This document shows, in pieces, positions 1 to 64,000 of a DNA stretch of 64,000 nt (the first letter of the stretch is position 1; every line of letters begins with the position of its first letter). Source of the DNA: an uncultured Ruficoccus sp. (GTDB taxonomy: Bacteria > Verrucomicrobiota > Verrucomicrobiia > Opitutales > Cerasicoccaceae); the NCBI GenBank assembly GCA_965140785.1, contig OZ223517.1, positions 17,484 to 81,483 of the forward strand, read 5' to 3'. The position numbers and the translations under genes are program-made. Below the pieces are notes generated by a model. That model did no database searches. It had not been told where the DNA came from and worked only from the letters and a program-made list of their open reading frames with translations.

Positions 1-167
1 TGCCCATTAAGCAGGTCGATGACGCAGTGGTGAAGGCCACGGCCTTCGACGAGCAGAGAATCGCCCGGCGTCAGGAAGGCCACCGTTCGGTTGGCATAGA
101 CGAAAGGGACCAGCGCGTTCGGAAAAATGTGCGTGGTGCCGATGGAAAGCGGATGTTCAAAGGGCAT
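1..167 (-). CDS. Hypothetical protein, N-terminal part (runs off the window)
   Basis: AAAGGAG RBS, then ATG at 167 (MPFEHPLSIGTTHIFPNALVPFVY...). Open to the window edge and overlaps the stop of the upstream gene. Not in the ORF track. Confidence 0.6.
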   Translation of the reverse strand, partial: MPFEHPLSIGTTHIFPNALVPFVYANRTVAFLTPGDSLLVEGRGLHHCVIDLLNG

Positions 168-609
168 AGGTCAAAGCTCCTTTCTGGGACTCTGAGTGAG
201 CCTCGTCATTGCTGGCGTCGGGCCAGAACAAAACAATCGCCGCGACAATCAGCCCAATGACGGCAAGGGCACAGCCCATCTTGACTTTGAAGATGAGCAG
301 CTTCTCTTTGATGCGCTGGTCAACATCTGCCTCGGTAAGTTGTTGTGGCGTGGGAGTGGGCTCCGGCCTCGATTGCTCCAGTATCTGCGTGATCTTCTGC
401 TGGCCATCAGCCAGTGAATCGATCTGAGTACGGTGCTGTTCTTGCGCCTCTTCCTGACTGGTAACTTGACGGACGAGAACGGCCTCCCGCTGCGCCATTT
501 CGCCAAGCTCCTGCACGATTTTTTGCATGAGAACGTCGGGAACATCCGGCCCCGCGTTTGCTTGCTGGTGGATATCCTCGATACGTCGCTGGATATTATC
601 GTCGCCCAT
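157..609 (-). CDS. Coiled-coil protein with C-terminal transmembrane helix (MbeB-like mobilization accessory)
   Basis: GGAGGAG RBS; ATG at 609 overlaps the relaxase stop (TAATG). Q/E-rich helical region followed by a hydrophobic segment CALAVIGLIVAAIVLFW. Confidence 0.65.
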   Translation of the reverse strand: MGDDNIQRRIEDIHQQANAGPDVPDVLMQKIVQELGEMAQREAVLVRQVTSQEEAQEQHRTQIDSLADGQQKITQILEQSRPEPTPTPQQLTEADVDQRIKEKLLIFKVKMGCALAVIGLIVAAIVLFWPDASNDEAHSESQKGALTYAL

Positions 610-1724
610 TAGAGTCTCCTCCATACATGCTTAGCCCGGTAGAACGGGGGTGGTGAGGCGAAGGCATCATCGATGTCGTCAAGTCCGTCCAGCAGACCTG
701 AAGCGATACCAAGGAAGGTTTTCTTGAGTGCTTTTTTCATCTTTTCTTTCTGGTTGAGGTTAAAATGGATTGCAGGGTTTCGATCTGCGTGAGCTGCACA
801 TCCAGCAGCATTTCTAAGTTCTGGTTGAGCCGCTGCACCTGCTGGTGAAGCTCGGCCAAGCGCTCCGACTGTTCGGCCAGTGGCTCCTTCAGGGCGTTTT
901 CCAGTTCGCGGGTTAACGCCTCGATCCAAGCGGGAATCTGAGCGGCAGGGGTGAGAGTGGTGAGTTTTTCCATAAAAGTTGATCGTTCGGTTCAGCCGCG
1001 AAAGGGGCATACCCAAACGGGTGCCCGTGAAAAAGATGGGGCTACCAGCCTCTCCGAAGGACACGCCGACACGGTGGCCGTCCTGCCCCCAACGCCAGCG
1101 GACAGTGATGCCCTGACGCTGGCAGCGTTTGATAAAGTCGGCATGGTCACGGGCCAGATAGGCGTTGGCCCGAACCTGCTCCGCAAGTATGAGCTTTTGC
1201 GGGACCGGGTGGGTACGTTTCCCCTCCCGGTAAAGACGATCTGAGCATTCAAGCTCGTCTTTGTTCACGCGGAGACGCTGCGAATGCTGGGCGGTCTGGC
1301 CCAAGCTGTAATCCTTTTCCGCCTGCTGGCAAAGTGCCCGCATCCGGTGCCTGTCATTGCTGGTGGATACAGCTTTTCCATTGAGCTGAATCCGATTGCC
1401 GACAACATGGACATGCTCACAGTCGGTGTCGTAGTGGCGGATCACTACATACTGCTCAAAGCCGTACTCAGAGGCGACACCGTGAGCGAAGTCAGCCCAC
1501 TGGTCAGCGGTGAGCGTTTCGCCCTTGGCCAGTGAAAATGCAAGGTGCGCAACGGGCTTCTTGCATCGGGTGTTGAGCGCCGCCAACAGACCAAACTCCC
1601 CGATCATGCTGTTCGGGTCGCGAGCGGTTAGATTGCCCCCAACTAACTCAGGAGACTTGTCCCGCTTCATCGCATACCCAACCACACGGGCGAACGACTC
1701 GCGGTAGTTGATCCGAGCAATCAA
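609..1724 (-). CDS. Relaxase/mobilization nuclease (MOB_P, VirD2-like)
   Basis: Motif I Tyr (VVGYAM), motif II HLAFSLAKGE, motif III HYDTDCEHVHVVGNRI. TTG start overlaps the mobC stop, after GGAGGT. Confidence 0.92.
   Translation of the reverse strand: MIARINYRESFARVVGYAMKRDKSPELVGGNLTARDPNSMIGEFGLLAALNTRCKKPVAHLAFSLAKGETLTADQWADFAHGVASEYGFEQYVVIRHYDTDCEHVHVVGNRIQLNGKAVSTSNDRHRMRALCQQAEKDYSLGQTAQHSQRLRVNKDELECSDRLYREGKRTHPVPQKLILAEQVRANAYLARDHADFIKRCQRQGITVRWRWGQDGHRVGVSFGEAGSPIFFTGTRLGMPLSRLNRTINFYGKTHHSHPCRSDSRLDRGVNPRTGKRPEGATGRTVGALGRASPAGAAAQPELRNAAGCAAHADRNPAIHFNLNQKEKMKKALKKTFLGIASGLLDGLDDIDDAFASPPPFYRAKHVWRRL
737..973 (-). CDS. Small coiled-coil protein nested out of frame within the relaxase 3' half (MbeD-like)
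   Basis: 78 aa with clear heptad L/E/Q pattern (LAELHQQVQRLNQNLEMLL). The relaxase frame over this span looks low-complexity. Confidence 0.55.
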   Translation of the reverse strand: MEKLTTLTPAAQIPAWIEALTRELENALKEPLAEQSERLAELHQQVQRLNQNLEMLLDVQLTQIETLQSILTSTRKKR

Positions 1725-2101
1725 TTCACACCTCCCGCTTTACCGCCGAGAAGGGAACTCCGCACCTGTGACAGAATCTGGCTTAGCTCGTCAAGCGTAG
1801 CCTGCGCACGTGCTGAGCCGGGATGATCGTTCCCGGTATGGCAGCGATGGGCGAGTTGGTTCAGGTTGGATGCGGCCTTCGATAGTTCTCGCCACTGGTC
1901 CTGATTGACCGCTGGGATGGGCACACTGGCCTGCACGGTTGAGCCAAGGGCGGCATCCCGCAAGTAAGTGCTGAGGGTCTTGCCCGCAGCCGTGGCCTTG
2001 GGCTGCACAACTTCAAGGTCGGCGGGGCTTAGTTTACTGGTGACCGGTATCCGGCGACTATAAAAATTTATGGGGTTCGGGTTCTTGCATGGGGTAGTCA
2101 T
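1721..2101 (-). CDS. mobC: Plasmid mobilization relaxosome protein MobC (RHH)
   Basis: KATAAGKTLSTYLRDAALG ribbon-helix-helix and LSKAASNLNQLAH MobC signature, directly upstream of the relaxase. Confidence 0.9.
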   Translation of the reverse strand: MTTPCKNPNPINFYSRRIPVTSKLSPADLEVVQPKATAAGKTLSTYLRDAALGSTVQASVPIPAVNQDQWRELSKAASNLNQLAHRCHTGNDHPGSARAQATLDELSQILSQVRSSLLGGKAGGVN

Positions 2102-2157
2102 GCAAATAGTGTAACCCGAAATGGGTATACGTGATTGAATTATTTTTCACAAAAAGC

Positions 2158-2187
2158 GTTTTAGGTACACCTAAAACATATCTTGCT
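2158..2187 (+). other. Putative oriT (inverted repeat + nic site)
   Basis: Perfect IR GTTTTAGGT-AC-ACCTAAAAC (2158-2177) immediately followed by ATATCTTG^C, resembling the MOB_P nic consensus YATCCTG^Y; located upstream of mobC. Confidence 0.75.
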
Positions 2188-2323
2188 GAAGATCCCAGAG
2201 TCCAGTGTCGGAGAAGACCCTACGGGCTAGCGCACGCCAATCACTCTTCGTCCTCAACCAAAACCAAATCCAAACCCATTTGCCAAAGATCGATGCGAAC
2301 CTGCGAGGGGAAGTTCATCTTAT

Positions 2324-2986
2324 TCATCCTGATGGCGAAGCTGTAATCACCCTCGATCCCCGTATGGTCCTCAACCGGAAGCCAACCTCAGAGGAAATAA
2401 AGTCGGCCAGGTCTCCCATCGAGTAGCTCGTGAATGTTATACCATCCCACGCATTTTCGAACGTTGTATCGCTTTTGCTACCAAGCTGCTTCAGCACCTC
2501 CTCTGTACTGCCCTTGGGGACAAGCAAGAAACGAATACTGGTTTGCTCATTCACTGCAATCTCACTCGTCGTAGCGGGATTAAGCAGATACACATTCCCA
2601 TTGATCTGCTTGCAGTAAAAATCTGACGTAAGTGTGGTAGTCCCAATCTTTCCGGGCGGGCCATCTTGAGCTACGATGAATATGTATCCCTCGGCATCGA
2701 ACTTTATTGGGATACCCTCGGCGTTGAGGCTCGGGTATAGCTCCGTCTCGTATATCTTGTATTCGTTTTCCGCCCAAAATTGGCACATTTCCTTGAAAAG
2801 GTCAGCCCCATCATCGAGTCGAACTGGCGGGGTCTCATAGAGCACCCCTAGCTCTTTTACGTCAGCATCCTCGATAGCTGACTTTAACCGCTGAACAAGC
2901 TGAGCGGTATCTTTAGGCCCATCACTGCGTTCCGCAGAACACCCGGTTAAAAACAGAACTACGCACAGTAGACCACAGAGACGCAT
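2324..2986 (-). CDS. Hypothetical lipoprotein (element cargo)
   Basis: ATG at 2986 gives MRLCGLLCVVLFLTG^C, a lipobox. The longer ORF-track start overlaps rep and is less plausible. Confidence 0.7.
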   Translation of the reverse strand: MRLCGLLCVVLFLTGCSAERSDGPKDTAQLVQRLKSAIEDADVKELGVLYETPPVRLDDGADLFKEMCQFWAENEYKIYETELYPSLNAEGIPIKFDAEGYIFIVAQDGPPGKIGTTTLTSDFYCKQINGNVYLLNPATTSEIAVNEQTSIRFLLVPKGSTEEVLKQLGSKSDTTFENAWDGITFTSYSMGDLADFISSEVGFRLRTIRGSRVITASPSG

Positions 2987-3057
2987 GTCATCTTTTGAAA
3001 CAGGTTTCGCCCCATGCGTAAAGAGTAAGTCGTTCAACCAATCATACCGAAAAGCGA

Positions 3058-4476
3058 TTACTTCGAGGGCTTCTTTTTGCCCGGTCTTCCACGCTTCAGG
3101 GACACGCCTAGTTTGCAGACATAGCGGGAGATTTGGGAACATGAGAGTTTGATCCCATGCCCCGCCTTCAATCCGGCCTGAATGGTGGCGAGGGTGGAAT
3201 CCGCCTTGAGTAATCCCTTGATGGCGGCAGCAAGGGCCTCCCGATCAAGGGCTCGACTGCCCTTCTTTTTCTCGGCGGCAATCTCCTCGGTGTAGATGGT
3301 GCCCAAGCCCATCGTCCGGCATTCTGCGGTGGACAGCCCAAAGAACTTGGCCAGCCCAATCGCCGTATGCCGGGGAACCTCTGACGCTGTAAAAGCCAGT
3401 TCGACTAAATCCTCGGGCGGTGTGTCGTTCGCCTCACAGGGATAGGCCGGGAGGCATTTGCGGGCGTGCTGATTCAGCAGGTCAACTGTGGCTGGTTTGC
3501 TCCAGCCTGCCGCCCTTGCGGTAGCGGCCAAAATCAGCAGGGTCTTGTACCGAAACCCGTGTTTGACCGGGTGGGCGGCAATCACCGACTCCAAGTCGGT
3601 CAGCCTGCGAGCGCCAAGAGCGAGTTGGCCTTGCTTGCCCGCGCACTGCCGTTGGTAGCGTAAGCGCGGACTCACAGTCTTCTTTGGCAGGGTTTCGTCG
3701 GGCCTGACCACCTGCAACACGGGCAACACCACAGTCGAAGATGAGCCAGGTCTCAATCCAAGCCTCTCGGCCAACAACTCCATCTTGTAGGGTGGACGGT
3801 CGCCAAGGGTGTATTTGACCGTCGTTCCCGATTTCCCGTTGGTGCTGCCGGGGAGCCGTAAAACACGGGCGGCGTCATGGATGCCATCGGGACAAAGCTC
3901 GGGGGCATGGTCTGCTATATGGCCAGCCAGAGCCCGGTTCAGTAACTTGTACAAGTCCACATCCCGCGCATGGGAGCTGTGAGGGTACAGCATCCACAGG
4001 GCATACAGGCCACGGCCCGAATCGGCCACCAGCGACGCTTGAGGGAGAGTCGCCTTAGCGATGGCTCGCTCCAAGGCATCAGCGGCGGCATCCCAACCAG
4101 CCAACCGACAGGAGTGGTAAAAGTCCATGTCCACATACAGGAATCTCAGGTCTTGCAAGTTCACCTCCTGACGCTGGCCCGGCAGGGCTGCTCCGGTACG
4201 TCGGCAGGTGCCTTTGTTATAGACCCGGTGGAAGCCGTTCGGCTGCATGGGGCCGACCCGGTAGAATGTATTCAGCGTAAAATACACATCGGTCAATTCA
4301 GTCGGGGGAAGCAGCTCGTACACACGGCCCACGTCCTTAACCGGCAGAGCCCCGATGTGCTGCCAGCCGGTGCCGGTGGCTGACTTTCTGGCGAAGATGA
4401 CGTAGCCTTCGCCCAGTCCGGCGATTTGCTCAAAGAGCTTCTTGGGGTTGGATAGGGTATCAGCGTGGTAAACCAT
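3058..4476 (-). CDS. Replication protein, archaeo-eukaryotic primase (RepB-primase-like) N-terminus with C-terminal HTH
   Basis: AEP motifs LYVDMDF, DSGRGLYALW, DAARVLRLPGSTNGK; C-terminal HTH-like LSCSQISRY and KRGRPG; GAGGT upstream. Confidence 0.8.
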   Translation of the reverse strand: MVYHADTLSNPKKLFEQIAGLGEGYVIFARKSATGTGWQHIGALPVKDVGRVYELLPPTELTDVYFTLNTFYRVGPMQPNGFHRVYNKGTCRRTGAALPGQRQEVNLQDLRFLYVDMDFYHSCRLAGWDAAADALERAIAKATLPQASLVADSGRGLYALWMLYPHSSHARDVDLYKLLNRALAGHIADHAPELCPDGIHDAARVLRLPGSTNGKSGTTVKYTLGDRPPYKMELLAERLGLRPGSSSTVVLPVLQVVRPDETLPKKTVSPRLRYQRQCAGKQGQLALGARRLTDLESVIAAHPVKHGFRYKTLLILAATARAAGWSKPATVDLLNQHARKCLPAYPCEANDTPPEDLVELAFTASEVPRHTAIGLAKFFGLSTAECRTMGLGTIYTEEIAAEKKKGSRALDREALAAAIKGLLKADSTLATIQAGLKAGHGIKLSCSQISRYVCKLGVSLKRGRPGKKKPSK

Positions 4477-4760
4477 CCTATGGTTTACCTCATTTTAAAA
4501 ATCACGTAAGCGACCCCGGACGCGTCACTTCATCTCACAGAAATCTACTCCAGATATAATCCTCCCTCCCTCTCCTATATTGGCAAAATCGTGCAAGATT
4601 TTGCCGGGGGGGGGGAATAGGCTCAGTTACCCCTCATTCCTAACGGTCAACATACACCTTTTAGGCGGTAAAAACGGGGCATTTTTCCACCCTCAAAATG
4701 CCCCTTGGGCAAATATCGTGTCCACATTTGGCCACAGAAGGCCCGTTTAGAGGAACTAAA

Positions 4761-4782
4761 AAGTGTGACAGAAGTGTGACAG
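4761..4782. repeat. Tandem 11-bp direct repeat AAGTGTGACAG x2, probable integrase arm-type sites
   Basis: Exact tandem duplication ~70 bp from the tRNA 3' end. Confidence 0.6.
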
Positions 4783-4808
4783 TGATTTTCAGGCCCCTCA
4801 AAACCCGG

Positions 4809-4847
4809 AAAAGAAAAATCCCGTAAATCGTTGAATTCACGGGATTT
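4809..4847 (-). terminator. Rho-independent terminator downstream of tRNA-Thr
   Basis: Stem AAATCCCGT/ACGGGATTT followed on the minus strand by a T-rich run. Confidence 0.7.
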
Positions 4848-4851
4848 AAAG

Positions 4852-4927
4852 TGGAGCCGGGGGACGGAATCGAACCGACGACCTACTGATTACAAATCAG
4901 TTGCTCTACCAACTGAGCTAACCCGGC
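4852..4927 (-). tRNA. tRNA-Thr (anticodon UGU)
   Basis: GCCGGGT-TA-GCTC-AGTTGGTA-GAGC-A-ACTGA-TTTGTAA-TCAGT-AGGTC-GTCGG-TTCGATT-CCGTC-CCCCGGC-T-CCA, 76 nt with encoded CCA. Confidence 0.97.
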
Positions 4928-5012
4928 GTTGTTGATCGGGGGCTGATTGGGCTCCGGATCGGGTGGGTTGCGAAGGGGCCCACCATGGGAGGGCTGCCAG
5001 CAACAAGGGCGC

Positions 5013-5040
5013 ATAATAGTATCGAGCAGGAGTCCGTCAA
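5013..5040 (-). promoter_or_regulatory. Sigma70-like promoter for tRNA-Thr
   Basis: TTGACG-N16-TATTAT on the minus strand, ~85 bp upstream of the tRNA. Confidence 0.6.
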
Positions 5041-5123
5041 GCGGGTTTAAGCCATGACGGAAGTAAAGCCTATTGCACTTCGAAATATTTGTATTTTGTA
5101 ACGTCTTTCTTATACATCAGGGT

Positions 5124-6011
5124 ATGAAGACCGTTCTCTGCCTCTCTGTATTTTTACTCGGTATCTTCTGCGCGCAAGCGGAGGTTAATTTCCGGGGCGT
5201 CAAGTTTGTCATCGGCCCCAGCGCGTTTCGCGAGGGCGATTTGATCGAGATCGACGAGGTTTATGCGACCGATGACGACTTCGAAGCAGGCGACCAGGTC
5301 GTCGTGCGGGGGCAATACCGATTGGGGAGTCACGAGGCGGCCAAGCTCAGCCTGTTCGTGACTCAGACAGAGGGGGACGGGCGCAGCCAGATTCAGCCCG
5401 CCCAGCAGTTGCGGATCGAGAGTGGCAGCGGCCCGTTTGAGTTGCGGGTAAAAATGCCGGCAGACGGCTACCTGCATGTCACGTTTTATAGCTTGGGGGA
5501 AGGTAATCCTTTTGGCGGGGTGTACTTCGGCACGCGGGAGCAGATGCAGAAGATTAATTACTGGACGCTGGATCGCTATCTGGCAAACACGACTACCCCC
5601 ACGCCCCGCGCCAAGGTCCATCCAGTCAACTTTACGGACGGACCCAGCGCGTTTCTACCCGGGGATTTCATCAAGGTCGAATCGGTGGAAGCCTCCAGCG
5701 ACGACTTCAGAAAAGGCGACACCGTCGTCGTGCACGGACGCTACCGATTGGAGAGTTATGAGGCGGCGAACATGATGTTGACGGTTACGCAGACCAGCGG
5801 CAGTGGAAAAACACAGGTTCAGTCTGACCAGCAGAAGCACATCGAGCGCGGCAGCGGGGATTTTGAACTACGGATCACCATGCCAGCCAATGGTTATCTG
5901 CACCTGGGCTTTTATCCCACCGGCGGCAAGGGCCGCGGCAGCGCGTACATCGGGACGAAAAAGCAGATGCAGGCGATCAAAGACTGGCCACTTGAAGACC
6001 GGTTAAAGTAA
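5124..6011 (+). CDS. Secreted protein with two tandem ~130-aa beta-rich repeat domains, unknown function
   Basis: Signal peptide MKTVLCLSVFLLGIFCAQA; internal repeat (GPSAF.GD.I...GD.VVV.G.YRL...GSG.FELR..MPA.GYLH..FY...GT..QMQ.I..W.L) occurs twice. Confidence 0.8.
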   Translation: MKTVLCLSVFLLGIFCAQAEVNFRGVKFVIGPSAFREGDLIEIDEVYATDDDFEAGDQVVVRGQYRLGSHEAAKLSLFVTQTEGDGRSQIQPAQQLRIESGSGPFELRVKMPADGYLHVTFYSLGEGNPFGGVYFGTREQMQKINYWTLDRYLANTTTPTPRAKVHPVNFTDGPSAFLPGDFIKVESVEASSDDFRKGDTVVVHGRYRLESYEAANMMLTVTQTSGSGKTQVQSDQQKHIERGSGDFELRITMPANGYLHLGFYPTGGKGRGSAYIGTKKQMQAIKDWPLEDRLK

Positions 6012-6270
6012 GATGGGTTCATGGTTGGACCGGTGGGGCGCCTGATTTTATCGCTGAGGCGCTGGCACGGCTGACGGTCAGATGTTCTGGTGAGTCAGCC
6101 GGCCCTCTCCCCGGCAAGCGGTTGTCAGTGAATCGCTTGATGAGGTGGGAATAAGCCCGAACCGCGAATCGTCTGCCGCGACAGGGCGGTCCCCTTTTTG
6201 CGGATGCGCAAACTCGGCGCTCGCTTTTTACGGAAAAACTGTCACGTTGGCCCGCTTTATCCAGATTTCC

Positions 6271-8109
6271 ATGAGCGCAACAGCCCTTCCAGCAACGGCG
6301 GAAAAAATCCGCAACATCGCGATTATCGCCCACGTCGACCACGGCAAAACCACCCTGGTGGACTGCCTGCTGCAACAATCCGGCACCTACCGGGAGAACC
6401 AGGCCGTGCCCGAACGGGCCATGGACAGCATGGACCTCGAGCGCGAGAAGGGCATCACGATTAAGGCCAAGAACACCGCCATCCAGTGGAACGGCTATAC
6501 GATTAATATCGTGGACACGCCCGGGCACGCGGACTTCGGCGCCGAGGTCGAGCGTGTGATGAAGATGGTGGACGGCGTGCTCCTGCTGACCGACGCGGTC
6601 GGCGGCCCCCAGGCCCAGACCCGCTGGGTCCTGCGTAAGGCGCTCGGCCACGGCCTGAAGACCATTTGCGTGGTCAATAAGGTGGACCGCGAGACCTCGC
6701 GCTCCCACTGGGTGCATGACAAGGTGCTGGAATTGTTCCTCGACCTGGAGGCTTCCGAAGACCAGTTCAACGCCCCCTTCCTCTACGCCTCGGCCAAAAA
6801 CGGCTGGGCCGACCGCGAACTGGACGGCCCCCGCGAGAACATGACCGCGCTCTTTGAGACGATTGTCGAGCACGTGCCTGCTCCGCAGGTAGAGGAGGGC
6901 GAATTCCGCATGCTCGTTTCCAATATCGACTGGGACGACTTTGTGGGGCGTCTGGCCATCGGCCGCATCCTCTCCGGGCGCGTTTCGGCCGGAGACACCA
7001 TTTACGCCCTGCGCAAGAACGGCCAGCGCGAGCGCGTCAAGATCACCAAGCTGATCCGCTTCACCGGTCTGGGCGTTCAACCGGTCGAGGAGATGGGCGC
7101 GGGCGACATCGTCGGGATCGCCGGGTTTGAGGAGATCGACATCGGCGACACCCTTTCGGGAGAAAAAGAAGCCGAGCCCCTGCCCTTCATGACCATCGAC
7201 CCGGCCACGATTGAGATGGAGTTCCATGTCAACGACGGCCCGCTGGCCGGCAAGGACGGCAAGAAGGTGACCTCACGCCAAGTCCGCGACCGTCTCATCC
7301 GCGAGACCAAGAGCAATATTTCCATCCAGATCAAGGACACCGAGGAGGGCACACGCTTTCTCGTCGCGGCGCGCGGGGCGATGCAGATCGCCGTGCTGCT
7401 GGAGACGATGCGCCGCGAGGGTTACGAGGTCATGGCCTCCCGCCCGACCGTGCTCTACAAGGAGATTGACGGCACGATTTGTGAGCCGTACGAGCAGGTC
7501 TGGGTCGAGGTCCCCGAGGACATGCTCGGCTCCATCATGGAGAACCTCTCCACCCGCAAGGCGCAGATTACCAACATGGAGCATCACAACGCGGGCGTGA
7601 CGATCGAGGCCGTCATCTCGACCCGCGGGCTGATCGGCTTCGAGAGCGACCTGGTCACGCTGACCAGCGGTCACGGGGTGTGCTCGCACATGTTTCTAGA
7701 ATACCGTCCGCGCGGCGGCGAAATCGTCACCCGCCAGACCGGCACGCTGGTCTCGATGGAAACGGGCACCAGCATGCCCTACTCCCTGGACATTATCCAG
7801 GCGCGCGGGAAGTTATTTGTCGGCGTCGGCGAGGACATTTACAATGGCCAGATCGTGGGCGAATGTCCGCGCAAGGAGGACCTGCCCGTCAACCCGTGCA
7901 AGGCCAAGCATCTGGACAACATGCGCTCCTCGGGCAACGACAAGAACATCCAGCTTGCCCCGCCCATCCGCTTCTCACTGGAGCGGGCGATCGAGTACAT
8001 CGCCGCCGACGAGCTGGTCGAGGTCACCCCGCACCACCTGCGCCTGCGCAAACGCATCCTCGACGCCGAAATGCGCCGCAAGATCACCAAGCGCATGAAG
8101 CGCGACTAA
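6271..8109 (+). CDS. typA: Translational GTPase TypA/BipA
   Basis: IRNIAIIAHVDHGKTTLVD, DLEREKGITIKAK, DTPGHADF, NKVD; C-terminal LERAIEYIAADELVEVTP. Confidence 0.98.
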   Translation: MSATALPATAEKIRNIAIIAHVDHGKTTLVDCLLQQSGTYRENQAVPERAMDSMDLEREKGITIKAKNTAIQWNGYTINIVDTPGHADFGAEVERVMKMVDGVLLLTDAVGGPQAQTRWVLRKALGHGLKTICVVNKVDRETSRSHWVHDKVLELFLDLEASEDQFNAPFLYASAKNGWADRELDGPRENMTALFETIVEHVPAPQVEEGEFRMLVSNIDWDDFVGRLAIGRILSGRVSAGDTIYALRKNGQRERVKITKLIRFTGLGVQPVEEMGAGDIVGIAGFEEIDIGDTLSGEKEAEPLPFMTIDPATIEMEFHVNDGPLAGKDGKKVTSRQVRDRLIRETKSNISIQIKDTEEGTRFLVAARGAMQIAVLLETMRREGYEVMASRPTVLYKEIDGTICEPYEQVWVEVPEDMLGSIMENLSTRKAQITNMEHHNAGVTIEAVISTRGLIGFESDLVTLTSGHGVCSHMFLEYRPRGGEIVTRQTGTLVSMETGTSMPYSLDIIQARGKLFVGVGEDIYNGQIVGECPRKEDLPVNPCKAKHLDNMRSSGNDKNIQLAPPIRFSLERAIEYIAADELVEVTPHHLRLRKRILDAEMRRKITKRMKRD

Positions 8110-8134
8110 GGTGCGTGCCCGCACAGGACATTAA

Positions 8135-8371
8135 GGAACTACGCCCCTATGCGCCAGAACGGCGGCTACTCAGGGGATATCGGGCACCGAGAGCATTGCC
8201 TGCCACGGCCAAGGCCCTTTCCCGGTACTTTGCGCGGCTCCCGACCTGCTGGAAGCTCTGCGAGACCTCAAGCATGCCATCACCGAAATCCTGCTCCGGC
8301 CAGGCATCCAGATATTCTTCTATGAGGAGCTAAACAAGGCCACCTCCGTGCTGGCCAAGACGGTGGATTAA
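8135..8371 (+). pseudogene. Start-less coding remnant with phage-type AAPDLLEAL motif
   Basis: Open frame ...VLCAAPDLLEALRDLKHAITEILL...LAKTVD*; no ATG/GTG start upstream of the motif. Confidence 0.35.
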
Positions 8372-8547
8372 GCGGTCTTAGCTGTGGCATGGGCTGAATA
8401 CCTGAGGCATCGCCTCCGGCCCGGACTCCGCATTCCTGTCTTGCTCCGCGGCACCGGGCGCGGTAGAGCGTAGGCGAATTCTTTAACCTGCATCAATGCC
8501 TCTCGCGGGCACAGTCACCGGACGCCTGACGCGATACCCAGATTGTC

Positions 8548-9636
8548 ATGAAATTACTCATCACCGGCGGGGCGGGATTTATCGGCTCAAATCTGGTCCG
8601 GTATCTTCTCAAAGAGGTCGGCGCCGAAGTGGTGAATGTGGACAAGCTCACCTACGCGGGGAATTTGCAATCGCTAGCCGACCTGGAGAGCGAAGCGGGC
8701 TATGCCTTTGAACACATCGACCTGGGCGAGCCGGAGGCGGTGCGAGCGGTTTTTGCCAGACATCAACCGGATGGCGTGCTACACCTCGCGGCCGAGTCCC
8801 ATGTGGACCGCTCCATCGACGGCCCCGAGGCCTTTATCCAAAGCAACATTCTCGGCACCTATCACCTGCTGCAAGCGGCGCTGGAGTATTTTCAGTGCCT
8901 GCCCGCCGGGCGGAGGGAGAGCTTCCGCTTCCTCCATGTGTCCACGGACGAGGTTTACGGGGCGCTGAGCGCGGACGGGCCGGGCTTCGTGGAGAGCAGT
9001 CCCTACCGGCCGCACTCGCCCTACGCCGCCAGCAAGGCCGCCTCCGATCACCTGGCACGGGCCTGGCACGATACCTACGGTCTGCCCGTCGTGGTGACCA
9101 ACAGTTCCAACAATTACGGTCCTTTCCAGTTTCCCGAAAAGCTCATCCCGCTCACGATCCTCAAAGCCCTGCGCGGCGAGCCCATCCCGGTCTATGGCCG
9201 GGGCGAGAACGTCCGCGACTGGCTCTATGTGGAGGATCACTGCCGCGCCCTGTGGGAGATTTACCGCCGGGGCCGCACAGGCGAAAACTACAACATCGGC
9301 GGCGGGAGCGAATACCGCAATATCGACCTCGTGCGCACCCTCTGCGGGCTGCTGGACGAGTTGGCCCCCTCGCCTGAGTGCCCGCGCCGGGAGACACTGA
9401 TATCCTTTGTCGAAGACCGGCCCGGGCACGACCTGCGCTATGCCATGGACACGACCAAGCTCGAAAATGAACTGGGCTGGAGGCCCTCCGAGAGCTTGGA
9501 GAGCGGTCTGCGCAAAACCGTCCGCTGGTACCTGGACAATCGCCCCTGGTGGGAAGCCATCCTCAATGGAAACTATCAACTGGACCGGCTCGGCCTGACC
9601 GAGGACGCCCTCACCGCCCCCCGCAAGCACTCATGA
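8548..9636 (+). CDS. rfbB: dTDP-glucose 4,6-dehydratase
   Basis: [45 protein letters not shown]. Confidence 0.97.
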
Positions 9637-10547
9637 AAGGCATCATCCTGGCCGGCGGGACCGGCACCCGGCTGCACCCGATCACACTGGCCGTCTCCAA
9701 GCAGTTGCTCCCGGTTTACGACAAGCCGATGATTTACTACCCGCTCTCGGTCCTCATGCTGGCGGACATCCGGGAGATTCTCTTCATCACCACGCCGCAG
9801 GATCTGCCGAAGTTTCAGGAGCTCCTTCAGGACGGCAGCCAGCTGGGCTGCTCCTTTCGCTACGCTGTGCAGGAAGAGCCGGACGGGCTGGCCCGGGCCT
9901 TCATCATCGGGGAGGAATTTCTGGCCGGGGACAAGGCCGTGCTCATCCTCGGCGACAATATCTTCTACGGCTCCGGTTTGGGCGAGCTGTTGCGCCGGCA
10001 GCGGCAGGTGAAGGGCTGCACAATCTTCGCCTCGCACGTCAACGACCCCGAGCGCTACGGAGTGGTGGAATTCGACGAGCAGGGCCAAGCCGTCTCCATC
10101 GAGGAAAAGCCCACCCGGCCCCGGAGCAACTACGCCATCCCAGGCCTGTACTTTTTCGACGAAACGGTCTGCGACCTTGCCAAGGGCATCCTCCCCTCGG
10201 CCCGCGGCGAATATGAAATCACGCACCTGATCAATGCTTACCGGGAGCGGGGCGCGCTGACGGTCCACCCCTTCAACCGCGGCATCGCCTGGCTGGACAC
10301 GGGCACCTTCGCCTCGCTCAACGAGGCCTCGACCTTCGTCCGGGTGATCGAGGAGCGACAGGGCACCAAGATCGGATGTATCGAAGAGGTGGCCTGGCGC
10401 ATGGGCACCATCGACGACGCCCAGCTCTTCGCCCTGGCTGACCGGTACGCCCAGAGCGGCTACGGCCAGTATCTGCGCACGATACGCGACCAACACGTGG
10501 ACACGCCGGAGCAGCGGCACCAGCAGGGAAGGCCGCCGGGCGCTTAG
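9633..10547 (+). CDS. rfbA: Glucose-1-phosphate thymidylyltransferase
   Basis: [44 protein letters not shown] overlap with rfbB. Confidence 0.97.
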
Positions 10548-10712
10548 GGCGCGTGGACAAAATAGCCCGTGAGAGCGGGATATTTCCCTCAAACCCTTGC
10601 CAATAAGCAAGTTTCATTCAATTTTGGTTTTTGCCTCCCCCCTCTTACTGTTTTGTTGCTCCGCCTTTTGAGGTTGCATGGGGAGTCCTGAAACCAGACA
10701 TTTTTCACAAAC

Positions 10713-12467
10713 GTGTTTAAACGAGTCTTCAACTACGCCAAGTATCTCAAGCCCCACTGGAAGCTGTTCACTTTCGCTTTCGTGTGCGGGATTATTTACA
10801 GTGTCCTGAGCGGCTTCGGCCTGCCGGTCATCACCGACAAGCTGATCAAGAACTTCCTGCCCGAGGCCGGGGAGGAGGCCATTGTGCGCGAGACCTGGAA
10901 AATTCTGGGGGTGGCGGCCCTGATGCCGGCGGTCTTCTTCCTGCGCGGCCTGACGAACTTCGCCAGTTCGTACCTGATGAGCGTGTGCAGTTGGCGCAGT
11001 ATGCGAGCCCTGCGCAACGAGATATTCCACAAGCTGCAGGAGCTGCCCATGGCGTACTTCGACGGCAGCTCGACCGGAGACATTCTGACGCGTATCAGCA
11101 GCGACACCGGACGCGTCCAGACCCTGGTCATGGCCTTCTGCACGGAGTTGCTGCGCCAACCGGTCATCATGCTCTCCGGTGTCGGCGCTCTGATTTACCT
11201 CTCCTGGAACAGCCGGGAGTCGATCTTCTTCCTGGGTTTCCTACTGGCCAGTGTCCTCTTCGCAGTCCCCGTCATTATCCTGCGCAAAAAGATGAAGAAC
11301 CGGGGCAAGGAGCTCCAGGAAAACTTCGCTTCGATGACCCAGATGACCAAGGAGAATATCGACGCGGTGCAGGAAGTGCGCGCCTTTAACCTGCAGGATC
11401 AGCAGCAGGCCTTTTACGATGAGTATATGAGCAAGTACATCAGCAGCGAGCTGAAGCTGATCAAGTACCAGCGGATTCAGAACCCGGTCATGGAGATCAT
11501 GGCCATCACCGTGGTGGCGGGGCTGTTTCTGTATGCCTATTACTTTCAGATGGACTACGGCACCTTCGCCGGACTGGGCGTCGCCCTGTACATGACCTTT
11601 GATCCGCTGAAGAAGATCCTCGCCATCGTCAACCAGTTCCACGGCTCCTACGCCTCCTTTGACCGGGTCGAGCATATCCTGCAAATGGAGAACCCGATCA
11701 CCGACCCGGCGGAGCCGGTGCAGATCGGACGGGCCCGGGGCGACGTCACCTTCGAGGCGGTCTCCTTCGGCTATAAGGCTGACACGCCCGTACTGCATGA
11801 TATCTCGGTCAAAATCCCCGCCGGTGAGCACTGCGCCCTGGTCGGCGCGAGCGGCTCCGGCAAGTCCACCTTCATGAAGCTGATCCCGCGGCTCTACGAT
11901 CCCACCTCGGGCACGATCTTCATCGACGAGACGCCCAATCGGAACCTGAGCCTGGAAGCCCTCCGCAATCAGACCGCCCTGGTTTCGCAGCATCCGGTCC
12001 TTTTCAACATCTCCCTGCTCGAAAACATTCGCCTGGGCCGTCCGGGTGCGACGGATGAGGAGGTTGTCCAGGCCGCCCGCGAAGCCTATGCCCACGACTT
12101 CATCGACCGCTTCGAGCGGGGCTATCACACCCTGGCCGGGGAAAACGGACGGCTGCTCTCAGGCGGGCAAAAGCAGCGCATCGCCATCGCCCGGGCCATC
12201 CTGCGCGACGCCCCCATCCTGCTGCTGGATGAGGCCACCTCGGCGCTCGATGCCGAGAGCGAAGCCAGCATCCAGGCCGCCCTGGACAAACTGATCCAGA
12301 ATCGCACGGTGATCACCATCGCCCACCGGATGAGCACCTTTAAGCACGCCGAGCGCATCCTGGTCTTTGAGGCCGGTGAGATTATCGCCTCGGGCAGCCA
12401 CGAGGAACTCGTGCGTGACTGCGGCGTCTATCAGCGACTGGTCAGCACCCAGCAACCTATCGTTTAA
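10713..12467 (+). CDS. MsbA-like ABC exporter (TMD + NBD)
   Basis: N-terminal TM helices, Walker A GASGSGKST, LSGGQKQR, LLLDEATSALD; LPS-cluster context. Confidence 0.9.
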   Translation: MFKRVFNYAKYLKPHWKLFTFAFVCGIIYSVLSGFGLPVITDKLIKNFLPEAGEEAIVRETWKILGVAALMPAVFFLRGLTNFASSYLMSVCSWRSMRALRNEIFHKLQELPMAYFDGSSTGDILTRISSDTGRVQTLVMAFCTELLRQPVIMLSGVGALIYLSWNSRESIFFLGFLLASVLFAVPVIILRKKMKNRGKELQENFASMTQMTKENIDAVQEVRAFNLQDQQQAFYDEYMSKYISSELKLIKYQRIQNPVMEIMAITVVAGLFLYAYYFQMDYGTFAGLGVALYMTFDPLKKILAIVNQFHGSYASFDRVEHILQMENPITDPAEPVQIGRARGDVTFEAVSFGYKADTPVLHDISVKIPAGEHCALVGASGSGKSTFMKLIPRLYDPTSGTIFIDETPNRNLSLEALRNQTALVSQHPVLFNISLLENIRLGRPGATDEEVVQAAREAYAHDFIDRFERGYHTLAGENGRLLSGGQKQRIAIARAILRDAPILLLDEATSALDAESEASIQAALDKLIQNRTVITIAHRMSTFKHAERILVFEAGEIIASGSHEELVRDCGVYQRLVSTQQPIV

Positions 12468-12502
12468 CGGCCATTCTCAGGCCCGCCCCCCCAACCCACC
12501 GA

Positions 12503-13297
12503 ATGAGCAAACTCACTGAAAGCAAATTTCGCCTCAAGCTGCGCGAAACCCTCGCCCGCGAAGCCTGGCGGTTCCTGATGTTCCTAGAGCACGGCCAGAG
12601 CGCAAGCGTCAGCCAAAACGGCGAATGGCGCTTCCTGCAGGGCTGGCTCCGGCTCCAGGCGGAGCAGGGACGGGAGCGGCTCGTCGTCCTGGACTGCGGG
12701 GCCAACAACGGCGGCTACTCCAAAGCCCTGCTGGAAATCGCGGCACAGACCCAGGCTCCTCCACTGGAGCTGTTTCTGTTTGAACCCCAGCCGGACCTGC
12801 AGGCCACCATCCGGCAGAATCTCCCCCAGTTGCCCGAGGGGGCGATCATTGAGGCCGGCGTGTCCTCGTCCGACGGTACCGCCATCCTGAACCGCCCGGC
12901 CAGCGGAAGCACCCACGCCTCCCTCTACCAGCGCGACGAACGCTTCACCGATCACGTGGAGATCCCCCTCGTGCGCCTGGACAGTTTCCTGCAAAAGAGG
13001 GGCATCGCCCAGGTGGACCTGCTCAAGCTGGACGTCGAGGGTCACGAACTGGAAGCCCTCAAAGGATTAGGCGAGTTCTGTCACCCGGACAAAACCAAGG
13101 TCATCCAGTTCGAGTACGGAGCCACCACGCTGGATGCCAATTCGAACCTGAAGTCTCTTTTCGATCACCTCAACGGCCGTGGCTATCAAGTGACGAAGAT
13201 CGTCCCCAAGGGCCTTTCACCCCGCTCGTACAAGCCGTGGCTGGAGACCTACCAGTACAGCAATTTCGTCGCCTGCGGCCCGAATCTGCTGAAATGA
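12503..13297 (+). CDS. FkbM family methyltransferase
   Basis: LDCGANNG, FEPQP, DLLKLDVEGHE, IQFEYG. Confidence 0.9.
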   Translation: MSKLTESKFRLKLRETLAREAWRFLMFLEHGQSASVSQNGEWRFLQGWLRLQAEQGRERLVVLDCGANNGGYSKALLEIAAQTQAPPLELFLFEPQPDLQATIRQNLPQLPEGAIIEAGVSSSDGTAILNRPASGSTHASLYQRDERFTDHVEIPLVRLDSFLQKRGIAQVDLLKLDVEGHELEALKGLGEFCHPDKTKVIQFEYGATTLDANSNLKSLFDHLNGRGYQVTKIVPKGLSPRSYKPWLETYQYSNFVACGPNLLK

Positions 13298-14259
13298 GCC
13301 CGGCAACCTCGGCATCCACCCCTCCGGCCGTCCTGTGGATTCATCAGGGCGACAGTTTTTACCTGGCCCACTCCCTGGCTCAGGCCCGACAGAGCAATCC
13401 CGGCTCCCGGCTTATCCTGCTGGGAGATCAGGCCAACCGCTACTACCGCGGGGTGGAATTCTACCCCTACCAGGACTACTTCCAGACCGCCGAGAAGCTG
13501 GGGAAACTTTACCGGCATCGCAATCCCGTCCCCGAGCACGAAGACTGGCTGCGGTTTTGCTTTCAAAAGTGGGCCGTGATGCGGGACTTCATGAAAGCCG
13601 AGGGGGTAAAAAGCTCCTTCATCGTGGACACCGACACGCTCATTTTCGGTGATTTGGGCCAGCTCGAAGCCGAACTTTCCGACTGGGGGTTCACGGTCAG
13701 CCGCCTGCCCAACGGCAAGCTCGCTGCTTCCGCCGCCCTGACGCTGGAACGGGACATTTCTCTCATGGATCAATTGGTCGAGATCATGTTTGAGATGTTC
13801 GAACCCGGCGAGCTTTCCCGCCAGTTGGACGAGGAGTTCGAGCAGCACGGCGGCCACGCGAATATTAAAAACCCCGCCGCCGTCACCGAAATGGTCGCCC
13901 TCGGCCTGCTCTATGAGCGTAATCGTGACCGGGTGCTCAACACCTGCCCCGGTAACTACTTCGGCTCACAAGCCATCGACCACAACATGATGGTAGATAT
14001 GGGCTGGGCCATGCAGGATGATTCCCTGCGCCTGAGCTGGAAAGGTGACCTCCCGCACGGAACCTGGCTGGCCGACAGCCGGGAGATTCCCCTGCTGGCC
14101 CTGCACTGCAGCGGCAAGGGAAAGTGGATGATGAAGGACTTGATGCGCTTGCGCGACCCGGGCGTCATCCGGGACTGGAAACGCAATTATCGCGTCTTTC
14201 TGCTGCGCAAGTATGCCCGCAAGCTCCGCCAGGCAATGTCCGGCGGTAAGCCCCGCTAA
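13294..14259 (+). CDS. GT-A fold glycosyltransferase-like protein
   Basis: FCFQKWAVM...IVDTDTLIF (DxD) and C-terminal LHCSGKGK; paralogous to 15392-16312. Confidence 0.65.
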   Translation: MSPATSASTPPAVLWIHQGDSFYLAHSLAQARQSNPGSRLILLGDQANRYYRGVEFYPYQDYFQTAEKLGKLYRHRNPVPEHEDWLRFCFQKWAVMRDFMKAEGVKSSFIVDTDTLIFGDLGQLEAELSDWGFTVSRLPNGKLAASAALTLERDISLMDQLVEIMFEMFEPGELSRQLDEEFEQHGGHANIKNPAAVTEMVALGLLYERNRDRVLNTCPGNYFGSQAIDHNMMVDMGWAMQDDSLRLSWKGDLPHGTWLADSREIPLLALHCSGKGKWMMKDLMRLRDPGVIRDWKRNYRVFLLRKYARKLRQAMSGGKPR

Positions 14260-14346
14260 TCCCCATCGGTCTCAGGGGGCACATGGGTGGGATCAACTTT
14301 GATTTGCCCTGGTCCGGCTCGACTCATGTAGTAAAGGCATTCGATT

Positions 14347-15261
14347 ATGAGTTCCTCCACCAACTCAAAACCAACCGTCCCCAGTCACTACGCTGGTAAA
14401 CCGATTCTCAGCATCCCTGAGACGATCGAGAAAATTCGCCAGACCGTCGCTGACGGCACGCCTGCGGCGATTGGAAAAATCGGCGGCACCGAGTGCAAGT
14501 GCCTGCGCTTCGGTGAACGCTGGTTCCGCCCGCCTTTTCCCTACAATCTGAGCTGGAAGCGCCCCGGTCGTACGCTCTACGAGCTCTCCGGCGTCTATCC
14601 CATGCGCAAGGATATCTTTTACCGTATGGTACGGCTGTACCGGGAACTATTGCCGAAAATGGACCTGCTGATCGCCTGGTTTAACAAGGGCGAAGAGCAC
14701 CTCATCCGCAAGTACGCCCCGGCAGCGACCCTCATCCCCTTTCGCGGGATGGACTGCATCAACCAAACAGAAGTCCCCCCGTGGACTCAGGCGCTGGCGG
14801 GCAAACGCGTCCTGGTGATCTCGCCCTTTACCGAGAGCATTATTGAGCAGTACCGCAAGCGGGACTTGATCTGGGAGCGCCATCCGCATTGCGTGCTGCC
14901 TGAGTTCGAACTCAGGGGGTTGAAGGTGCCGCTGTATTCCCACATGCTTGATCAGCCGCCCTACCCCGACTGGTTCAGCGCTCTCGACGCCCTCAAGAGA
15001 CAGATAGACCAGATCGAATATGACATCGTACTGGTGGGAGCCGGAGCCTGGTCGCTTCCCCTGTGTACCCACGCCCGCGATAACGGCAAGATCGGCATCC
15101 ACCTGGGTGGCTCCACCCAGGTCTGGTTCGGCGTAGCCGGCAAGCGCTGGACCGAAGCTGATACCCCCTTCACCCCCTATATCAACGAACACTGGACCAC
15201 GCCCAGCGGCGAGGAGAAACCCACCCGGATAGACGTGGTCGAACATGGCTGCTACTGGTAA
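14347..15261 (+). CDS. Surface-glycan biosynthesis protein (GT-D-fold-like)
   Basis: KIGGTE, LAGKRVLVISPF, DIVLVGAGAWSLPLC, IHLGG, C-terminal GCYW; typical of glycan clusters. Confidence 0.6.
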   Translation: MSSSTNSKPTVPSHYAGKPILSIPETIEKIRQTVADGTPAAIGKIGGTECKCLRFGERWFRPPFPYNLSWKRPGRTLYELSGVYPMRKDIFYRMVRLYRELLPKMDLLIAWFNKGEEHLIRKYAPAATLIPFRGMDCINQTEVPPWTQALAGKRVLVISPFTESIIEQYRKRDLIWERHPHCVLPEFELRGLKVPLYSHMLDQPPYPDWFSALDALKRQIDQIEYDIVLVGAGAWSLPLCTHARDNGKIGIHLGGSTQVWFGVAGKRWTEADTPFTPYINEHWTTPSGEEKPTRIDVVEHGCYW

Positions 15262-15391
15262 ATGCTTCGGACGCCCGCACGGTCTCCCTCCCACCCGCCA
15301 ATAAGCCATTGACCCGGAAAAATGGCCGCCCATCATGCCCTCAACGTCCGCCCTCCCCCAATGAGCTGCGAGACCTCACCGATCTGATAAC

Positions 15392-16312
15392 ATGACCCGC
15401 CCGTTTTCCGTGGAGACATCACCACCCGCATTCGTCTTTTTCCATTACGGCAAGCTGCCCACCTACCTCAGGTTCGCTATCGAGAGCGTTCGCAGCTCCC
15501 ACTCCGAGGCGGAAATCATCCTGGTCAGCCAACACTCCGCCCCCTGGCTCGAACAGTACGGGGTCCAGCGACGCGACTTCGCCTCGCTGCCTTCCCCGGA
15601 ACTTGAACGCTTTAAAAAGAGCTACCGGCACATCTCTGTCTTTGACGAGTTCTACGAGCGCTTCGTACTGGAGCGCTGGTACATGCTGGAAACCCTTCGG
15701 CAGGAACGCAACGGGCAGATCCTGATCCTGGCCGACAGCGATGTAATGGTCTTCGGCGACGTCCGGCCCTTTCTGGCCGAATTGGGTGATAAATCTCTTT
15801 ATTGCTGCGGATGGTCGCCGCACTTCTCCGTCGTCAAAGGGCCATTAACCGGCTTTCTGGACCACATCCAGTCCCGTTACGAAGACGAGGAATACCTCGC
15901 CAACGCGCAAAGGCTCTTCGACGAGGCCCGAAAAAAGAAGCAGCTCAAGACGCTCGGCGAAATGCAGCTCTTTTACGAATACATCTCTTCCGGACAAGAC
16001 GGCCAGCACTACAACAAAGTCTCCGGCGCGGGCTATCTGGACATCAACATCCATGTGCCGGACGGCTACGTCAGCGCAAAAATCGGACGCCGCCGAATCA
16101 AGTGCGTCCGCTGGCAAGAGCAGGATGGCCGCCTCATCCCGCTGCTCAAGCATGAACAAACCAACGAGATTATCCCCGCGCTGACACTGCACTTCCAGGG
16201 CCCGGCGAAGAAGCGCATGCGCAGCTTCAACCCGTGGCCCGCTCCCGCCAAGTCCCCCTCCGGCTGGCAGCGTTGGCGCCTCAACCGAGCCCTGCCTGCC
16301 TGGCCCGCCTAG
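15392..16312 (+). CDS. GT-A fold glycosyltransferase-like protein
   Basis: FVLERWYML...ADSDVMVF (DxD), LHFQGPAK. Confidence 0.65.
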   Translation: MTRPFSVETSPPAFVFFHYGKLPTYLRFAIESVRSSHSEAEIILVSQHSAPWLEQYGVQRRDFASLPSPELERFKKSYRHISVFDEFYERFVLERWYMLETLRQERNGQILILADSDVMVFGDVRPFLAELGDKSLYCCGWSPHFSVVKGPLTGFLDHIQSRYEDEEYLANAQRLFDEARKKKQLKTLGEMQLFYEYISSGQDGQHYNKVSGAGYLDINIHVPDGYVSAKIGRRRIKCVRWQEQDGRLIPLLKHEQTNEIIPALTLHFQGPAKKRMRSFNPWPAPAKSPSGWQRWRLNRALPAWPA

Positions 16313-16323
16313 AACACCCAGCC

Positions 16324-17268
16324 ATGAGCGAAGCGCCCGCGCAAACTCCAGCCAACCGGGAAAATCCCACGCCTGCCCCCCCCCGGAAGCGCCCCGTGTC
16401 GACGCCCACCGTCGCCATCATCAACCGCAGCGGCCGCTTCGGCAACCGTCTCCAGTGCAGCGCCTATGTCCTGGCTGCCGCGCTTGAGTACGGGTTCAAG
16501 GTCAAACTATTCAGCCTGGAGGGCTATGAGCGCAGCCTGAGCCAGTACGCCCGCCGTCCCCTGCGTACACTCTTTAACCGGCTGCAACGCAAAATCCTCG
16601 ACCAGGTGGCGCAGTCGGATACATTCCAGCGCCTTCTCGGCATCCGCCTGCTTGAGGGGGAAAAAGACGCGCCGCTTATCCTCTCCTCGCAGGAAGCGCT
16701 ATCCGAGGTCTTCAGCCACCGTCTGACGCTCTTGACCAGTTTCTACGTTTACTGTCACCCGAGTATTTTACAAAAGCACCGCCCCGAACTCGAAAAGCGC
16801 CTCGGGCTGCGTCCCGCCCGCACCGAGCGCAAGTACGTCGAACAGGTCCGAGCCGAGGCGCGTGGCCATCTCATCGGCATCCACATCCGCCGGGGCGACT
16901 ACAAAGAGTACGGCGGGGGCGAGTTCTACTACCCGCTGAGCCAGTACGAGAGCCTGGCCCGCTCCCTCGAACAAGAAGCCGGAGCAGACGGTGCGACCTT
17001 CCTCATCTGTTCGGACGAGAAAATCCCCGAGACCGCCTTCAGCGGGCTGGACTGGCGGCCAGGCCCCGGTTCGCTCACCGGCGACATGTACGGGCTGACC
17101 CGGTGCGATTACATCATGGGTCCTCCCTCCACTTTCAACCGCTGGTGCGCCTTCATCGCCGGTGTTCCCCGCTATCAGATAACCAAGGACGATCACCAAT
17201 TGCGCTTTGAAGATTTCAAGCCCCAGGGCGACCTGGAATCCCAGGGCTACTGGGACGCGACGGGCTGA
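16324..17268 (+). CDS. Alpha-1,2-fucosyltransferase family (GT11) protein
   Basis: GRFGNRL, IGIHIRRGDY, ICSDE, PSTFNRW. Confidence 0.85.
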   Translation: MSEAPAQTPANRENPTPAPPRKRPVSTPTVAIINRSGRFGNRLQCSAYVLAAALEYGFKVKLFSLEGYERSLSQYARRPLRTLFNRLQRKILDQVAQSDTFQRLLGIRLLEGEKDAPLILSSQEALSEVFSHRLTLLTSFYVYCHPSILQKHRPELEKRLGLRPARTERKYVEQVRAEARGHLIGIHIRRGDYKEYGGGEFYYPLSQYESLARSLEQEAGADGATFLICSDEKIPETAFSGLDWRPGPGSLTGDMYGLTRCDYIMGPPSTFNRWCAFIAGVPRYQITKDDHQLRFEDFKPQGDLESQGYWDATG

Positions 17269-17311
17269 GATAAATGTTCTACAACCCTCTTTTCGACCAA
17301 CCATTCTTGCC

Positions 17312-18097
17312 ATGAGCACCCAATCCACCTGTCGAGTCTGCGGCACCGAGGCTGTGCCTTTTTTCCAGAAGCAACTGGCGAAAAAATATCAGGTTGATTT
17401 CTACCGCTGCCCCGACTGCGGTCATATCCAGACCGAACCGCCCTACTGGCTCGAAGAGGTTTACGCCAACCTGAGCTTCGCCCCCGACACGGGCATGGTC
17501 TCGCGCTCAGTCGGCATGGGGCAGTTGACCGTAGCGCTGGCCAGCCGGTTAGGCATTAGCGGAGAGGAGCCCTGCCTGGATTTCGGCGCGGGCACCGGCA
17601 TGATGGTGCGCCTGTGCCGGGACTACGGCATGAACTATCATTATTATGACCGCTACGCCACGAACGTGTTTGCCATCGGCTTCGAGGCGGACCGTCTACC
17701 GCCGGGTACGAAACCGCGTCTGGTCACAGCTTTTGAAGTGGCGGAGCACTTCCCCGATCCGCTGGAGAATTTTAAGGAGATCTTCGCCTTCGAACCGGAG
17801 CACGTGTTCATCAGCACCTGCCTCTACACCGGCCAGGGGCCGGACTGGTGGTACTTTCTGGACGACGGTCAACACGTAGCCATCTATACCGAGGAGAGCC
17901 TCCGTCGCGTTGGGCGTCACTTCGGCTACAGCCTTTCCAGCGATTACGACATCCACCTGTTCTCCAAAAGCCCAGTCCCCTCCAGCATACTCAAGAAGAT
18001 CCGGCGCAATACCCCCAAGCAGTGCAAACGTTACTGCAAGCGCCATGGCAGCCGCACCGTGGACGACGCCGAATACGCGCGTAAACACCTCTGCTGA
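17312..18097 (+). CDS. Class I SAM-dependent methyltransferase with N-terminal zinc ribbon
   Basis: CRVC...CPDC, LDFGAGTG, FEVAEHF. Confidence 0.88.
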   Translation: MSTQSTCRVCGTEAVPFFQKQLAKKYQVDFYRCPDCGHIQTEPPYWLEEVYANLSFAPDTGMVSRSVGMGQLTVALASRLGISGEEPCLDFGAGTGMMVRLCRDYGMNYHYYDRYATNVFAIGFEADRLPPGTKPRLVTAFEVAEHFPDPLENFKEIFAFEPEHVFISTCLYTGQGPDWWYFLDDGQHVAIYTEESLRRVGRHFGYSLSSDYDIHLFSKSPVPSSILKKIRRNTPKQCKRYCKRHGSRTVDDAEYARKHLC

Positions 18098-18121
18098 GCC
18101 TAGGTCGGTGCCCGAAGACGC

Positions 18122-19039
18122 TCAACGCCGGAAGAGCATGGCCACCCGGTAGGAAAGCCATCGACGCCAGCTCTTGAAGAAGCCTCCGTCATCCACCGCA
18201 TGAGCGGCACCGACAGCGGCGTCGATTTGCGGGTCGCTCGCAGGTTCGGGCAGAGTGGCTACGTCATGAGTGGGCATAGTCGGCTCCCCGAAGGTCTGGG
18301 CCTCGTCCGCGCAATTCTCCCCCGACCCGTCAAAGCCGACATTCTCGACCAGGATGTCCCGGCAGCACAGGTGCCTCCAGTCCCGTGCCAATGTGTGCAG
18401 CGCGACCTTGAAGGCCCACAGGTTGGCATTCCTGCCCAGGTAATGGCTGCGGACCAACCACGGAAAATCCCCCCCGCTGTGGGTGGGAACCTTCCAGTAC
18501 TGGCGGTAGGGGATACGGCCCGCCGTCACCTCTGCGGAGATTTCGTGCCAACGGTCAGCCCAGGTGGCCCAGCCCCAGCAGAAAAACCGTCGGCTCAAAA
18601 ACAGCTCGGGTAAAGGTCTGTCGTAATCTTTGAGCGCGTGATAAGCGCTGACCGAAAAAATCTCCTTGCGCAGAGCAAAGCGTTCCAGCGCCGAGGTCAT
18701 GTACTCAAAAAAACCGGCCCGCGGCACAATGTCGTCTTCCAGCACGATAATCGTCTCGTGTCGGGCCAGGACATGGTTCAGTCCTCCGACCAGATTCCCG
18801 GCCAGACCCACATTTTTCTCGCGCAGAATTACCTCCTGCGGGAACCCGCCGTCGAAGGCCTGGACGACCCGGCGATTTTCCTCCACCGCTTCCCGGTCGG
18901 TCTCGCTGCGGGGGCCGTCACAGAAATGATAGAGGCGGTCGATTTTGGCACCTTCGAGTGCCCGCAGGACTGTCCGGAGCTTGTCCGCCCGCTTGTAGGA
19001 AAAAACTGCTACTACTGTCTCCATCCGACTCTGGTCCAA
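18122..19039 (-). CDS. Nucleotide-diphospho-sugar transferase (GT-A/GT2-like)
   Basis: FCDGPR, NVGLA, IVLEDD, CWGWATWADRW, ENVGFD. Confidence 0.85.
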   Translation of the reverse strand: MDQSRMETVVAVFSYKRADKLRTVLRALEGAKIDRLYHFCDGPRSETDREAVEENRRVVQAFDGGFPQEVILREKNVGLAGNLVGGLNHVLARHETIIVLEDDIVPRAGFFEYMTSALERFALRKEIFSVSAYHALKDYDRPLPELFLSRRFFCWGWATWADRWHEISAEVTAGRIPYRQYWKVPTHSGGDFPWLVRSHYLGRNANLWAFKVALHTLARDWRHLCCRDILVENVGFDGSGENCADEAQTFGEPTMPTHDVATLPEPASDPQIDAAVGAAHAVDDGGFFKSWRRWLSYRVAMLFRR

Positions 19040-19265
19040 AGTGTTTACGCATGCCCACAGGGCCGCATCCGCAAAACAAAAGACTCTATAGCAGGGTTAT
19101 GTCAAAATCCAGCACAACCTTGACCGCGGTTTCACACAGGCACCGGACGCCCGTGCGCTATAGGCTTGCCTTAACCGTCCGAAAAAAAGGATGCTGAACG
19201 TTTAAAATGCCCCGAGCACCTTTCGCCGGCCAGCGCCGAGACTCCGGGCCTTTCCGAGAAGCGCC

Positions 19266-20384
19266 GTGAAGTGGTTGAGAAAAATTAAGAGCATACGGGC
19301 CTATGACCGGCTCTACGGGCGCATCCCTACGGCTGCCGTCGAGAAAGAATACGCCCGCATCATCTTCAAACCCGACCGTTTGGGCGATCTTGTTCTGTCC
19401 TCGGGCAGTATCCGGGCCGCTGCCGCCGGCTTACCGCCGGAGCGTTGCCTGCTCATTGTCTCCGAAGTAGCCGCTCCGCTGGCCGACATGCTATTCCCGG
19501 AGTTTCCCCAACTGACCATCCCCTTCGACTGTCGCCCGCGCAAAGAGCACGAAAAGACGGCTCGCGTGCGCGACCTGCTCAGCGCGGTCGCCTGCGACGA
19601 ACTGGTCTGCCTGCGCCACCAACGCAGCGATTTCTTTTCCCTGTGCCTGAGCTGGATACGGGCCAGCCATACCTATGCCCTGGCCCTGGCCCCCAGTCCA
19701 GATGAAGACTGGCTGCGCCGCCGCGAGGACGAGCGGCTCTCGCCCCTGACCTTCACCGCTCCCGAGCCCCCCACTCAACCCGTGGAGATTCACCGGCACT
19801 TCGCCGTGCTCTCACAGCTTTCTCCCTGCCCGGCAAGCGCGGATGCGCTGCTGCCTCAGCTCCCAACTCCAAGCGAGACCGACGATACCCTGATCGTATC
19901 TCCGCTGGGCTCCCAGCCAATCCGGGACATCCCGCCCGAGTTGCTGCTCAAGCTGCTGGCTCCGTTTGAAAAAAAACGTATCGGGCGCGCTCTGCTTTGC
20001 GGAGGCCCCCCCCAGGAGGCGAAACTTACCGAACTGGCGGCACGCTTGCGCCGCGAACGTCCGGACCTGCTTTTCGAGGTCTCGTCTTCGGCACCACTGA
20101 AAACATTTGTCCAGCAAGTCGCCCAGGCGAATGCGGTAATCAGCACCGACACAGTGACCGCTCACCTGGCTACGGCGATGGACAAACGCGCCTTCATTGT
20201 GCTCGCCGGAGGCCAGTACGGGCAGTGGGGACCCTGGAAACGGTCCGAGCGGCAGGTCTGGCTCACGCATCCGCTCCCCTGCTTTCACTGCGACTGGAAC
20301 TGCCCCTTCCCGGTCCCCCGCTGCATCCACGAAATCGACGTCGGCGCCTTCGCCGAGCCGATGCGCCGGAGCCTGGAAGCCTGA
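19266..20384 (+). CDS. GT9 family (heptosyltransferase-like) glycosyltransferase
   Basis: PDRLGDLVL, ISTDTVTAHLATAM, Cys-rich C-terminus. Confidence 0.85.
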   Translation: MKWLRKIKSIRAYDRLYGRIPTAAVEKEYARIIFKPDRLGDLVLSSGSIRAAAAGLPPERCLLIVSEVAAPLADMLFPEFPQLTIPFDCRPRKEHEKTARVRDLLSAVACDELVCLRHQRSDFFSLCLSWIRASHTYALALAPSPDEDWLRRREDERLSPLTFTAPEPPTQPVEIHRHFAVLSQLSPCPASADALLPQLPTPSETDDTLIVSPLGSQPIRDIPPELLLKLLAPFEKKRIGRALLCGGPPQEAKLTELAARLRRERPDLLFEVSSSAPLKTFVQQVAQANAVISTDTVTAHLATAMDKRAFIVLAGGQYGQWGPWKRSERQVWLTHPLPCFHCDWNCPFPVPRCIHEIDVGAFAEPMRRSLEA

Positions 20385-20433
20385 ACGAACTGGAAGATAC
20401 AGCACTCGTTGGCGGGCGGAAACAGATCGCCTA

Positions 20434-21264
20434 CTAGCCGCCCCGCAGGTCCTGGCGGACCTTCAGGCAGGGGCGCTCGACGGTGTGCGACTCCAGCTTG
20501 CCCGCGCGGAACTGCTCGTACCGCACCGGCTCGGGCCGGTAGCCCCCGGCCAGCCACTTGCGCAGGCGGAAGCGGTGCTTGGCCAGCTTGATAGGCAGGG
20601 ACTTGCGGTCGATGTCGGCCAACGCGTCCTCGGAAGAGGTCTTGCCCTCGGAGCTGCTCAGGTTGTCCGCGTGCCAGGTGAAAATCCCGATCGGCTCGCG
20701 CACGGCGGCGAGCTTCATGCCGCGCTCCATCTGGTGGCGGAACCAGACATGGTCGGCCACCAGGCGGTAGGAAGTGTCGTAGGGCTCGCGCTCCCAGCAG
20801 CGCCGCCGGTACAGCAGCGAGACGGACTGCACCGGCATGTGCCAGTGCGTGTCGATGACCCGCGGCACCACGACCTGCTTGAAGAGTTGGATAAACTCCC
20901 CCTCGGCATCGACCATCACGGTCGGGCTGAACACCGCGTCGAGCGCCGCGTCCGACTCGAACAGCTCCAGCGCTGCCCGCAGGCCCGCCCGGTTGTACTG
21001 CTCGTCGGTGTTGAGGTGGCCGATGATGTCCCCGTCGGCGCGCGAGACGGCCTTGTTCAGCGCCTCGTACATGCCCCCGTCGGGCTCGGAAATCCAATTC
21101 AGGTCCGGCTGGGCCCGCAAATAATCCACGGTGCCGTCGGTGCTGCCGCCGTCGGCAATGACGTGCTCGAAATCGAGCCCTTCCAGCGCGTGGCGCACCG
21201 AGGCCACCGCGTCGGGCAGGTAGCGCAGGCTGTTGAAACAGGGAGTGACGACGCTGAACTTCAT
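20434..21264 (-). CDS. GT2 family glycosyltransferase
   Basis: SVVTPCFN, ADGGSTDGT, EPDGGMYEALNK, LNTDE. Confidence 0.92.
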   Translation of the reverse strand: MKFSVVTPCFNSLRYLPDAVASVRHALEGLDFEHVIADGGSTDGTVDYLRAQPDLNWISEPDGGMYEALNKAVSRADGDIIGHLNTDEQYNRAGLRAALELFESDAALDAVFSPTVMVDAEGEFIQLFKQVVVPRVIDTHWHMPVQSVSLLYRRRCWEREPYDTSYRLVADHVWFRHQMERGMKLAAVREPIGIFTWHADNLSSSEGKTSSEDALADIDRKSLPIKLAKHRFRLRKWLAGGYRPEPVRYEQFRAGKLESHTVERPCLKVRQDLRGG

Positions 21265-22307
21265 CCTGCGGCCAGCGCCTCCCGCGCCTTGTCCAGCATG
21301 GCGTCCACACTGATGCCTTGCAGGCCCTGCTCGCTGGCCTCACCGATTACCTGCCAGTGCTTGTCGCCAGCGGGCATCCATTCGACCAGGTTCTCGTACT
21401 GGCGGAACCAGGTAAAGGTCGGCGTGCCCACCATGAAGGCCAGGTTCATCGCCCCGGAGTCTCCGCCCAGGTGCAGCCGGGCTCCGGCGATGACGGCGGC
21501 CACCTCCAGCAGGGACAAGTCCCCGGCAAAGGCCCGCCACGGCTCGAACTCCAGCCCGTCCAGCAGCGTCCGAAACCGCCCAAGCTCGCGTTCGCTGGGC
21601 GCGCAGGAGAGGACGAGCTTACGCGCCGGCTCGGCCTCGTGGAGGCGGTTCAGAAAATCCGTCAGCAGCGGCAGGGGCAGCTCCTTGGTGTCGAGGGTGG
21701 TAAAGGGGCTGACGTGCAGGTACTCGCCCGGCTCGCCCAGCTTCTGCGCCACACGCTGACGCAGCTCGTCGGGGATTTCCACCCCGAAGCCCTCGTTGAA
21801 CGGCGGGAAGCCCGCCCGGTCCAGGCACTGGCAGCGGGCGCGATAGACGGGCATCTTGCCGTGCGCGACGCTGACCCAGTCCGTGTAGCACCATTTCCAG
21901 AACATCGGCACCTTCGGCGGCACCCGCCCCAGGCGGTGAGGGGCGCGGCTGAAGGCGGTCAGGATGCTGGAGCGATCCGAGCCGTTGAGGTTGATGACGG
22001 CGTCGTAGTGGGTCCGGCGCAGTTGCCGCACGCGGGGCAGGTCGCGGACCAGGTTTTCCGACTTGGGAAAGCGCGGGTAGCCCAGCACCTGGTCGATCCA
22101 GGGGGTGAGCTGGAGGATTTCCTTGATGTGGTCGGCCACCATGACGTGCAGCTCGGCCTCAGGAAGTGCTTGCCTGATACGGTGGCAGGCCGGTATCAGT
22201 TGAACCGTGTCTCCGAGAAAGCCCAGATCCAGCACCAGCACCTTGCGCGCCTCGCGGATCTTTTCATAAAAAACTCCCGCCCCCGGGCTGTCAGAAACGA
22301 TATTCAC
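21261..22307 (-). CDS. GT9 family glycosyltransferase
   Basis: LGFLGDTV, GGDSGAMNLA; start uncertain (GTG at 22307 avoids overlap with the divergent gene). Confidence 0.85.
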   Translation of the reverse strand: MNIVSDSPGAGVFYEKIREARKVLVLDLGFLGDTVQLIPACHRIRQALPEAELHVMVADHIKEILQLTPWIDQVLGYPRFPKSENLVRDLPRVRQLRRTHYDAVINLNGSDRSSILTAFSRAPHRLGRVPPKVPMFWKWCYTDWVSVAHGKMPVYRARCQCLDRAGFPPFNEGFGVEIPDELRQRVAQKLGEPGEYLHVSPFTTLDTKELPLPLLTDFLNRLHEAEPARKLVLSCAPSERELGRFRTLLDGLEFEPWRAFAGDLSLLEVAAVIAGARLHLGGDSGAMNLAFMVGTPTFTWFRQYENLVEWMPAGDKHWQVIGEASEQGLQGISVDAMLDKAREALAAG

Positions 22308-22308
22308 T

Positions 22309-23343
22309 GTGAAGAAGCTGAGGATTCTCGCCATCAAGTTCAAGTTTCTTGGTGACGTAATAATTATGCTGCCAGCCCTGCGCATGATCCGGCGTCATTG
22401 GCCGGAGGCCGAGCTGCACGTGCTGGTAGCCGACGAGGCCGCCCCCTTCCTCCAGCGCCTGGACTGGATCGACCGCGTCTGGTCCTTCCCCCGCACCCGG
22501 GGAAAAATCCGCCTCGGCGACAGCTGGCCGAAGATCCGTGAGCTGCGCCGCCAGCAGTTTGACCGCTCGGTGGACTTCGTCGGCAACGACCGCGGCGCCA
22601 TCCTCAGCCGCCTCATCGGGGCAAGCGAACGCCTCGGGGTGAGCGCCCCCAAGGGCTTTGCCGGGCGCAAGTGGTGCTACACCACCACGGTGGAGGAACT
22701 AGACCTGACCCGCCATGAGGTCGTGCGCGACGCCCATGTGCTCAGCGGCTGGGAAGTGCCTTTCCTACCCGAGGAAACCGTGGCCCGCCTGGCCCCGCCC
22801 CCTCCCGACCCGGAGGCGGAAAACCTCCTGCCCGCACCCCGGCCGGACTCGCCACAGGCCGGAACCGTCCTGTGCCACCTCTCCACCAGCCAGCCGAAAA
22901 AGGAATGGCCCGCCGCCCGCTGGGCCGAGCTGGGCCAAAAGCTGGCCGCAGCCGGCCACGCCGTCGCCTTCACTGCCGGGCCGACCGAACGCGAGCAGGC
23001 CCTCCTGCAAGCCCTGCGCGAGGCCGACCCGCAGGCCAAGGTCTTGCCCCGCTTCTCCACGCTGGACGCCTTCATCGCCGCCGTGGCCCGCGCCCGGCTC
23101 TTTATTTCGCCCGATACCGCCCCGCTTCACCTGGCCGCCGGGCTCGGCGTACCCACGCTGGGGCTCTTCGGCCCGACCGCCTCCAGCCGCTGGGCTCCGC
23201 TGGGCGAGCGCAACCGCCACCTCCAGGGCGGCCTCTGCCCCTGCTCGGGGCACCTGCACACCTGCGCCCAGCCCGAACGCTGCCTGGACAGTATTTCGGT
23301 CGCTCACGTCCATGAAACCGCGCTGGAGATGCTCGCCTCATGA
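22309..23343 (+). CDS. GT9 family glycosyltransferase
   Basis: KFLGDVII, KEWP, SPDTAPLHLAAGLGVPTLGLFGPT. Confidence 0.92.
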   Translation: MKKLRILAIKFKFLGDVIIMLPALRMIRRHWPEAELHVLVADEAAPFLQRLDWIDRVWSFPRTRGKIRLGDSWPKIRELRRQQFDRSVDFVGNDRGAILSRLIGASERLGVSAPKGFAGRKWCYTTTVEELDLTRHEVVRDAHVLSGWEVPFLPEETVARLAPPPPDPEAENLLPAPRPDSPQAGTVLCHLSTSQPKKEWPAARWAELGQKLAAAGHAVAFTAGPTEREQALLQALREADPQAKVLPRFSTLDAFIAAVARARLFISPDTAPLHLAAGLGVPTLGLFGPTASSRWAPLGERNRHLQGGLCPCSGHLHTCAQPERCLDSISVAHVHETALEMLAS

Positions 23344-24140
23344 CCGCCCTTCCCTCAAAAAAGCTCCCCCTGAGCGTGTGCGTGATCGCCCACAACGAAG
23401 CCGAACGCATCCGGCGCTGCCTCGACAGCATAAAGCCCCTGGCCGACGAGATCGTGCTGGTTTACAACGACTGCACCGACGGCACCGAAGCCATCGCCCG
23501 CGACGAGTACGGGGCGACGATTTTTGCAGAAACCTGGCACGGCCACCGCGACCAGAAGGCTATCGCCCTGGCCAAGGCCACCCGCCCCTGGGTGCTGTGC
23601 ATCGATGCCGACGAGGTGCTCTCGCAGGAGCTGGCCGCCTCCATCCGGGCCTTTGTCGAGGCCGACGACCCGGCCTTCGCCGGGGCGATGTTCCCGCGCA
23701 AGGTGTGGTTCCTCGGGCGCTGGATCACCCACGGAGACTGGTACCCGGACACCAGCCTGCGCCTCCTGCGCAACGGCAAAGGCCGCTGGGGCGGCTCCCG
23801 TGAGCACGACAAGATCCTCCTCGACGGCCCGGCGAAAAAGCTCGCGGGCGACCTGCTGCACTTCAGCTTCCGCGACCTCAACCACCAGGCGAGCAAGATC
23901 ACCTACTTCGCCGACATCTTCGTCGAGCGCAAGGCGGCCAAGACCAAGCGTTGGCGCACCTTTCCGGTCGTCTTCCGCTCCTTCTGGCGCTTTTTCCGCG
24001 CCTACTTTATCCGCCGGGGCTTCCTCGACGGTTTCCCCGGTTTCTACATCGCGTTTTTCCAGGCCTTCGCCACCTTTTACCGCTACGCGCGGATTTATGA
24101 GACGAAGTTCGTGCGCCACCCGAACCCGCCCCATGAGTAA
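23340..24140 (+). CDS. GT2 family glycosyltransferase (LPS core glucosyltransferase-like)
   Basis: LSVCVIAHNE, WVLCIDADE, WYPD, GFLDGFPG. Confidence 0.92.
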   Translation: MTALPSKKLPLSVCVIAHNEAERIRRCLDSIKPLADEIVLVYNDCTDGTEAIARDEYGATIFAETWHGHRDQKAIALAKATRPWVLCIDADEVLSQELAASIRAFVEADDPAFAGAMFPRKVWFLGRWITHGDWYPDTSLRLLRNGKGRWGGSREHDKILLDGPAKKLAGDLLHFSFRDLNHQASKITYFADIFVERKAAKTKRWRTFPVVFRSFWRFFRAYFIRRGFLDGFPGFYIAFFQAFATFYRYARIYETKFVRHPNPPHE

Positions 24141-25299
24141 ACTTTCCGGCAAAAAAATCCTCTTTTACGAACCGCGCACCGAGGGGCACCACATGCTCTG
24201 GACCGGCCTCATCGTCGAGGCCCTGGCCGACAAGGGCTACGCCGTCACCGTGGCCGCCGACCTGCGCGACAACAAGGCCCTCACCATCCTGACCGAGAAG
24301 CACCCGCGGATAGCCGAGCGCAGCCGCTTCATCAGCCTGTACGGCCCGAATGGCGAGTTGCACGGGGGTGACGCCATGGCCGCCCTCGTCCACGCCTACG
24401 AGGAGGTCCGGCCCGAGGCGGTCTTCGTCAACAGCCTGGACGAGTTCGGCTCGCGCCTGCTGCGCAAGGCCACCTTCGGCGGCAACCCGCTCAAAAGCAT
24501 CCGCTGCGGCCTCTCGGGTATCTACCACCGCCCGCGCTTCCTGGAGCCGGGCCTGAGCCCGCGTAACCTGAGCAAGAAGCTCGGCTTCGCCCGGCTCGAC
24601 CGCGCCGGGATGTTTCGGCACGTTTTTTTGCTCGATGACACCCTCATTGGCCGCCCGGCGCTGGAGAAGCTCCGCACGCACTTTCACTATTGCCCGTGCC
24701 CGGCGGAGGGGGAGTTCACCGCACCCCGCCAGGAGGCCCGCGCCCGGCTCGGCCTGCCCGACGACGTGCCTGTACTGCTACACTACGGCCTCGGCGCTCG
24801 CCGCAAAGGCCTGCACCTGTTGCTCAAGGCCCTGGAAAAGCTGCCTGCCTCGCTCGATTACCGGCTCGTGGTGGCCGGACGCCAACCCGCCGACGCCGAG
24901 TGGCTGCCCGCGCTTGAGCGCCTGGAAAAATCCGGCAAGGGCAAGGTGCTTAACTACTACATCTCCAGCCAGGAGGAGGCCGACTGCCTGCGCGCCGCCG
25001 ACCTGGTGACCATCCCGTACCTCGGCCACTACGGCGTGGCCAACCTGCTCTCCCAGTCCGCCCTGGCCGAGCGCCCCGTGCTGGCCAGCGACCACCACCT
25101 GATCGGCAAAACCGTCGAAAACCACCGCCTCGGCTTCACTTTCAAGGATCAGGACGAGGCCGACCTGCGCCGCGTCCTGAGCGAGGTTTTAACCGACTTC
25201 CCAGCCTGGCGCGAACGCTTCACGCCCCAACTGCAAGCCTACGCCCGGCTGGTCAGCGTGGAAAACTTCCGCGCCGTCATCCAGTCGGTCGATTATTGA
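24133..25299 (+). CDS. GT4 family glycosyltransferase
   Basis: EPRTEGHH, GARRKGLHLL, ADLVTIPY, PVLASD. Confidence 0.85.
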   Translation: MSKLSGKKILFYEPRTEGHHMLWTGLIVEALADKGYAVTVAADLRDNKALTILTEKHPRIAERSRFISLYGPNGELHGGDAMAALVHAYEEVRPEAVFVNSLDEFGSRLLRKATFGGNPLKSIRCGLSGIYHRPRFLEPGLSPRNLSKKLGFARLDRAGMFRHVFLLDDTLIGRPALEKLRTHFHYCPCPAEGEFTAPRQEARARLGLPDDVPVLLHYGLGARRKGLHLLLKALEKLPASLDYRLVVAGRQPADAEWLPALERLEKSGKGKVLNYYISSQEEADCLRAADLVTIPYLGHYGVANLLSQSALAERPVLASDHHLIGKTVENHRLGFTFKDQDEADLRRVLSEVLTDFPAWRERFTPQLQAYARLVSVENFRAVIQSVDY

Positions 25300-25379
25300 G
25301 CCTCATAACAAAAACGGTAAATTCAAAGTCATCCTGACCTGATGCTCTTTAACAGGAAGGGCGGGAAGTCCGCAAAAAT

Positions 25380-25410
25380 ATCCGTGTTTCATCCGCGTTC
25401 ATCCGTGGCT
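25380..25410. repeat. Short tandem repeat ATCCG(T/C)GTT(T)C x3
   Basis: ATCCGTGTTTC-ATCCGCGTTC-ATCCGTGGCT. Confidence 0.5.
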
Positions 25411-25531
25411 AACTCTTTTATTTTATCTGCTGAAAGATGGTACGATTGTGCGACGGGCTTTTCCCCAGAACAACCTCGTGGGCTTCCTGTCTTAGGCGAG
25501 AGCTTCGTGACCCAATCGACTTTATAAGACC

Positions 25532-26269
25532 ATGACGACGAACCCCTTTGCTGGCATCCGCGCGGTCACCTTCGACGTGGCCGGGACGCTGCTGGTCCCC
25601 CACCCCTCGGTGGGCGAGCTCTACGCCCGCGCCTTGCAGAAGTTCGGAGGCCGCGCTGAGCCGGACGAGATTCAGCAGCGCTTCGGGCGGGCCTTCAAGC
25701 AGGTCAATGCCGGACCGCGCGGCGGCATTCTCGACCGCCCCGGCTGGCACGAAATCGTCGAGCTGACCTTCGCGGGCCTGTGCCCGCCGGAAAAGGTGGA
25801 TGACCTCTTCGAGGCGCTCTGGGAGGGCTTCGCACGGGCTGAGAGCTGGCGGGTACTGCCCGGCACGCGCGAGCTGCTGACCGCGCTGCGCGGCCACGAC
25901 TACAAGCTCGGCATCCTCTCCAACAACGACGAGCGCCTACGCCGCCTGCTCGCCGCGCTGCAGCTGGACGCCACCTTCGACGCCCTCATCCTCTCAGCCG
26001 AGGTCGGGGCGGGCAAGCCCGACCGGGCGATGTTCGAAGCGGCTGAGCAGGCCCTCGGCGAGGAGCCCGAGCACCTGCTCCACATCGGCGACACTCCGCA
26101 TGAGGATATCGCCGGGGCCCTGGCGGCGGGCTGGCGGGCGATCCAGATCGGCGAGCGACTTTTCCCGTCCGACAAACCAGGGCCGGAAACGAACGACACC
26201 AGCGAGCTTCCGGCCAACCTGTGGCGCGTGAAAGATTTGGGCGAACTCGCCGATTGCCTTGCAGACTAA
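25532..26269 (+). CDS. HAD-IA family hydrolase
   Basis: FDVAGTL, LSNND, KPD, HIGDTPHEDIAGA. Confidence 0.92.
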   Translation: MTTNPFAGIRAVTFDVAGTLLVPHPSVGELYARALQKFGGRAEPDEIQQRFGRAFKQVNAGPRGGILDRPGWHEIVELTFAGLCPPEKVDDLFEALWEGFARAESWRVLPGTRELLTALRGHDYKLGILSNNDERLRRLLAALQLDATFDALILSAEVGAGKPDRAMFEAAEQALGEEPEHLLHIGDTPHEDIAGALAAGWRAIQIGERLFPSDKPGPETNDTSELPANLWRVKDLGELADCLAD

Positions 26270-26281
26270 GGCAAAAGCTAC

Positions 26282-26662
26282 TTGGTTGGAGACATGCACT
26301 TCCGGCGCGATGTCGAAAACCTGATTGCGACCCTGCGGGGGCTTCCCGCCAATCGCAGTCGCGCCAAACTGCGGAACACGACCAACCTCGACAACCTGGT
26401 CGAGGTGATCTTCGAGCGCCACCAGATCGGCAAAGACAACATCGAGGATGTCGTCATGGCCCACTGGAAGGAGATCGTGGGCGAGCGTACCGCCCACCGC
26501 TGCCGCCCGCAACGCCTGGTGCAGGGCCGCAAGCTGATCATCCTCGCCGGCAGCCCCGTCATCCGGCAGGAGTTGCAGTTCAACCAGAACCGCATCCTGC
26601 GCAAGCTCCACGCCCTGCCCGGCTGCCACACCATCAACGAGGTCGTCATCCTCAACGGCTGA
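26282..26662 (+). CDS. dciA: DciA/DUF721 family protein
   Basis: HWKEIVGE...A...P......LII...SPVIRQELQF...IL KH-like signature; start may be ATG at 26294. Confidence 0.75.
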   Translation: MVGDMHFRRDVENLIATLRGLPANRSRAKLRNTTNLDNLVEVIFERHQIGKDNIEDVVMAHWKEIVGERTAHRCRPQRLVQGRKLIILAGSPVIRQELQFNQNRILRKLHALPGCHTINEVVILNG

Positions 26663-27126
26663 CCCGGGCATGTCCTGGACCCTCGGTGCTTCGCACCGGG
26701 ATGCCTTTGTTGGGACAAAGGTATGATCTGTCGCCAGCAGTCCCATCTCCCGGCGGCGAACCGCAACCGGCTTGCATTACATAAAAATAGCTAATAAGGA
26801 CTAAAATTACAGCTAAGTATGCCGATATACAGGTAGCGCGCAGTCGGAGTTCCGAAAGCCGCGCATCTACCCCTCACCCCTGATAATCACAATCCCCCAT
26901 AGCACACCGCATACCAACTAGGTTAATGGGAATCTCGCCAGTGCGTCCTAGCCGCTTCGGTTAATTCGTATCTGGCAAGCGGGCCGTAAGCACGCATACG
27001 GCCCGCTCCCGCGCTACCGGCTTTAAACCGGTCACCTGTAAACTAGCGTGCACGCCGCTCCACAGGCGTATTTACGCGATAAGTAAAATACACCCGAAAC
27101 GGCCGCCGCATCACCCCACACCGCAC

Positions 27127-28752
27127 TTAGCGGGAGGACTTCCTCGTCGCCTTTTTCACGGCGGGAGGTTGCTTGACGCGGTTGAGATTTTTCAGCATCC
27201 CGTAGGCGATAAAAAGTAGGATGACTGCGAAAGGCAGCCCCGTGGCAATGGACGCCGTCTGCAAGGCAGTCAGGGCATGCTCGCCACCGACCAGCAGCAG
27301 GACCGCGGCCACCGCCCCCTCTGTCACCGCCCAGAAGATGCGCTGACGCACGGGCGGATCGGTGTGCCCGCCGGCGGTGATGATGTCGATCACCAGCGAG
27401 CCGCTGTCCGAGGAGGTGACGAAAAACAGCACGATCACCCCCACCGCGATGACGGACACGACCTTGACGAACGGGTAGCTCTTCAGCAGTTCGAACAGAG
27501 CGGTCGCCACGTTGGTATTGACCGCTTCGGCCAAGGCCGTGTTGCCGTTCAGAAGTTCGAAGAGGGCGGCGTTGCCGAAGACGCTCAGCCAGAGGAAAGT
27601 CAGTGCCGTGGGCACAAAGAGCACGCCGAGCGTGAACTCCCGCACCGTGCGCCCCCGCGAAATACGCGCGATGAACATCCCCACAAACGGCGACCAGGCG
27701 ATCCACCAAGCCCAGTAAAAAATGGTCCAGCCCTCGCGCCAGCCGTCACTCTGATAGGTATCCATCCAGGTGCTCAGTTCGAGCAAATGCTCCCCGTAAG
27801 CGCCCAGATTCTGAACGAAGCCGTCGAAGAAAAAGACCGTTGGCCCGACAAAGATAATGAACAGCATCAGGCCCAGTGCGAGCAGCATGTTGATCTCGCT
27901 CAGGCGGCGGATGCCGACCTCCAGCCCAGAGACCACGCTCAGGGTGGCCAAAGCCGTGATGATGGCAATGAGCACCGCCTGCATGCCGGGGCTCTGCTCC
28001 AGCCCGAAGGCGTAGTTAAGCCCCGCGTTGACCTGCTTGACACCAAAGCCGAGCGAGGTGGCCACACCGAAAAGCGTCGCCACGCTGGCCACGATATCGA
28101 CCAAGTTCCCCCACGGGCCGTCAACCCGCTTGCCCAGCAGCGGGTACAGGGTTGAACGGATGGTCAGCGGCAGCCCCTTGTTATAGGCATAATAGGCCAG
28201 AGCCAGCCCCATCATCGCGTAGATCCCCCAGGCGTGCAGCCCCCAGTGGAAGTACGTCACCGCCATGGCCATATTGGCCGCGCGGGCCGAGTTGGCCGGG
28301 ATGCCCTCCAGCGGCGGGTTCTGGAAGTGGATGACCGGTTCGGCCACCGACCAGAAAACCAGGCCGATGCCCATCCCCGCGCTGAAAAGCATGGCCATCC
28401 AGGCCGTATAGCCGAAGTCCGGACGGGCCTGCTTCCCCCCCAGGCGGATGTCACCCCGCTTGGAGAAGATGAAGTACAGACACACCACCACGAAGGCGTT
28501 GACGACCAGGATGAAGAACCAGTCAAAGGCCCGCGCCAGCGTGTTCTTCAGGATATCGAACCCGGTCAGCGCCTGCTCGCGAAAAAGCAGCGAGCCCACC
28601 ACGAACAGGATGATGAGTGCGGCCGAAACGATGAAGACAGTCGGATGAAACGAGCTGTCTTCCTTCTTAAGCGGGTAGGTATTATCCGTCAGTTCAGCCG
28701 GAGGCTCCAGCGTGGTCAGGCTTTCTTTTTCTGGTAACTCAGAATTCCCCAT
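27127..28752 (-). CDS. BCCT family betaine/choline/carnitine transporter
   Basis: WMAMLFSAGMGIGLVFWSVAEP, FHWGLHAW, WTIFYWAWWIAWSPFVGMFIARISRGRTVREF. Confidence 0.97.
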   Translation of the reverse strand: MGNSELPEKESLTTLEPPAELTDNTYPLKKEDSSFHPTVFIVSAALIILFVVGSLLFREQALTGFDILKNTLARAFDWFFILVVNAFVVVCLYFIFSKRGDIRLGGKQARPDFGYTAWMAMLFSAGMGIGLVFWSVAEPVIHFQNPPLEGIPANSARAANMAMAVTYFHWGLHAWGIYAMMGLALAYYAYNKGLPLTIRSTLYPLLGKRVDGPWGNLVDIVASVATLFGVATSLGFGVKQVNAGLNYAFGLEQSPGMQAVLIAIITALATLSVVSGLEVGIRRLSEINMLLALGLMLFIIFVGPTVFFFDGFVQNLGAYGEHLLELSTWMDTYQSDGWREGWTIFYWAWWIAWSPFVGMFIARISRGRTVREFTLGVLFVPTALTFLWLSVFGNAALFELLNGNTALAEAVNTNVATALFELLKSYPFVKVVSVIAVGVIVLFFVTSSDSGSLVIDIITAGGHTDPPVRQRIFWAVTEGAVAAVLLLVGGEHALTALQTASIATGLPFAVILLFIAYGMLKNLNRVKQPPAVKKATRKSSR

Positions 28753-29542
28753 GTCAACAGGCCAGCTTTGCCGGCGTCAATCCAGTGGCGTAAACCACGT
28801 TTCATATTAGCGATATACTCAGAATTAATGGTGGCAGCAAGCTCCTGCTCGCGCTGTTCCAGATTGTCGAGCACGGCCTGATAATGGTTGGGAAGCTGCT
28901 CACTGCAACCCTCGAAACCGACCTTTTCCCAGCCGAGTTCCTCAGCGTAGCGGTCGTAGTCGGCCACTGAGCCCATCGTTTCCAGATGAATGCGGTCCAG
29001 CACGGGCTGTAGCTGCGTCGTGTCCACCCCGCCCTTTTGCATCGGGTCGGTGAAGACGAAGCGCCCGCCGGGCTTGAGGATGCGGTCCACTTCCTTAAAG
29101 ACCTGGAAACGGTCGCCGCTGTGCAGGATCGCGTCCTGCGACCAGACAATGTCGGCCAGGTTCTCGTCGAACGGCATGGCCTCGAAGTTGCCGTCCACCA
29201 CGTCGATCAGGGCCGACAGGGTCTGCTTCTCGTTCATCTGGCGGTTGCGCATGTTCTGCACGCCGCTCAGATTGAGGCAAAAGACGCGGTAGCCGTTTTC
29301 GCGGGCCAGGTAGCGGGCGGCCCCACCGTAGCCGGCGCCGATGTCCACCACCGTGCTCCCGGCGGCGAAGTCGCTCAGCTTCGCGGCCATGCGCTCGACG
29401 GTGCGTCGGCTGGCCTCGAAGATCGACTCTTCCTGACGCAGGTAGGTCCCGATGTGGATGTCCTCCCCACCCCAGATACGGTAGTAAAACTCGTCCGCGT
29501 CCTTGCTGTCGTAGTACTGTTCGGTTTTTTCAACAACTTGAC

Positions 29543-29546
<4 letters not shown>
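28716..29546 (-). CDS. sdmt: Sarcosine/dimethylglycine N-methyltransferase
   Basis: YYDSKDADEFYYRIWGGEDIHIG, DIGAGYGGAARYLA, WSQDAILHS, FTDPMQ. Confidence 0.9.
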
Positions 29547-30367
<821 letters not shown>

Positions 30368-30417
30368 AAATTCCTCTGTTTTAGTCGTTAATGTTCCCGC
30401 CCCGCGGCAGGATCGGT

Positions 30418-30990
30418 TCAGGCCTTGAGGTCGGGGCGTGTTTCCAGAATCGGAGCGGCCTCGACGTGTGTTTCCATCGCCGGCATGCCCTCCATCAGCT
30501 TGAGAATCTTCTCCAGGGACAGGGCGATGGTGGCCCGCTCCAGCTCCGGCAGTTGCTCCAGCCCCTCGGCCAGGCTGTCCTGCAAGGGCGAGGGCGAAGC
30601 CGCCACCAGGGCGCGGCCTTTTTCCGTCAGGTCGAGCCGGACCTTGCGCCGGTCCCGCGCCGAGCGTCGTCTCGCGGTCAGCCCGTGAGCCTCCAGCCGG
30701 TCGATGATTCCCACCAGCGTGCTCGGGCTCAGAAAGACTTCCTCCGACAACTCCTTGAGCGTCAAAGCCCCCAGCTCGTCGAGCTTGAGCAGGCAGATCA
30801 GCTGCGGCACGGTCACCCCGTGCTCCTGCGCCAGCTTGCGCGAATACACGTCCACCGACCGGATAATCCGCCGCAGGGACCGCAGGATACGCAGGTCGTA
30901 GCGCTCCTTGGGGACCAGCGGCAATACTTCCGGGTGCTCGGGCAGAGGAGTTTCCTCAGCCGACGTATTTTCGCCGTGGGTAAGAGACAT
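30418..30990 (-). CDS. MarR family transcriptional regulator (EctR/CosR-like)
   Basis: LRRIIRSVDVYSRKL...GVTVPQLICL...LSPSTLVGIIDRLE...DRR...LTEKG...PSPLQ; ATG at 30990. Confidence 0.88.
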   Translation of the reverse strand: MSLTHGENTSAEETPLPEHPEVLPLVPKERYDLRILRSLRRIIRSVDVYSRKLAQEHGVTVPQLICLLKLDELGALTLKELSEEVFLSPSTLVGIIDRLEAHGLTARRRSARDRRKVRLDLTEKGRALVAASPSPLQDSLAEGLEQLPELERATIALSLEKILKLMEGMPAMETHVEAAPILETRPDLKA

Positions 30991-30998
30991 AGAGTGGC

Positions 30999-31028
30999 AA
31001 ACTATTCGTACACGAATGATTCGGTCAA
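30999..31028 (-). promoter_or_regulatory. Promoter of the marR-gsmt-sdmt-BCCT operon with an internal palindromic operator
   Basis: TTGACC-N18-TAGTTT on the minus strand; the spacer contains the perfect palindrome ATTCGT-GT-ACGAAT (31004-31017). Confidence 0.65.
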
Positions 31029-31332
31029 GAACCTTATCGGGGCGGCACCCAAACGTGACAAGGCCCCGAAGGGGCAAATCTTCCGCGCCGGAATATCCGT
31101 ATGCCCGAGCCTCTCTTATTCACAGCCAGCCCGTGATATCGAACAGTGTTGTCCGTGGCTGGTCAGCGGACCGCAGGCACGCATGCGGTCCGCGCTATTT
31201 TCCGGCAAGGGCAGCTCCAGCCGGGGCTCCCCTTGCTGGAAAAAGACGGTGAAAAAGTCCTTGAAAGCCGGCCCCAAACCCACATGCTCCTTTCCTTTGC
31301 GTTAGAAGCCGACGGCCCGTTCGTCCGCTTCC

Positions 31333-31420
31333 GCGACCCAGCGCCTCCGGGCGCTGTTAACGGTATTTCCGGCGAGTGGCTGGAAATACGATCCCTCCTC
31401 CGAGGCGGTCCGGGTGTCGT
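31333..31420 (+). ncRNA. Structured 5' leader of rpsO (candidate S15 autoregulatory leader)
   Basis: Hairpins CAGCGCC/GGCGCTG and GTATTTCCGGC/GCTGGAAATAC enclosed by GCGAC/GTCGT, just upstream of the rpsO start. Confidence 0.5.
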
Positions 31421-31438
31421 GCAATAGAAAAAATCATT

Positions 31439-31705
31439 ATGGCTGAAGCTGTAGACAAGAACAAGGTTATCGAAGAATACAAGGTCCACGACAAGGACAC
31501 CGGCTCGTGCGAAGTGCAGATTGCGCTTCTGACGGCCCGCGTAACCCACCTCACGAACCACCTGCGCACGCACCGGAAGGACTTCCACTCGCGCCGCGGG
31601 CTGATCGCGATGACCTCGCGCCGCAGAAAACTCCTCAACTACCTGAAGCGTACCCAACTCGACAAGTACAACGAGATCATCGGTCGCCTCGGTCTGCGCC
31701 GCTAG
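31439..31705 (+). CDS. rpsO: 30S ribosomal protein S15
   Basis: [16 protein letters not shown]...[11 protein letters not shown]...LGLRR. Confidence 0.98.
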
Positions 31706-31713
31706 TCCAGCAA

Positions 31714-31745
31714 AGGCCGCCATGCATCTGCCTGGCGGCTTTTTT
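31714..31745 (+). terminator. Rho-independent terminator after rpsO
   Basis: GGCCGCCA...TGGCGGC followed by TTTTTT. Confidence 0.75.
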
Positions 31746-31870
31746 ATAAACTTTGGGCTTGGCCCGTGCGCTAGCCGCATAAGCAGGCCCTGATAAAAAA
31801 ACCCAAGCGTCATGCCGGCGCTTCCGACGTCCGATCCGTCCCCGGCATATCCAAGAATCATACATATCCT

Positions 31871-34123
31871 ATGAAGCAAAAATACTCGGTCACCGCTGGT
31901 GACCTCGGAATCAATATCTCGACGGGCTCTATCGCCAAGCAGGCCAGCGGCGCCGTCACGATCTCCCTGGGGGAAACGGAAGTTTTCGTCAGCGCCACCG
32001 CCGCCACCACCATGCGGCCCGGCCAGGACTTCTTCCCCCTGACCGTTGACTACCGCGAAAAGTTCTCCGCCGCCGGGCGTTTCCCGGGCGGGTACTTCAA
32101 GCGCGAAGGTCGCCCCTCCGAAAAGGAAATCCTGACCTCGCGCCTGTGCGACCGTCCCCTGCGTCCGCTCTTCCCCAAGGGCTTCCTCAATGAAGTGCAG
32201 GTCATCGGCATCCTGATGACCACCGACCTGGTCAACGAGCCCGACGTGCTCATGGTCAACGGCGCCTCCGCCGCCATCATGTGCTCCGACATCCCCTGGG
32301 ACGGCCCCATCGGCTGCATCCGCCTGGGCGAAGTCGAAGGTGAGTTCGTGGTCAACCCGACCAACGAGCAGATCTTCGAGTCCACCCTCGACCTCATCTA
32401 CGTCGGCAACGAGCAGGAAATGATGATGATCGAAGGCTCCGCTGACCAGATCAGCGACGAGCGCTTCGTCGAGGCCCTGGAGTTCGCCCATCAGGCCATC
32501 CAGCCCATCATCGCCGCCCAGAAGGACCTCGCAGCCCAGGTGGCCAAGGCCAAGAAGGAATTCGAGCTGCACAACGCCAAGCCCGAAATCCTCGACATGT
32601 GCCGCGAACAAGCCGCCGGCAAGCTCGCCGAAGCCGTCTTCCAGGACAAGAAGCAGGACCGCGAGGCCGCTGTGAACGCCCTTAAGGACGAGTGCGCGAA
32701 GTTCGTCGAAGAAAAGGTCGGGGAGGAAGAGTTCGACGAGAACCAGATCTCCATGGCCTTCGAAGTCCTTCAGGAAGAAGTTTACCGCCAGAACATCCTC
32801 GACTCCGGCAAGCGCGTCGATGGCCGCGGCCCCGAGGACCTGCGCGAGATCTCCTGCGAGACCGACGTGCTCCCCCGCGTGCACGGCTCCGCCCTCTTCC
32901 AGCGCGGTGAAACCCAGAGCGTGGTCAACATCACCCTCGGCACCACCCGCGACACCCAGGACCTGGACGGCCTCACCGGCGGCCCCCGCTCGAAGTCGTT
33001 CATCCTGCACTACAACTTCCCGCCCTTCTCCGTCGGCGAGTGCGGCCGCTTCACCGGCCCCGGACGCCGCGAGATCGGTCACGGTGCCCTGGCCGAGCGT
33101 TCGCTCCTGCCCGTGCTCCCGCCCGAGGACGAGTTCCCCTACGCCATCCGCGTGGTCTCCGACATCATGGAGTCCAACGGCTCGACCTCCATGGCCTCCG
33201 TCTGCGGCGGTACCCTCGCCCTGATGGACGCGGGTGTCCCGATCACCTCGCCCGTCGCCGGTATTTCCTGCGGCCTCGTCACCAAGACCGACGAGAACGG
33301 CAAGATCAACCAGCACGTCATCCTGACCGACATCCTCGGCGCCGAGGACCACTTCGGTGACATGGACTTCAAGATCTGCGGCACGAGCGAAGGCATCACC
33401 GGCTTCCAGCTCGACCTCAAGATCCACGGCCTGCCCTTCGACATCGCCAAGGAAGCGATCAAGCGCAACAAAATTGCCCGCGAGAAAATCCTCGAGGTCA
33501 TGACGGCCGCCATCGCCGCTCCCTCCAGCGAACTGAAGGAATACGCCCCGCGCATCGAGACCCTCCAGATCGACCCGGAAAAGATCGGCATGCTCATCGG
33601 CCCCGGCGGTAAAAACATCAAGCGCATCACCGAAATCACCGGCGCGCAGATCGACATCGCCGAAGACAACAGCGGTCGCGTCAATGTCTTCGCCACCGAT
33701 GGCGAGAGCATGGCCCGCGCCGTCAAGGAAGTCGAAATGGTCACCGCCGAGATCGAAGACGGCAAGACCTACAAGGGCATTGTCCGCTCGACCAAGGAAT
33801 TCGGCGCCTTCGTCGAATGTCTCCCCGGCCAGGAAGGCCTCGTCCACGTTTCCGAACTGGCCGACTTCCGCGTCGAAAAGGTCGAGGACGTCTGCAAGGT
33901 CGGCGACGAAATCGTCGTCAAGTGCATCGGTCGTGACGACCGCGGCAAGGTTCGCCTGAGCCGCCGCGCCGCTCTCGCCGAAGCCCAGGGTATCCCCTAC
34001 GAGCCCAAGCCCAAGCCCTCCGGCGGTGGTGACCGCGGCCGGGGCCGTGGTGGCGATCGCGGCGGACGTGGCGGAGACCGTGGTGGCCGTGGTGGCGATC
34101 GCCGTCGCCGCGACGACGACTAG
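31871..34123 (+). CDS. pnp: Polyribonucleotide nucleotidyltransferase (PNPase)
   Basis: [45 protein letters not shown] and S1 domains. Confidence 0.99.
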
Positions 34124-34228
34124 GCGGGTTGCACCCGCTGGCAATGAAGGGCTTCGCCCTTACGGAGCCAAAAGGCTCCTATCCCGAGAGGGACACTGCC
34201 AGCCGATAGACACACATTCTTTAGCAAA

Positions 34229-34259
34229 TCCCGGTTCCGCAAGGAGCCGGGTTTTTTTT
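34229..34259 (+). terminator. Rho-independent terminator after pnp
   Basis: CCCGGTTCC-GCAA-GGAGCCGGG followed by a T-run. Confidence 0.85.
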
Positions 34260-34301
34260 ATTGTGTACCAGTCCCCTAGGTCAATCTACTCATCTTACAT
34301 C

Positions 34302-35036
34302 ATGAATAAAGGGAAAGCGTTAGATCTGGAAAGCTCAGAAAAGCTCCTCGACGTGGTATTCGGCGTTGTTGTCGGCATCAGCCTACTCGAACTACCTGAT
34401 GCCTTCGGTAAGGCCATAACGACATCAACAATCCACGAGTGGAACCGCTCGATTCTGCTAATCGCCAGCCTAATTTATGTTGCCTTCTATTGGCTTGAAG
34501 GCAGGCACTTCATCGCACTCCAAAACGAATTCAATAAAGAGTTCAATAAAACTAGAGAAAAATCAAATAACGGAATACCGCTCGACCTCTCCGTATTTTT
34601 GATCGGCTCCTTAACCTTAATGGCATTAGCCGCTGCACAGTTAACATTCTCTAATCAGGGAAATCTGTTAATGTTCTCTTACGCAGCCGCTTGCTTCTGG
34701 TTCCTTGATGTATTCGGAAGTGTCAATTACAGGCATGAATACAAGAAATATGAGACAAGTCTCAACCTCTCTGACTCTAGAAAAACAGATGCGGAACGAT
34801 GGTATATCAGCCATATATGCACTCCTTTTTTCTATTTTTACAGCTTATCAAACTTCGCCGTATATCTTACAGGAATCATCGCCATACAAGTGCTTCGACT
34901 CTCGCCAACTGGAGAGCTCTGCTTATGCTTTTTTTATTTATTCGTCTGCTTATTTAGACATCTATACGTTCGCTCGTACCTCTTGGAAAAAGTAACCGAT
35001 CATTACGAAGAAAAAATGAAACGAACAGACATATAA
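34302..35036 (+). CDS. AT-rich multi-pass membrane protein, possibly TMEM175/DUF1211-like
   Basis: About 6 hydrophobic helices; EKLLDVVFGVVVGISLLEL and YVAFYWL resemble the TMEM175 helix 1 and helix 2 motifs. Confidence 0.55.
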   Translation: MNKGKALDLESSEKLLDVVFGVVVGISLLELPDAFGKAITTSTIHEWNRSILLIASLIYVAFYWLEGRHFIALQNEFNKEFNKTREKSNNGIPLDLSVFLIGSLTLMALAAAQLTFSNQGNLLMFSYAAACFWFLDVFGSVNYRHEYKKYETSLNLSDSRKTDAERWYISHICTPFFYFYSLSNFAVYLTGIIAIQVLRLSPTGELCLCFFYLFVCLFRHLYVRSYLLEKVTDHYEEKMKRTDI

Positions 35037-35041
35037 ACTTT

Positions 35042-35839
35042 ATGCGAAACAAACCGCTTGCACTGATAACAAACGACGACGGCATCGACTCCTGGTTTCT
35101 GCGGACGCTGGTCGAGGCGATGCTGAACGATTTCGAGGTCGTGGTGGCCGCCCCGATGGGTGAGCAGAGCTGGATCGGTCGCGCCATGAGCCGCCGCCGC
35201 GAAGTCCACCTCGCCGAAAACGAAACCCTCGGCTGCAAAGCCTACGCGCTCGACGGCACGCCCAGCGACTGCGTCAACATCGCCCTCGGACACCTCATGG
35301 ACGGACGCAAGCCCGACGTGGTCTGCTCCGGCATCAACCTGGGCTACAACGCCTGCCTGCCGCTCATCCTCTCCTCCGGCACTGTGGCCGGGGCCATGGA
35401 GGGCGCCTTCTGGGGACTGCCCGCCGTCGCCTTCTCCCACGTCATCCCGCAGGTGGACTTCGAGGCCATTCGCGAAAAGCACGGCCAGGCCGAAGGCGAG
35501 ATGGCCGACTCCGTCCGTTGCTCCGCCGCGCTCAGCGTGGACATCGCCCTCTCCGTCCTCGGGCAAAAACCCGCCTCGCCCATCGTACACAACATCAACT
35601 TCCCCAAGCGCACCACCGCCGACAGCGAGGTCGTGCGCACCATCCCCTCCCCCATGCCGATGCACTCGCTCTTCCGGCGCGCGGCGGAGAGCAGCTTCAC
35701 TTTCAACAAAGTCGAGCGCGAACCCGTTCCCGACGGCCAGCTCGACGACATGCAGGCGCTCAACAACGGCAAAGTCAGCCACACCGTCCTCGACCTCGCC
35801 GCCATCGCCGCCCCGGTGCCAACGTCCATCGAGAGCTAA
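35042..35839 (+). CDS. surE: 5'/3'-nucleotidase SurE
   Basis: LITNDDGI, APMGEQS, DGTPSDCV, SGINLG, SGTVAGAMEG. Confidence 0.96.
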   Translation: MRNKPLALITNDDGIDSWFLRTLVEAMLNDFEVVVAAPMGEQSWIGRAMSRRREVHLAENETLGCKAYALDGTPSDCVNIALGHLMDGRKPDVVCSGINLGYNACLPLILSSGTVAGAMEGAFWGLPAVAFSHVIPQVDFEAIREKHGQAEGEMADSVRCSAALSVDIALSVLGQKPASPIVHNINFPKRTTADSEVVRTIPSPMPMHSLFRRAAESSFTFNKVEREPVPDGQLDDMQALNNGKVSHTVLDLAAIAAPVPTSIES

Positions 35840-35924
35840 GCCAAGCTGCCCCCAAACGACAGGCATAGAGAACCGGACCTGGACTTTCCCGCGCCCGCTT
35901 CCCCTTATCGCCTTTTTCGGCCAC

Positions 35925-35955
35925 AAAAAAAGCGCCTCCAACTGGAGGCGCTTTT
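35925..35955. terminator. Bidirectional terminator between surE and the PEP-CTERM gene
   Basis: AAAAAAAGCGCCTCCA-AC-TGGAGGCGCTTTT. Confidence 0.85.
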
Positions 35956-35995
35956 GCGTAAATAACAGGATAACCGTAAACAAACCGCTTACCGC

Positions 35996-36766
35996 TTACT
36001 TGCGAAAGCGACGGCGCAGAGCCACGAAGGCCAGGGCCAGACCGCCAGCAATAGCAGCGTAGGTGGAAGGCTCCGGAACAACGTTCCCCAATATCTGGAC
36101 ATTGTCGATATTCAGAGTGTTGGAAGCCCCCAGACCGCTCACCGTGCCACGGATGAAGAACTCGCTGCCCGCGCCTGCGGCGGTCAGGTCAACGGATTCG
36201 GCGATACCACCGGAGCTTTCGGAAGCGGTGATATCCTGGCTGCCGAGGCTGAGCCATCCACCTTCAGTATTGAAGGAGATTTCCCACAGGATGCTGACGG
36301 TGATGCCCCCACCGTTTGTGATGGACACACCATATGTCAGCGCCTCCGGATCATAGATATCGCCACCCGACAGAGCATTCACGGCAAACGTAATGGAGCT
36401 GCCATTGGCAAGCGGCATCAGCTGCATAGCTGTGTTATTGAGTGGCAGTTCATCCAACGGGCCACGATCATCGGAGCTCGACAGAGAGCGGTTTTTGTCA
36501 ACATCTGAGAATTTCACACCCACAGAGTTGTCGATAAAACCGTTCTGCAATTCGGAAGAGCCATACTGGCCATCCATATGAAGGGTCGCATTCGCGCTCC
36601 CCCCCATATTCGCGTCACCGGTCACGTCCGACCAATTGGATTCCACCGTGAGATCGGTGTAGGTAAAGTTACCGAAATCCCATCCAGCAACTAGGATAGA
36701 GGCGTGGGCGGATATACCGCTAGCCACTGCAAGGACTGATAAGGCAATCGTCTTTTTAAGATTCAT
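35996..36766 (-). CDS. PEP-CTERM (exosortase-sorted) surface protein
   Basis: Signal peptide; C-terminal VPEPSTYAAIAGGLALAFVALRRRFRK. Confidence 0.95.
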   Translation of the reverse strand: MNLKKTIALSVLAVASGISAHASILVAGWDFGNFTYTDLTVESNWSDVTGDANMGGSANATLHMDGQYGSSELQNGFIDNSVGVKFSDVDKNRSLSSSDDRGPLDELPLNNTAMQLMPLANGSSITFAVNALSGGDIYDPEALTYGVSITNGGGITVSILWEISFNTEGGWLSLGSQDITASESSGGIAESVDLTAAGAGSEFFIRGTVSGLGASNTLNIDNVQILGNVVPEPSTYAAIAGGLALAFVALRRRFRK

Positions 36767-36786
36767 GTTGGTAATTGTTTTTCTGG

Positions 36787-36816
36787 GCAGTCTGGCGGAA
36801 TCAACCGCCAGACTGC
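36787..36816. other. Intergenic 12-bp perfect stem-loop without U-tract
   Basis: GCAGTCTGGCGG-AATCAA-CCGCCAGACTGC. Confidence 0.7.
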
Positions 36817-36837
36817 GGTTAAGCGTAGAGTATCGAA

Positions 36838-38415
36838 TTAGTCGAGGTTCTGAGCGGCGGCATTATCAACCAGCACACCACGCAGGTTCAGGGCCGTCCA
36901 ACCGGTGGTGAACAGCGGAGCCAGAGTATCCGGCGGGAACGCTCCGATGTAGTTGACGGAGCTGAAGAAGGTGTTCGTCACCGGCACGCCGGCGGCAGGC
37001 AGAATCACAGCGCCGCTGAGCGGAACCGGGTTCAGGCCATTGGATACGGTCTGGTCATTGGCGAGACCGCCATTGGCAGCGCCAAAGAGCGGGTTGGTAC
37101 CGACAACGTTCTTCTGCGCACCGGGGGTGATCCCCGTGTTGTTGTTCAGGAAGGCATCGGCAATGGAGTTCGCACCGATGTTGTTGGCGACGTTACCGGC
37201 CACATTGTACCAGAGGGTACCGGCGACATTCAGCGTACCGGCCTGAGCGCGAGCCTGCGGGTTGAGCGAAGGGAAGCCGACCGTGGTGGACAGCGTGCTG
37301 GCGCTGGTCTGAATATTGAAGACGTCCGTCTTAGTGCCGCCGTAGGCAAGGATCGAGTTGAAGAAGTTACCACCGAAGCCTTCCTTCATGTCGAGAAAAC
37401 CGCCGAAGTCGTTGCTGTTCGGGCCGAACATGGTGATGTTGTAGATCGTGGGGCAACCGAAAGGCTGACCGGCAGGTACAATGTTGGCCGGGTCTTCACC
37501 GTCCCACTCACCCAGCTTGTCAGCGGAGATGCCGCTAGCGTTGGGAGTGTAGTTGCTGGCGATGATGAAGCCAAATTGAACGAGACCGGTATAACCCTGG
37601 TCCAGGTCGAGGCCGTCATCGTCGAAGTAGCTAAGTATGAAGTACTTCAGATTTGCGGTACCACCAAATATTTCGATGCCATCGTCACCGGAGCAGTAGA
37701 TGTCGATGTGGTCCAAGCGAGTGCCCGAACCGACGCCGCCGAGGGTCAGGCCCTGCTGTTCTTCGTCCGGGTCGGTGGTATTACCGGTGTGACGGATCGA
37801 GACATAAGCGATGCTGCCGCTGCTGTCATTGGGCAGAAGACCGCCATAGATAGTGCGGGAGTCATTCTGGGTGTAACCTTCGATGTAGGCGGTACCAGCT
37901 ACACCGGTGGGGCTGCTGCTGCGGTTGACAGTCGAGTAGCCCAACAGGGTAACGGCGCCCCAGAGGTTGACATTGTCGTTGGTACCGTCACTCGGGGGGA
38001 GCGGGGCAGTCTTGGGATCGGCGTCCAGGAAGGCATCACCCGTTGTCCAACGCTCGCGGTTGGTGTCAGCGGCAGTCGTGAAAATGATCGGAGAGCTGGG
38101 AGTACCCACAGCGTAAATTTCGCCCCCGCGGGTAACCACGAGGCTGCCCGGCACGTCAGAAGCCGACAGCTGCGGCTGACCGCGCACAATCGTACCAGGT
38201 TGGATGGTCAGGGTCACACCCGGCATGACGAAGGTGTTCCCCTGCAGGATGTATTCATTATCCGAGGTCAGCGTCATATCCTCGGTGATATTGTATTCAC
38301 CAACAGAGGGGCTGGTGATTTCCGAAAAGGTCGCATTGTCCAAAGAAACAATGCCGGCAAATGCGGAGCCAGCCATCAGGACCGAACTTGTTAATAGCGT
38401 AAGCTGTTTGTTCAT
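36838..38415 (-). CDS. Secreted pectin-lyase-like beta-helix protein of the family typically paired with TonB-dependent receptors
   Basis: Signal peptide; LTIQPGT, GSLVVTRGG.I.A.GT..SPIIFT, WGAVTLLG, DSSGSIAYVSIRH.G, GLTLGGVGSGT, DDGIEIFGG, DDDGLDLDQGY.G. Confidence 0.8.
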   Translation of the reverse strand: MNKQLTLLTSSVLMAGSAFAGIVSLDNATFSEITSPSVGEYNITEDMTLTSDNEYILQGNTFVMPGVTLTIQPGTIVRGQPQLSASDVPGSLVVTRGGEIYAVGTPSSPIIFTTAADTNRERWTTGDAFLDADPKTAPLPPSDGTNDNVNLWGAVTLLGYSTVNRSSSPTGVAGTAYIEGYTQNDSRTIYGGLLPNDSSGSIAYVSIRHTGNTTDPDEEQQGLTLGGVGSGTRLDHIDIYCSGDDGIEIFGGTANLKYFILSYFDDDGLDLDQGYTGLVQFGFIIASNYTPNASGISADKLGEWDGEDPANIVPAGQPFGCPTIYNITMFGPNSNDFGGFLDMKEGFGGNFFNSILAYGGTKTDVFNIQTSASTLSTTVGFPSLNPQARAQAGTLNVAGTLWYNVAGNVANNIGANSIADAFLNNNTGITPGAQKNVVGTNPLFGAANGGLANDQTVSNGLNPVPLSGAVILPAAGVPVTNTFFSSVNYIGAFPPDTLAPLFTTGWTALNLRGVLVDNAAAQNLD

Positions 38416-38453
38416 TTAGTGTATCTAGTTAGGGTTATGAAGAAAGAGTCTGC

Positions 38454-38509
38454 ATTGTAGGGCTAGCGTGCGACACCCCGATGGCATACGTGTTACAATA
38501 TCGTGACAA
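38454..38509 (-). promoter_or_regulatory. Pho-box-type promoter for the beta-helix/PEP-CTERM genes
   Basis: Minus strand: TTGTCAC-N4-TTGTAAC-N4-ATGCCAT-N4-GTGTCGC (11-bp period), then exactly 10 bp, then TACAAT (-10). Confidence 0.75.
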
Positions 38510-38781
38510 AGACTCGGGCAGGATGCGCCTCACGAAGCGCGACCGGGCCGATAGGCCCGATAATCATCCGTTTTCCACTGTTCAATTGTCCGCCCGAACG
38601 ACATCCGGGAAGCACATTTAGGATGAAGTCCTGACATGAAAGGAATAACTCCGGATTCGCCTAAAAGCCTGAGGCGGGCTGGATCAGACGATAATTTATA
38701 GCCCGGAAGAGAAGCCTCTTAAACGGAACAGGAATAAAAATAATCGAAGAAAAGCGGTGGTTCTGAGCCCAAAAACTCACC

Positions 38782-41700
38782 CTAGAACGTGTACTCCAGT
38801 GCGAAACGATAGCTCTGTCCGACACGATAACTTGCTCGGTTTACCGTACTGTTTGTGAGACTCTGGTCGTAAATTATACCCCTCGGGCTGTCGGTGATAT
38901 TCTCGACCGAAAATTTAAAAACGAGGTTATCCGTAATGTTTTGGTTAAACGTCAAATCGAGTTCGTAGAAGGAATCGGTAAATTGATCGATGCTCAGGTC
39001 GGCGCCGGAACCAACGGCGGAAAGCACCTCGCTCTGCGAGAAATATGAAAGCGTAATGGCTGTTCCCCAATCGGGATTATTGTAAGTGATATACGCATTT
39101 ATAATCCACTCCGGCTGGTCAAAAAGCCGCCGGGTAGTAGGCAGGTTCTTGTTACCGTAAGGCGGCCCGTCCCCCCCTACGAAAGGTCCAGACACATTGG
39201 AATCACCCGAGCCCGTTGTGCCGAAGAAATTAAAATAACTGTCAAGCACGTTTTGGGGATAGCCGACTTTGGCATCGATCATACTATAGTTAGCCCCGAT
39301 AGAGAAATTCTCCAGTTCATCGGTGATGAAGCTCAAGCCCGTGACCGCCTCAAACTCCAGACCCTTAACGGTAGCCGTATTCGGGTTGTTAAAAAAGGTA
39401 AGAATCGATTGGTCCGTCTGCTGATCGACGATGACGATCTGCTCAATCGGGTTCTGGATCGTTTTATAGAATGCCGAAACCGATACCATCCCTTGGTCCC
39501 AGAAATGATACTCAAGCTTCACGTCCATGCTTTCGACGTCAGAGAGCTTGAGCTGAGTATTACCCATGACGACGTCTCCAGTACCCAGCTCACGAGAGAA
39601 ATACGGTGAAAGCTCACGGAATGACGGCTGGGCAATCGTCTGGGAATACCCGGCACGCAAAACCCACTCGTCGGTAATATCGTAAGTCACCGTTACGGCT
39701 GGTAGCGCGTAGAGCCGATTGATATCACCGGGCTCGCTGGCGTCAGTAAATCCAATCAGCTGCCCATTCGTAATCCCGTCGTTAGGATTCGATCCCAATG
39801 CGCGTTGATCAAGGACATCCTGCAGCGTAACAAAAGGCGTGAGCTGGGCATTCCCGGTGGAATCGATTTGAAGATTACCAAAACGGGCTCCCCCCGTAAT
39901 CCGGAAACTGTCCGTCAGGTTAAACTGCATCGTCGTATAGCCGGCCAACTCCATACGGCGGTTATCAGCGAACGACGCAAAAGCCTGGGCAGAGGTACTG
40001 TTGGAGCCGAGCAGCGAATCGACTGCGTCCTGCATCGATCCGGTCGGTGTCGTTTGTCCGGCAGATATCTGGGTATCAATCTGGTTGGTAGTACGCTCAG
40101 CCAGATTCCAAAAACCGCCCCATTTGACTGCCCCTGAAAGCCAATCCGAGCCGGAATCGTCCCAGTTGTAGTTAAAGTCGCTCCGGGCTCCGTAGGAGTC
40201 TTCGTTGATCAACCGCCAAGTCTCCAACATCGCTGGTTCCGATCCCCCCACGTTCTGTTGGGTATCGAAAAAATAGCCAGGGGTGTTGCCGGTCGAGCCA
40301 GTATCATACACGTATGTCGTGACGGATTCGTGTGGCGTGTTGCTGGTCGTGTTGGCGATGGTCGCCCCCCATGAAGCTTCGAGATCATCCAGTTCGTCGA
40401 AAAGATGATTGCCGCCAATCTGGTAAACATACAGTTCCCGCTGCTCGTAGGAAATCGTGTCCTCAGTCAGCGTCAGTGAGTCATTGCCGCCGCGCCCGAT
40501 GATGTTACGGGCTGTCTGGCCGAAGAAGGGCACGCCCCAGCCGCGGTCACGCAACTGGTTGGCTGGAGCCGCAAAAGAATTGAAGCCGGGGGGCAGATAG
40601 CCGTTATCCTTACGCTGGACGAAGTCATTGCCCGATAAACTGGCCAGGAAGTTGAACCACACCCGATTATCACCTTCAGGATCGAGGTCATAAGTCAGTC
40701 CGGTCAACATGCTGATCAAGACATTAGCCTCTGACTGGGTGACATCAAAATGCAGTGCGCTGGCTGACAGTTCCTTGAGATAAAGCGAGCCCGGCGCGTT
40801 GTTAAAAGTCGGGCTGCCAAATCCCGGAGGAGCCAGCACGTACTGACTGGGCAGGGCGTAGCGGTTCTGCTGCTCCCCAAACTGCGTCGTATAGGAACTA
40901 TCATAAGTGCTGGAAAAGATAAACCCAAGGCGGCGGTTGTTGAATTCCGTGGAGCCGGATACACCAGCGCCAAAAGTTAGCCCCAAAGGGGCGGAGGCGG
41001 TTATGGGCACCACATTATTACTGGTGCTGGCACGAATTTGGGAGATCGGAGCATTTGGATTGGGAGGGGGTGGACGATTATGAGCACCATCGGCCAACAC
41101 ATCGTCAAACCCTGAGGAAGGATCCTCTAAATAGCTGTCCAGAGCATTCGAGTTAAACCGAAAACCACCCTTGAACCAGACAACCGTCTCGTCCGTCGGG
41201 GTTTTGGTATTCAATTCAAAAGCAGCCCCGGAAGAGTTACTGGGCATATTCGGCAGGAAATCCTTGTTGGTAACCACACTGGAAATAATGGAGGTCGGAA
41301 ACAGGTCTAGTTGGAGCCCTTGGCGAACCGGGTCCGGACTGGGTACCGGCAGCCCGTTGAGCAGCGTACTATTGTAGCGGTCCCCCAGACCACGCACGAC
41401 GGCGAACTGGCCCTCGACCACGGTCACCCCCGGCATGCGCTGAATGATGTCCGCGACATCGGTACCTCCGAATTTCGCGAAATCTTCCGAGGAAAGGTAA
41501 TCAATCGAACCGGAAGACTCGCGCTTGAGGTTCTCCAGAAATGAGACACTGTTGCTATCGGAACTCGCGGTCACCTCGAAGGCTTCCATGTCAAAAATGT
41601 CACTGGCTGTTTCAGCCGCCTTCAGGGGAAGCACGTAATCGGCCTGGGTGGTTTTACCGGCGGTCACTTTCACCTCGCGTAGCGTGGAGTATTCATAGCC

Positions 41701-42129
41701 GGTCTGAGAGAAATCGATAGAATAGGTTCCTGTCGGGATATTCTCGAATCGATATGCGCCCTCTTCATCCGTGCTGGCCACCCGCTTGCGCAGGTTTTCG
41801 GTAGAGAGCTCCTCCTTAAGTACCTCCGGCCAATTCAGCACGACATTCACCCCCTGTATCGGATCTCCGCTTTTCATGTCGTAGACATGTCCCTCGACCA
41901 CGCCGCTATCCAGCCCCTGGGAGGATTGAGACGCAGTGGGAGCTGCCTCTTGGGTTGGAGCGGGAGCTGAGCTCTCTGCCTGGACGTTAGCAATCAGCGG
42001 AAACACAGCGACGCATAGCAATCCCAGCAGGGGCTTCATCCCCCCCGAAAAACGTTCTGTAAAATAGTGTCTTAAATGTTGCATCAGTAGCTTTAGGTAT
42101 GGCCAACAGGACGACCTTCGCACTCGCAT
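38782..42129 (-). CDS. TonB-dependent receptor with N-terminal carboxypeptidase-regulatory-like domain
   Basis: GHVYD...GDPIQGVNV, STDEEGAYRFENIPTGTY; plug RMPGVTV...VRGLGDRYNSTLLNGLPVPSPDP; QPSFRELSP, GN..L; C-terminal FALEYTF. True start may be downstream (42084 or 42039). Confidence 0.93.
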   Translation of the reverse strand: MRVRRSSCWPYLKLLMQHLRHYFTERFSGGMKPLLGLLCVAVFPLIANVQAESSAPAPTQEAAPTASQSSQGLDSGVVEGHVYDMKSGDPIQGVNVVLNWPEVLKEELSTENLRKRVASTDEEGAYRFENIPTGTYSIDFSQTGYEYSTLREVKVTAGKTTQADYVLPLKAAETASDIFDMEAFEVTASSDSNSVSFLENLKRESSGSIDYLSSEDFAKFGGTDVADIIQRMPGVTVVEGQFAVVRGLGDRYNSTLLNGLPVPSPDPVRQGLQLDLFPTSIISSVVTNKDFLPNMPSNSSGAAFELNTKTPTDETVVWFKGGFRFNSNALDSYLEDPSSGFDDVLADGAHNRPPPPNPNAPISQIRASTSNNVVPITASAPLGLTFGAGVSGSTEFNNRRLGFIFSSTYDSSYTTQFGEQQNRYALPSQYVLAPPGFGSPTFNNAPGSLYLKELSASALHFDVTQSEANVLISMLTGLTYDLDPEGDNRVWFNFLASLSGNDFVQRKDNGYLPPGFNSFAAPANQLRDRGWGVPFFGQTARNIIGRGGNDSLTLTEDTISYEQRELYVYQIGGNHLFDELDDLEASWGATIANTTSNTPHESVTTYVYDTGSTGNTPGYFFDTQQNVGGSEPAMLETWRLINEDSYGARSDFNYNWDDSGSDWLSGAVKWGGFWNLAERTTNQIDTQISAGQTTPTGSMQDAVDSLLGSNSTSAQAFASFADNRRMELAGYTTMQFNLTDSFRITGGARFGNLQIDSTGNAQLTPFVTLQDVLDQRALGSNPNDGITNGQLIGFTDASEPGDINRLYALPAVTVTYDITDEWVLRAGYSQTIAQPSFRELSPYFSRELGTGDVVMGNTQLKLSDVESMDVKLEYHFWDQGMVSVSAFYKTIQNPIEQIVIVDQQTDQSILTFFNNPNTATVKGLEFEAVTGLSFITDELENFSIGANYSMIDAKVGYPQNVLDSYFNFFGTTGSGDSNVSGPFVGGDGPPYGNKNLPTTRRLFDQPEWIINAYITYNNPDWGTAITLSYFSQSEVLSAVGSGADLSIDQFTDSFYELDLTFNQNITDNLVFKFSVENITDSPRGIIYDQSLTNSTVNRASYRVGQSYRFALEYTF

Positions 42130-42161
42130 GAAGAGAGCAGCTCCTCACTGGCGCAGGGCCG

Positions 42162-42968
42162 CTACAGGACAGGCACAGGATGCTGCTGCTCGTAGTTCAG
42201 CACCTCTTTTCTGATTTTGGTCTCGGCTGCCTCGGCATTTTCGAGCCCCGCCCAAGAAATACGAGTTATGACATATCCGTTTCGATCGACGATCACGACG
42301 GGCCACTTTTCAGGATGATGGGCCCAGGCATGTTGATAACCTTTGGAAAGAAAATACATCATCGTTGGGGCCGTAGGCGGATTGGCCTCCATATCCGCAT
42401 CCATCTCATCCTTGGTAGCATCCAGCGGGACGATAAGGGGTTGTACCCGGCAGACTGGGTCCACCACGGAATTTTGGCTCATTCCGGCAATTAGCTGCGA
42501 GAAATTCTCCCACTGCAGCCCACCGATGTCGGCGTAGGCAATGGCGTAATATCTGCCTGTGTCATACTGCCCAGGTGTGCATTGCAAACGTGTCTCGGGA
42601 TCGAAAAACGACCGTGAGATCAAGCTGGAAAAAAGCCCTCCATCTTCCTCTCTGGATCCGGGAACCACTGTCTTCGCCTGCTCGTAAAAATCAGTAACGT
42701 CAGGATCCAGCCGCATGAGCCCGTAACGTCCGAAGTCAACGAGGATAACATCCTCCTCTGCACGAATAAACACACCTCGACGGCCCTCCTGCAAGGTCTC
42801 ATCAGTGGGAGAAACCACCGGCTGCACAAGGGCAACAGATTCGGGCCAGTAATCCGAGCTACTCAGGTAATCGACTGCCCGTGTCTCTTCAGCCCATAGG
42901 CCGGGTTGAGATAGTCGCAGCGCGCATATCAAGAAGGGCACGAGTGATTTGACTCTCAAAGTTTTCAT
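42162..42968 (-). CDS. Secreted hypothetical protein, possibly a CxxC-less thioredoxin-like fold
   Basis: Signal peptide; C-terminal YYAIAYAD...LIVPLD...WPVVIVDRNG.VI pattern; no CxxC. Confidence 0.55.
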   Translation of the reverse strand: MKTLRVKSLVPFLICALRLSQPGLWAEETRAVDYLSSSDYWPESVALVQPVVSPTDETLQEGRRGVFIRAEEDVILVDFGRYGLMRLDPDVTDFYEQAKTVVPGSREEDGGLFSSLISRSFFDPETRLQCTPGQYDTGRYYAIAYADIGGLQWENFSQLIAGMSQNSVVDPVCRVQPLIVPLDATKDEMDADMEANPPTAPTMMYFLSKGYQHAWAHHPEKWPVVIVDRNGYVITRISWAGLENAEAAETKIRKEVLNYEQQHPVPVL

Positions 42969-42973
42969 AAAAA

Positions 42974-43723
42974 TCAGTCCATCATATTCCACTGCTTTTT
43001 TTGCTCAGCGGTGAAGGCGTTGTTGTTCTGGGGGAGCGCATATACGCGCCGAAGCGAACGGTTGGCCGCCACCGTGTTCTCTTCACGGATAGCCACCGAT
43101 TTGGGCTGAGAACTATCAACGAGCGATCCAGATTTCGCAGACTGACGACGAGCAGCATGTGCCAAGCGACGCAACTCAAGCGGCACCTCAATCCCACTAC
43201 GAATCAGGACGGGAATATACTCCGGAGCATTCAATGCGGCCTGAGCTTTAGCCGGAAGAGAGTTGAAGGGAGTTAGAGGACTTCCATCCGGTTTGACTTC
43301 CGGATAGTGGTAGCCCGGACCAGTCATCTCGATGTGATCTCCATCCGACCCCAAGAGTTTGAGGGTGTGTACTTGCCCATCGACATTCAGCTTAATGACA
43401 TGGCTCTGTTCATCGTAACCAGCTACCGTCCCTCCGAAGGAAGTCCGGTCCCCCACCTCCACCCAAGTCGATTTGCTGCTGGCAGCGTCATACAGGCTGA
43501 AGAACCAAGCGTCACCCATGTTCATAACGCCTTTAAATTCAATGCCCTCCAAGGACTTAGTGGCAGGAGCGACAGCGGGTAGAACGTTCATGCTTTTTTG
43601 CTCATGGTAGCCCGACGGTAAAAACGGGGAGGCCTCAAGCAGCGAGGTCGCTGCCCCATGCGTCATCACAGCCAAACCAGCCGCGATCCCGCACATAAAG
43701 CCCCTCTGGAAGAAACTCGACAT
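42974..43723 (-). CDS. Exported protein with GspC/PilP-like domain
   Basis: Signal anchor, SPFLP, then IEFKGVM...FFSLYD...STWVEVGD...TVAGYD...IKLNVDGQVHTLKL beta-sandwich pattern. Confidence 0.55.
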   Translation of the reverse strand: MSSFFQRGFMCGIAAGLAVMTHGAATSLLEASPFLPSGYHEQKSMNVLPAVAPATKSLEGIEFKGVMNMGDAWFFSLYDAASSKSTWVEVGDRTSFGGTVAGYDEQSHVIKLNVDGQVHTLKLLGSDGDHIEMTGPGYHYPEVKPDGSPLTPFNSLPAKAQAALNAPEYIPVLIRSGIEVPLELRRLAHAARRQSAKSGSLVDSSQPKSVAIREENTVAANRSLRRVYALPQNNNAFTAEQKKQWNMMD

Positions 43724-43748
43724 AGTAATAACTACGTAAGCGCGCTCA

Positions 43749-45143
43749 TTAACTGTTTTTCGCGGCCTTCTCGACGCGCTCCAAAAATTGCGCCACACGC
43801 TCGTCGTTCTTGTATTGGAGGGCCGTCCGAAGAAGGGGAATGGCCTCCTTAAACTTGCGCTCGCTGACCTTAATACGCGCCTGGCTCAATAAGGACTTGA
43901 ATTCGAACCCATCGACCTTAGCCGCACTCTCGTATAAGAACATCGCCTTGGCCGTGTTGCCCGCTGACTGCTCATAGGAGGCCAGTTCCATGAGCGCCTC
44001 ACCGTTGAGCGGATCACGCTCGATAATGTGTGCGAAGGCCTCCTTCGCCTGCTCATCGTTGCCTTGCGCACGCGCAATGTGAGCCTTGAGCAAAAGCAAT
44101 TCTACCTGATCCTCCTCGGTCAAATCCTGATAGCGATCTTCAAGGGTTCCTATCAGGGACGAAGCCTGCTCCCCCCGACCGGCCATGGTCAGGTACTTTG
44201 CGGTGCGCAGACCCGCATCCTTGTATTGGCCCTTATTATCCTGGCTCAAAAGCTCCTCGTAGACCTCGACAGCCTTATCATAGATGCGAAGGCTCATATA
44301 AATATCGCCCAGCAGCTTCAGGCTGGCGGGTTTGAGTTCGCCGAGGCGGCGAACGACCTCTATATTGACCGCCGCCTCCCGCGGACGATCCATCCCCAAC
44401 GCAGTATTAACCTGATAAAGCCACAGGTCGGCGTTGCTCGGATCGGCTTCAATGAGACTCTGAAAAAGAGTATTGGCCTCGGGATATTCTTCTTGACCAA
44501 GCAAAGCCTGAGCCAGTCCCAGCTTCCAGTCCTGAACCTCAGGCTCCTGAAGGATCGCCGCGCGGTAGGCTGATTCGGCCGCCACATAATCTTCGCTGTC
44601 CAGATAGCAATAGCCCAACAGTCCGTAGCTGCGCCCGTCATAATCGCCTAATTCAATCGACCGGCTCAAATGCTCCGCACCGGCAGCAAGCTCCTGCTGC
44701 TGCATTTTGAGCAGGCCGAGATTTTTATGAGCACGGCGATAGTCCGGGAACTTCTCGACCGCCATGGCGTAGTACTTCTCGGCATTCTCCAAATCGCCGT
44801 CCTGAAAGTAGAGGTTGGCCAGGACAAAACACAAAGCAGCGCTACTGTCCTCGTCCATCTCCTCCTGCAGTTTCATCGCAGCGGCCTGAGGATCGACCTT
44901 GATCAGATCGACAAGATCTCGGAACAATTCTACTTCATCATCGGTAACCTCTGGCTCGATCTGTGAATTAAAGCCATAGCTGCCCAGGAAGCGTTTAACG
45001 AAGGCCGGATTATCCCAAAATTGCTCGGCATAAACGTTGCCGGGTTCGATTCCGGGCTTCACGTCCTGTCCATAGGAAATGACCGCGGTCAGACTTCCAA
45101 GGGCCAGTGCCAGTACGATGTTAAGCATCAGTTTATTGTTCAT
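43749..45143 (-). CDS. Tetratricopeptide repeat protein (TtpD-like, TonB-system associated)
   Basis: Signal peptide and many TPR units (LANLYFQDGDLENAEKYY, AHKNLGLL, LLGYCY). Confidence 0.88.
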   Translation of the reverse strand: MNNKLMLNIVLALALGSLTAVISYGQDVKPGIEPGNVYAEQFWDNPAFVKRFLGSYGFNSQIEPEVTDDEVELFRDLVDLIKVDPQAAAMKLQEEMDEDSSAALCFVLANLYFQDGDLENAEKYYAMAVEKFPDYRRAHKNLGLLKMQQQELAAGAEHLSRSIELGDYDGRSYGLLGYCYLDSEDYVAAESAYRAAILQEPEVQDWKLGLAQALLGQEEYPEANTLFQSLIEADPSNADLWLYQVNTALGMDRPREAAVNIEVVRRLGELKPASLKLLGDIYMSLRIYDKAVEVYEELLSQDNKGQYKDAGLRTAKYLTMAGRGEQASSLIGTLEDRYQDLTEEDQVELLLLKAHIARAQGNDEQAKEAFAHIIERDPLNGEALMELASYEQSAGNTAKAMFLYESAAKVDGFEFKSLLSQARIKVSERKFKEAIPLLRTALQYKNDERVAQFLERVEKAAKNS

Positions 45144-45796
45144 TTTACGTTAAATGGGATGGGAATGCGCACGCGGGTGCGGACTTTCTCCCCGTTCTTG
45201 GTTCCAGGTTCGAATTTCCAGCGTTTAACCGCCTCCACGGCGGCATCGGCAAAGTCCTTATGCGTAGACTCGATCACCTCGATGTCTCGCACCTTTCCGT
45301 TTTCATCGACGATGAACATCAGCTTGACGAAGCCGCTGATCTTCTTGCGCATGAGCGCACGCGGATACTTCGGCATGGGCTGCGTGGTGGCGCGTGGCTG
45401 CTTGTCGAGGTCGTCGAGATCGAAGATAGACGAAATGTCCAGGTCGGCCTTCCCCAGGCCCATGCCCGGCAGGGCGAAGTCGCCCGCGAGATCGCCCCCC
45501 ATACCGGGGTTAAGCGAGAGCTCAAGTTGTTCGAGCGAAAGCTCCGGGGTCTCTTCCATTTCCGGCGGCTCTTCCTCCTCCTCGGGGGGCGGCGGCTCTT
45601 CCTCTATCTGGAGCTCTTCGGGAGGCGTGAAGGCGATCTCCATCTGATCGACGCTGCCCTCCTCCGGCTTTTCGTCGGCGATGAACTGCGTGAGCGGCAC
45701 CAGCAGGAAGACGATAAAGGTGAAGACCGCTCCCAGGATCAGCCCCAGAACGACGTGCCGGGCCTTGGTCTTCGTCGGATGATAAATATGCGTCAT
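45140..45796 (-). CDS. tonB: Energy transducer TonB
   Basis: TM anchor, EPPPPEEEEEPP linker, PKYP...G.V.L.F.VDE.G.V, AVKRWKFEPG. Confidence 0.93.
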   Translation of the reverse strand: MTHIYHPTKTKARHVVLGLILGAVFTFIVFLLVPLTQFIADEKPEEGSVDQMEIAFTPPEELQIEEEPPPPEEEEEPPEMEETPELSLEQLELSLNPGMGGDLAGDFALPGMGLGKADLDISSIFDLDDLDKQPRATTQPMPKYPRALMRKKISGFVKLMFIVDENGKVRDIEVIESTHKDFADAAVEAVKRWKFEPGTKNGEKVRTRVRIPIPFNVK

Positions 45797-45804
45797 GATC
45801 GGCC

Positions 45805-46209
45805 CTATTCCTTGAACGCGGAGAAGTTGACCTCGCCGGCGCCGGCCAGTTTGGCCTCCGTGACGACGCGGTCGAAAACTTCCACGCTGGCGTGCTCGTC
45901 ACACTGGATGTTGACGGGCACCGTGTTCTTCATGAGCGCCTGCTTGATGCGCGGGGCCACGCCCCCCACCCCGATCTCTTTGCCGCCGTAGATCACACGG
46001 TCGTCCGCGGTGATGGCGATCTGGATACTGTTTTTGTTCAGCTTGCGGTAGGTCGTTACGTCGGGCTTGTGCACGTCGGCTCCGGCCTCGTCCACAAAGA
46101 CGGTCGTTACGATAAAGAAGATCAGCAGGATAAAGATACAGTCGATCATCGGAGACAGATTAATCTCCGCGACGGTGTCCTGCTCTTCGGTAATGCTTGC
46201 GCGTGGCAT
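45805..46209 (-). CDS. exbD: Biopolymer transport protein ExbD
   Basis: EINLSPMIDCIFILLIFFIVTT. Confidence 0.93.
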   Translation of the reverse strand: MPRASITEEQDTVAEINLSPMIDCIFILLIFFIVTTVFVDEAGADVHKPDVTTYRKLNKNSIQIAITADDRVIYGGKEIGVGGVAPRIKQALMKNTVPVNIQCDEHASVEVFDRVVTEAKLAGAGEVNFSAFKE

Positions 46210-46219
46210 GGCTAGTAAA

Positions 46220-46618
46220 TCACTTGGGTACGTAGTGCACGTTCTGGGCTCCGGCGTTGACGACCTCGGCGTACACCTTGGCCAGCAAACCAAACTCCCC
46301 CTTCTTCTCGGCTTTGACGCTCACGGGTACATCCTCGCCTACCATGAGCTGTTTGATCTTGGGGCCGACACCGTTGACGCCGATATCCTCGCCCTCGTAC
46401 ATGACCTTGCCATCCTCGGTCACGAGAAACTCGATCGTCTCGTTCTCATCCAGCGAGACAGAAGCAGCCGCCTGCGGCTTGTTCACATCGAGCCCGACCT
46501 CCTCGACGAAGACAGTCGTGACGATGAAGAAAATCAGCAGGATGAAGATACAGTCGATCATCGGAGACAGATTGATCTCCGGCGGGGCTTCGTCCTCTAC
46601 GATGCGGTGGCGTGACAT
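46220..46618 (-). CDS. exbD: Biopolymer transport protein ExbD (second copy)
   Basis: Same N-terminal EINLSPMIDCIFILLIFFIVTTVFV motif. Confidence 0.93.
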   Translation of the reverse strand: MSRHRIVEDEAPPEINLSPMIDCIFILLIFFIVTTVFVEEVGLDVNKPQAAASVSLDENETIEFLVTEDGKVMYEGEDIGVNGVGPKIKQLMVGEDVPVSVKAEKKGEFGLLAKVYAEVVNAGAQNVHYVPK

Positions 46619-46633
46619 GCGGTGTAAAAAGTT

Positions 46634-47218
46634 CTAGGCGGCTTTGGAAACGGTCAGGACGATGGACTCCAGACGGGCCAGACAGGCCTCCAACGCGTGT
46701 TTTTTACGCTGAATAACCATGACGATGAACACGCCCGGCAGCGCGATGGTCAGGCCGGTTTGCGTGGTGATGAGGGCCTTGCGGATACCGTCGGCGATCA
46801 CACCCGCGGTCTCGGCGCCGCCGGACTGGGAAATGCCGTAAAAGGTCAGCAGCATCCCGATGACGGTGCCCAGCAGTCCCATAAGCGGAGCTGTGGCGAC
46901 CAGCGAGGAGATGAAAATGACACGACGGTCGATCATGCCAGTGATGCTCATGCGGACCTCGTCGAAGCGACGGCGGATGTTTTTCTGCATCCCCTCACCG
47001 AGCATGGCATACTTAATAATCTCACCCACGCGGCCTTCGCCCTGCTCAGGGTCATTGATCCATTTCTTCCACTCTTCCTCGTTCACCTTTCCCAGATTGG
47101 TGGTGTAGAGGTAGAGCAGCACCTGGAACGCGGTCGCATAAGTCAGAAATGCCAGGAGCGCCAGCGGGATCATTACCCAGCCCCCACCATTCCAGATGTC
47201 TATGATTTCTTCCCACAT
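46634..47218 (-). CDS. exbB: MotA/TolQ/ExbB proton channel
   Basis: GGWVMIPL, APLMGLLGTVIGM, GIRKALITTQTGL. Confidence 0.92.
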   Translation of the reverse strand: MWEEIIDIWNGGGWVMIPLALLAFLTYATAFQVLLYLYTTNLGKVNEEEWKKWINDPEQGEGRVGEIIKYAMLGEGMQKNIRRRFDEVRMSITGMIDRRVIFISSLVATAPLMGLLGTVIGMLLTFYGISQSGGAETAGVIADGIRKALITTQTGLTIALPGVFIVMVIQRKKHALEACLARLESIVLTVSKAA

Positions 47219-47231
47219 GGACGTGTACCCG

Positions 47232-48623
47232 TTACTTGATCAGACTCAGACCGTTGAGGAAGGCGATGGCAGCCTGCTCCATCTCCGAAAGCTTACGCTT
47301 GGCAAAGCGGGAAAGCGCGCCGTGCAGCAGCAGGGCCGGAATGGCCACAATGAGGCCGAACTCGGTCGTGACCAAGGCGACGGAAATCCCCTTCGAAAGC
47401 GACTGGGCATCGCCCGTACCGAAGATCGTGATGAGGTTGAAGGTGCTGATCATCCCGATAACCGTCCCAAGCAGACCGAGCAGCGGAGCGGCGGCGGCGA
47501 TCAGCGCGATAAAGGGGAGAAAGCGCTCGAGGTTCGGACGGCACTTGAGGATGCGCTCGTACATGAGCTCTTCGATCACGCCGCGCTTTTCCTTGGCGTG
47601 AACAGCCCCACAGGCGAGCATATCTCCCACTGCGCCCTTAACCTGGTTGGCGCGCGCTTCGGCCTCTTCAGGCTTACCTTCGGCCAGCAGATCGAGCGTA
47701 TCCTGCACATCCTGCACCGAAGCGGTCTTGAAGCTCATGATCTCGACAACCTTGAACAGCCCCATCAGAATGGCGACCACGCCCAGGGCGATAATGACAT
47801 AACCGACAGAGCCGCCCTTCTCGATGTGCTCGGCGATCGAGTCGCTGGAACGCTCGACCTTGATCGCCTTACCCAGCGTCGTGTCGGCCGGCAGCGTGCC
47901 CTCGCCTTCTTGTATCAACTGAGCCAACCCTGTGTTGAACTGCGCGGGGAGCTGGATGACAATCGGGTCGGCGGTATTAACCTGTGTCTCGGCCTGGCCG
48001 ACCACAAGACCGTCGTTACTGGCAAAGAATACGGTGGGACCGAGCACGAGAAAGGTACCCTGCTCCAGTACGCCCTGATTGGATAGCGCCTCCCCGGCGA
48101 AGGTGTACCCGCCGATCAGCTCGCCCATGCGCGTGATAGCGACATCGACCGCCTGGATCTGCGCGGCAAGTTTACCCTCCTGGTCCAGATTCGGATTCGT
48201 CGGGGCGAACTTGGCTGCATTGAGCATATCTTCGTACTTGGTGTACTCACTGATAGGCATCTGCGCCTCAAGGTTTCGCACGTACTCGTTGAGCAGCCCG
48301 GCGATGTACTCGTTCGACTTGGACATCGACTCGACCTGTTTCTTGAGCTGATCGAGGTCGAGCGTGCGGCTGTCGCGAGAACGCAGCAGGCGATCGTATT
48401 CGCGCTGACGCTCCAGCACCTGATCTTCCAAGTCGCTGATCTCCTTGGACAGCGGAATCTTCTCCTGCGCGATCTGGCTGCGTAAATCGGAAAGCTCACC
48501 CAGTGCGGCTTTCAAATCGGCGTCGGCCATGGATTGAACCTGATGAATGTCCTGCGCACAGGCAAAGTGCGAGGCAGCTAGAACGGCGAACACCCCCGCC
48601 AGGGTTTTGATCATGTATTTCAT
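47232..48623 (-). CDS. Long ExbB-family protein with periplasmic coiled-coil (TtpC-like)
   Basis: Signal peptide, coiled coil, then APLLGLLGTVIGMISTF...GISVALVTTEFGL. Confidence 0.9.
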   Translation of the reverse strand: MKYMIKTLAGVFAVLAASHFACAQDIHQVQSMADADLKAALGELSDLRSQIAQEKIPLSKEISDLEDQVLERQREYDRLLRSRDSRTLDLDQLKKQVESMSKSNEYIAGLLNEYVRNLEAQMPISEYTKYEDMLNAAKFAPTNPNLDQEGKLAAQIQAVDVAITRMGELIGGYTFAGEALSNQGVLEQGTFLVLGPTVFFASNDGLVVGQAETQVNTADPIVIQLPAQFNTGLAQLIQEGEGTLPADTTLGKAIKVERSSDSIAEHIEKGGSVGYVIIALGVVAILMGLFKVVEIMSFKTASVQDVQDTLDLLAEGKPEEAEARANQVKGAVGDMLACGAVHAKEKRGVIEELMYERILKCRPNLERFLPFIALIAAAAPLLGLLGTVIGMISTFNLITIFGTGDAQSLSKGISVALVTTEFGLIVAIPALLLHGALSRFAKRKLSEMEQAAIAFLNGLSLIK

Positions 48624-48644
48624 CTTGAGCGCGAAATTTAAAAA

Positions 48645-49418
48645 TTACTGGATCGTGACCGGGACCGGAACGAACTGGATGTCCTGATCGGTGTTTTCGT
48701 AGTAGGCGCGCATCTTGCTCACACGCGGCGCGATACTGTTGTCCTGGGTAAAGACCCAACCGTCCTGGCTCGGGACGCCGTAACCGGCCACATGGCCGAG
48801 CTCATCGACATAGAAAGCCGCTCCGAGCCCCCAGTAGAAAGTCCACACCTGCACCTGCTTGTCGCTGCCTTCCACCTGCTGCGTCTCACCGACGAAGGTG
48901 ATCATGTTGTTGAATTTCTGCGCCTGGGAAAGGATCCCGACGATGTTTTGCACCCGCTGGCCGAGGGAAGCCTCGGTCTCCTCCGGATTCTCCGGAATAC
49001 GCACCAGAAGCGGGTCGATCATATCCAGCAAAGGCTGCGGATAATAAGCGGTCTGTGCCACCAAGCGCTGTTCCAATGAGGTGATGATGTCTGTCAGACT
49101 CTTGTTCGCACGCATGAAGGCGGCTCGCTGAAGCAGCAGTTCGTTACGCTCATTATCGGCCTGGGTCGCCGTCTCTTCCATTTCCTTGATCTTCTCGTCA
49201 AGGGCCTCGAGTTGCTTTTCCAAAAGCTCCTTGGTATCGGCCAGCGACGCTTTATCGGCCGTCCAGTCGTTCTTCTCCTCGGAGATCAACTGCTGGGTCT
49301 CGACCCATTTATCGAGCTTGGATTTCGTCTGCTTGACGGGCGATTGCTCCTGCCCGAACAGCGGGGCCGCCGCCAGGCAGAGCATAGGCATTAAAAGGTG
49401 CTTCAGCTTCATAGACAC
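48645..49418 (-). CDS. DUF3450 family protein (TtpB-like)
   Basis: Signal peptide, long coiled coil, C-terminal FYWGLG..FYV...GWVF...FVPVPV; first gene of a TtpB-TtpC-ExbB-ExbD-TonB-TPR order. Confidence 0.8.
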   Translation of the reverse strand: MSMKLKHLLMPMLCLAAAPLFGQEQSPVKQTKSKLDKWVETQQLISEEKNDWTADKASLADTKELLEKQLEALDEKIKEMEETATQADNERNELLLQRAAFMRANKSLTDIITSLEQRLVAQTAYYPQPLLDMIDPLLVRIPENPEETEASLGQRVQNIVGILSQAQKFNNMITFVGETQQVEGSDKQVQVWTFYWGLGAAFYVDELGHVAGYGVPSQDGWVFTQDNSIAPRVSKMRAYYENTDQDIQFVPVPVTIQ

Positions 49419-49558
49419 AAAAGGTTCAGGAAAGCTGCCTACTGATCAAAAAAAGCCCCCGCTGACTAGGCTTCTAATGTTAAAGTTCGGTAACGAACCG
49501 GTATTTTTGTAACAAATGGGTACCCACAAAAAACGCCCCAGCCCAATGCCGGAGCGCC

Positions 49559-49587
49559 TTTACAGCCTTGTTACAATTCCGTTGCAA
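49559..49587 (-). promoter_or_regulatory. Pho-box-like triple repeat upstream of the TonB operon
   Basis: Minus strand TTGCAAC-N4-TTGTAAC-N4-CTGTAAA (11-bp period); a second phased pair TCGTTAC-N4-CTTTAAC lies at 49479-49496. Confidence 0.6.
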
Positions 49588-51018
49588 TCAACCCGCGTGA
49601 TCGCCCGTCGGAAGGGCTTTACAGGGCAACATGGCGGCGTCGCGCATCCCGTGGATAATCTTTTTATCCGCCGGGCAGAAAGTGGCGAGTATCCCGTTCA
49701 AGGACACTTGCTCGCCCTCAATCATATAAAACGGACACAGGCGCAGGCGCCCCTGCATCTCAGCGGGCTCGCCCTCCTCGTTATAAACCGGGTGCGGCGT
49801 GCGGCGCGGCTTGTGGTAATCCTGTAACACATGGAGCGTCGAGTCGGCCATTTCGACGGCGTTGGCGATGCCTTCCTGCCAATCGGTCTTAGACACGTCC
49901 GAGCCGAGGACGACACTGCGCGCCCCCCAGGCCAGCTCGTGAAAGCCGCTCGCTTTGATAATCAGGTTGCGCTCTTTCTGCGTGGCCTCGCCCAGTTCCT
50001 CCCAGCGGCGGATGGGCTTGCCCTGGGCGTGCGGGGCATCGAGCACGGCGTTGGGTGGCAGCTCCACCGGGTCCATAATCCACGAGTGCGGCACGATCTT
50101 TTTCAGCGTCTTGTAGGAACGCTTGGGCAGGTTCTCGCGCCAGAAGTCATCCAGCACGTGGTGGTGCAGCAGAGCGAGGTTGAGCTTCTCCTCCTGGTAG
50201 GCTTTCATCGGAGGCGTGACGACAACGTCGCCACTCTCAGCCGCCTCCAGGATGTATTGAGCCGTCGATACATTGCCCAGGTCGAACAGCTCGAAAAAGC
50301 GGTAAATGATGTCGATGGGTTCGGGGTTGCCGTCCACATTGACACACAGCGTCCGGCCCAGCGGCATAATGTCGGTCGGGTGGTAGGCGTGGACCCGCTT
50401 GCCCTCCTCGCGCAGACGCGCGGCCAGGTAGTCGAACTCGGGCCGGTAGGTGTCGGCCTCGTCGCTGACCACGATGGCGATGAGCGGGTTGGGTTTGTCG
50501 GGCGTGGTGGCGGCCAGGGCGTTGTAAAAAGCGTGACGCATGCCGGTAGCCCCCCCGATGACGGCGGAGTCGTCCCCCTGCGCATAGAGGCCATTTAAAA
50601 AGTCGGTCAGGCCGATGCCGCCGGGCACGGAGTCCATCTCGGTCAGGGCGAAGCCGTCCTCGGTCAGCAACAGGTCGGGACGCAACACGTGGGGCATCAG
50701 ACCCTTGAACTGCTCGTGCCGGGCGTGTTCGATCACGCGCCGGGGCTTGCCACGGTCGAGGTAGTCGGCCACCCACGGGGCGACCAGCTCTTTGTTGCGC
50801 AGGAGGTTCTTCCCCTGCCAAGAGCGCCGGTAGAGCGTGTCCAGGGCGAGATAAAAATCGCGGCAGGCCTCGCCGATCTGCTCGATCTCGCGCACCTGAT
50901 TGGGCGTCAGCGGCCAGGCCTCGGGCGAGAGGCGCCAGGTCTTGTCTTCGAACAGCGGCTGAGCCTCCAGGGAGGCTTTGAGGGTCTGGTAATCAAGCGC
51001 AGGCATGGCAGTCGGCAT
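49588..51018 (-). CDS. ATP-grasp-like (glutathionylspermidine synthase / circularly permuted ATP-grasp related) protein
   Basis: LRPDLLL...ALTEMDSVPGGIG, IIYRFFELFD, EEKL.LALL, LIIKASG...WGARSV. Confidence 0.65.
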   Translation of the reverse strand: MPTAMPALDYQTLKASLEAQPLFEDKTWRLSPEAWPLTPNQVREIEQIGEACRDFYLALDTLYRRSWQGKNLLRNKELVAPWVADYLDRGKPRRVIEHARHEQFKGLMPHVLRPDLLLTEDGFALTEMDSVPGGIGLTDFLNGLYAQGDDSAVIGGATGMRHAFYNALAATTPDKPNPLIAIVVSDEADTYRPEFDYLAARLREEGKRVHAYHPTDIMPLGRTLCVNVDGNPEPIDIIYRFFELFDLGNVSTAQYILEAAESGDVVVTPPMKAYQEEKLNLALLHHHVLDDFWRENLPKRSYKTLKKIVPHSWIMDPVELPPNAVLDAPHAQGKPIRRWEELGEATQKERNLIIKASGFHELAWGARSVVLGSDVSKTDWQEGIANAVEMADSTLHVLQDYHKPRRTPHPVYNEEGEPAEMQGRLRLCPFYMIEGEQVSLNGILATFCPADKKIIHGMRDAAMLPCKALPTGDHAG

Positions 51019-51247
51019 ACATCCTTAAAGGTTGAAACCTGTAAGGGGAAACCTTTTCCGCGCCGGGGCAAGCCGAGGGCGCATTTTCCGGAATTTCCCC
51101 GGAGGGGGGCGGCGCCCTGCCCCTCCCCCGCCAAGGTCCACCCTTGCATGAGCACTTGATCTTTCGCTGGAATGGCATTCTTATACCCTTCAGAAGTAGT
51201 CTCTTAAAGCATAATAGCCCTCTTATGCTCATTTAAGAGTTAAACCG

Positions 51248-52333
51248 ATGAGTATGCCAAATGCCTCCGAGTATTCACTTGAGCCGTTTTTTGAATCGGT
51301 GCCGGAGCTGTTGTGTATCGCGGGTTTCGACGGGTATTTTAAGAAAATCAACCCCGCTCTTTGCCGCCTGTTGAAGTACACGGAAGCCGAGCTCTTTGCC
51401 CGGCCCATCAACACCTTCGTCCATCCCGACGACCGCGCCCTGACCCAAGCCCACCGGCGCAACCTGTATGCGGGCAAATCCCTCCGCAACTACGAGAATC
51501 GCTACCTGACCAAGGACGGCGAAACCGTATGGCTCTCCTGGAACTCCATCCCCCAGAAGGAGCAGGGCCTGGTCTATGCGATCGCCAAAAATATCACCTC
51601 CCACAAAGAGCACGAAGAAGCGCGTAACGCGATGCTGGCCGAGATGACCCGCACCAATGAGCGCCTCAAGCAAATGAACTACGCCACTTCGCATGATTTG
51701 CGGACGCCGGTGGCGAACCTGATCTCGCTCTTCAGCATGCTTGACCGCAGCAAGATCAGCGACCCCGAGACCCTGGATTTTATCCAGATGATGACCGATG
51801 CCGCCGGAGAGTTGGAGCATATGCTAAACTGCTATTTGGATCAAATCGAGAAAGGTCACACCCAGGACGCACAGCTTGAACCCCTCTCCATCGAAGAAAC
51901 CGTCGAAAAAGTTAAAAGGCCGCTCTCCTACCTGATCGCTGCCTCCCATGCGCAGATCCGGCTGGAGATGAAAGCGTTCGATACGCTGATTTTCAAGCCA
52001 TCGTATCTGGAAGGGATTTTCCTGAACCTAATCACAAACTCGATCAAATACGCCCATCCCAACCGCGCCCCGACGATCACCATCGAAACCCTCTTGGCCG
52101 ATGGGGAAAAGCAAATCCGCTACACGGACAATGGCATCGGCTTTGACAGCGAGTTCCAAAAAGATCGCATCTTCAGGCTGCATGAAAAATTCCATGACAA
52201 CAAGGACGGCAAGGGAATCGGGCTCTACCTGATCGCCTGCCACATGCGCGAATTAGGTGGCCGCATCGAGGTAAGCAGTCAGATCAACGTGGGCACGAGC
52301 TTCACCCTGCACTTCGCCCGGCAAAATCGCTAG
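51248..52333 (+). CDS. Cytoplasmic PAS-domain sensor histidine kinase
   Basis: PAS (FVHPDD, ENRYLTKDG..VWLSW), H-box SHDLRTP, NLITNSIKY, DNGIG, GIGLYL. Confidence 0.92.
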   Translation: MSMPNASEYSLEPFFESVPELLCIAGFDGYFKKINPALCRLLKYTEAELFARPINTFVHPDDRALTQAHRRNLYAGKSLRNYENRYLTKDGETVWLSWNSIPQKEQGLVYAIAKNITSHKEHEEARNAMLAEMTRTNERLKQMNYATSHDLRTPVANLISLFSMLDRSKISDPETLDFIQMMTDAAGELEHMLNCYLDQIEKGHTQDAQLEPLSIEETVEKVKRPLSYLIAASHAQIRLEMKAFDTLIFKPSYLEGIFLNLITNSIKYAHPNRAPTITIETLLADGEKQIRYTDNGIGFDSEFQKDRIFRLHEKFHDNKDGKGIGLYLIACHMRELGGRIEVSSQINVGTSFTLHFARQNR

Positions 52334-52484
52334 GGCCTGTCTGGCAATCAAGCGTCGGCACGGTAGTCGTGCTTACATCTTTATAGGTTGAAACCAAGGA
52401 CGGAAAACTGTTTCCGCGCGACGGCAAGCCGATGGCGTTTTTTCAGTATAAGTCCGCGCGCAGTGGATCATTCCCCCAAAACAC

Positions 52485-52901
52485 CTAGCTGACCAACTCG
52501 ATGATGGGCTCACTCGTCGACACAACATCAACAATATGATCCACACACACGATACGGTAGTGCAGGTAGGCTCCCGGAAACGCATCACAGGCGCATGTGG
52601 TCTTTTTCACATATTCCAGCAGAAGGGACGCGCGACATCGGCGAAAGCTTGCTCCAACAGAGGCTTCGGTTGGATCAGCTCGGGCAAAGGATTCGTTGGT
52701 GACAAAATAACAGACATAGTCATCGAAAACCAACTGCACCGCAGGCTGCTTTTCGTCCACCACGACCTCACGCAACTTGTCACCGACTTGCCCCAAAAGG
52801 CGGGTCAAGAGCACACGCATCTGCACGCTGTTCCCATCATGCTCTTTCAGTTGATCCAGGTACAGTGCACAGTCTGTCTCCAACAGATCCTGGTAATTCA
52901 T
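52485..52901 (-). CDS. Hypothetical protein
   Basis: 138-aa ORF with globular composition (LVFDDYVCYFVTNESF...HYRIVCVDHIVDVVS..EP.I). Confidence 0.65.
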   Translation of the reverse strand: MNYQDLLETDCALYLDQLKEHDGNSVQMRVLLTRLLGQVGDKLREVVVDEKQPAVQLVFDDYVCYFVTNESFARADPTEASVGASFRRCRASLLLEYVKKTTCACDAFPGAYLHYRIVCVDHIVDVVSTSEPIIELVS

Positions 52902-52982
52902 ACGCTCGCAGAAATAACGTTATCGGTCGGAAAAGGTCCCCATCACGACACATCGCATTGTTGATGCAAGACTCTGCTCTGC

Positions 52983-54129
52983 CTAGTCGTCCATCTTGAT
53001 TTCCTTGTTGCGGCTGGTGGGGCAGCCGGCGCGGAGCCAGGCGTGGATGAAGTTGTCGAGGTCGCCGTCCTGGACGGCCTGGATGTTGCCGGTTTCGACG
53101 CCGGTGCGCAGGTCCTTGACCATCTGGTAGGGCTGGAAGACATAGCTGCGGATCTGGTTGCCCCAGCCGATTTCGCCCTTTTCGCCGTAGAACTTTTCCA
53201 TCTCGGAGCGTTTCTTGTCCTGCTCGTACTCGTAGAGGCGGGACTTGAGCTGCTTCATCGCGCTGGCCTTGTTCTTGTGCTGCGAACGGTCGTTCTGACA
53301 CTGCACGACGATGTTCGTCGCCAGATGGGTGATGCGCACGGCCGAGTCGGTCTTGTTGACGTGCTGGCCGCCCTTGCCGCTGGAGCGGTAGGTATCGATG
53401 CGGATCTCGTCGTCGGATATCTCGATGTCGATATCGTCCTCGATTTCGGCGATCACGTCCACCGAACAGAAGGAGGTGTGGCGGCGCTTATTCGAGTCAA
53501 AGGGGCTGATGCGGACCAGCCGGTGCACGCCGCGCTCGGCCTTGGCATAGCCGTAGGCGTAGGGGCCGACGATGCGCAGGGAGGCGCTGTTGATCCCGGC
53601 CTCTTCGCCCGGACCGATGTCGAGCACCTCGACGGTGAAGCCCCGGCGCTCGGCCCAGCGGGTGTACTGGCGCAGGAGCATGTCGGCCCAGTCGCAAGAC
53701 TCGGTCCCGCCGGCCCCGGCATGAATGCTAAGGATAGCGTTGTTCTTGTCCATCGGACCGGAGAGGAAGGACTGGATCTCGATCTGGTCGAGCTGCTTCA
53801 GGAGGGTCTTGACGGTGGAGTCGAGCTCGGCGCCAAACTCCGCACCCTCGTCCTCGTCGGCCTCCTCGACCAGTTCGGCCAAGGCCTGCATGTCATCCAC
53901 CTTCTGCTTGTACTCGACGATGCCGTTGATCGAGCCCTTGAGCAGGTTGGACTCGCCGATGACTTTTTGCGCGCTCTCCTGGTCATCCCAGAAGGCCGGA
54001 GAAGCCATCTGCCCCTCCAGCTCGGCTATGCGCTTCTGCTTGCCCTCGACGTCAAAGATACCTCCAAAGGTATCCGGCTCTCTTGGCGATTTCGTCGATG
54101 TGGGTGCGCAATTCGGGTTCGATGGTCAT
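52983..54129 (-). CDS. prfB: Peptide chain release factor 2 (programmed +1 frameshift at 54054)
   Basis: SPF and GGQ motifs; 25-codon first ORF from ATG 54129 ends in GGAGG-TAT-CTT-TGA-C, and the +1 frame continues DVEGKQKRI... Confidence 0.97.
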
Positions 54130-54236
54130 GGGAGTAAAGGGAAAGGGTTAAAAGGTTGAATGGCTAAATGGTTAAGCAAACAGGCCACTTCTGCAACCTG
54201 CGGACTGGGAAAGAGAGCAAAAGGGGCACTCTGCGC

Positions 54237-55790
54237 TCAGGCGGTGATCTCGTAGAGGTCCATGCGCTTTTTGAGCGTAGCGCGGGTGATGCCCAGCACA
54301 GAGGCGGCCTTGGCCTGGTTGCCACCGGTATGGGCGAGGGCGCGGCGGAGGATTTCTTTTTCCACCTCGACGAGAACATTGCTGTCGCTGCGCTCCAGGG
54401 CGGTGGCGAAAGCGATGTCGAAGGCCTCCTCGGGCGTCATCGGACGCGGGGCGGCGATGACCTCGGCGGGCGCTTCCAGGCCGGGGGCGACGGGGGCTTC
54501 GGCGGCGGAGGAGGCCGGAGCGGACGGCTCGGTCTCCCCTTCCGCCTCGGTGGAAGGCTCGGGTATAGGCGACGGGGTTTGGGAGAGCTTCACCTTGTCG
54601 CCGACGGCGGTGACGATCTCAGCGGGCAGGTCCTTGCGCAGGATGGTGTCGCCCTGGGCGATGACCGCGCTGCGGAACATCACGTTCTCCAGCTCGCGGA
54701 CGTTACCCGGCCAGGTGTGGGCCTGCAGGATGGCGAGCGCGTCGGTGGAGACACGGGTGATGCGGGCCTTGCGGTCCTTGACCAGCTTCTGGAGCATGTA
54801 CTCGACCAGCAGCGGGATGTCCTCCAGGCGCTCGCGCAGGCTGGGCAGGCGGATGCGGAAGACATTTAAGCGGTAGTAAAGGTCTTCGCGGAAAGTGTTC
54901 TCGGCCACCATGTGCTCCAGGTCCTTGTTGGTGGCGGCGATGAGGCGGACATCGACCTTGATCGTGTCGGTCCCGCCCACGCGCTGAATCTCGCCCTCCT
55001 GAAGGGCGCGAAGGATCTTGGTCTGGGTCGGGGGCGACATGTCGCCGATCTCGTCGAGAAAGATCGTGCCGCCGTCGCAAAGCTCGAACTTGCCCTTGCG
55101 CTGGCCGGTGGCCCCGGTGAAGGAGCCTTTCTCGTGCCCGAACAGCTCGCTCTCGATCAGGTTCTCGGGGATGGCCGCACAGTTGACGGCGATGAAGGGC
55201 TTCCCGTTGCGGTGGCTGTGCTGGTAAATGCAGCGGGCAACCAGTTCCTTACCAGTGCCGCTCTCGCCGGTGATCATGACGGTGGCGTCACTGGCGGCGA
55301 CCTGGCCGATGATCTTTAAAACCTCCTGCATCGGCTCGGAGGTGCCGACGATGCCCTCCTTGTAGTCCTCGGAGTTGAGGACGGGGGCGGCCCCGCCCTT
55401 TTCCTGACTGGAGTCCTCGTAGGCGGTGGCGGCCTTCTCGACCAGCCCGAGGATTTTCTTCATATCGAAGGGCTTGATGATGTAGTCGAAGGCCCCGAAC
55501 TTCATCGCCTCGATCGCGGTCTGGGCGGTGCCGAAGGCGGTCATGAGGATGACCATGGCCTTCGGGCAGGCATGGCGCAGATGCTGGAGGGTTTCGATCC
55601 CGCTCATGCCGCCCATGCGGTTATCCAGCAGGATAACGACCGGGTTGGCTTCCTTGGCGACCTTGAGGCCTTCCTCCCCGCTGTCGGCGGAGACTACCTG
55701 GTACTGACGGGCGGAGAGAATCCGCTCCAGCGAGTAGCGGATTTCGGTGTCGTCATCAATAACCAGTACGACTGGACTTTTCGTGCTCAT
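54237..55790 (-). CDS. Sigma54-dependent response regulator (NtrC family)
   Basis: REC domain, [44 protein letters not shown], Fis-type HTH. Confidence 0.95.
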
Positions 55791-55851
55791 GGAATAATGG
55801 TTAATCTCGCCCGGCCCACGCCGAGTAAAAGACTCTCATGCTCTAGCGGAC

Positions 55852-56841
55852 ATGCGCAGGTGGTCAATCAAGTTGTTTCGTCTCTTTGGCATCCAATTGG
55901 AAGTCCACGCCAGCTTTTTTCTGTTGCTGGCGGTGGTTGCGTGGTGGGGCTACGACGCGGCCGGGCCGGCGGGAATCGTCGGCGGACTGGTCTATATGTT
56001 CTTTATTTTCACCTCCGTGCTGCTGCACGAGTACGGCCACTGCTTCGCCGCGCGGCGCTACGGGGTGAAAATCCCCCGCATCCTGCTGCTGCCCATCGGG
56101 GGCATGGCGCAGTTCAGCCACATCCCGCGCGAACCCTCCCGTGAGCTGATCATCACCGTGGCGGGGCCGCTGGTGAACTTCGTCATCGCCGGGGTGCTCT
56201 TCGCGGTGGTGGGGCTGCCGAGTGAGGGCATCCTCTACAACCCCTTCAGCCTGCATCCACGCGAATTCCTGACCATGCTGATGTTCTGGAACCTGGCGAT
56301 GGGCATTTTTAACCTGCTGCCGATCTTCCCCATGGACGGGGGGCGCATCCTGCGGGCGCTGCTGGCGATCAAGTTCGACTACCTGAGCGCCACCCGCTTC
56401 GCCCTGCACACGGGCAAGGTCCTGGGAATCGTCGGCATGGCGCTGGCGCTCTTTTACCTGCACAGCCCGCTGACCGTGGCCCTGTTCGCCTTCATCATCA
56501 TCGGGGGCGAGGTCGAGTTCCGCCAGTTGCGCACGGCCGAGGCCTACGCCGGACTGACCATCGCGGACGTCACCCTACCCGCACGCTGGGAGGAAGTTTT
56601 CCCGCTTCAGGGGCAGACGCCCATCCTCCAGGCGGCCTGGCCCCTGGAGTTCTACGCTCCGCTGTTCAAGGCGCAAGCGGACCGGATTTATCCCGTCTAT
56701 GACCGGGACGGCTTCATCGGCGTGGTCCGGACGGCCTACTTCGACCGAGCCCTGAAAGTCGCCCACACCCGCCGCCAGGTCCGCCAGAGCCCCGCCGGGC
56801 AGGCCTATGCCAGCCCCGGCGAGAAGCCGCCGGTGTTGTGA
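55852..56841 (+). CDS. Site-2 protease (M50) family metalloprotease
   Basis: HEYGH, AGPLVN, NLLPIFPMDGGRI. Confidence 0.93.
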   Translation: MRRWSIKLFRLFGIQLEVHASFFLLLAVVAWWGYDAAGPAGIVGGLVYMFFIFTSVLLHEYGHCFAARRYGVKIPRILLLPIGGMAQFSHIPREPSRELIITVAGPLVNFVIAGVLFAVVGLPSEGILYNPFSLHPREFLTMLMFWNLAMGIFNLLPIFPMDGGRILRALLAIKFDYLSATRFALHTGKVLGIVGMALALFYLHSPLTVALFAFIIIGGEVEFRQLRTAEAYAGLTIADVTLPARWEEVFPLQGQTPILQAAWPLEFYAPLFKAQADRIYPVYDRDGFIGVVRTAYFDRALKVAHTRRQVRQSPAGQAYASPGEKPPVL

Positions 56842-56844
56842 AGT

Positions 56845-56966
56845 GTGCTGGTTCTTTGTGCTTTGTGCTTAGTTAAAACGGCAAGAAATGAAGACTATAG
56901 AGGCAATGTGCGCTTACCAATGGAAGAGCGCCATCAACCAAGCACTAAGAACAAAGAACTAAGCAC
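56845..56966. repeat. Imperfect inverted repeat built from 7-bp units
   Basis: Left arm GTGCTG-GTTCTTT-GTGCTTT-GTGCTTA-GTT; right arm AAC-CAAGCAC-TAAGAAC-AAAGAAC-TAAGCAC. Confidence 0.7.
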
Positions 56967-57021
56967 GAATGACAAAATGATTTGCCCCCTGCCCCGGTGC
57001 GGGTTAGCGTGGAGGGGTTCT

Positions 57022-57558
57022 ATGAATACCCTCACCAAGATCGAGGCCGGGCCCATCGCCGAGGCCTTTGAACGCCTGACCGTCGAGATCGCCGCCGCGG
57101 TCGGCCAGGCGCAGAACCTTGCCCTCATCGGCATCGCCAACGGCGGCATCCCCTTCTGCCAGAAGCTCGCCGCCGGGCTCTCGAAACAGCTCGGGCGCGA
57201 CATCCCGGTCGGCAGCGTCAACGACACCTTTCACCGCGACGACATTCGCAGCAACCCGATCCCGCCCGTCAAAAACAGCACCGACCTGCCCTTCCCCATC
57301 GAGGGGGCGACCCTCGTGCTGGCCGACGACGTCCTCCACTCGGGCCGCACCGTCCGGGCCGCGCTGAACGAGATTTTCGACCTGGGCCGGCCCGAACGGG
57401 TTTACCTGGCCGTGCTGTGCGACCGGGGCGGACGCCGCCTGCCGGTGCAGCCGGACTTCACCGGACTGACGCTGGAGACGATTCCTGCACAAAAAGTAAA
57501 AGTTAAACTGGACACGGAAAACCCGTCGCTTGACACTGTGGAAATTCTGCAAGCATGA
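57022..57558 (+). CDS. pyrR: Bifunctional pyr regulator / uracil phosphoribosyltransferase PyrR
   Basis: TFHRDD, LVLADDVLHSGRTVRAAL, LAVLCDRGGRRLPVQPDF.G; GGAGG RBS. Confidence 0.92.
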   Translation: MNTLTKIEAGPIAEAFERLTVEIAAAVGQAQNLALIGIANGGIPFCQKLAAGLSKQLGRDIPVGSVNDTFHRDDIRSNPIPPVKNSTDLPFPIEGATLVLADDVLHSGRTVRAALNEIFDLGRPERVYLAVLCDRGGRRLPVQPDFTGLTLETIPAQKVKVKLDTENPSLDTVEILQA

Positions 57559-58511
57559 CGCCTTCGCCCGCCTGGACCCGTAAAGACCTGATCGCGATCG
57601 AGGATCTTTCCCGCGAGGAACTCGACATTATTTTCTCCACCGCGGAGAACTTCAAATCCACCCTGGGGCGCTCCGTGAAAAAGCTGCCGTCCCTGCGGGG
57701 AGTCACGGTCGTAAACTTATTCATGGAGCCGAGCACGCGCACGCGGCTGGCCTTCGAGATCGCCGCCATGCGCCTCTCCGCCGATGTCATCTCGGTGATG
57801 GGAGACGCCAGCAGCCTGGTCAAGGGCGAGACCCTGCGCGACACCGCCCGCAACATCCAGGCCCTCTCGGCGGACATGATCATCATGCGCCACTCGGCCG
57901 CCGGGTCGGCCAAGTACTTGAGCGAAATCGTCGATATGCCGGTGGTCAACGCCGGGGACGGCGCCCACGAGCACCCGACCCAGGCCCTGCTCGACGCCTA
58001 CACCCTGCGCGAGAAGATCGGCCCCGACCTGACCGGCAAGCGCGTCACCATCCTCGGGGACATCCTCTTCAGCCGCGTGGCCCGCTCCAACATCTGGTGC
58101 CTGAAAAAACTCGGCGCCGAGGTCACCCTGGCCGGGCCGTCCACCCTCGTCCCGCACGCCTTCGAGGAGCTTGGGGTGCGCGTCTGCCACGACCTGAAAA
58201 AAGCCCTCGACGGCGCCGACGCGGTTATGCTCCTGCGCATCCAGCACGAGCGCCAGACCTCCACCCACTTCCCCTCCCTCGGGGAGTACACCAGCATGTT
58301 CGGCCTGAACAAGCGCCGCGCCGCCTGGCTCAAGCCGGACGCCATCATCATGCACCCCGGCCCCATCAATCGCGGCGTCGAGCTGGACTCCGACCTGGCC
58401 GACTCCCCCCGCTCCGTCATTCTCGATCAGGTCACCAACGGCATCGCCGTGCGCATGGCCGCCCTTTACCTGTGCGCCTCCACCCAGCGGTTGACCGAAA
58501 AGACCGCCTAA
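57555..58511 (+). CDS. pyrB: Aspartate carbamoyltransferase catalytic subunit
   Basis: FMEPSTRTR, NAGDGAHEHPTQALLD, LRIQHER, MHPGPINRGVE. Confidence 0.97.
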   Translation: MTPSPAWTRKDLIAIEDLSREELDIIFSTAENFKSTLGRSVKKLPSLRGVTVVNLFMEPSTRTRLAFEIAAMRLSADVISVMGDASSLVKGETLRDTARNIQALSADMIIMRHSAAGSAKYLSEIVDMPVVNAGDGAHEHPTQALLDAYTLREKIGPDLTGKRVTILGDILFSRVARSNIWCLKKLGAEVTLAGPSTLVPHAFEELGVRVCHDLKKALDGADAVMLLRIQHERQTSTHFPSLGEYTSMFGLNKRRAAWLKPDAIIMHPGPINRGVELDSDLADSPRSVILDQVTNGIAVRMAALYLCASTQRLTEKTA

Positions 58512-58562
58512 GCCCATGCCCGCAATCCTTTTTCCGACCAGCCACCCGTTCCAACCGGCCCC

Positions 58563-59840
58563 ATGAGCGAGACCCTTTGCATCACCGGCGGACGCGTCAT
58601 CGACCCCGCCAACAACCGCGACGAAACCGCTGACATTTTTGTCCGCGACGGCAAGATCGTCGCCAGCCTCTCCGAGGCCGAGCGCAAGGCCGCCAAAACC
58701 TTCGAGGCCAAGGGGCTGATCGTGTGCCCGGGCTTCGTGGACGTGCACACGCACCTGCGCGAGCCCGGCGACGGCCACAAGGAGACGATCGCCTCGGGCA
58801 CCCGCGCCGCCGCCGCCGGGGGCTACACCAGCGTCGTGTGCATGCCCAACACCAAGCCCCCCGCCGACAACGCCGGGACGATCCAGTTTATCAACGAGCG
58901 CATCGAGCGCGACGCGGTCGTGAATGTCTTTCCCACCGGCTGCCTGACCATGGGTCGCGAGGGCAAGAAGCTCGCCCCCACCGGCTCGCTTAAGGAGGCG
59001 GGCGTCGTCGCCGTGACCGATGGCGGCCACTGCATCCAGAACAACGAGATCATGCGCCGGGCCTTGGAGTACGCGTCGATGTTTGGTCTCGTCGTGCTCG
59101 ACCACTGCGAAGACGCCGCCATGACGGACAAGTGCGTCATGCACGAGGGTAAGTGGTCCCTGCGGCTGGGCCTGCGCGGCATGGCCCACTCGGCCGAGGA
59201 CATCATGGTGGCCCGCGACGTTATTCTCTCGGCCCACTCGGGGGCGCGCATCCACATCCAGCAGCTTTCCTCCGCCTACAGCGTGGACGTCATCCGCCGG
59301 GCCAAGGAGCGAGGCATCCCCGTGACCGCCGAGGTCACCCCGCAGCACCTGGCCCTGACCGACGAGGCGATCAAGACCTACGACACGCACTGCAAGACCG
59401 TGCCGCCCCTGCGCAGCGAGGCCGACCGCCAGTCCCTGATCGAGGGGCTCTGCGACGGCACCATTGACTGCATCGCCACCGCCCACGCCCCGCACACGGT
59501 GATGGAAAAGGACCGCGAGTTCGACTACGCGCCCTTCGGCATGAACGGCCTGGAAACGTCCCTCTCCGTCTGCCTGCAAACCCTGATCGAGCCCGGCCAC
59601 TGCGAGCTGGCCGACCTCATCGGCTGCCTGACCTACAAGGCCGCCGGGGTCATCGGCCTGCCCAAGGGCACCCTCTCGGACGGAGCCGACGCGGACATCA
59701 CCCTTTTCGATCCGCAGGAGACCTGGACGGTCACGCGGGACAGCCTGCAAAGCCTTTCCTACAACACCCCCTGGCTGGGTCAGAGCCTGCGCGGACGGGT
59801 CAAGGCCACCTTCGTCAACGGACGCAACGTCCTGACCTGA
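58563..59840 (+). CDS. pyrC: Dihydroorotase-like protein, probably inactive PyrC' (ATCase structural subunit)
   Basis: DVHTHLREPG and MPNT are retained, but ATAHAPH (vs ATDHAPH), HIQQLS (vs HIxHxS) and KTVPPLR (vs KxNPPLR) are altered. Confidence 0.85.
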   Translation: MSETLCITGGRVIDPANNRDETADIFVRDGKIVASLSEAERKAAKTFEAKGLIVCPGFVDVHTHLREPGDGHKETIASGTRAAAAGGYTSVVCMPNTKPPADNAGTIQFINERIERDAVVNVFPTGCLTMGREGKKLAPTGSLKEAGVVAVTDGGHCIQNNEIMRRALEYASMFGLVVLDHCEDAAMTDKCVMHEGKWSLRLGLRGMAHSAEDIMVARDVILSAHSGARIHIQQLSSAYSVDVIRRAKERGIPVTAEVTPQHLALTDEAIKTYDTHCKTVPPLRSEADRQSLIEGLCDGTIDCIATAHAPHTVMEKDREFDYAPFGMNGLETSLSVCLQTLIEPGHCELADLIGCLTYKAAGVIGLPKGTLSDGADADITLFDPQETWTVTRDSLQSLSYNTPWLGQSLRGRVKATFVNGRNVLT

Positions 59841-59851
59841 GCCCGTCAGGC

Positions 59852-60703
59852 ATGCCGAACCCGGAACTCATTGCCAGTATCTACCGCGTTCTCCTGCTTC
59901 TGGGCGGATGCTGCTGTCTGGTGTGGGACGTGCAGGGCAGCCACTGCCAAAAAGACTACGGCCTGGAGCCGTGGAAAATCCGCCTCTTCGACTTCGCCGC
60001 ATTCTTTCTGGGCCTGTTCGCTGTCCAGATGGTCGGGCAAGGCATCGGCGCGGTTGTGTTTAAGGCCCTAGCCGGGAGCGAGGCGAGCTGGCCCTACGGG
60101 ACCGTCTTCGGGTTTCTGGCCTCCCAGCTCGGCGTCCTGGTCCTTTTCCTGCTGATTTTACGCAATCGCGGCGGGCTGGGACTGGTAGCGAGCCCAGCCC
60201 GGCTGCGTCCGAGTGCGGCGCTGCGACACGGTGGTTTTTACTTTCTGGCCGCCCTGCCCCTGCTCTCGGCCGCCAGCCTGGGCTGGCAACAGTTGCTGGT
60301 GTGGCTTCGCACACTCGGCTGGGGTACAGAAACGCCCTACCAGCCGCTGGTGGAGAAGCTGACCGAACTTCACGGCTGGACGGAGTGGACGCTGGTCTTC
60401 CTCATGGCGGGAGTGGTGGCGCCGGTGGTCGAGGAGCTGATGTTCCGCTGCGCGCTGTACCGCTTTTTGAAGAACCGCATCCACCCGCTCCTGGCGCTGA
60501 CGGTCAGCTCGCTGTTTTTCGCGCTCATGCACCTGAATCTGCTTCAATTCATCCCGCTGTTTTTATTAGCTATGCTGCTGGGGCGTGCCTACGAACGCAC
60601 GGGTTCGCTCCTGGTTCCCATTTGCTTTCACGCCTGTTTTAACCTAAATACCCTGTTGGTGATCGCTATCGCCCCGCAAATCATCCAGCAAAGCCCGGTA
60701 TGA
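59852..60703 (+). CDS. CPBP family intramembrane glutamic endopeptidase (CAAX/Abi)
   Basis: APVVEELMFR, FALMH, FHACFN. Confidence 0.9.
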   Translation: MPNPELIASIYRVLLLLGGCCCLVWDVQGSHCQKDYGLEPWKIRLFDFAAFFLGLFAVQMVGQGIGAVVFKALAGSEASWPYGTVFGFLASQLGVLVLFLLILRNRGGLGLVASPARLRPSAALRHGGFYFLAALPLLSAASLGWQQLLVWLRTLGWGTETPYQPLVEKLTELHGWTEWTLVFLMAGVVAPVVEELMFRCALYRFLKNRIHPLLALTVSSLFFALMHLNLLQFIPLFLLAMLLGRAYERTGSLLVPICFHACFNLNTLLVIAIAPQIIQQSPV

Positions 60704-61680
60704 CGCCTTTCACCAACAGTCCCGCCCAGAGCGCCGCCAGCTTGAGCGAAACGGCCCTGATCGGTTGCATCCGCAACTGGCTGGGAGCGGCCTCGCCACC
60801 CCCGCCCGCCGGGATCGGGGACGACTGCGCGACGCTGCCCGCCGTCACCGGCACGCCTTTGCTCACGGTCGATCCGATCGTGTACGGGCGGCACTTCGAC
60901 GACGACCTGCCGCCTGAGCAGGCCGCCGCCAAGCTGCTCAAGCGCAACCTCTCCGACATCGCGGCCATGGGTGGACGCCCGCACGCCGCCGTCCTCTCCC
61001 TCATCCTCTCCCCCAACGTTTCCCTGACCTGGCTGGAACGGTTTTTCAGCGGCCTCAAGGTCAGCGCCTTGACCTACAAAACCACCCTCGTCGGCGGCGA
61101 TATCAGCACGACCGATGGCCGCACACTGGCCGCCACGCTCACTCTTTACGGTGAGGCCGAGCGCCCCCTCACCCGCCAGGGTGGCAAGCCCGGCGACTGC
61201 ATCGGCATAACCGGCACCCTCGGGGGCAGCCTGCTGGGCAAGCACGCGGCCTTCACCCCCCGACTGACCGAGGGGCAGTGGCTGGGCGCCCGGCACGAGG
61301 TCAAGGCCATGATGGACCTGACCGACGGCCTGGCCAAAGACCTGCCAAGCATGCTGGCGGCCCACACCTGCGCACGGCTCGACACCGAGGAGGTTCCGCT
61401 CGATGTGGCCGCCGTCCGCAGCGCCCGCCAGAGCGGCCAGTCCCCGCTCAGCCACGCCTGCTGCGATGGCGAGGACTACGAGCTGCTCGTGATCTTCGAC
61501 GGCGAGGCCGACCTCGCCCCCTTGCAGGCGGCCTGGGAAAAGGATTTCGAGATCCCCCTGACCCTGATCGGCACCATCGTCGCCGCAGACGATCCCGAGC
61601 ATGACCGGCACCTGATCGACAAGGCCACCGGTGAGGTGCTGTTCCCCAACGGCGGCTACCAGCACCTGAACGGGCAATGA
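60700..61680 (+). CDS. thiL: Thiamine-monophosphate kinase
   Basis: GIGDDCA, RNLSDIAAMGG, LVGGD, MDLTDGL, GEDYEL. Confidence 0.95.
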   Translation: MTPFTNSPAQSAASLSETALIGCIRNWLGAASPPPPAGIGDDCATLPAVTGTPLLTVDPIVYGRHFDDDLPPEQAAAKLLKRNLSDIAAMGGRPHAAVLSLILSPNVSLTWLERFFSGLKVSALTYKTTLVGGDISTTDGRTLAATLTLYGEAERPLTRQGGKPGDCIGITGTLGGSLLGKHAAFTPRLTEGQWLGARHEVKAMMDLTDGLAKDLPSMLAAHTCARLDTEEVPLDVAAVRSARQSGQSPLSHACCDGEDYELLVIFDGEADLAPLQAAWEKDFEIPLTLIGTIVAADDPEHDRHLIDKATGEVLFPNGGYQHLNGQ

Positions 61681-62144
61681 GCACGCAAGCGGCATGCCTC
61701 GAACGCCTGCGGGCGGGCGTCCGCACCACCAGCGGCGAAGAGACCCGGCAGCTCGGTCACGAACTGGCCGCCCACTTGCCCGACGACACGGTCCTGGCCC
61801 TTTACGGCGATCTCGGCACGGGCAAGACGACCTTTATCAGCGGTCTGGCCGCCGGGCTGGGTATCACCCGTCCCGTCACCAGTCCGACTTACAACATTTA
61901 CAACCTCTATCGCGGCACCCGGCAATTGATCCACCTGGACGCCTATCGGCTCGAACAGGCCGGGGAAACCGACGGACTGATGCTGGAGGACCTCCTCGAA
62001 TCCCCCTGGCTGCTGGCCGTCGAATGGCCCGAACGCTTCGCCCAGAGCTGGTTGCGCGGGGCCTGGCGGCTGCGCTTCGCCTTCGAGAGCGAGAACGTGC
62101 GCCTGGTCCGCCTCGAAGCCCCGGCAAATCCTGCGATTCCTTAA
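61677..62144 (+). CDS. tsaE: tRNA threonylcarbamoyladenosine biosynthesis ATPase TsaE
   Basis: GDLGTGKTTF, VTSPTY, HLDAYRL, VEWPE. Confidence 0.95.
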   Translation: MSTQAACLERLRAGVRTTSGEETRQLGHELAAHLPDDTVLALYGDLGTGKTTFISGLAAGLGITRPVTSPTYNIYNLYRGTRQLIHLDAYRLEQAGETDGLMLEDLLESPWLLAVEWPERFAQSWLRGAWRLRFAFESENVRLVRLEAPANPAIP

Positions 62145-62165
62145 CCGGTAGGCAATCGCGCTGAG

Positions 62166-62257
62166 CGCAACCCTTTCAGGGTTGGGGATATACCTGTCCG
62201 CGCCTCTTATCCCCGGGTAGCGCTGCAACCCGGGGCTGGGCAATCCCTTCGGGGTTA
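62166..62257. repeat. REP-like multi-hairpin intergenic element
   Basis: CAACCCT-TTC-AGGGTTG; CCCCGGGT...ACCCGGGG; AATCCC-TTC-GGGGTT. Confidence 0.6.
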
Positions 62258-62298
62258 GGCAGGGCTTAGCGCAAAGCCTGATTACACCGTTGATGAGA

Positions 62299-62338
62299 AC
62301 GAAAGGAAAACTCGCTCAGGCGGGTTTTTCCTTTCGTC
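62299..62338. terminator. Terminator-like hairpin between convergent genes
   Basis: ACGAAAGGAAAACTCGC-TCAG-GCGGGTTTTTCCTTTCGT. Confidence 0.65.
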
Positions 62339-62355
62339 GCATTCTAAAGCTCAAT

Positions 62356-64000
62356 TCAAGCCTTGGGCTTTTCGTCCGGTTCTGCCGGCTTTTCTTCTGC
62401 CGGGGCAGTAACCGTTTCGCTCCCCACCGATGCTTCCTCGGCCTTGACGCTTCGGCAGTGGCAGGTTCCTCCACCTTGGCAGTTTCAGGGGCGGCGGGCG
62501 GCGTTTCTGGCTCTTCGGAGGGAGCTGAGGACTGCGCGGAGACCTCGGTGGGCGGCGCGCTGATCTCGGGCGCGGGCTTGACCGCTTCGGCGGGCGGCGG
62601 CGTTTCCGACGCGGCTTCCTTGGCGGGCGAATCCGTCGGAGCCTCATCCTTGGAGGCATCCTCCTGAGCAGGCTTCACCGTGTCGTCAGCGGCAGCTTCT
62701 TCCTTGGGGGCAGAAGCCTTGCCTTCGATCATGGAAGGGTTCATGGGCGGGTTGGCAAAGAGCCGTCCGTCGCCAAATTCGGTCACGTAGCCCTCCGTCA
62801 CGAGCCAGCGCAGGTCGGCGAAAAGCTGGTGCACCTGCTTTTCCTCCGCACTCAGGCTCTGCTTTTCGGCGACGGGTGCGGGGGCCGGTTCCTCGGCCGG
62901 GGCCTCGGCGGGAGCGGATGCTTCCTCTTCCTCTTCGGCGCGGCGGTTCTTCTCGTGGGCCTCCACGATCTTGGCCGCTTCCTCCTCGGGCACCTTTTCG
63001 ATGGCCGGGGCTTTTTCGGCGGCAGCGGCTGCTGGCCACCCTTTTCCAGAGTGATCCCCAGGAAAGCTTCCGGCAGGGCGGAGACGTTGATATTCGGGTG
63101 GTTCTCGATGAAATCAATCAGCTCCTGCAGGGACTCGGAAAAGCGGGTCTGGCTGTCGCGAAGGAACGCTTGACCGCGCAGACGTAGGACACGCCCTTGG
63201 AGCCGCGCTTGTAGATGGTGAAGTTCATCCGGCGCAGGCGACCGCGCAGATTGTTGGCCGTATCCAGCGGGAAGCGCAACTGGCGCTCGAGCATGGCATG
63301 GATGGAGCGGGCAATGGGGCCGTCGGGCAGCGTCTCGACGCTTTTGCCGGAGAGGCGCACCTGTTCGGACTCGCGGATGACCTCGCTGCGACGCTTGGCC
63401 AGGAGGAAATGCTTGGCTGCTTCGGCGCCGTCAAGGTTCTCGGGCTCGCCCTCGCGCGGGGAGACGACCTTGTACCGGGTGACCTGGGACATCTTTTTGA
63501 GCCAGGCGTCGATAACTTCCTGCTCCTTGACCGCCTCGATCTTCTGCTGGAAGCGCTCGAAAGGCATATTCGGCACGCACCGGGCGTGATGATCGACCAG
63601 CAGCGCCTGGTAGCGGTGGTAGTTGGGCGGTCCGAGCAGCTCGCCGGTCACGCCGCAGCGGTTGACCATCTGGAAGGAGCCCTTGGGCGGGTCGATCTCG
63701 ACCTCCTCGGTGGTAAAGAAACGCTCCAGATGCTGCTGCACCACATGGGCCAGCGCCGCTTCCTCGGACTCGAAGGGCAGACCGTCGGGCACCGAGACGA
63801 CAAAGCGCTCCAGCGCACCGGGCGTGCCGCTGAGCGGCTTCATCACCACGACGAAGCGTTCCGGCTTGCTCAGGATGAGCCGCGCCAGCTCGAAAAGCTC
63901 ATAGGTGCGGCAGGAGGTCTTGATGGCGTGGCAAAGCGCCTTGAAAGGAATGTCCTCGGGATAAAACAACACCTCCACCACGGGCTGGTACTCCTCCTGC
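62356..64000 (-). pseudogene. Conserved-looking hypothetical protein with acidic A/P/E-rich tail, interrupted by three apparent single-base deletions; starts beyond the right edge
   Basis: Restoring one base at each of ~63160, ~63035 and ~62449 joins the ORF-track pieces into one coherent protein ending ...EPDEKPKA* at 62356. Confidence 0.65.

Follow-up and report, generated by a model that had tools for sequence, protein, structure and literature searches.

The closest known systems were described in Caulobacter, Flavobacterium, and Bacteroides and, for the energizing genes, in Vibrio. In Caulobacter crescentus, Pi starvation induces ElpS (CC0170), a protein of roughly 50 kDa that is secreted or surface-located and is encoded beside the TBDR CC0171; receptor co-occurrence in many genomes was noted in the same report (PMC2996285). 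ElpS is a lipoprotein, and its secretion was associated with higher alkaline phosphatase activity. An adjacent type II secretion system aids its release, being needed for that step only and not for surface display (PMC2996285). The neighboring TBDR was constitutively expressed, its deletion left ElpS production intact, and the cells showed no detectable difference in phosphate (PMC2996285). Relatives of ElpS belong to the pectin-lyase superfamily, according to Price et al. (bioRxiv 10.1101/2023.03.17.533168).

In Flavobacterium johnsoniae, the Pi-depletion-induced 'PUSIV' (Fjoh_0543-0546) encodes PhoR, PhoB, a TBDT, and the FII lipoprotein with a pectin-lyase fold, the last two with an FC of 8.0 and 9.9, respectively, on Pi depletion (PMC8115612, Table 1). 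'PUSIV' and the 'PUSIII' FI cluster both combine a CarbopepD_reg plus plug TBDT with a pectin-lyase-fold partner. These pairs are strongly induced by Pi depletion, abundant in the exoproteome, and reported to be tightly repressed under N and Fe limitation; 31-36% identity to ElpS was given for FI, FII, and FIII (PMC8115612). In such Bacteroidota clusters, the partner is a surface lipoprotein or carries a T9SS tail and is encoded before the TBDT, and phoBR lies inside the cluster.

The Bacteroides thetaiotaomicron pair BT4055/BT4056, whose homologues are neighbors in 621 genera, consists of a non-SusC TBDT and a pectin-lyase-superfamily 'lid' predicted on its outer face (bioRxiv 10.1101/2023.03.17.533168). 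The prediction has few high-confidence contacts, and the passages of the preprint devoted to this pair give neither a genetic link nor a substrate, and do not mention PVC bacteria alongside it (bioRxiv 10.1101/2023.03.17.533168). Given the Caulobacter results on the TBDR and on cell phosphate, the portions of the Caulobacter, Flavobacterium, and Bacteroides literature used here therefore contain no demonstration of P import via such a receptor.

TonB2/Ttp-type systems are characterized by a need for TtpB, TtpC, and TtpD in transport. The Vibrio tonB2 operon comprises six genes, with that of a DUF3450 protein first and that of a TPR protein last; the system is iron-regulated (Fur) and serves siderophore receptors (PMC6957404). 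The Vibrio TonB3 operon also holds an outer-membrane receptor gene (PMC6957404).

Gene Content and Energizer

The window, that is, the whole 64,000-nucleotide stretch of uncultured Ruficoccus sp. DNA that was analyzed, contains at 35996-49418, on the minus strand, 12 co-oriented ORFs forming a candidate Pho-regulated cluster. Their place and order agree, by ORFs and Pfam/NCBIfam domains, with a preliminary description made from the sequence, and such domains name 9 of the 12 proteins. Neighboring genes are separated by -74 to +71 bases, the one exception being the 366 bases from the TBDR to the beta-helix gene. The cluster has a GC content of 0.555, and the less GC-rich left part noticed earlier appears as a dip to 0.49-0.55 across 38-45 kb, versus 0.60-0.64 in the flanks. 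In gene order, the features are as follows:

49559..49587, minus strand: distal Pho-box-like block of three 7-bp repeats with 11-bp phasing (PWM dimers scoring 19.15 and 18.49 bits, genome ranks 2 and 4)
49479..49515, minus strand: proximal block preceding the DUF3450 gene, with a single repeat followed by two in 11-bp phase (PWM dimer of 15.76 bits at 49496)
48645..49418, minus strand: TtpB-like DUF3450 protein, first energizer gene (PF11932, E 5.8e-24)
47232..48623, minus strand: TtpC-like long MotA/ExbB protein, 463 aa (PF01618, E 8.9e-28, residues 342-449)
46634..47218, minus strand: ExbB (PF01618, E 1.2e-20)
46220..46618, minus strand: ExbD, first copy (PF02472, E 1.6e-22)
45805..46293, minus strand: ExbD, second copy (PF02472, E 1.3e-23)
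45140..45796, minus strand: TonB, TonB_C (PF03544, E 9e-21)
43749..45143, minus strand: TtpD-like TPR protein with signal peptide (TPR families, e.g., PF13432, E 9e-27)
42974..43798, minus strand: secreted accessory protein of a PVC-wide family, possibly GspC/PilP-like (probable start 43723)
42162..42992, minus strand: secreted accessory protein, small N-terminal beta-barrel plus cysteine-less thioredoxin-fold domain (probable start 42968)
38782..42129, minus strand: TBDR with N-terminal CarboxypepD_reg extension, plug, and barrel (PF13620, PF07715, PF00593)
38492..38509, minus strand: Pho-box-like dimer in the 366-bp spacer ahead of the beta-helix gene (best PWM site of the genome, 21.32 bits)
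36838..38415, minus strand: secreted right-handed beta-helix protein (Beta_helix_4), 525 aa (signal peptide, no lipobox)
35996..36766, minus strand: PEP-CTERM-anchored surface protein (PF07589, 25.2 bits, cut-off 20.7)

The first seven genes match the published six-gene Vibrio operon (PMC6957404), in line with their earlier reading as a TonB2-type module. According to Pfam, the order DUF3450 - long ExbB-like - ExbB - ExbD - TonB - TPR is complete here, with one extra ExbD, and the Vibrio TonB2 and TonB3 systems share these six protein types and their order, TtpB-TtpC-ExbB-ExbD-TonB-TtpD (PMC6957404). Two ExbD genes are also found in 9 related loci; the true start of the second copy is probably later than listed, because the listed TTG start overlaps the preceding gene by 74 bases. 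Unlike the Vibrio systems, the cluster has two ExbD genes and four additional genes, its receptor comes after the energizer and not before it, and its promoters carry Pho-type repeats, with no Fur-consensus match above background.

Receptor, Beta-Helix Protein, and PEP-CTERM Protein

The TBDR probably starts at an internal Met ahead of the signal peptide. Its best NCBIfam model is TIGR01782 (TonB-Xanth-Caul), with 212.5 bits, under the cut-off of 310.

For the product of the next gene, an AF2 model (pLDDT 87.9, pTM 0.91) gives a right-handed beta-helix, which VIA-align matches to beta-helix lyases, epimerases, and tailspikes with Z scores from 21.5, the best, down to 15; pectate/alginate lyases, polygalacturonases, and tailspike depolymerases share this fold (Z 15-21). 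The family, PF28492 Beta_helix_4 (Pfam 38.1), is assigned to all 120 relatives listed and to the nearest atlas clusters. Acidic DDG motifs are present, and the invariant acidic residues form a ladder, so that the secreted beta-helix protein with acidic DDG motifs of the preliminary description is recovered from fold, family, and motifs. Its signal peptide contains no cysteine and thus no lipoprotein signal. Relatives in other phyla carry export signals of their own, either a lipobox followed by an acidic tail or a T9SS domain: among 10 ORFs inspected, 7 Bacteroidota relatives have a lipobox-like Cys, with an acidic run after it in 5 of these. The protein is thereby set apart from ElpS, having no lipobox and, for neighbors, a TonB2 energizer and a PEP-CTERM protein; the Bacteroidota clusters, for their part, have no dedicated TonB2 genes, thioredoxin-fold gene, or PEP-CTERM gene. 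The proposed link to ElpS, Fjoh_0546, and BT4056 is drawn from fold class, neighboring gene, and the gene order of Fjoh_0543-0546 seen in two related loci (L122 and L101).

The assignment of the last gene to the PEP-CTERM class, also made earlier, holds: PF07589 exceeds its cut-off, the C-terminus shows a PEP motif, a hydrophobic helix, and a basic tail, and exosortase family matches occur at three places in the genome. The gene is conserved after the beta-helix gene, and alignment with 11 orthologues shows PEPS...RRR to be invariant in the 12 sequences.

Secreted Accessory Proteins

No Pfam family matched the protein at 42974-43798, for which 1296 representative proteins were found at E<=1e-3 and orthologues at the same position in 9 loci. 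It is possibly GspC/PilP-like, as suggested by a weak PDB profile match to GspC (2lnv, E 0.36), a weak T2SSC match in 1 of 40 relatives (19.5 bits, cut-off 27), and atlas scores of 0.77-0.80 to XpsN, T2SSB, HofP, and PilP clusters, a weak lead. Regarding the protein at 42162-42992, the model (pLDDT 84.9) has 53 Foldseek matches at E<=1e-3, the best being 4grf (E 1.9e-5), and those among the matches listed are all thioredoxin-fold. Alignment of 12 sequences reveals no conserved cysteine, hence no CxxC redox or metal site. The modeled domain is thus of the thioredoxin fold (TlpA/ResA/Sco-like class) and not a redox-active member, matching its first reading as a CxxC-less thioredoxin-like protein.

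Synteny and Phosphate-Related Neighbors

The genes co-occur in relatives. Among 15 loci from 14 related genomes, 14 have the TBDR and beta-helix genes side by side (the two are 3.3 kb apart in the 15th), and 9 keep the full twelve-gene order. Across phyla, 49 of 70 loci have a related TBDR on the same strand no more than 1.5 kb away. In all five genomes tested, the best PhoB-model match of the genome proved to be the response regulator adjacent to the module, with margins of 14 to 66 bits; these PhoB-like regulators score 209-245 bits, all under the NCBIfam curated cut-offs of 270-296. A PHO4 transporter adjoins the module in three loci, PstS-like genes occur in 4/70 and Ppk1 in 2/70 loci, and type II secretion genes lie beside locus L063. 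The gene order of F. johnsoniae Fjoh_0543-0546 recurs in the Flavobacteriaceae loci L122 and L101, both retrieved through the window's beta-helix protein.

Pho-Box-Like Repeats

Phased repeats had been noticed at two promoters, and they are present at 49587-49559, 49496-49479, and 38509-38492 as at least two 7-bp direct repeats in 11-bp phase, directed toward the genes. The distal block falls after the stop codon of the 476-aa ORF upstream and ahead of that ORF's terminator-like hairpin, and is conserved in the same-genus loci L015, L017, and L021; the block equivalent to the proximal one has two or three repeats in another genus. A matrix (PWM) was trained on 33 dimers, taken solely from the cluster promoters of relatives, and applied to the 4.36-Mb genome. 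The six top-ranked sites belong to this cluster (three dimers), phoBR (two), and pstS (one), and dimers of at least 18 bits number 6 in the genome, versus 0, 3, 0, 0, and 0 in five first-order Markov genomes, which is above chance. In the same genome, the promoter of the phoB-like/PhoR-like operon has four phased repeats and that of pstS has two, located 10 bases upstream of TAATAT.

The strict pattern occurs eight times in the genome (the dimer at 38492..38509 being one of these), close to a rough estimate of the expectation from base composition, and the case for Pho boxes therefore rests on site location and matrix ranking. The strict match at window position 4782, beside a tRNA and a primase-like gene, is probably due to chance. 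Of 11 related loci scanned, 10 have repeats upstream of the DUF3450 gene and 5 have them in the spacer between the TBDR and beta-helix genes. Of 13 further PVC loci, 6 yielded in total 9 distinct sites scoring 15.5 bits or more, 8 of these sites being beside module genes or pstS; the other 7 loci had no site at that level. A same-genus relative has only one clear repeat in its pstS promoter.

In E. coli, a Pho box stands about 10 bases before the -10 element, replacing the -35. Here, the spacing is about 10 bases at pstS, and a conserved -10-like element lies about 30 bases past the box at the beta-helix promoter. Both cluster promoters depart from the E. coli layout, through a distant -10-like element and, for the distal block, a position between stop codon and terminator. 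Overall, the sequence comparisons support the view that the 11-bp-phased repeats behave like (putative) Pho boxes: the earlier Pho-box reading is backed by a non-circular comparison with this genome's own pstS and phoBR promoters and by retention in orthologous promoters.

Alternative Explanations

The beta-helix protein could be released and act as an activator or scaffold that raises extracellular phosphatase activity, the TBDR and TonB2 genes being merely co-regulated for another purpose, such as signaling or unrelated uptake. The rise in alkaline phosphatase activity that went with ElpS secretion is in keeping with this, as is the Caulobacter TBDR, reported to be under separate regulation and not needed for ElpS production (PMC2996285), and in the present cluster the 366-bp spacer provides the beta-helix gene with a promoter block of its own. 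We nevertheless consider it unlikely: pairing with a related TBDR in 49/70 loci, and in 621 genera per Price et al., would be surprising if the two proteins had no common task, the motif stands at both transcription units, and the TBDR gene belongs to a closely packed run of genes that includes a full energizer. A carbon-oriented polysaccharide utilization locus, with an acidic-glycan lyase or hydrolase, an oligosaccharide TBDR, and repeats serving another OmpR-family regulator, is suggested by the beta-helix fold shared with polysaccharide lyases, polygalacturonases, and tailspike depolymerases, and by the sub-threshold match to TIGR01782, whose members are mostly carbohydrate transporters. 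The DD-containing motif, which may resemble glycosidase motifs, also speaks for it. This reading is nonetheless quite improbable, as the cluster motif also marks pstS and phoBR, together at the top of the genome ranking, the module lies beside the best PhoB candidate in the five genomes tested, and a Pfam domain search of the 12 genes found no glycoside hydrolase, sulfatase, or sugar transporter. Moreover, Pi depletion induces the look-alike genes of Flavobacterium, which are reported to be tightly repressed under N and Fe limitation (PMC8115612).

Uptake of iron or another metal would fit the TonB2 gene order of the energizer, the Vibrio version of which is iron-regulated and serves siderophore receptors (PMC6957404). 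A Fur-consensus scan gave matches of 10-11 of 19, not above the background of the window (mean 10.1), a weak test since the consensus may not be that of this lineage; inside the cluster, the same Pfam domain search found no genes for siderophore synthesis, a reductase, or periplasmic iron binding, and the neighbors of the module elsewhere are phoBR, PHO4, PstS, and Ppk, leaving this possibility highly improbable. The chances appear slimmer still for the other option raised in the preliminary description, in which the TBDR/TonB complex assists in exporting or displaying either the beta-helix protein or the PEP-CTERM protein. No support was found for it, the only points it can draw on being the possibly GspC/PilP-like protein and the type II secretion genes by elpS and L063. 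Against it, the TBDR has the ordinary plug and barrel of an importer, the Caulobacter type II system is needed for release only, not for display (PMC2996285), and relatives in other phyla carry export signals of their own.

Proposed Function

On the observed gene set, folds, synteny, motif shared with pstS and phoBR, and cross-phylum link to phoBR, the cluster is probably a Pho-regulon outer-membrane acquisition system of the ElpS/FI-FII/BT4055-56 kind. In this verrucomicrobial lineage, an N-terminally extended TBDR and a surface beta-helix partner would be combined with a TonB2-type (Ttp) energizer of their own, a PEP-CTERM surface protein, and two accessory proteins of the periplasm. The observations of the preliminary description are thus confirmed and its interpretation is partly supported, the idea of a phosphate-starvation outer-membrane system being consistent with the published look-alike clusters.

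In this acquisition system, PhoB would bind the phased repeats before the DUF3450 and beta-helix genes at low phosphate and switch on both transcription units. The beta-helix protein would be exported and held at or near the surface, perhaps by its PEP-CTERM neighbor, because it has neither the lipid anchor nor the T9SS tail of its relatives. Its invariant acidic groove might, speculatively, bind or cut a P-bearing polymer or complex, and the TBDR, powered by the co-expressed TonB2 complex, would import the product for periplasmic phosphatases and PstSCAB.

The earlier statement that no functional description is known goes too far for the core pair: judged by analogy with ElpS, FI/FII, and BT4055/56, all described, the TBDR plus beta-helix core is already known from other bacteria. 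The verrucomicrobial build is new in its dedicated Pho-boxed TonB2 motor, its cysteine-less thioredoxin-fold protein, its possibly GspC/PilP-like protein, and a PEP-CTERM neighbor in place of a lipid anchor.

Gene Content and Genomic Context

The genome of the uncultured Ruficoccus sp. is available as a 4.36 Mb assembly of 50 contigs (90.85% complete). Twelve minus-strand open reading frames (ORFs) lie in the window between 35996 and 49418, as the preliminary description had reported, with junctions of -74 to +71 bases throughout, except for 366 bases between the gene of the TonB-dependent receptor (TBDR) and the beta-helix gene. Pfam and NCBIfam scans name nine of the twelve proteins.

Features of the cluster and its flanks (cluster genes in order, all on the minus strand between 35996 and 49418; names from Pfam/NCBIfam unless stated)
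Cluster, minus: DUF3450 protein
Cluster, minus: 463-aa protein with a MotA/ExbB domain at its C-terminus
Cluster, minus: ExbB
Cluster, minus: ExbD, two copies
Cluster, minus: TonB
Cluster, minus: TPR protein
42974-43798, minus: 274-aa accessory protein, possibly GspC/PilP-like
42162-42992, minus: 276-aa accessory protein with a thioredoxin fold
Cluster, minus: 1115-aa TBDR; CarboxypepD_reg at residues 78-167, Plug at 202-288, barrel at 525-1078
36838-38415, minus: 525-aa beta-helix protein
Cluster, minus: PEP-CTERM protein
31871-34123, plus: polynucleotide phosphorylase (NCBIfam/Pfam scan)
35042-35839, convergent to the cluster: SurE-like ORF (judged by eye)
49588-51018: conserved cytoplasmic 476-aa ORF without Pfam or NCBIfam match; terminator-like hairpin at its end

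The first seven genes reproduce the order of the six-gene tonB2 operon of Vibrio vulnificus, namely ttpB2 (DUF3450), ttpC2, exbB2, exbD2, tonB2, and ttpD2 (TPR), as given in the available text of PMC6957404, and the earlier assignment to the TonB2 type therefore stands. The window's energizer differs in carrying a second ExbD, and the Vibrio operon, according to the same text, is Fur-boxed and iron-induced. A Fur-consensus scan of the window gave no match above background, with a consensus that may not be that of this lineage. In the sister TonB3 operon of V. vulnificus, the first gene encodes an outer-membrane receptor (PMC6957404, available text).

The GC content of the cluster is 0.555, versus about 0.60 in most contigs of the genome, and the genes flanking it on both sides are unrelated to it. 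The 476-aa ORF is 82-92% identical in four related genomes, where it always stands immediately before the cluster. Between the polynucleotide phosphorylase gene and the SurE-like ORF (34000-35000), GC drops to 0.49-0.51; a plus-strand ORF of 336 aa lies there, and its one TMEM175-like match is weak (E 0.0044). Elsewhere in the assembly, contigs C9, C20, C28, C41, and C44 have a GC content of 0.28-0.47, against about 0.60 in the others, and may represent foreign DNA or assembly contamination.

Conservation of the Receptor and Beta-Helix Pair

The beta-helix protein has a match in 16 of 41 related genomes, the window's own included, and in 11 of the 15 genomes of the family when the latter is left out. 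Fifteen loci from 14 matching related genomes were fetched and the window's proteins placed on them by tblastn, the 274-aa gene being located by ORF position and alignment wherever tblastn missed it. The beta-helix gene lies less than 250 bases from the end of the receptor gene in 14 of these loci (3.3 kb in the remaining one, L026), and the complete order from DUF3450 to PEP-CTERM is kept in nine. In two loci from other genera (L023 and L024), the set consists only of the receptor and beta-helix genes plus Ttp genes that include a single ExbD.

On a larger scale, 639 stretches of a species collection encode a relative of the beta-helix protein. Seventy loci were kept, mostly from Bacteroidota, the others including Verrucomicrobiota, Planctomycetota, Gammaproteobacteria, and one member each of Brocadiaceae, Myxococcaceae, Zixibacteria, and Hyphomicrobiales. 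A gene for a receptor recognisably akin to the window's lies on the same strand within 1.5 kb of the beta-helix gene in 49 of the 70 loci (before it in 19, after it in 30) and elsewhere in the locus in seven; none was detected in the other 14, several of which are at contig ends. Ttp-type genes go with the pair in eight of the 70 loci, all eight from PVC bacteria. Genes of the Beta_helix_4 family often stand in tandem, with two to four of them next to a single receptor gene (L055, L058, L061, L079, L107, L108, and others). In a Limisphaerales locus (L063:11874-15939), the type II secretion genes T2SSK and T2SSF directly follow the beta-helix gene, an arrangement reminiscent of Caulobacter, where a type II secretion cluster adjoins elpS.

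The Beta-Helix Protein and Its Published Relatives

A total of 984 relatives of the beta-helix protein were found at E ≤ 1e-3 among 8000 candidates scored, and PF28492 (Beta_helix_4, "pectate-lyase like" in the protein atlas) is recorded on all of the best 120 of the 984; this accession was not found in the published literature searched. The structural model, built from an alignment of 29 sequences, has a pLDDT of 87.9 and a pTM of 0.91. A sequence-profile search of the PDB with this alignment gave no match up to E 1, and Foldseek of the model against the PDB none at E ≤ 1e-3; the fold was shown clearly only by an all-against-representatives structure aligner. The best alignment is to 7chu (Z 21.5, rmsd 3.0, 267 residues aligned), followed by other right-handed beta-helices, such as a tailspike (Z 20.6), an alginate epimerase/lyase (20.4), NosD (19.4), and the pectate lyase Pel9A (18.1). 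As no match stands out, the fold points to no specific function. The invariant columns of the alignment include E179, E219, D244, E248, D266, D267, D270, D272, E303, and D305; these acidic residues fall on successive strands of the model and may be read as a ladder along one face of the predicted helix.

The N-terminus of the window's protein is a signal peptide without cysteine. Among ten ORFs inspected, seven from Bacteroidota have a lipobox-like cysteine, followed in five by an acidic run, and a T9SS tail is present on Bacteroidota relatives, features that fit surface exposure.

Similar pairs have been described. According to the available text of PMC8115612 (Lidbury et al.), the "PhoBR operon" of Flavobacterium johnsoniae comprises Fjoh_0543 (PhoR), Fjoh_0544 (PhoB), Fjoh_0545 (a TBDT with Plug and CarbopepD_reg_2), and Fjoh_0546 ("hypothetical lipoprotein FII", with a pectin-lyase fold entry). 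Upon Pi depletion, Fjoh_0545 and Fjoh_0546 show fold changes of 8.0 and 9.9 and a high abundance in the exoproteome; FI (Fjoh_3856) adjoins another induced TBDT, and the lipoprotein ElpS of Caulobacter shares 31-36% identity with FI, FII, and FIII across roughly half of the length of these three (same text). One of the 70 cross-phylum loci (L122) has exactly this gene order, i.e., beta-helix, TBDR, regulator, and kinase, while in L101 the same four genes are adjacent, with the regulator pair divergent and on the other side. Caulobacter produces ElpS when starved of phosphate, first anchoring it at the surface and later releasing it; the protein goes with raised phosphatase activity and is encoded beside the TBDR CC0171, reported as constitutive, and a type II secretion cluster (PMC2996285, Le Blastier et al., available text). 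In Bacteroides thetaiotaomicron, BT4056 is the putative lid of the TBDT BT4055; the two are neighbours in 621 genera, and the pair is related to Fjoh_0546, at 40% identity, and more remotely to ElpS (Price et al., bioRxiv 10.1101/2023.03.17.533168, available text). From fold class, neighbouring gene, and gene order, rather than from alignment, we infer that the window's beta-helix protein belongs to the ElpS/Fjoh_0546/BT4056 family. Named homologues stem from Cerasicoccus, Ruficoccus, and Coraliomargarita; neither B. thetaiotaomicron nor F. johnsoniae appears among the few named entries of the best 120 relatives.

Accessory Proteins

The 276-aa protein, which probably starts at 42968, carries a signal peptide; its model (pLDDT 84.9) shows a small beta-barrel at the N-terminus and a thioredoxin fold at the C-terminus. 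Foldseek returned 53 matches at E ≤ 1e-3, with 4grf as the best (E 1.9e-5) and ResA, Sco, and TlpA complexes among them. In an alignment of orthologues from syntenic loci, no cysteine is conserved, and the invariant residues include W41, P42, D228, N230, and G231; the earlier reading of a thioredoxin-like protein devoid of CxxC is, thus, borne out. A word-based homology search found only two proteins.

The 274-aa protein, which probably starts at 43723, is a member of a large, mainly PVC family without a name (1296 representatives at E ≤ 1e-3), with three weak leads towards GspC/PilP-type domains. Its paralogues elsewhere in the genome have unrelated neighbours and give no functional clue. In 11 loci, the beta-helix gene is likewise followed by the PEP-CTERM gene, and exosortase genes are present in the window's genome. 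Since the beta-helix proteins of PVC bacteria are without the anchors found in other phyla, it is suggested that the PEP-CTERM protein may tether them.

Pho-Box-Like Repeats and the Phosphate Link

The window's genome contains pstSCAB, and its best PhoB-like regulator has a PAS-HisKA kinase beside it; both score below the NCBIfam cut-offs (244.6 bits versus 296 for the regulator, and 284 versus 334 for the PhoR-like kinase). Upstream of pstS are two repeats in 11-bp phase, followed, after 10 bases, by TAATAT, and upstream of phoB four phased repeats. The strict IUPAC two-repeat form occurs eight times in the whole genome: at phoB (two overlapping sites), pstS, the beta-helix promoter, window position 4782, and three other places. 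By a rough composition estimate, this is about the count expected by chance, so that the positions of the sites carry the weight.

To avoid circularity, a half-site matrix was derived from 33 dimers in the cluster promoters of relatives only, and both strands of the genome were scanned. The six best dimers lie at the beta-helix promoter (21.32 bits), the DUF3450 promoter (19.15 and 18.49), phoB (18.73 and 18.28), and pstS (18.22), while five first-order Markov genomes contained 0, 3, 0, 0, and 0 dimers of at least 18 bits. Lower matches are mixed (an amino-acid permease, a radical-SAM/B12 protein, a weak PHO4-like transporter, and others), and no regulon was drawn from them. One match of 17.1 bits (C23:21029) directly precedes a gene for a B12-binding radical-SAM/DUF4070 protein and another of 16.4 bits (C34:139138) a gene for a weakly PHO4-like 395-aa protein; these genes are possible further regulon members. 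The site at window 4782 was rejected as a member, as it adjoins tRNA-Thr and a primase-like gene. The tRNA-Thr (4852-4927, minus) is followed by a perfect tandem 11-base repeat at about 4761-4782 and a 472-aa ORF (3058-4476), primase/replication-like by eye and without Pfam match; the region 2324-4927 is possibly a mobile element integrated at the tRNA gene.

Some promoter features call for caution. At the beta-helix promoter, a conserved -10-like element lies about 30 bases after the box. The distal repeat block before the DUF3450 gene sits between the stop codon of the 476-aa ORF and its terminator-like hairpin, and a simple sigma-70 scan found no minus-strand promoter there.

Of 11 loci of relatives scanned with up to two mismatches allowed, 10 have repeats upstream of the DUF3450 gene and five have them in the spacer between the receptor and beta-helix genes; three more spacers show similar repeats by eye. 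Among the related genomes, the pstS promoter of G001 has one clear and one degenerate repeat, whereas those of G012 and G013 have phased GTCAT/GTAAT/GTAAC-type repeats, with a quasi-palindromic site in the spacer after pstS (15.2 and 20.7 bits). Thirteen further PVC loci were scanned with the matrix: six (L054, L056, L063, L075, L102, and L115) hold nine distinct sites of at least 15.5 bits, eight of which adjoin pstS or a DUF3450, receptor, or beta-helix gene, and the other seven loci hold none at this threshold. In five loci (L013, L014, L018, L019, and L022), a conserved leader stands just after the repeats, about 60-100 bases before the DUF3450 start; in it, CTAGTCAAG follows a TTTAACAA-type stretch at a distance of about ten bases, with TCTGTTCTACGTT farther along. 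One genus has this element in common, and the window shares part of it; it could be an unusual promoter or 5' leader.

Beyond promoters, the 70 cross-phylum loci were searched by tblastn (E ≤ 1e-15) with PhoB, PhoR, PstS, Ppk1, and one locus's regulator pair, and 18 gave a match. In eight other loci, the pair has next to it a regulator that shares 55-79% identity with the one in L122; PstS-like genes occur in four of the 70 and Ppk1 in two. Where 16 neighbouring proteins from seven loci were scanned, a PHO4-family transporter adjoined the regulator and beta-helix genes in three Bacteroidales loci. In all five genomes tested, the neighbouring regulator is the top match to the PhoB model (213 versus 178 bits for the runner-up, 211 versus 145, 218 versus 171, 213 versus 172, and 245 versus 231), with every score below the curated cut-off.

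Interpretation and Significance

The phosphate reading of the cluster, predicted from sequence, is the best supported. The core pair of TBDR and beta-helix protein is an already known, Pi-induced module; what is new is the verrucomicrobial operon, which has a Pho-boxed TonB2 motor of its own and three further conserved proteins. The literature searched yielded no account of this gene set in Verrucomicrobia, and the available part of a 2026 verrucomicrobial study concerned with phosphate and fucoidan has nothing on the cluster. As for the role of the pair, the presence of a TonB2 energizer in the same gene string argues for active import over signalling. The Flavobacterium, Caulobacter, and Bacteroides papers, in their available text, state neither a ligand nor an import substrate.

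A more far-reaching reading, which we put forward tentatively and would sooner doubt than believe, is that the pair serves a phylum-spanning, TonB-powered harvest of phosphorus, in which the invariant acidic ladder of the beta-helix would hold metal-bound phosphate or polymers that are phosphorylated or bridged by phosphate. To this, PVC bacteria would have added a TonB2 motor under Pho control, a periplasmic receiver with a thioredoxin fold and no cysteines, and a tether anchored by exosortase. If so, the substrate class would be one ignored by the classical phosphatase/Pst models, and no other natural version of the machine would have as full a set of parts as the verrucomicrobial operon.

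According to the available texts, the pair is known from hundreds of genera, and in phosphate-starved Flavobacterium few proteins are as abundant or as strongly induced as its relatives, which are induced in Caulobacter too. The two conserved periplasmic proteins and the PEP-CTERM neighbour are candidate partners of the pair, and the lineage's Pho-box matrix can now be used for charting the regulon. The substrate, if found, would fill a gap in phosphorus acquisition by marine and soil heterotrophs.
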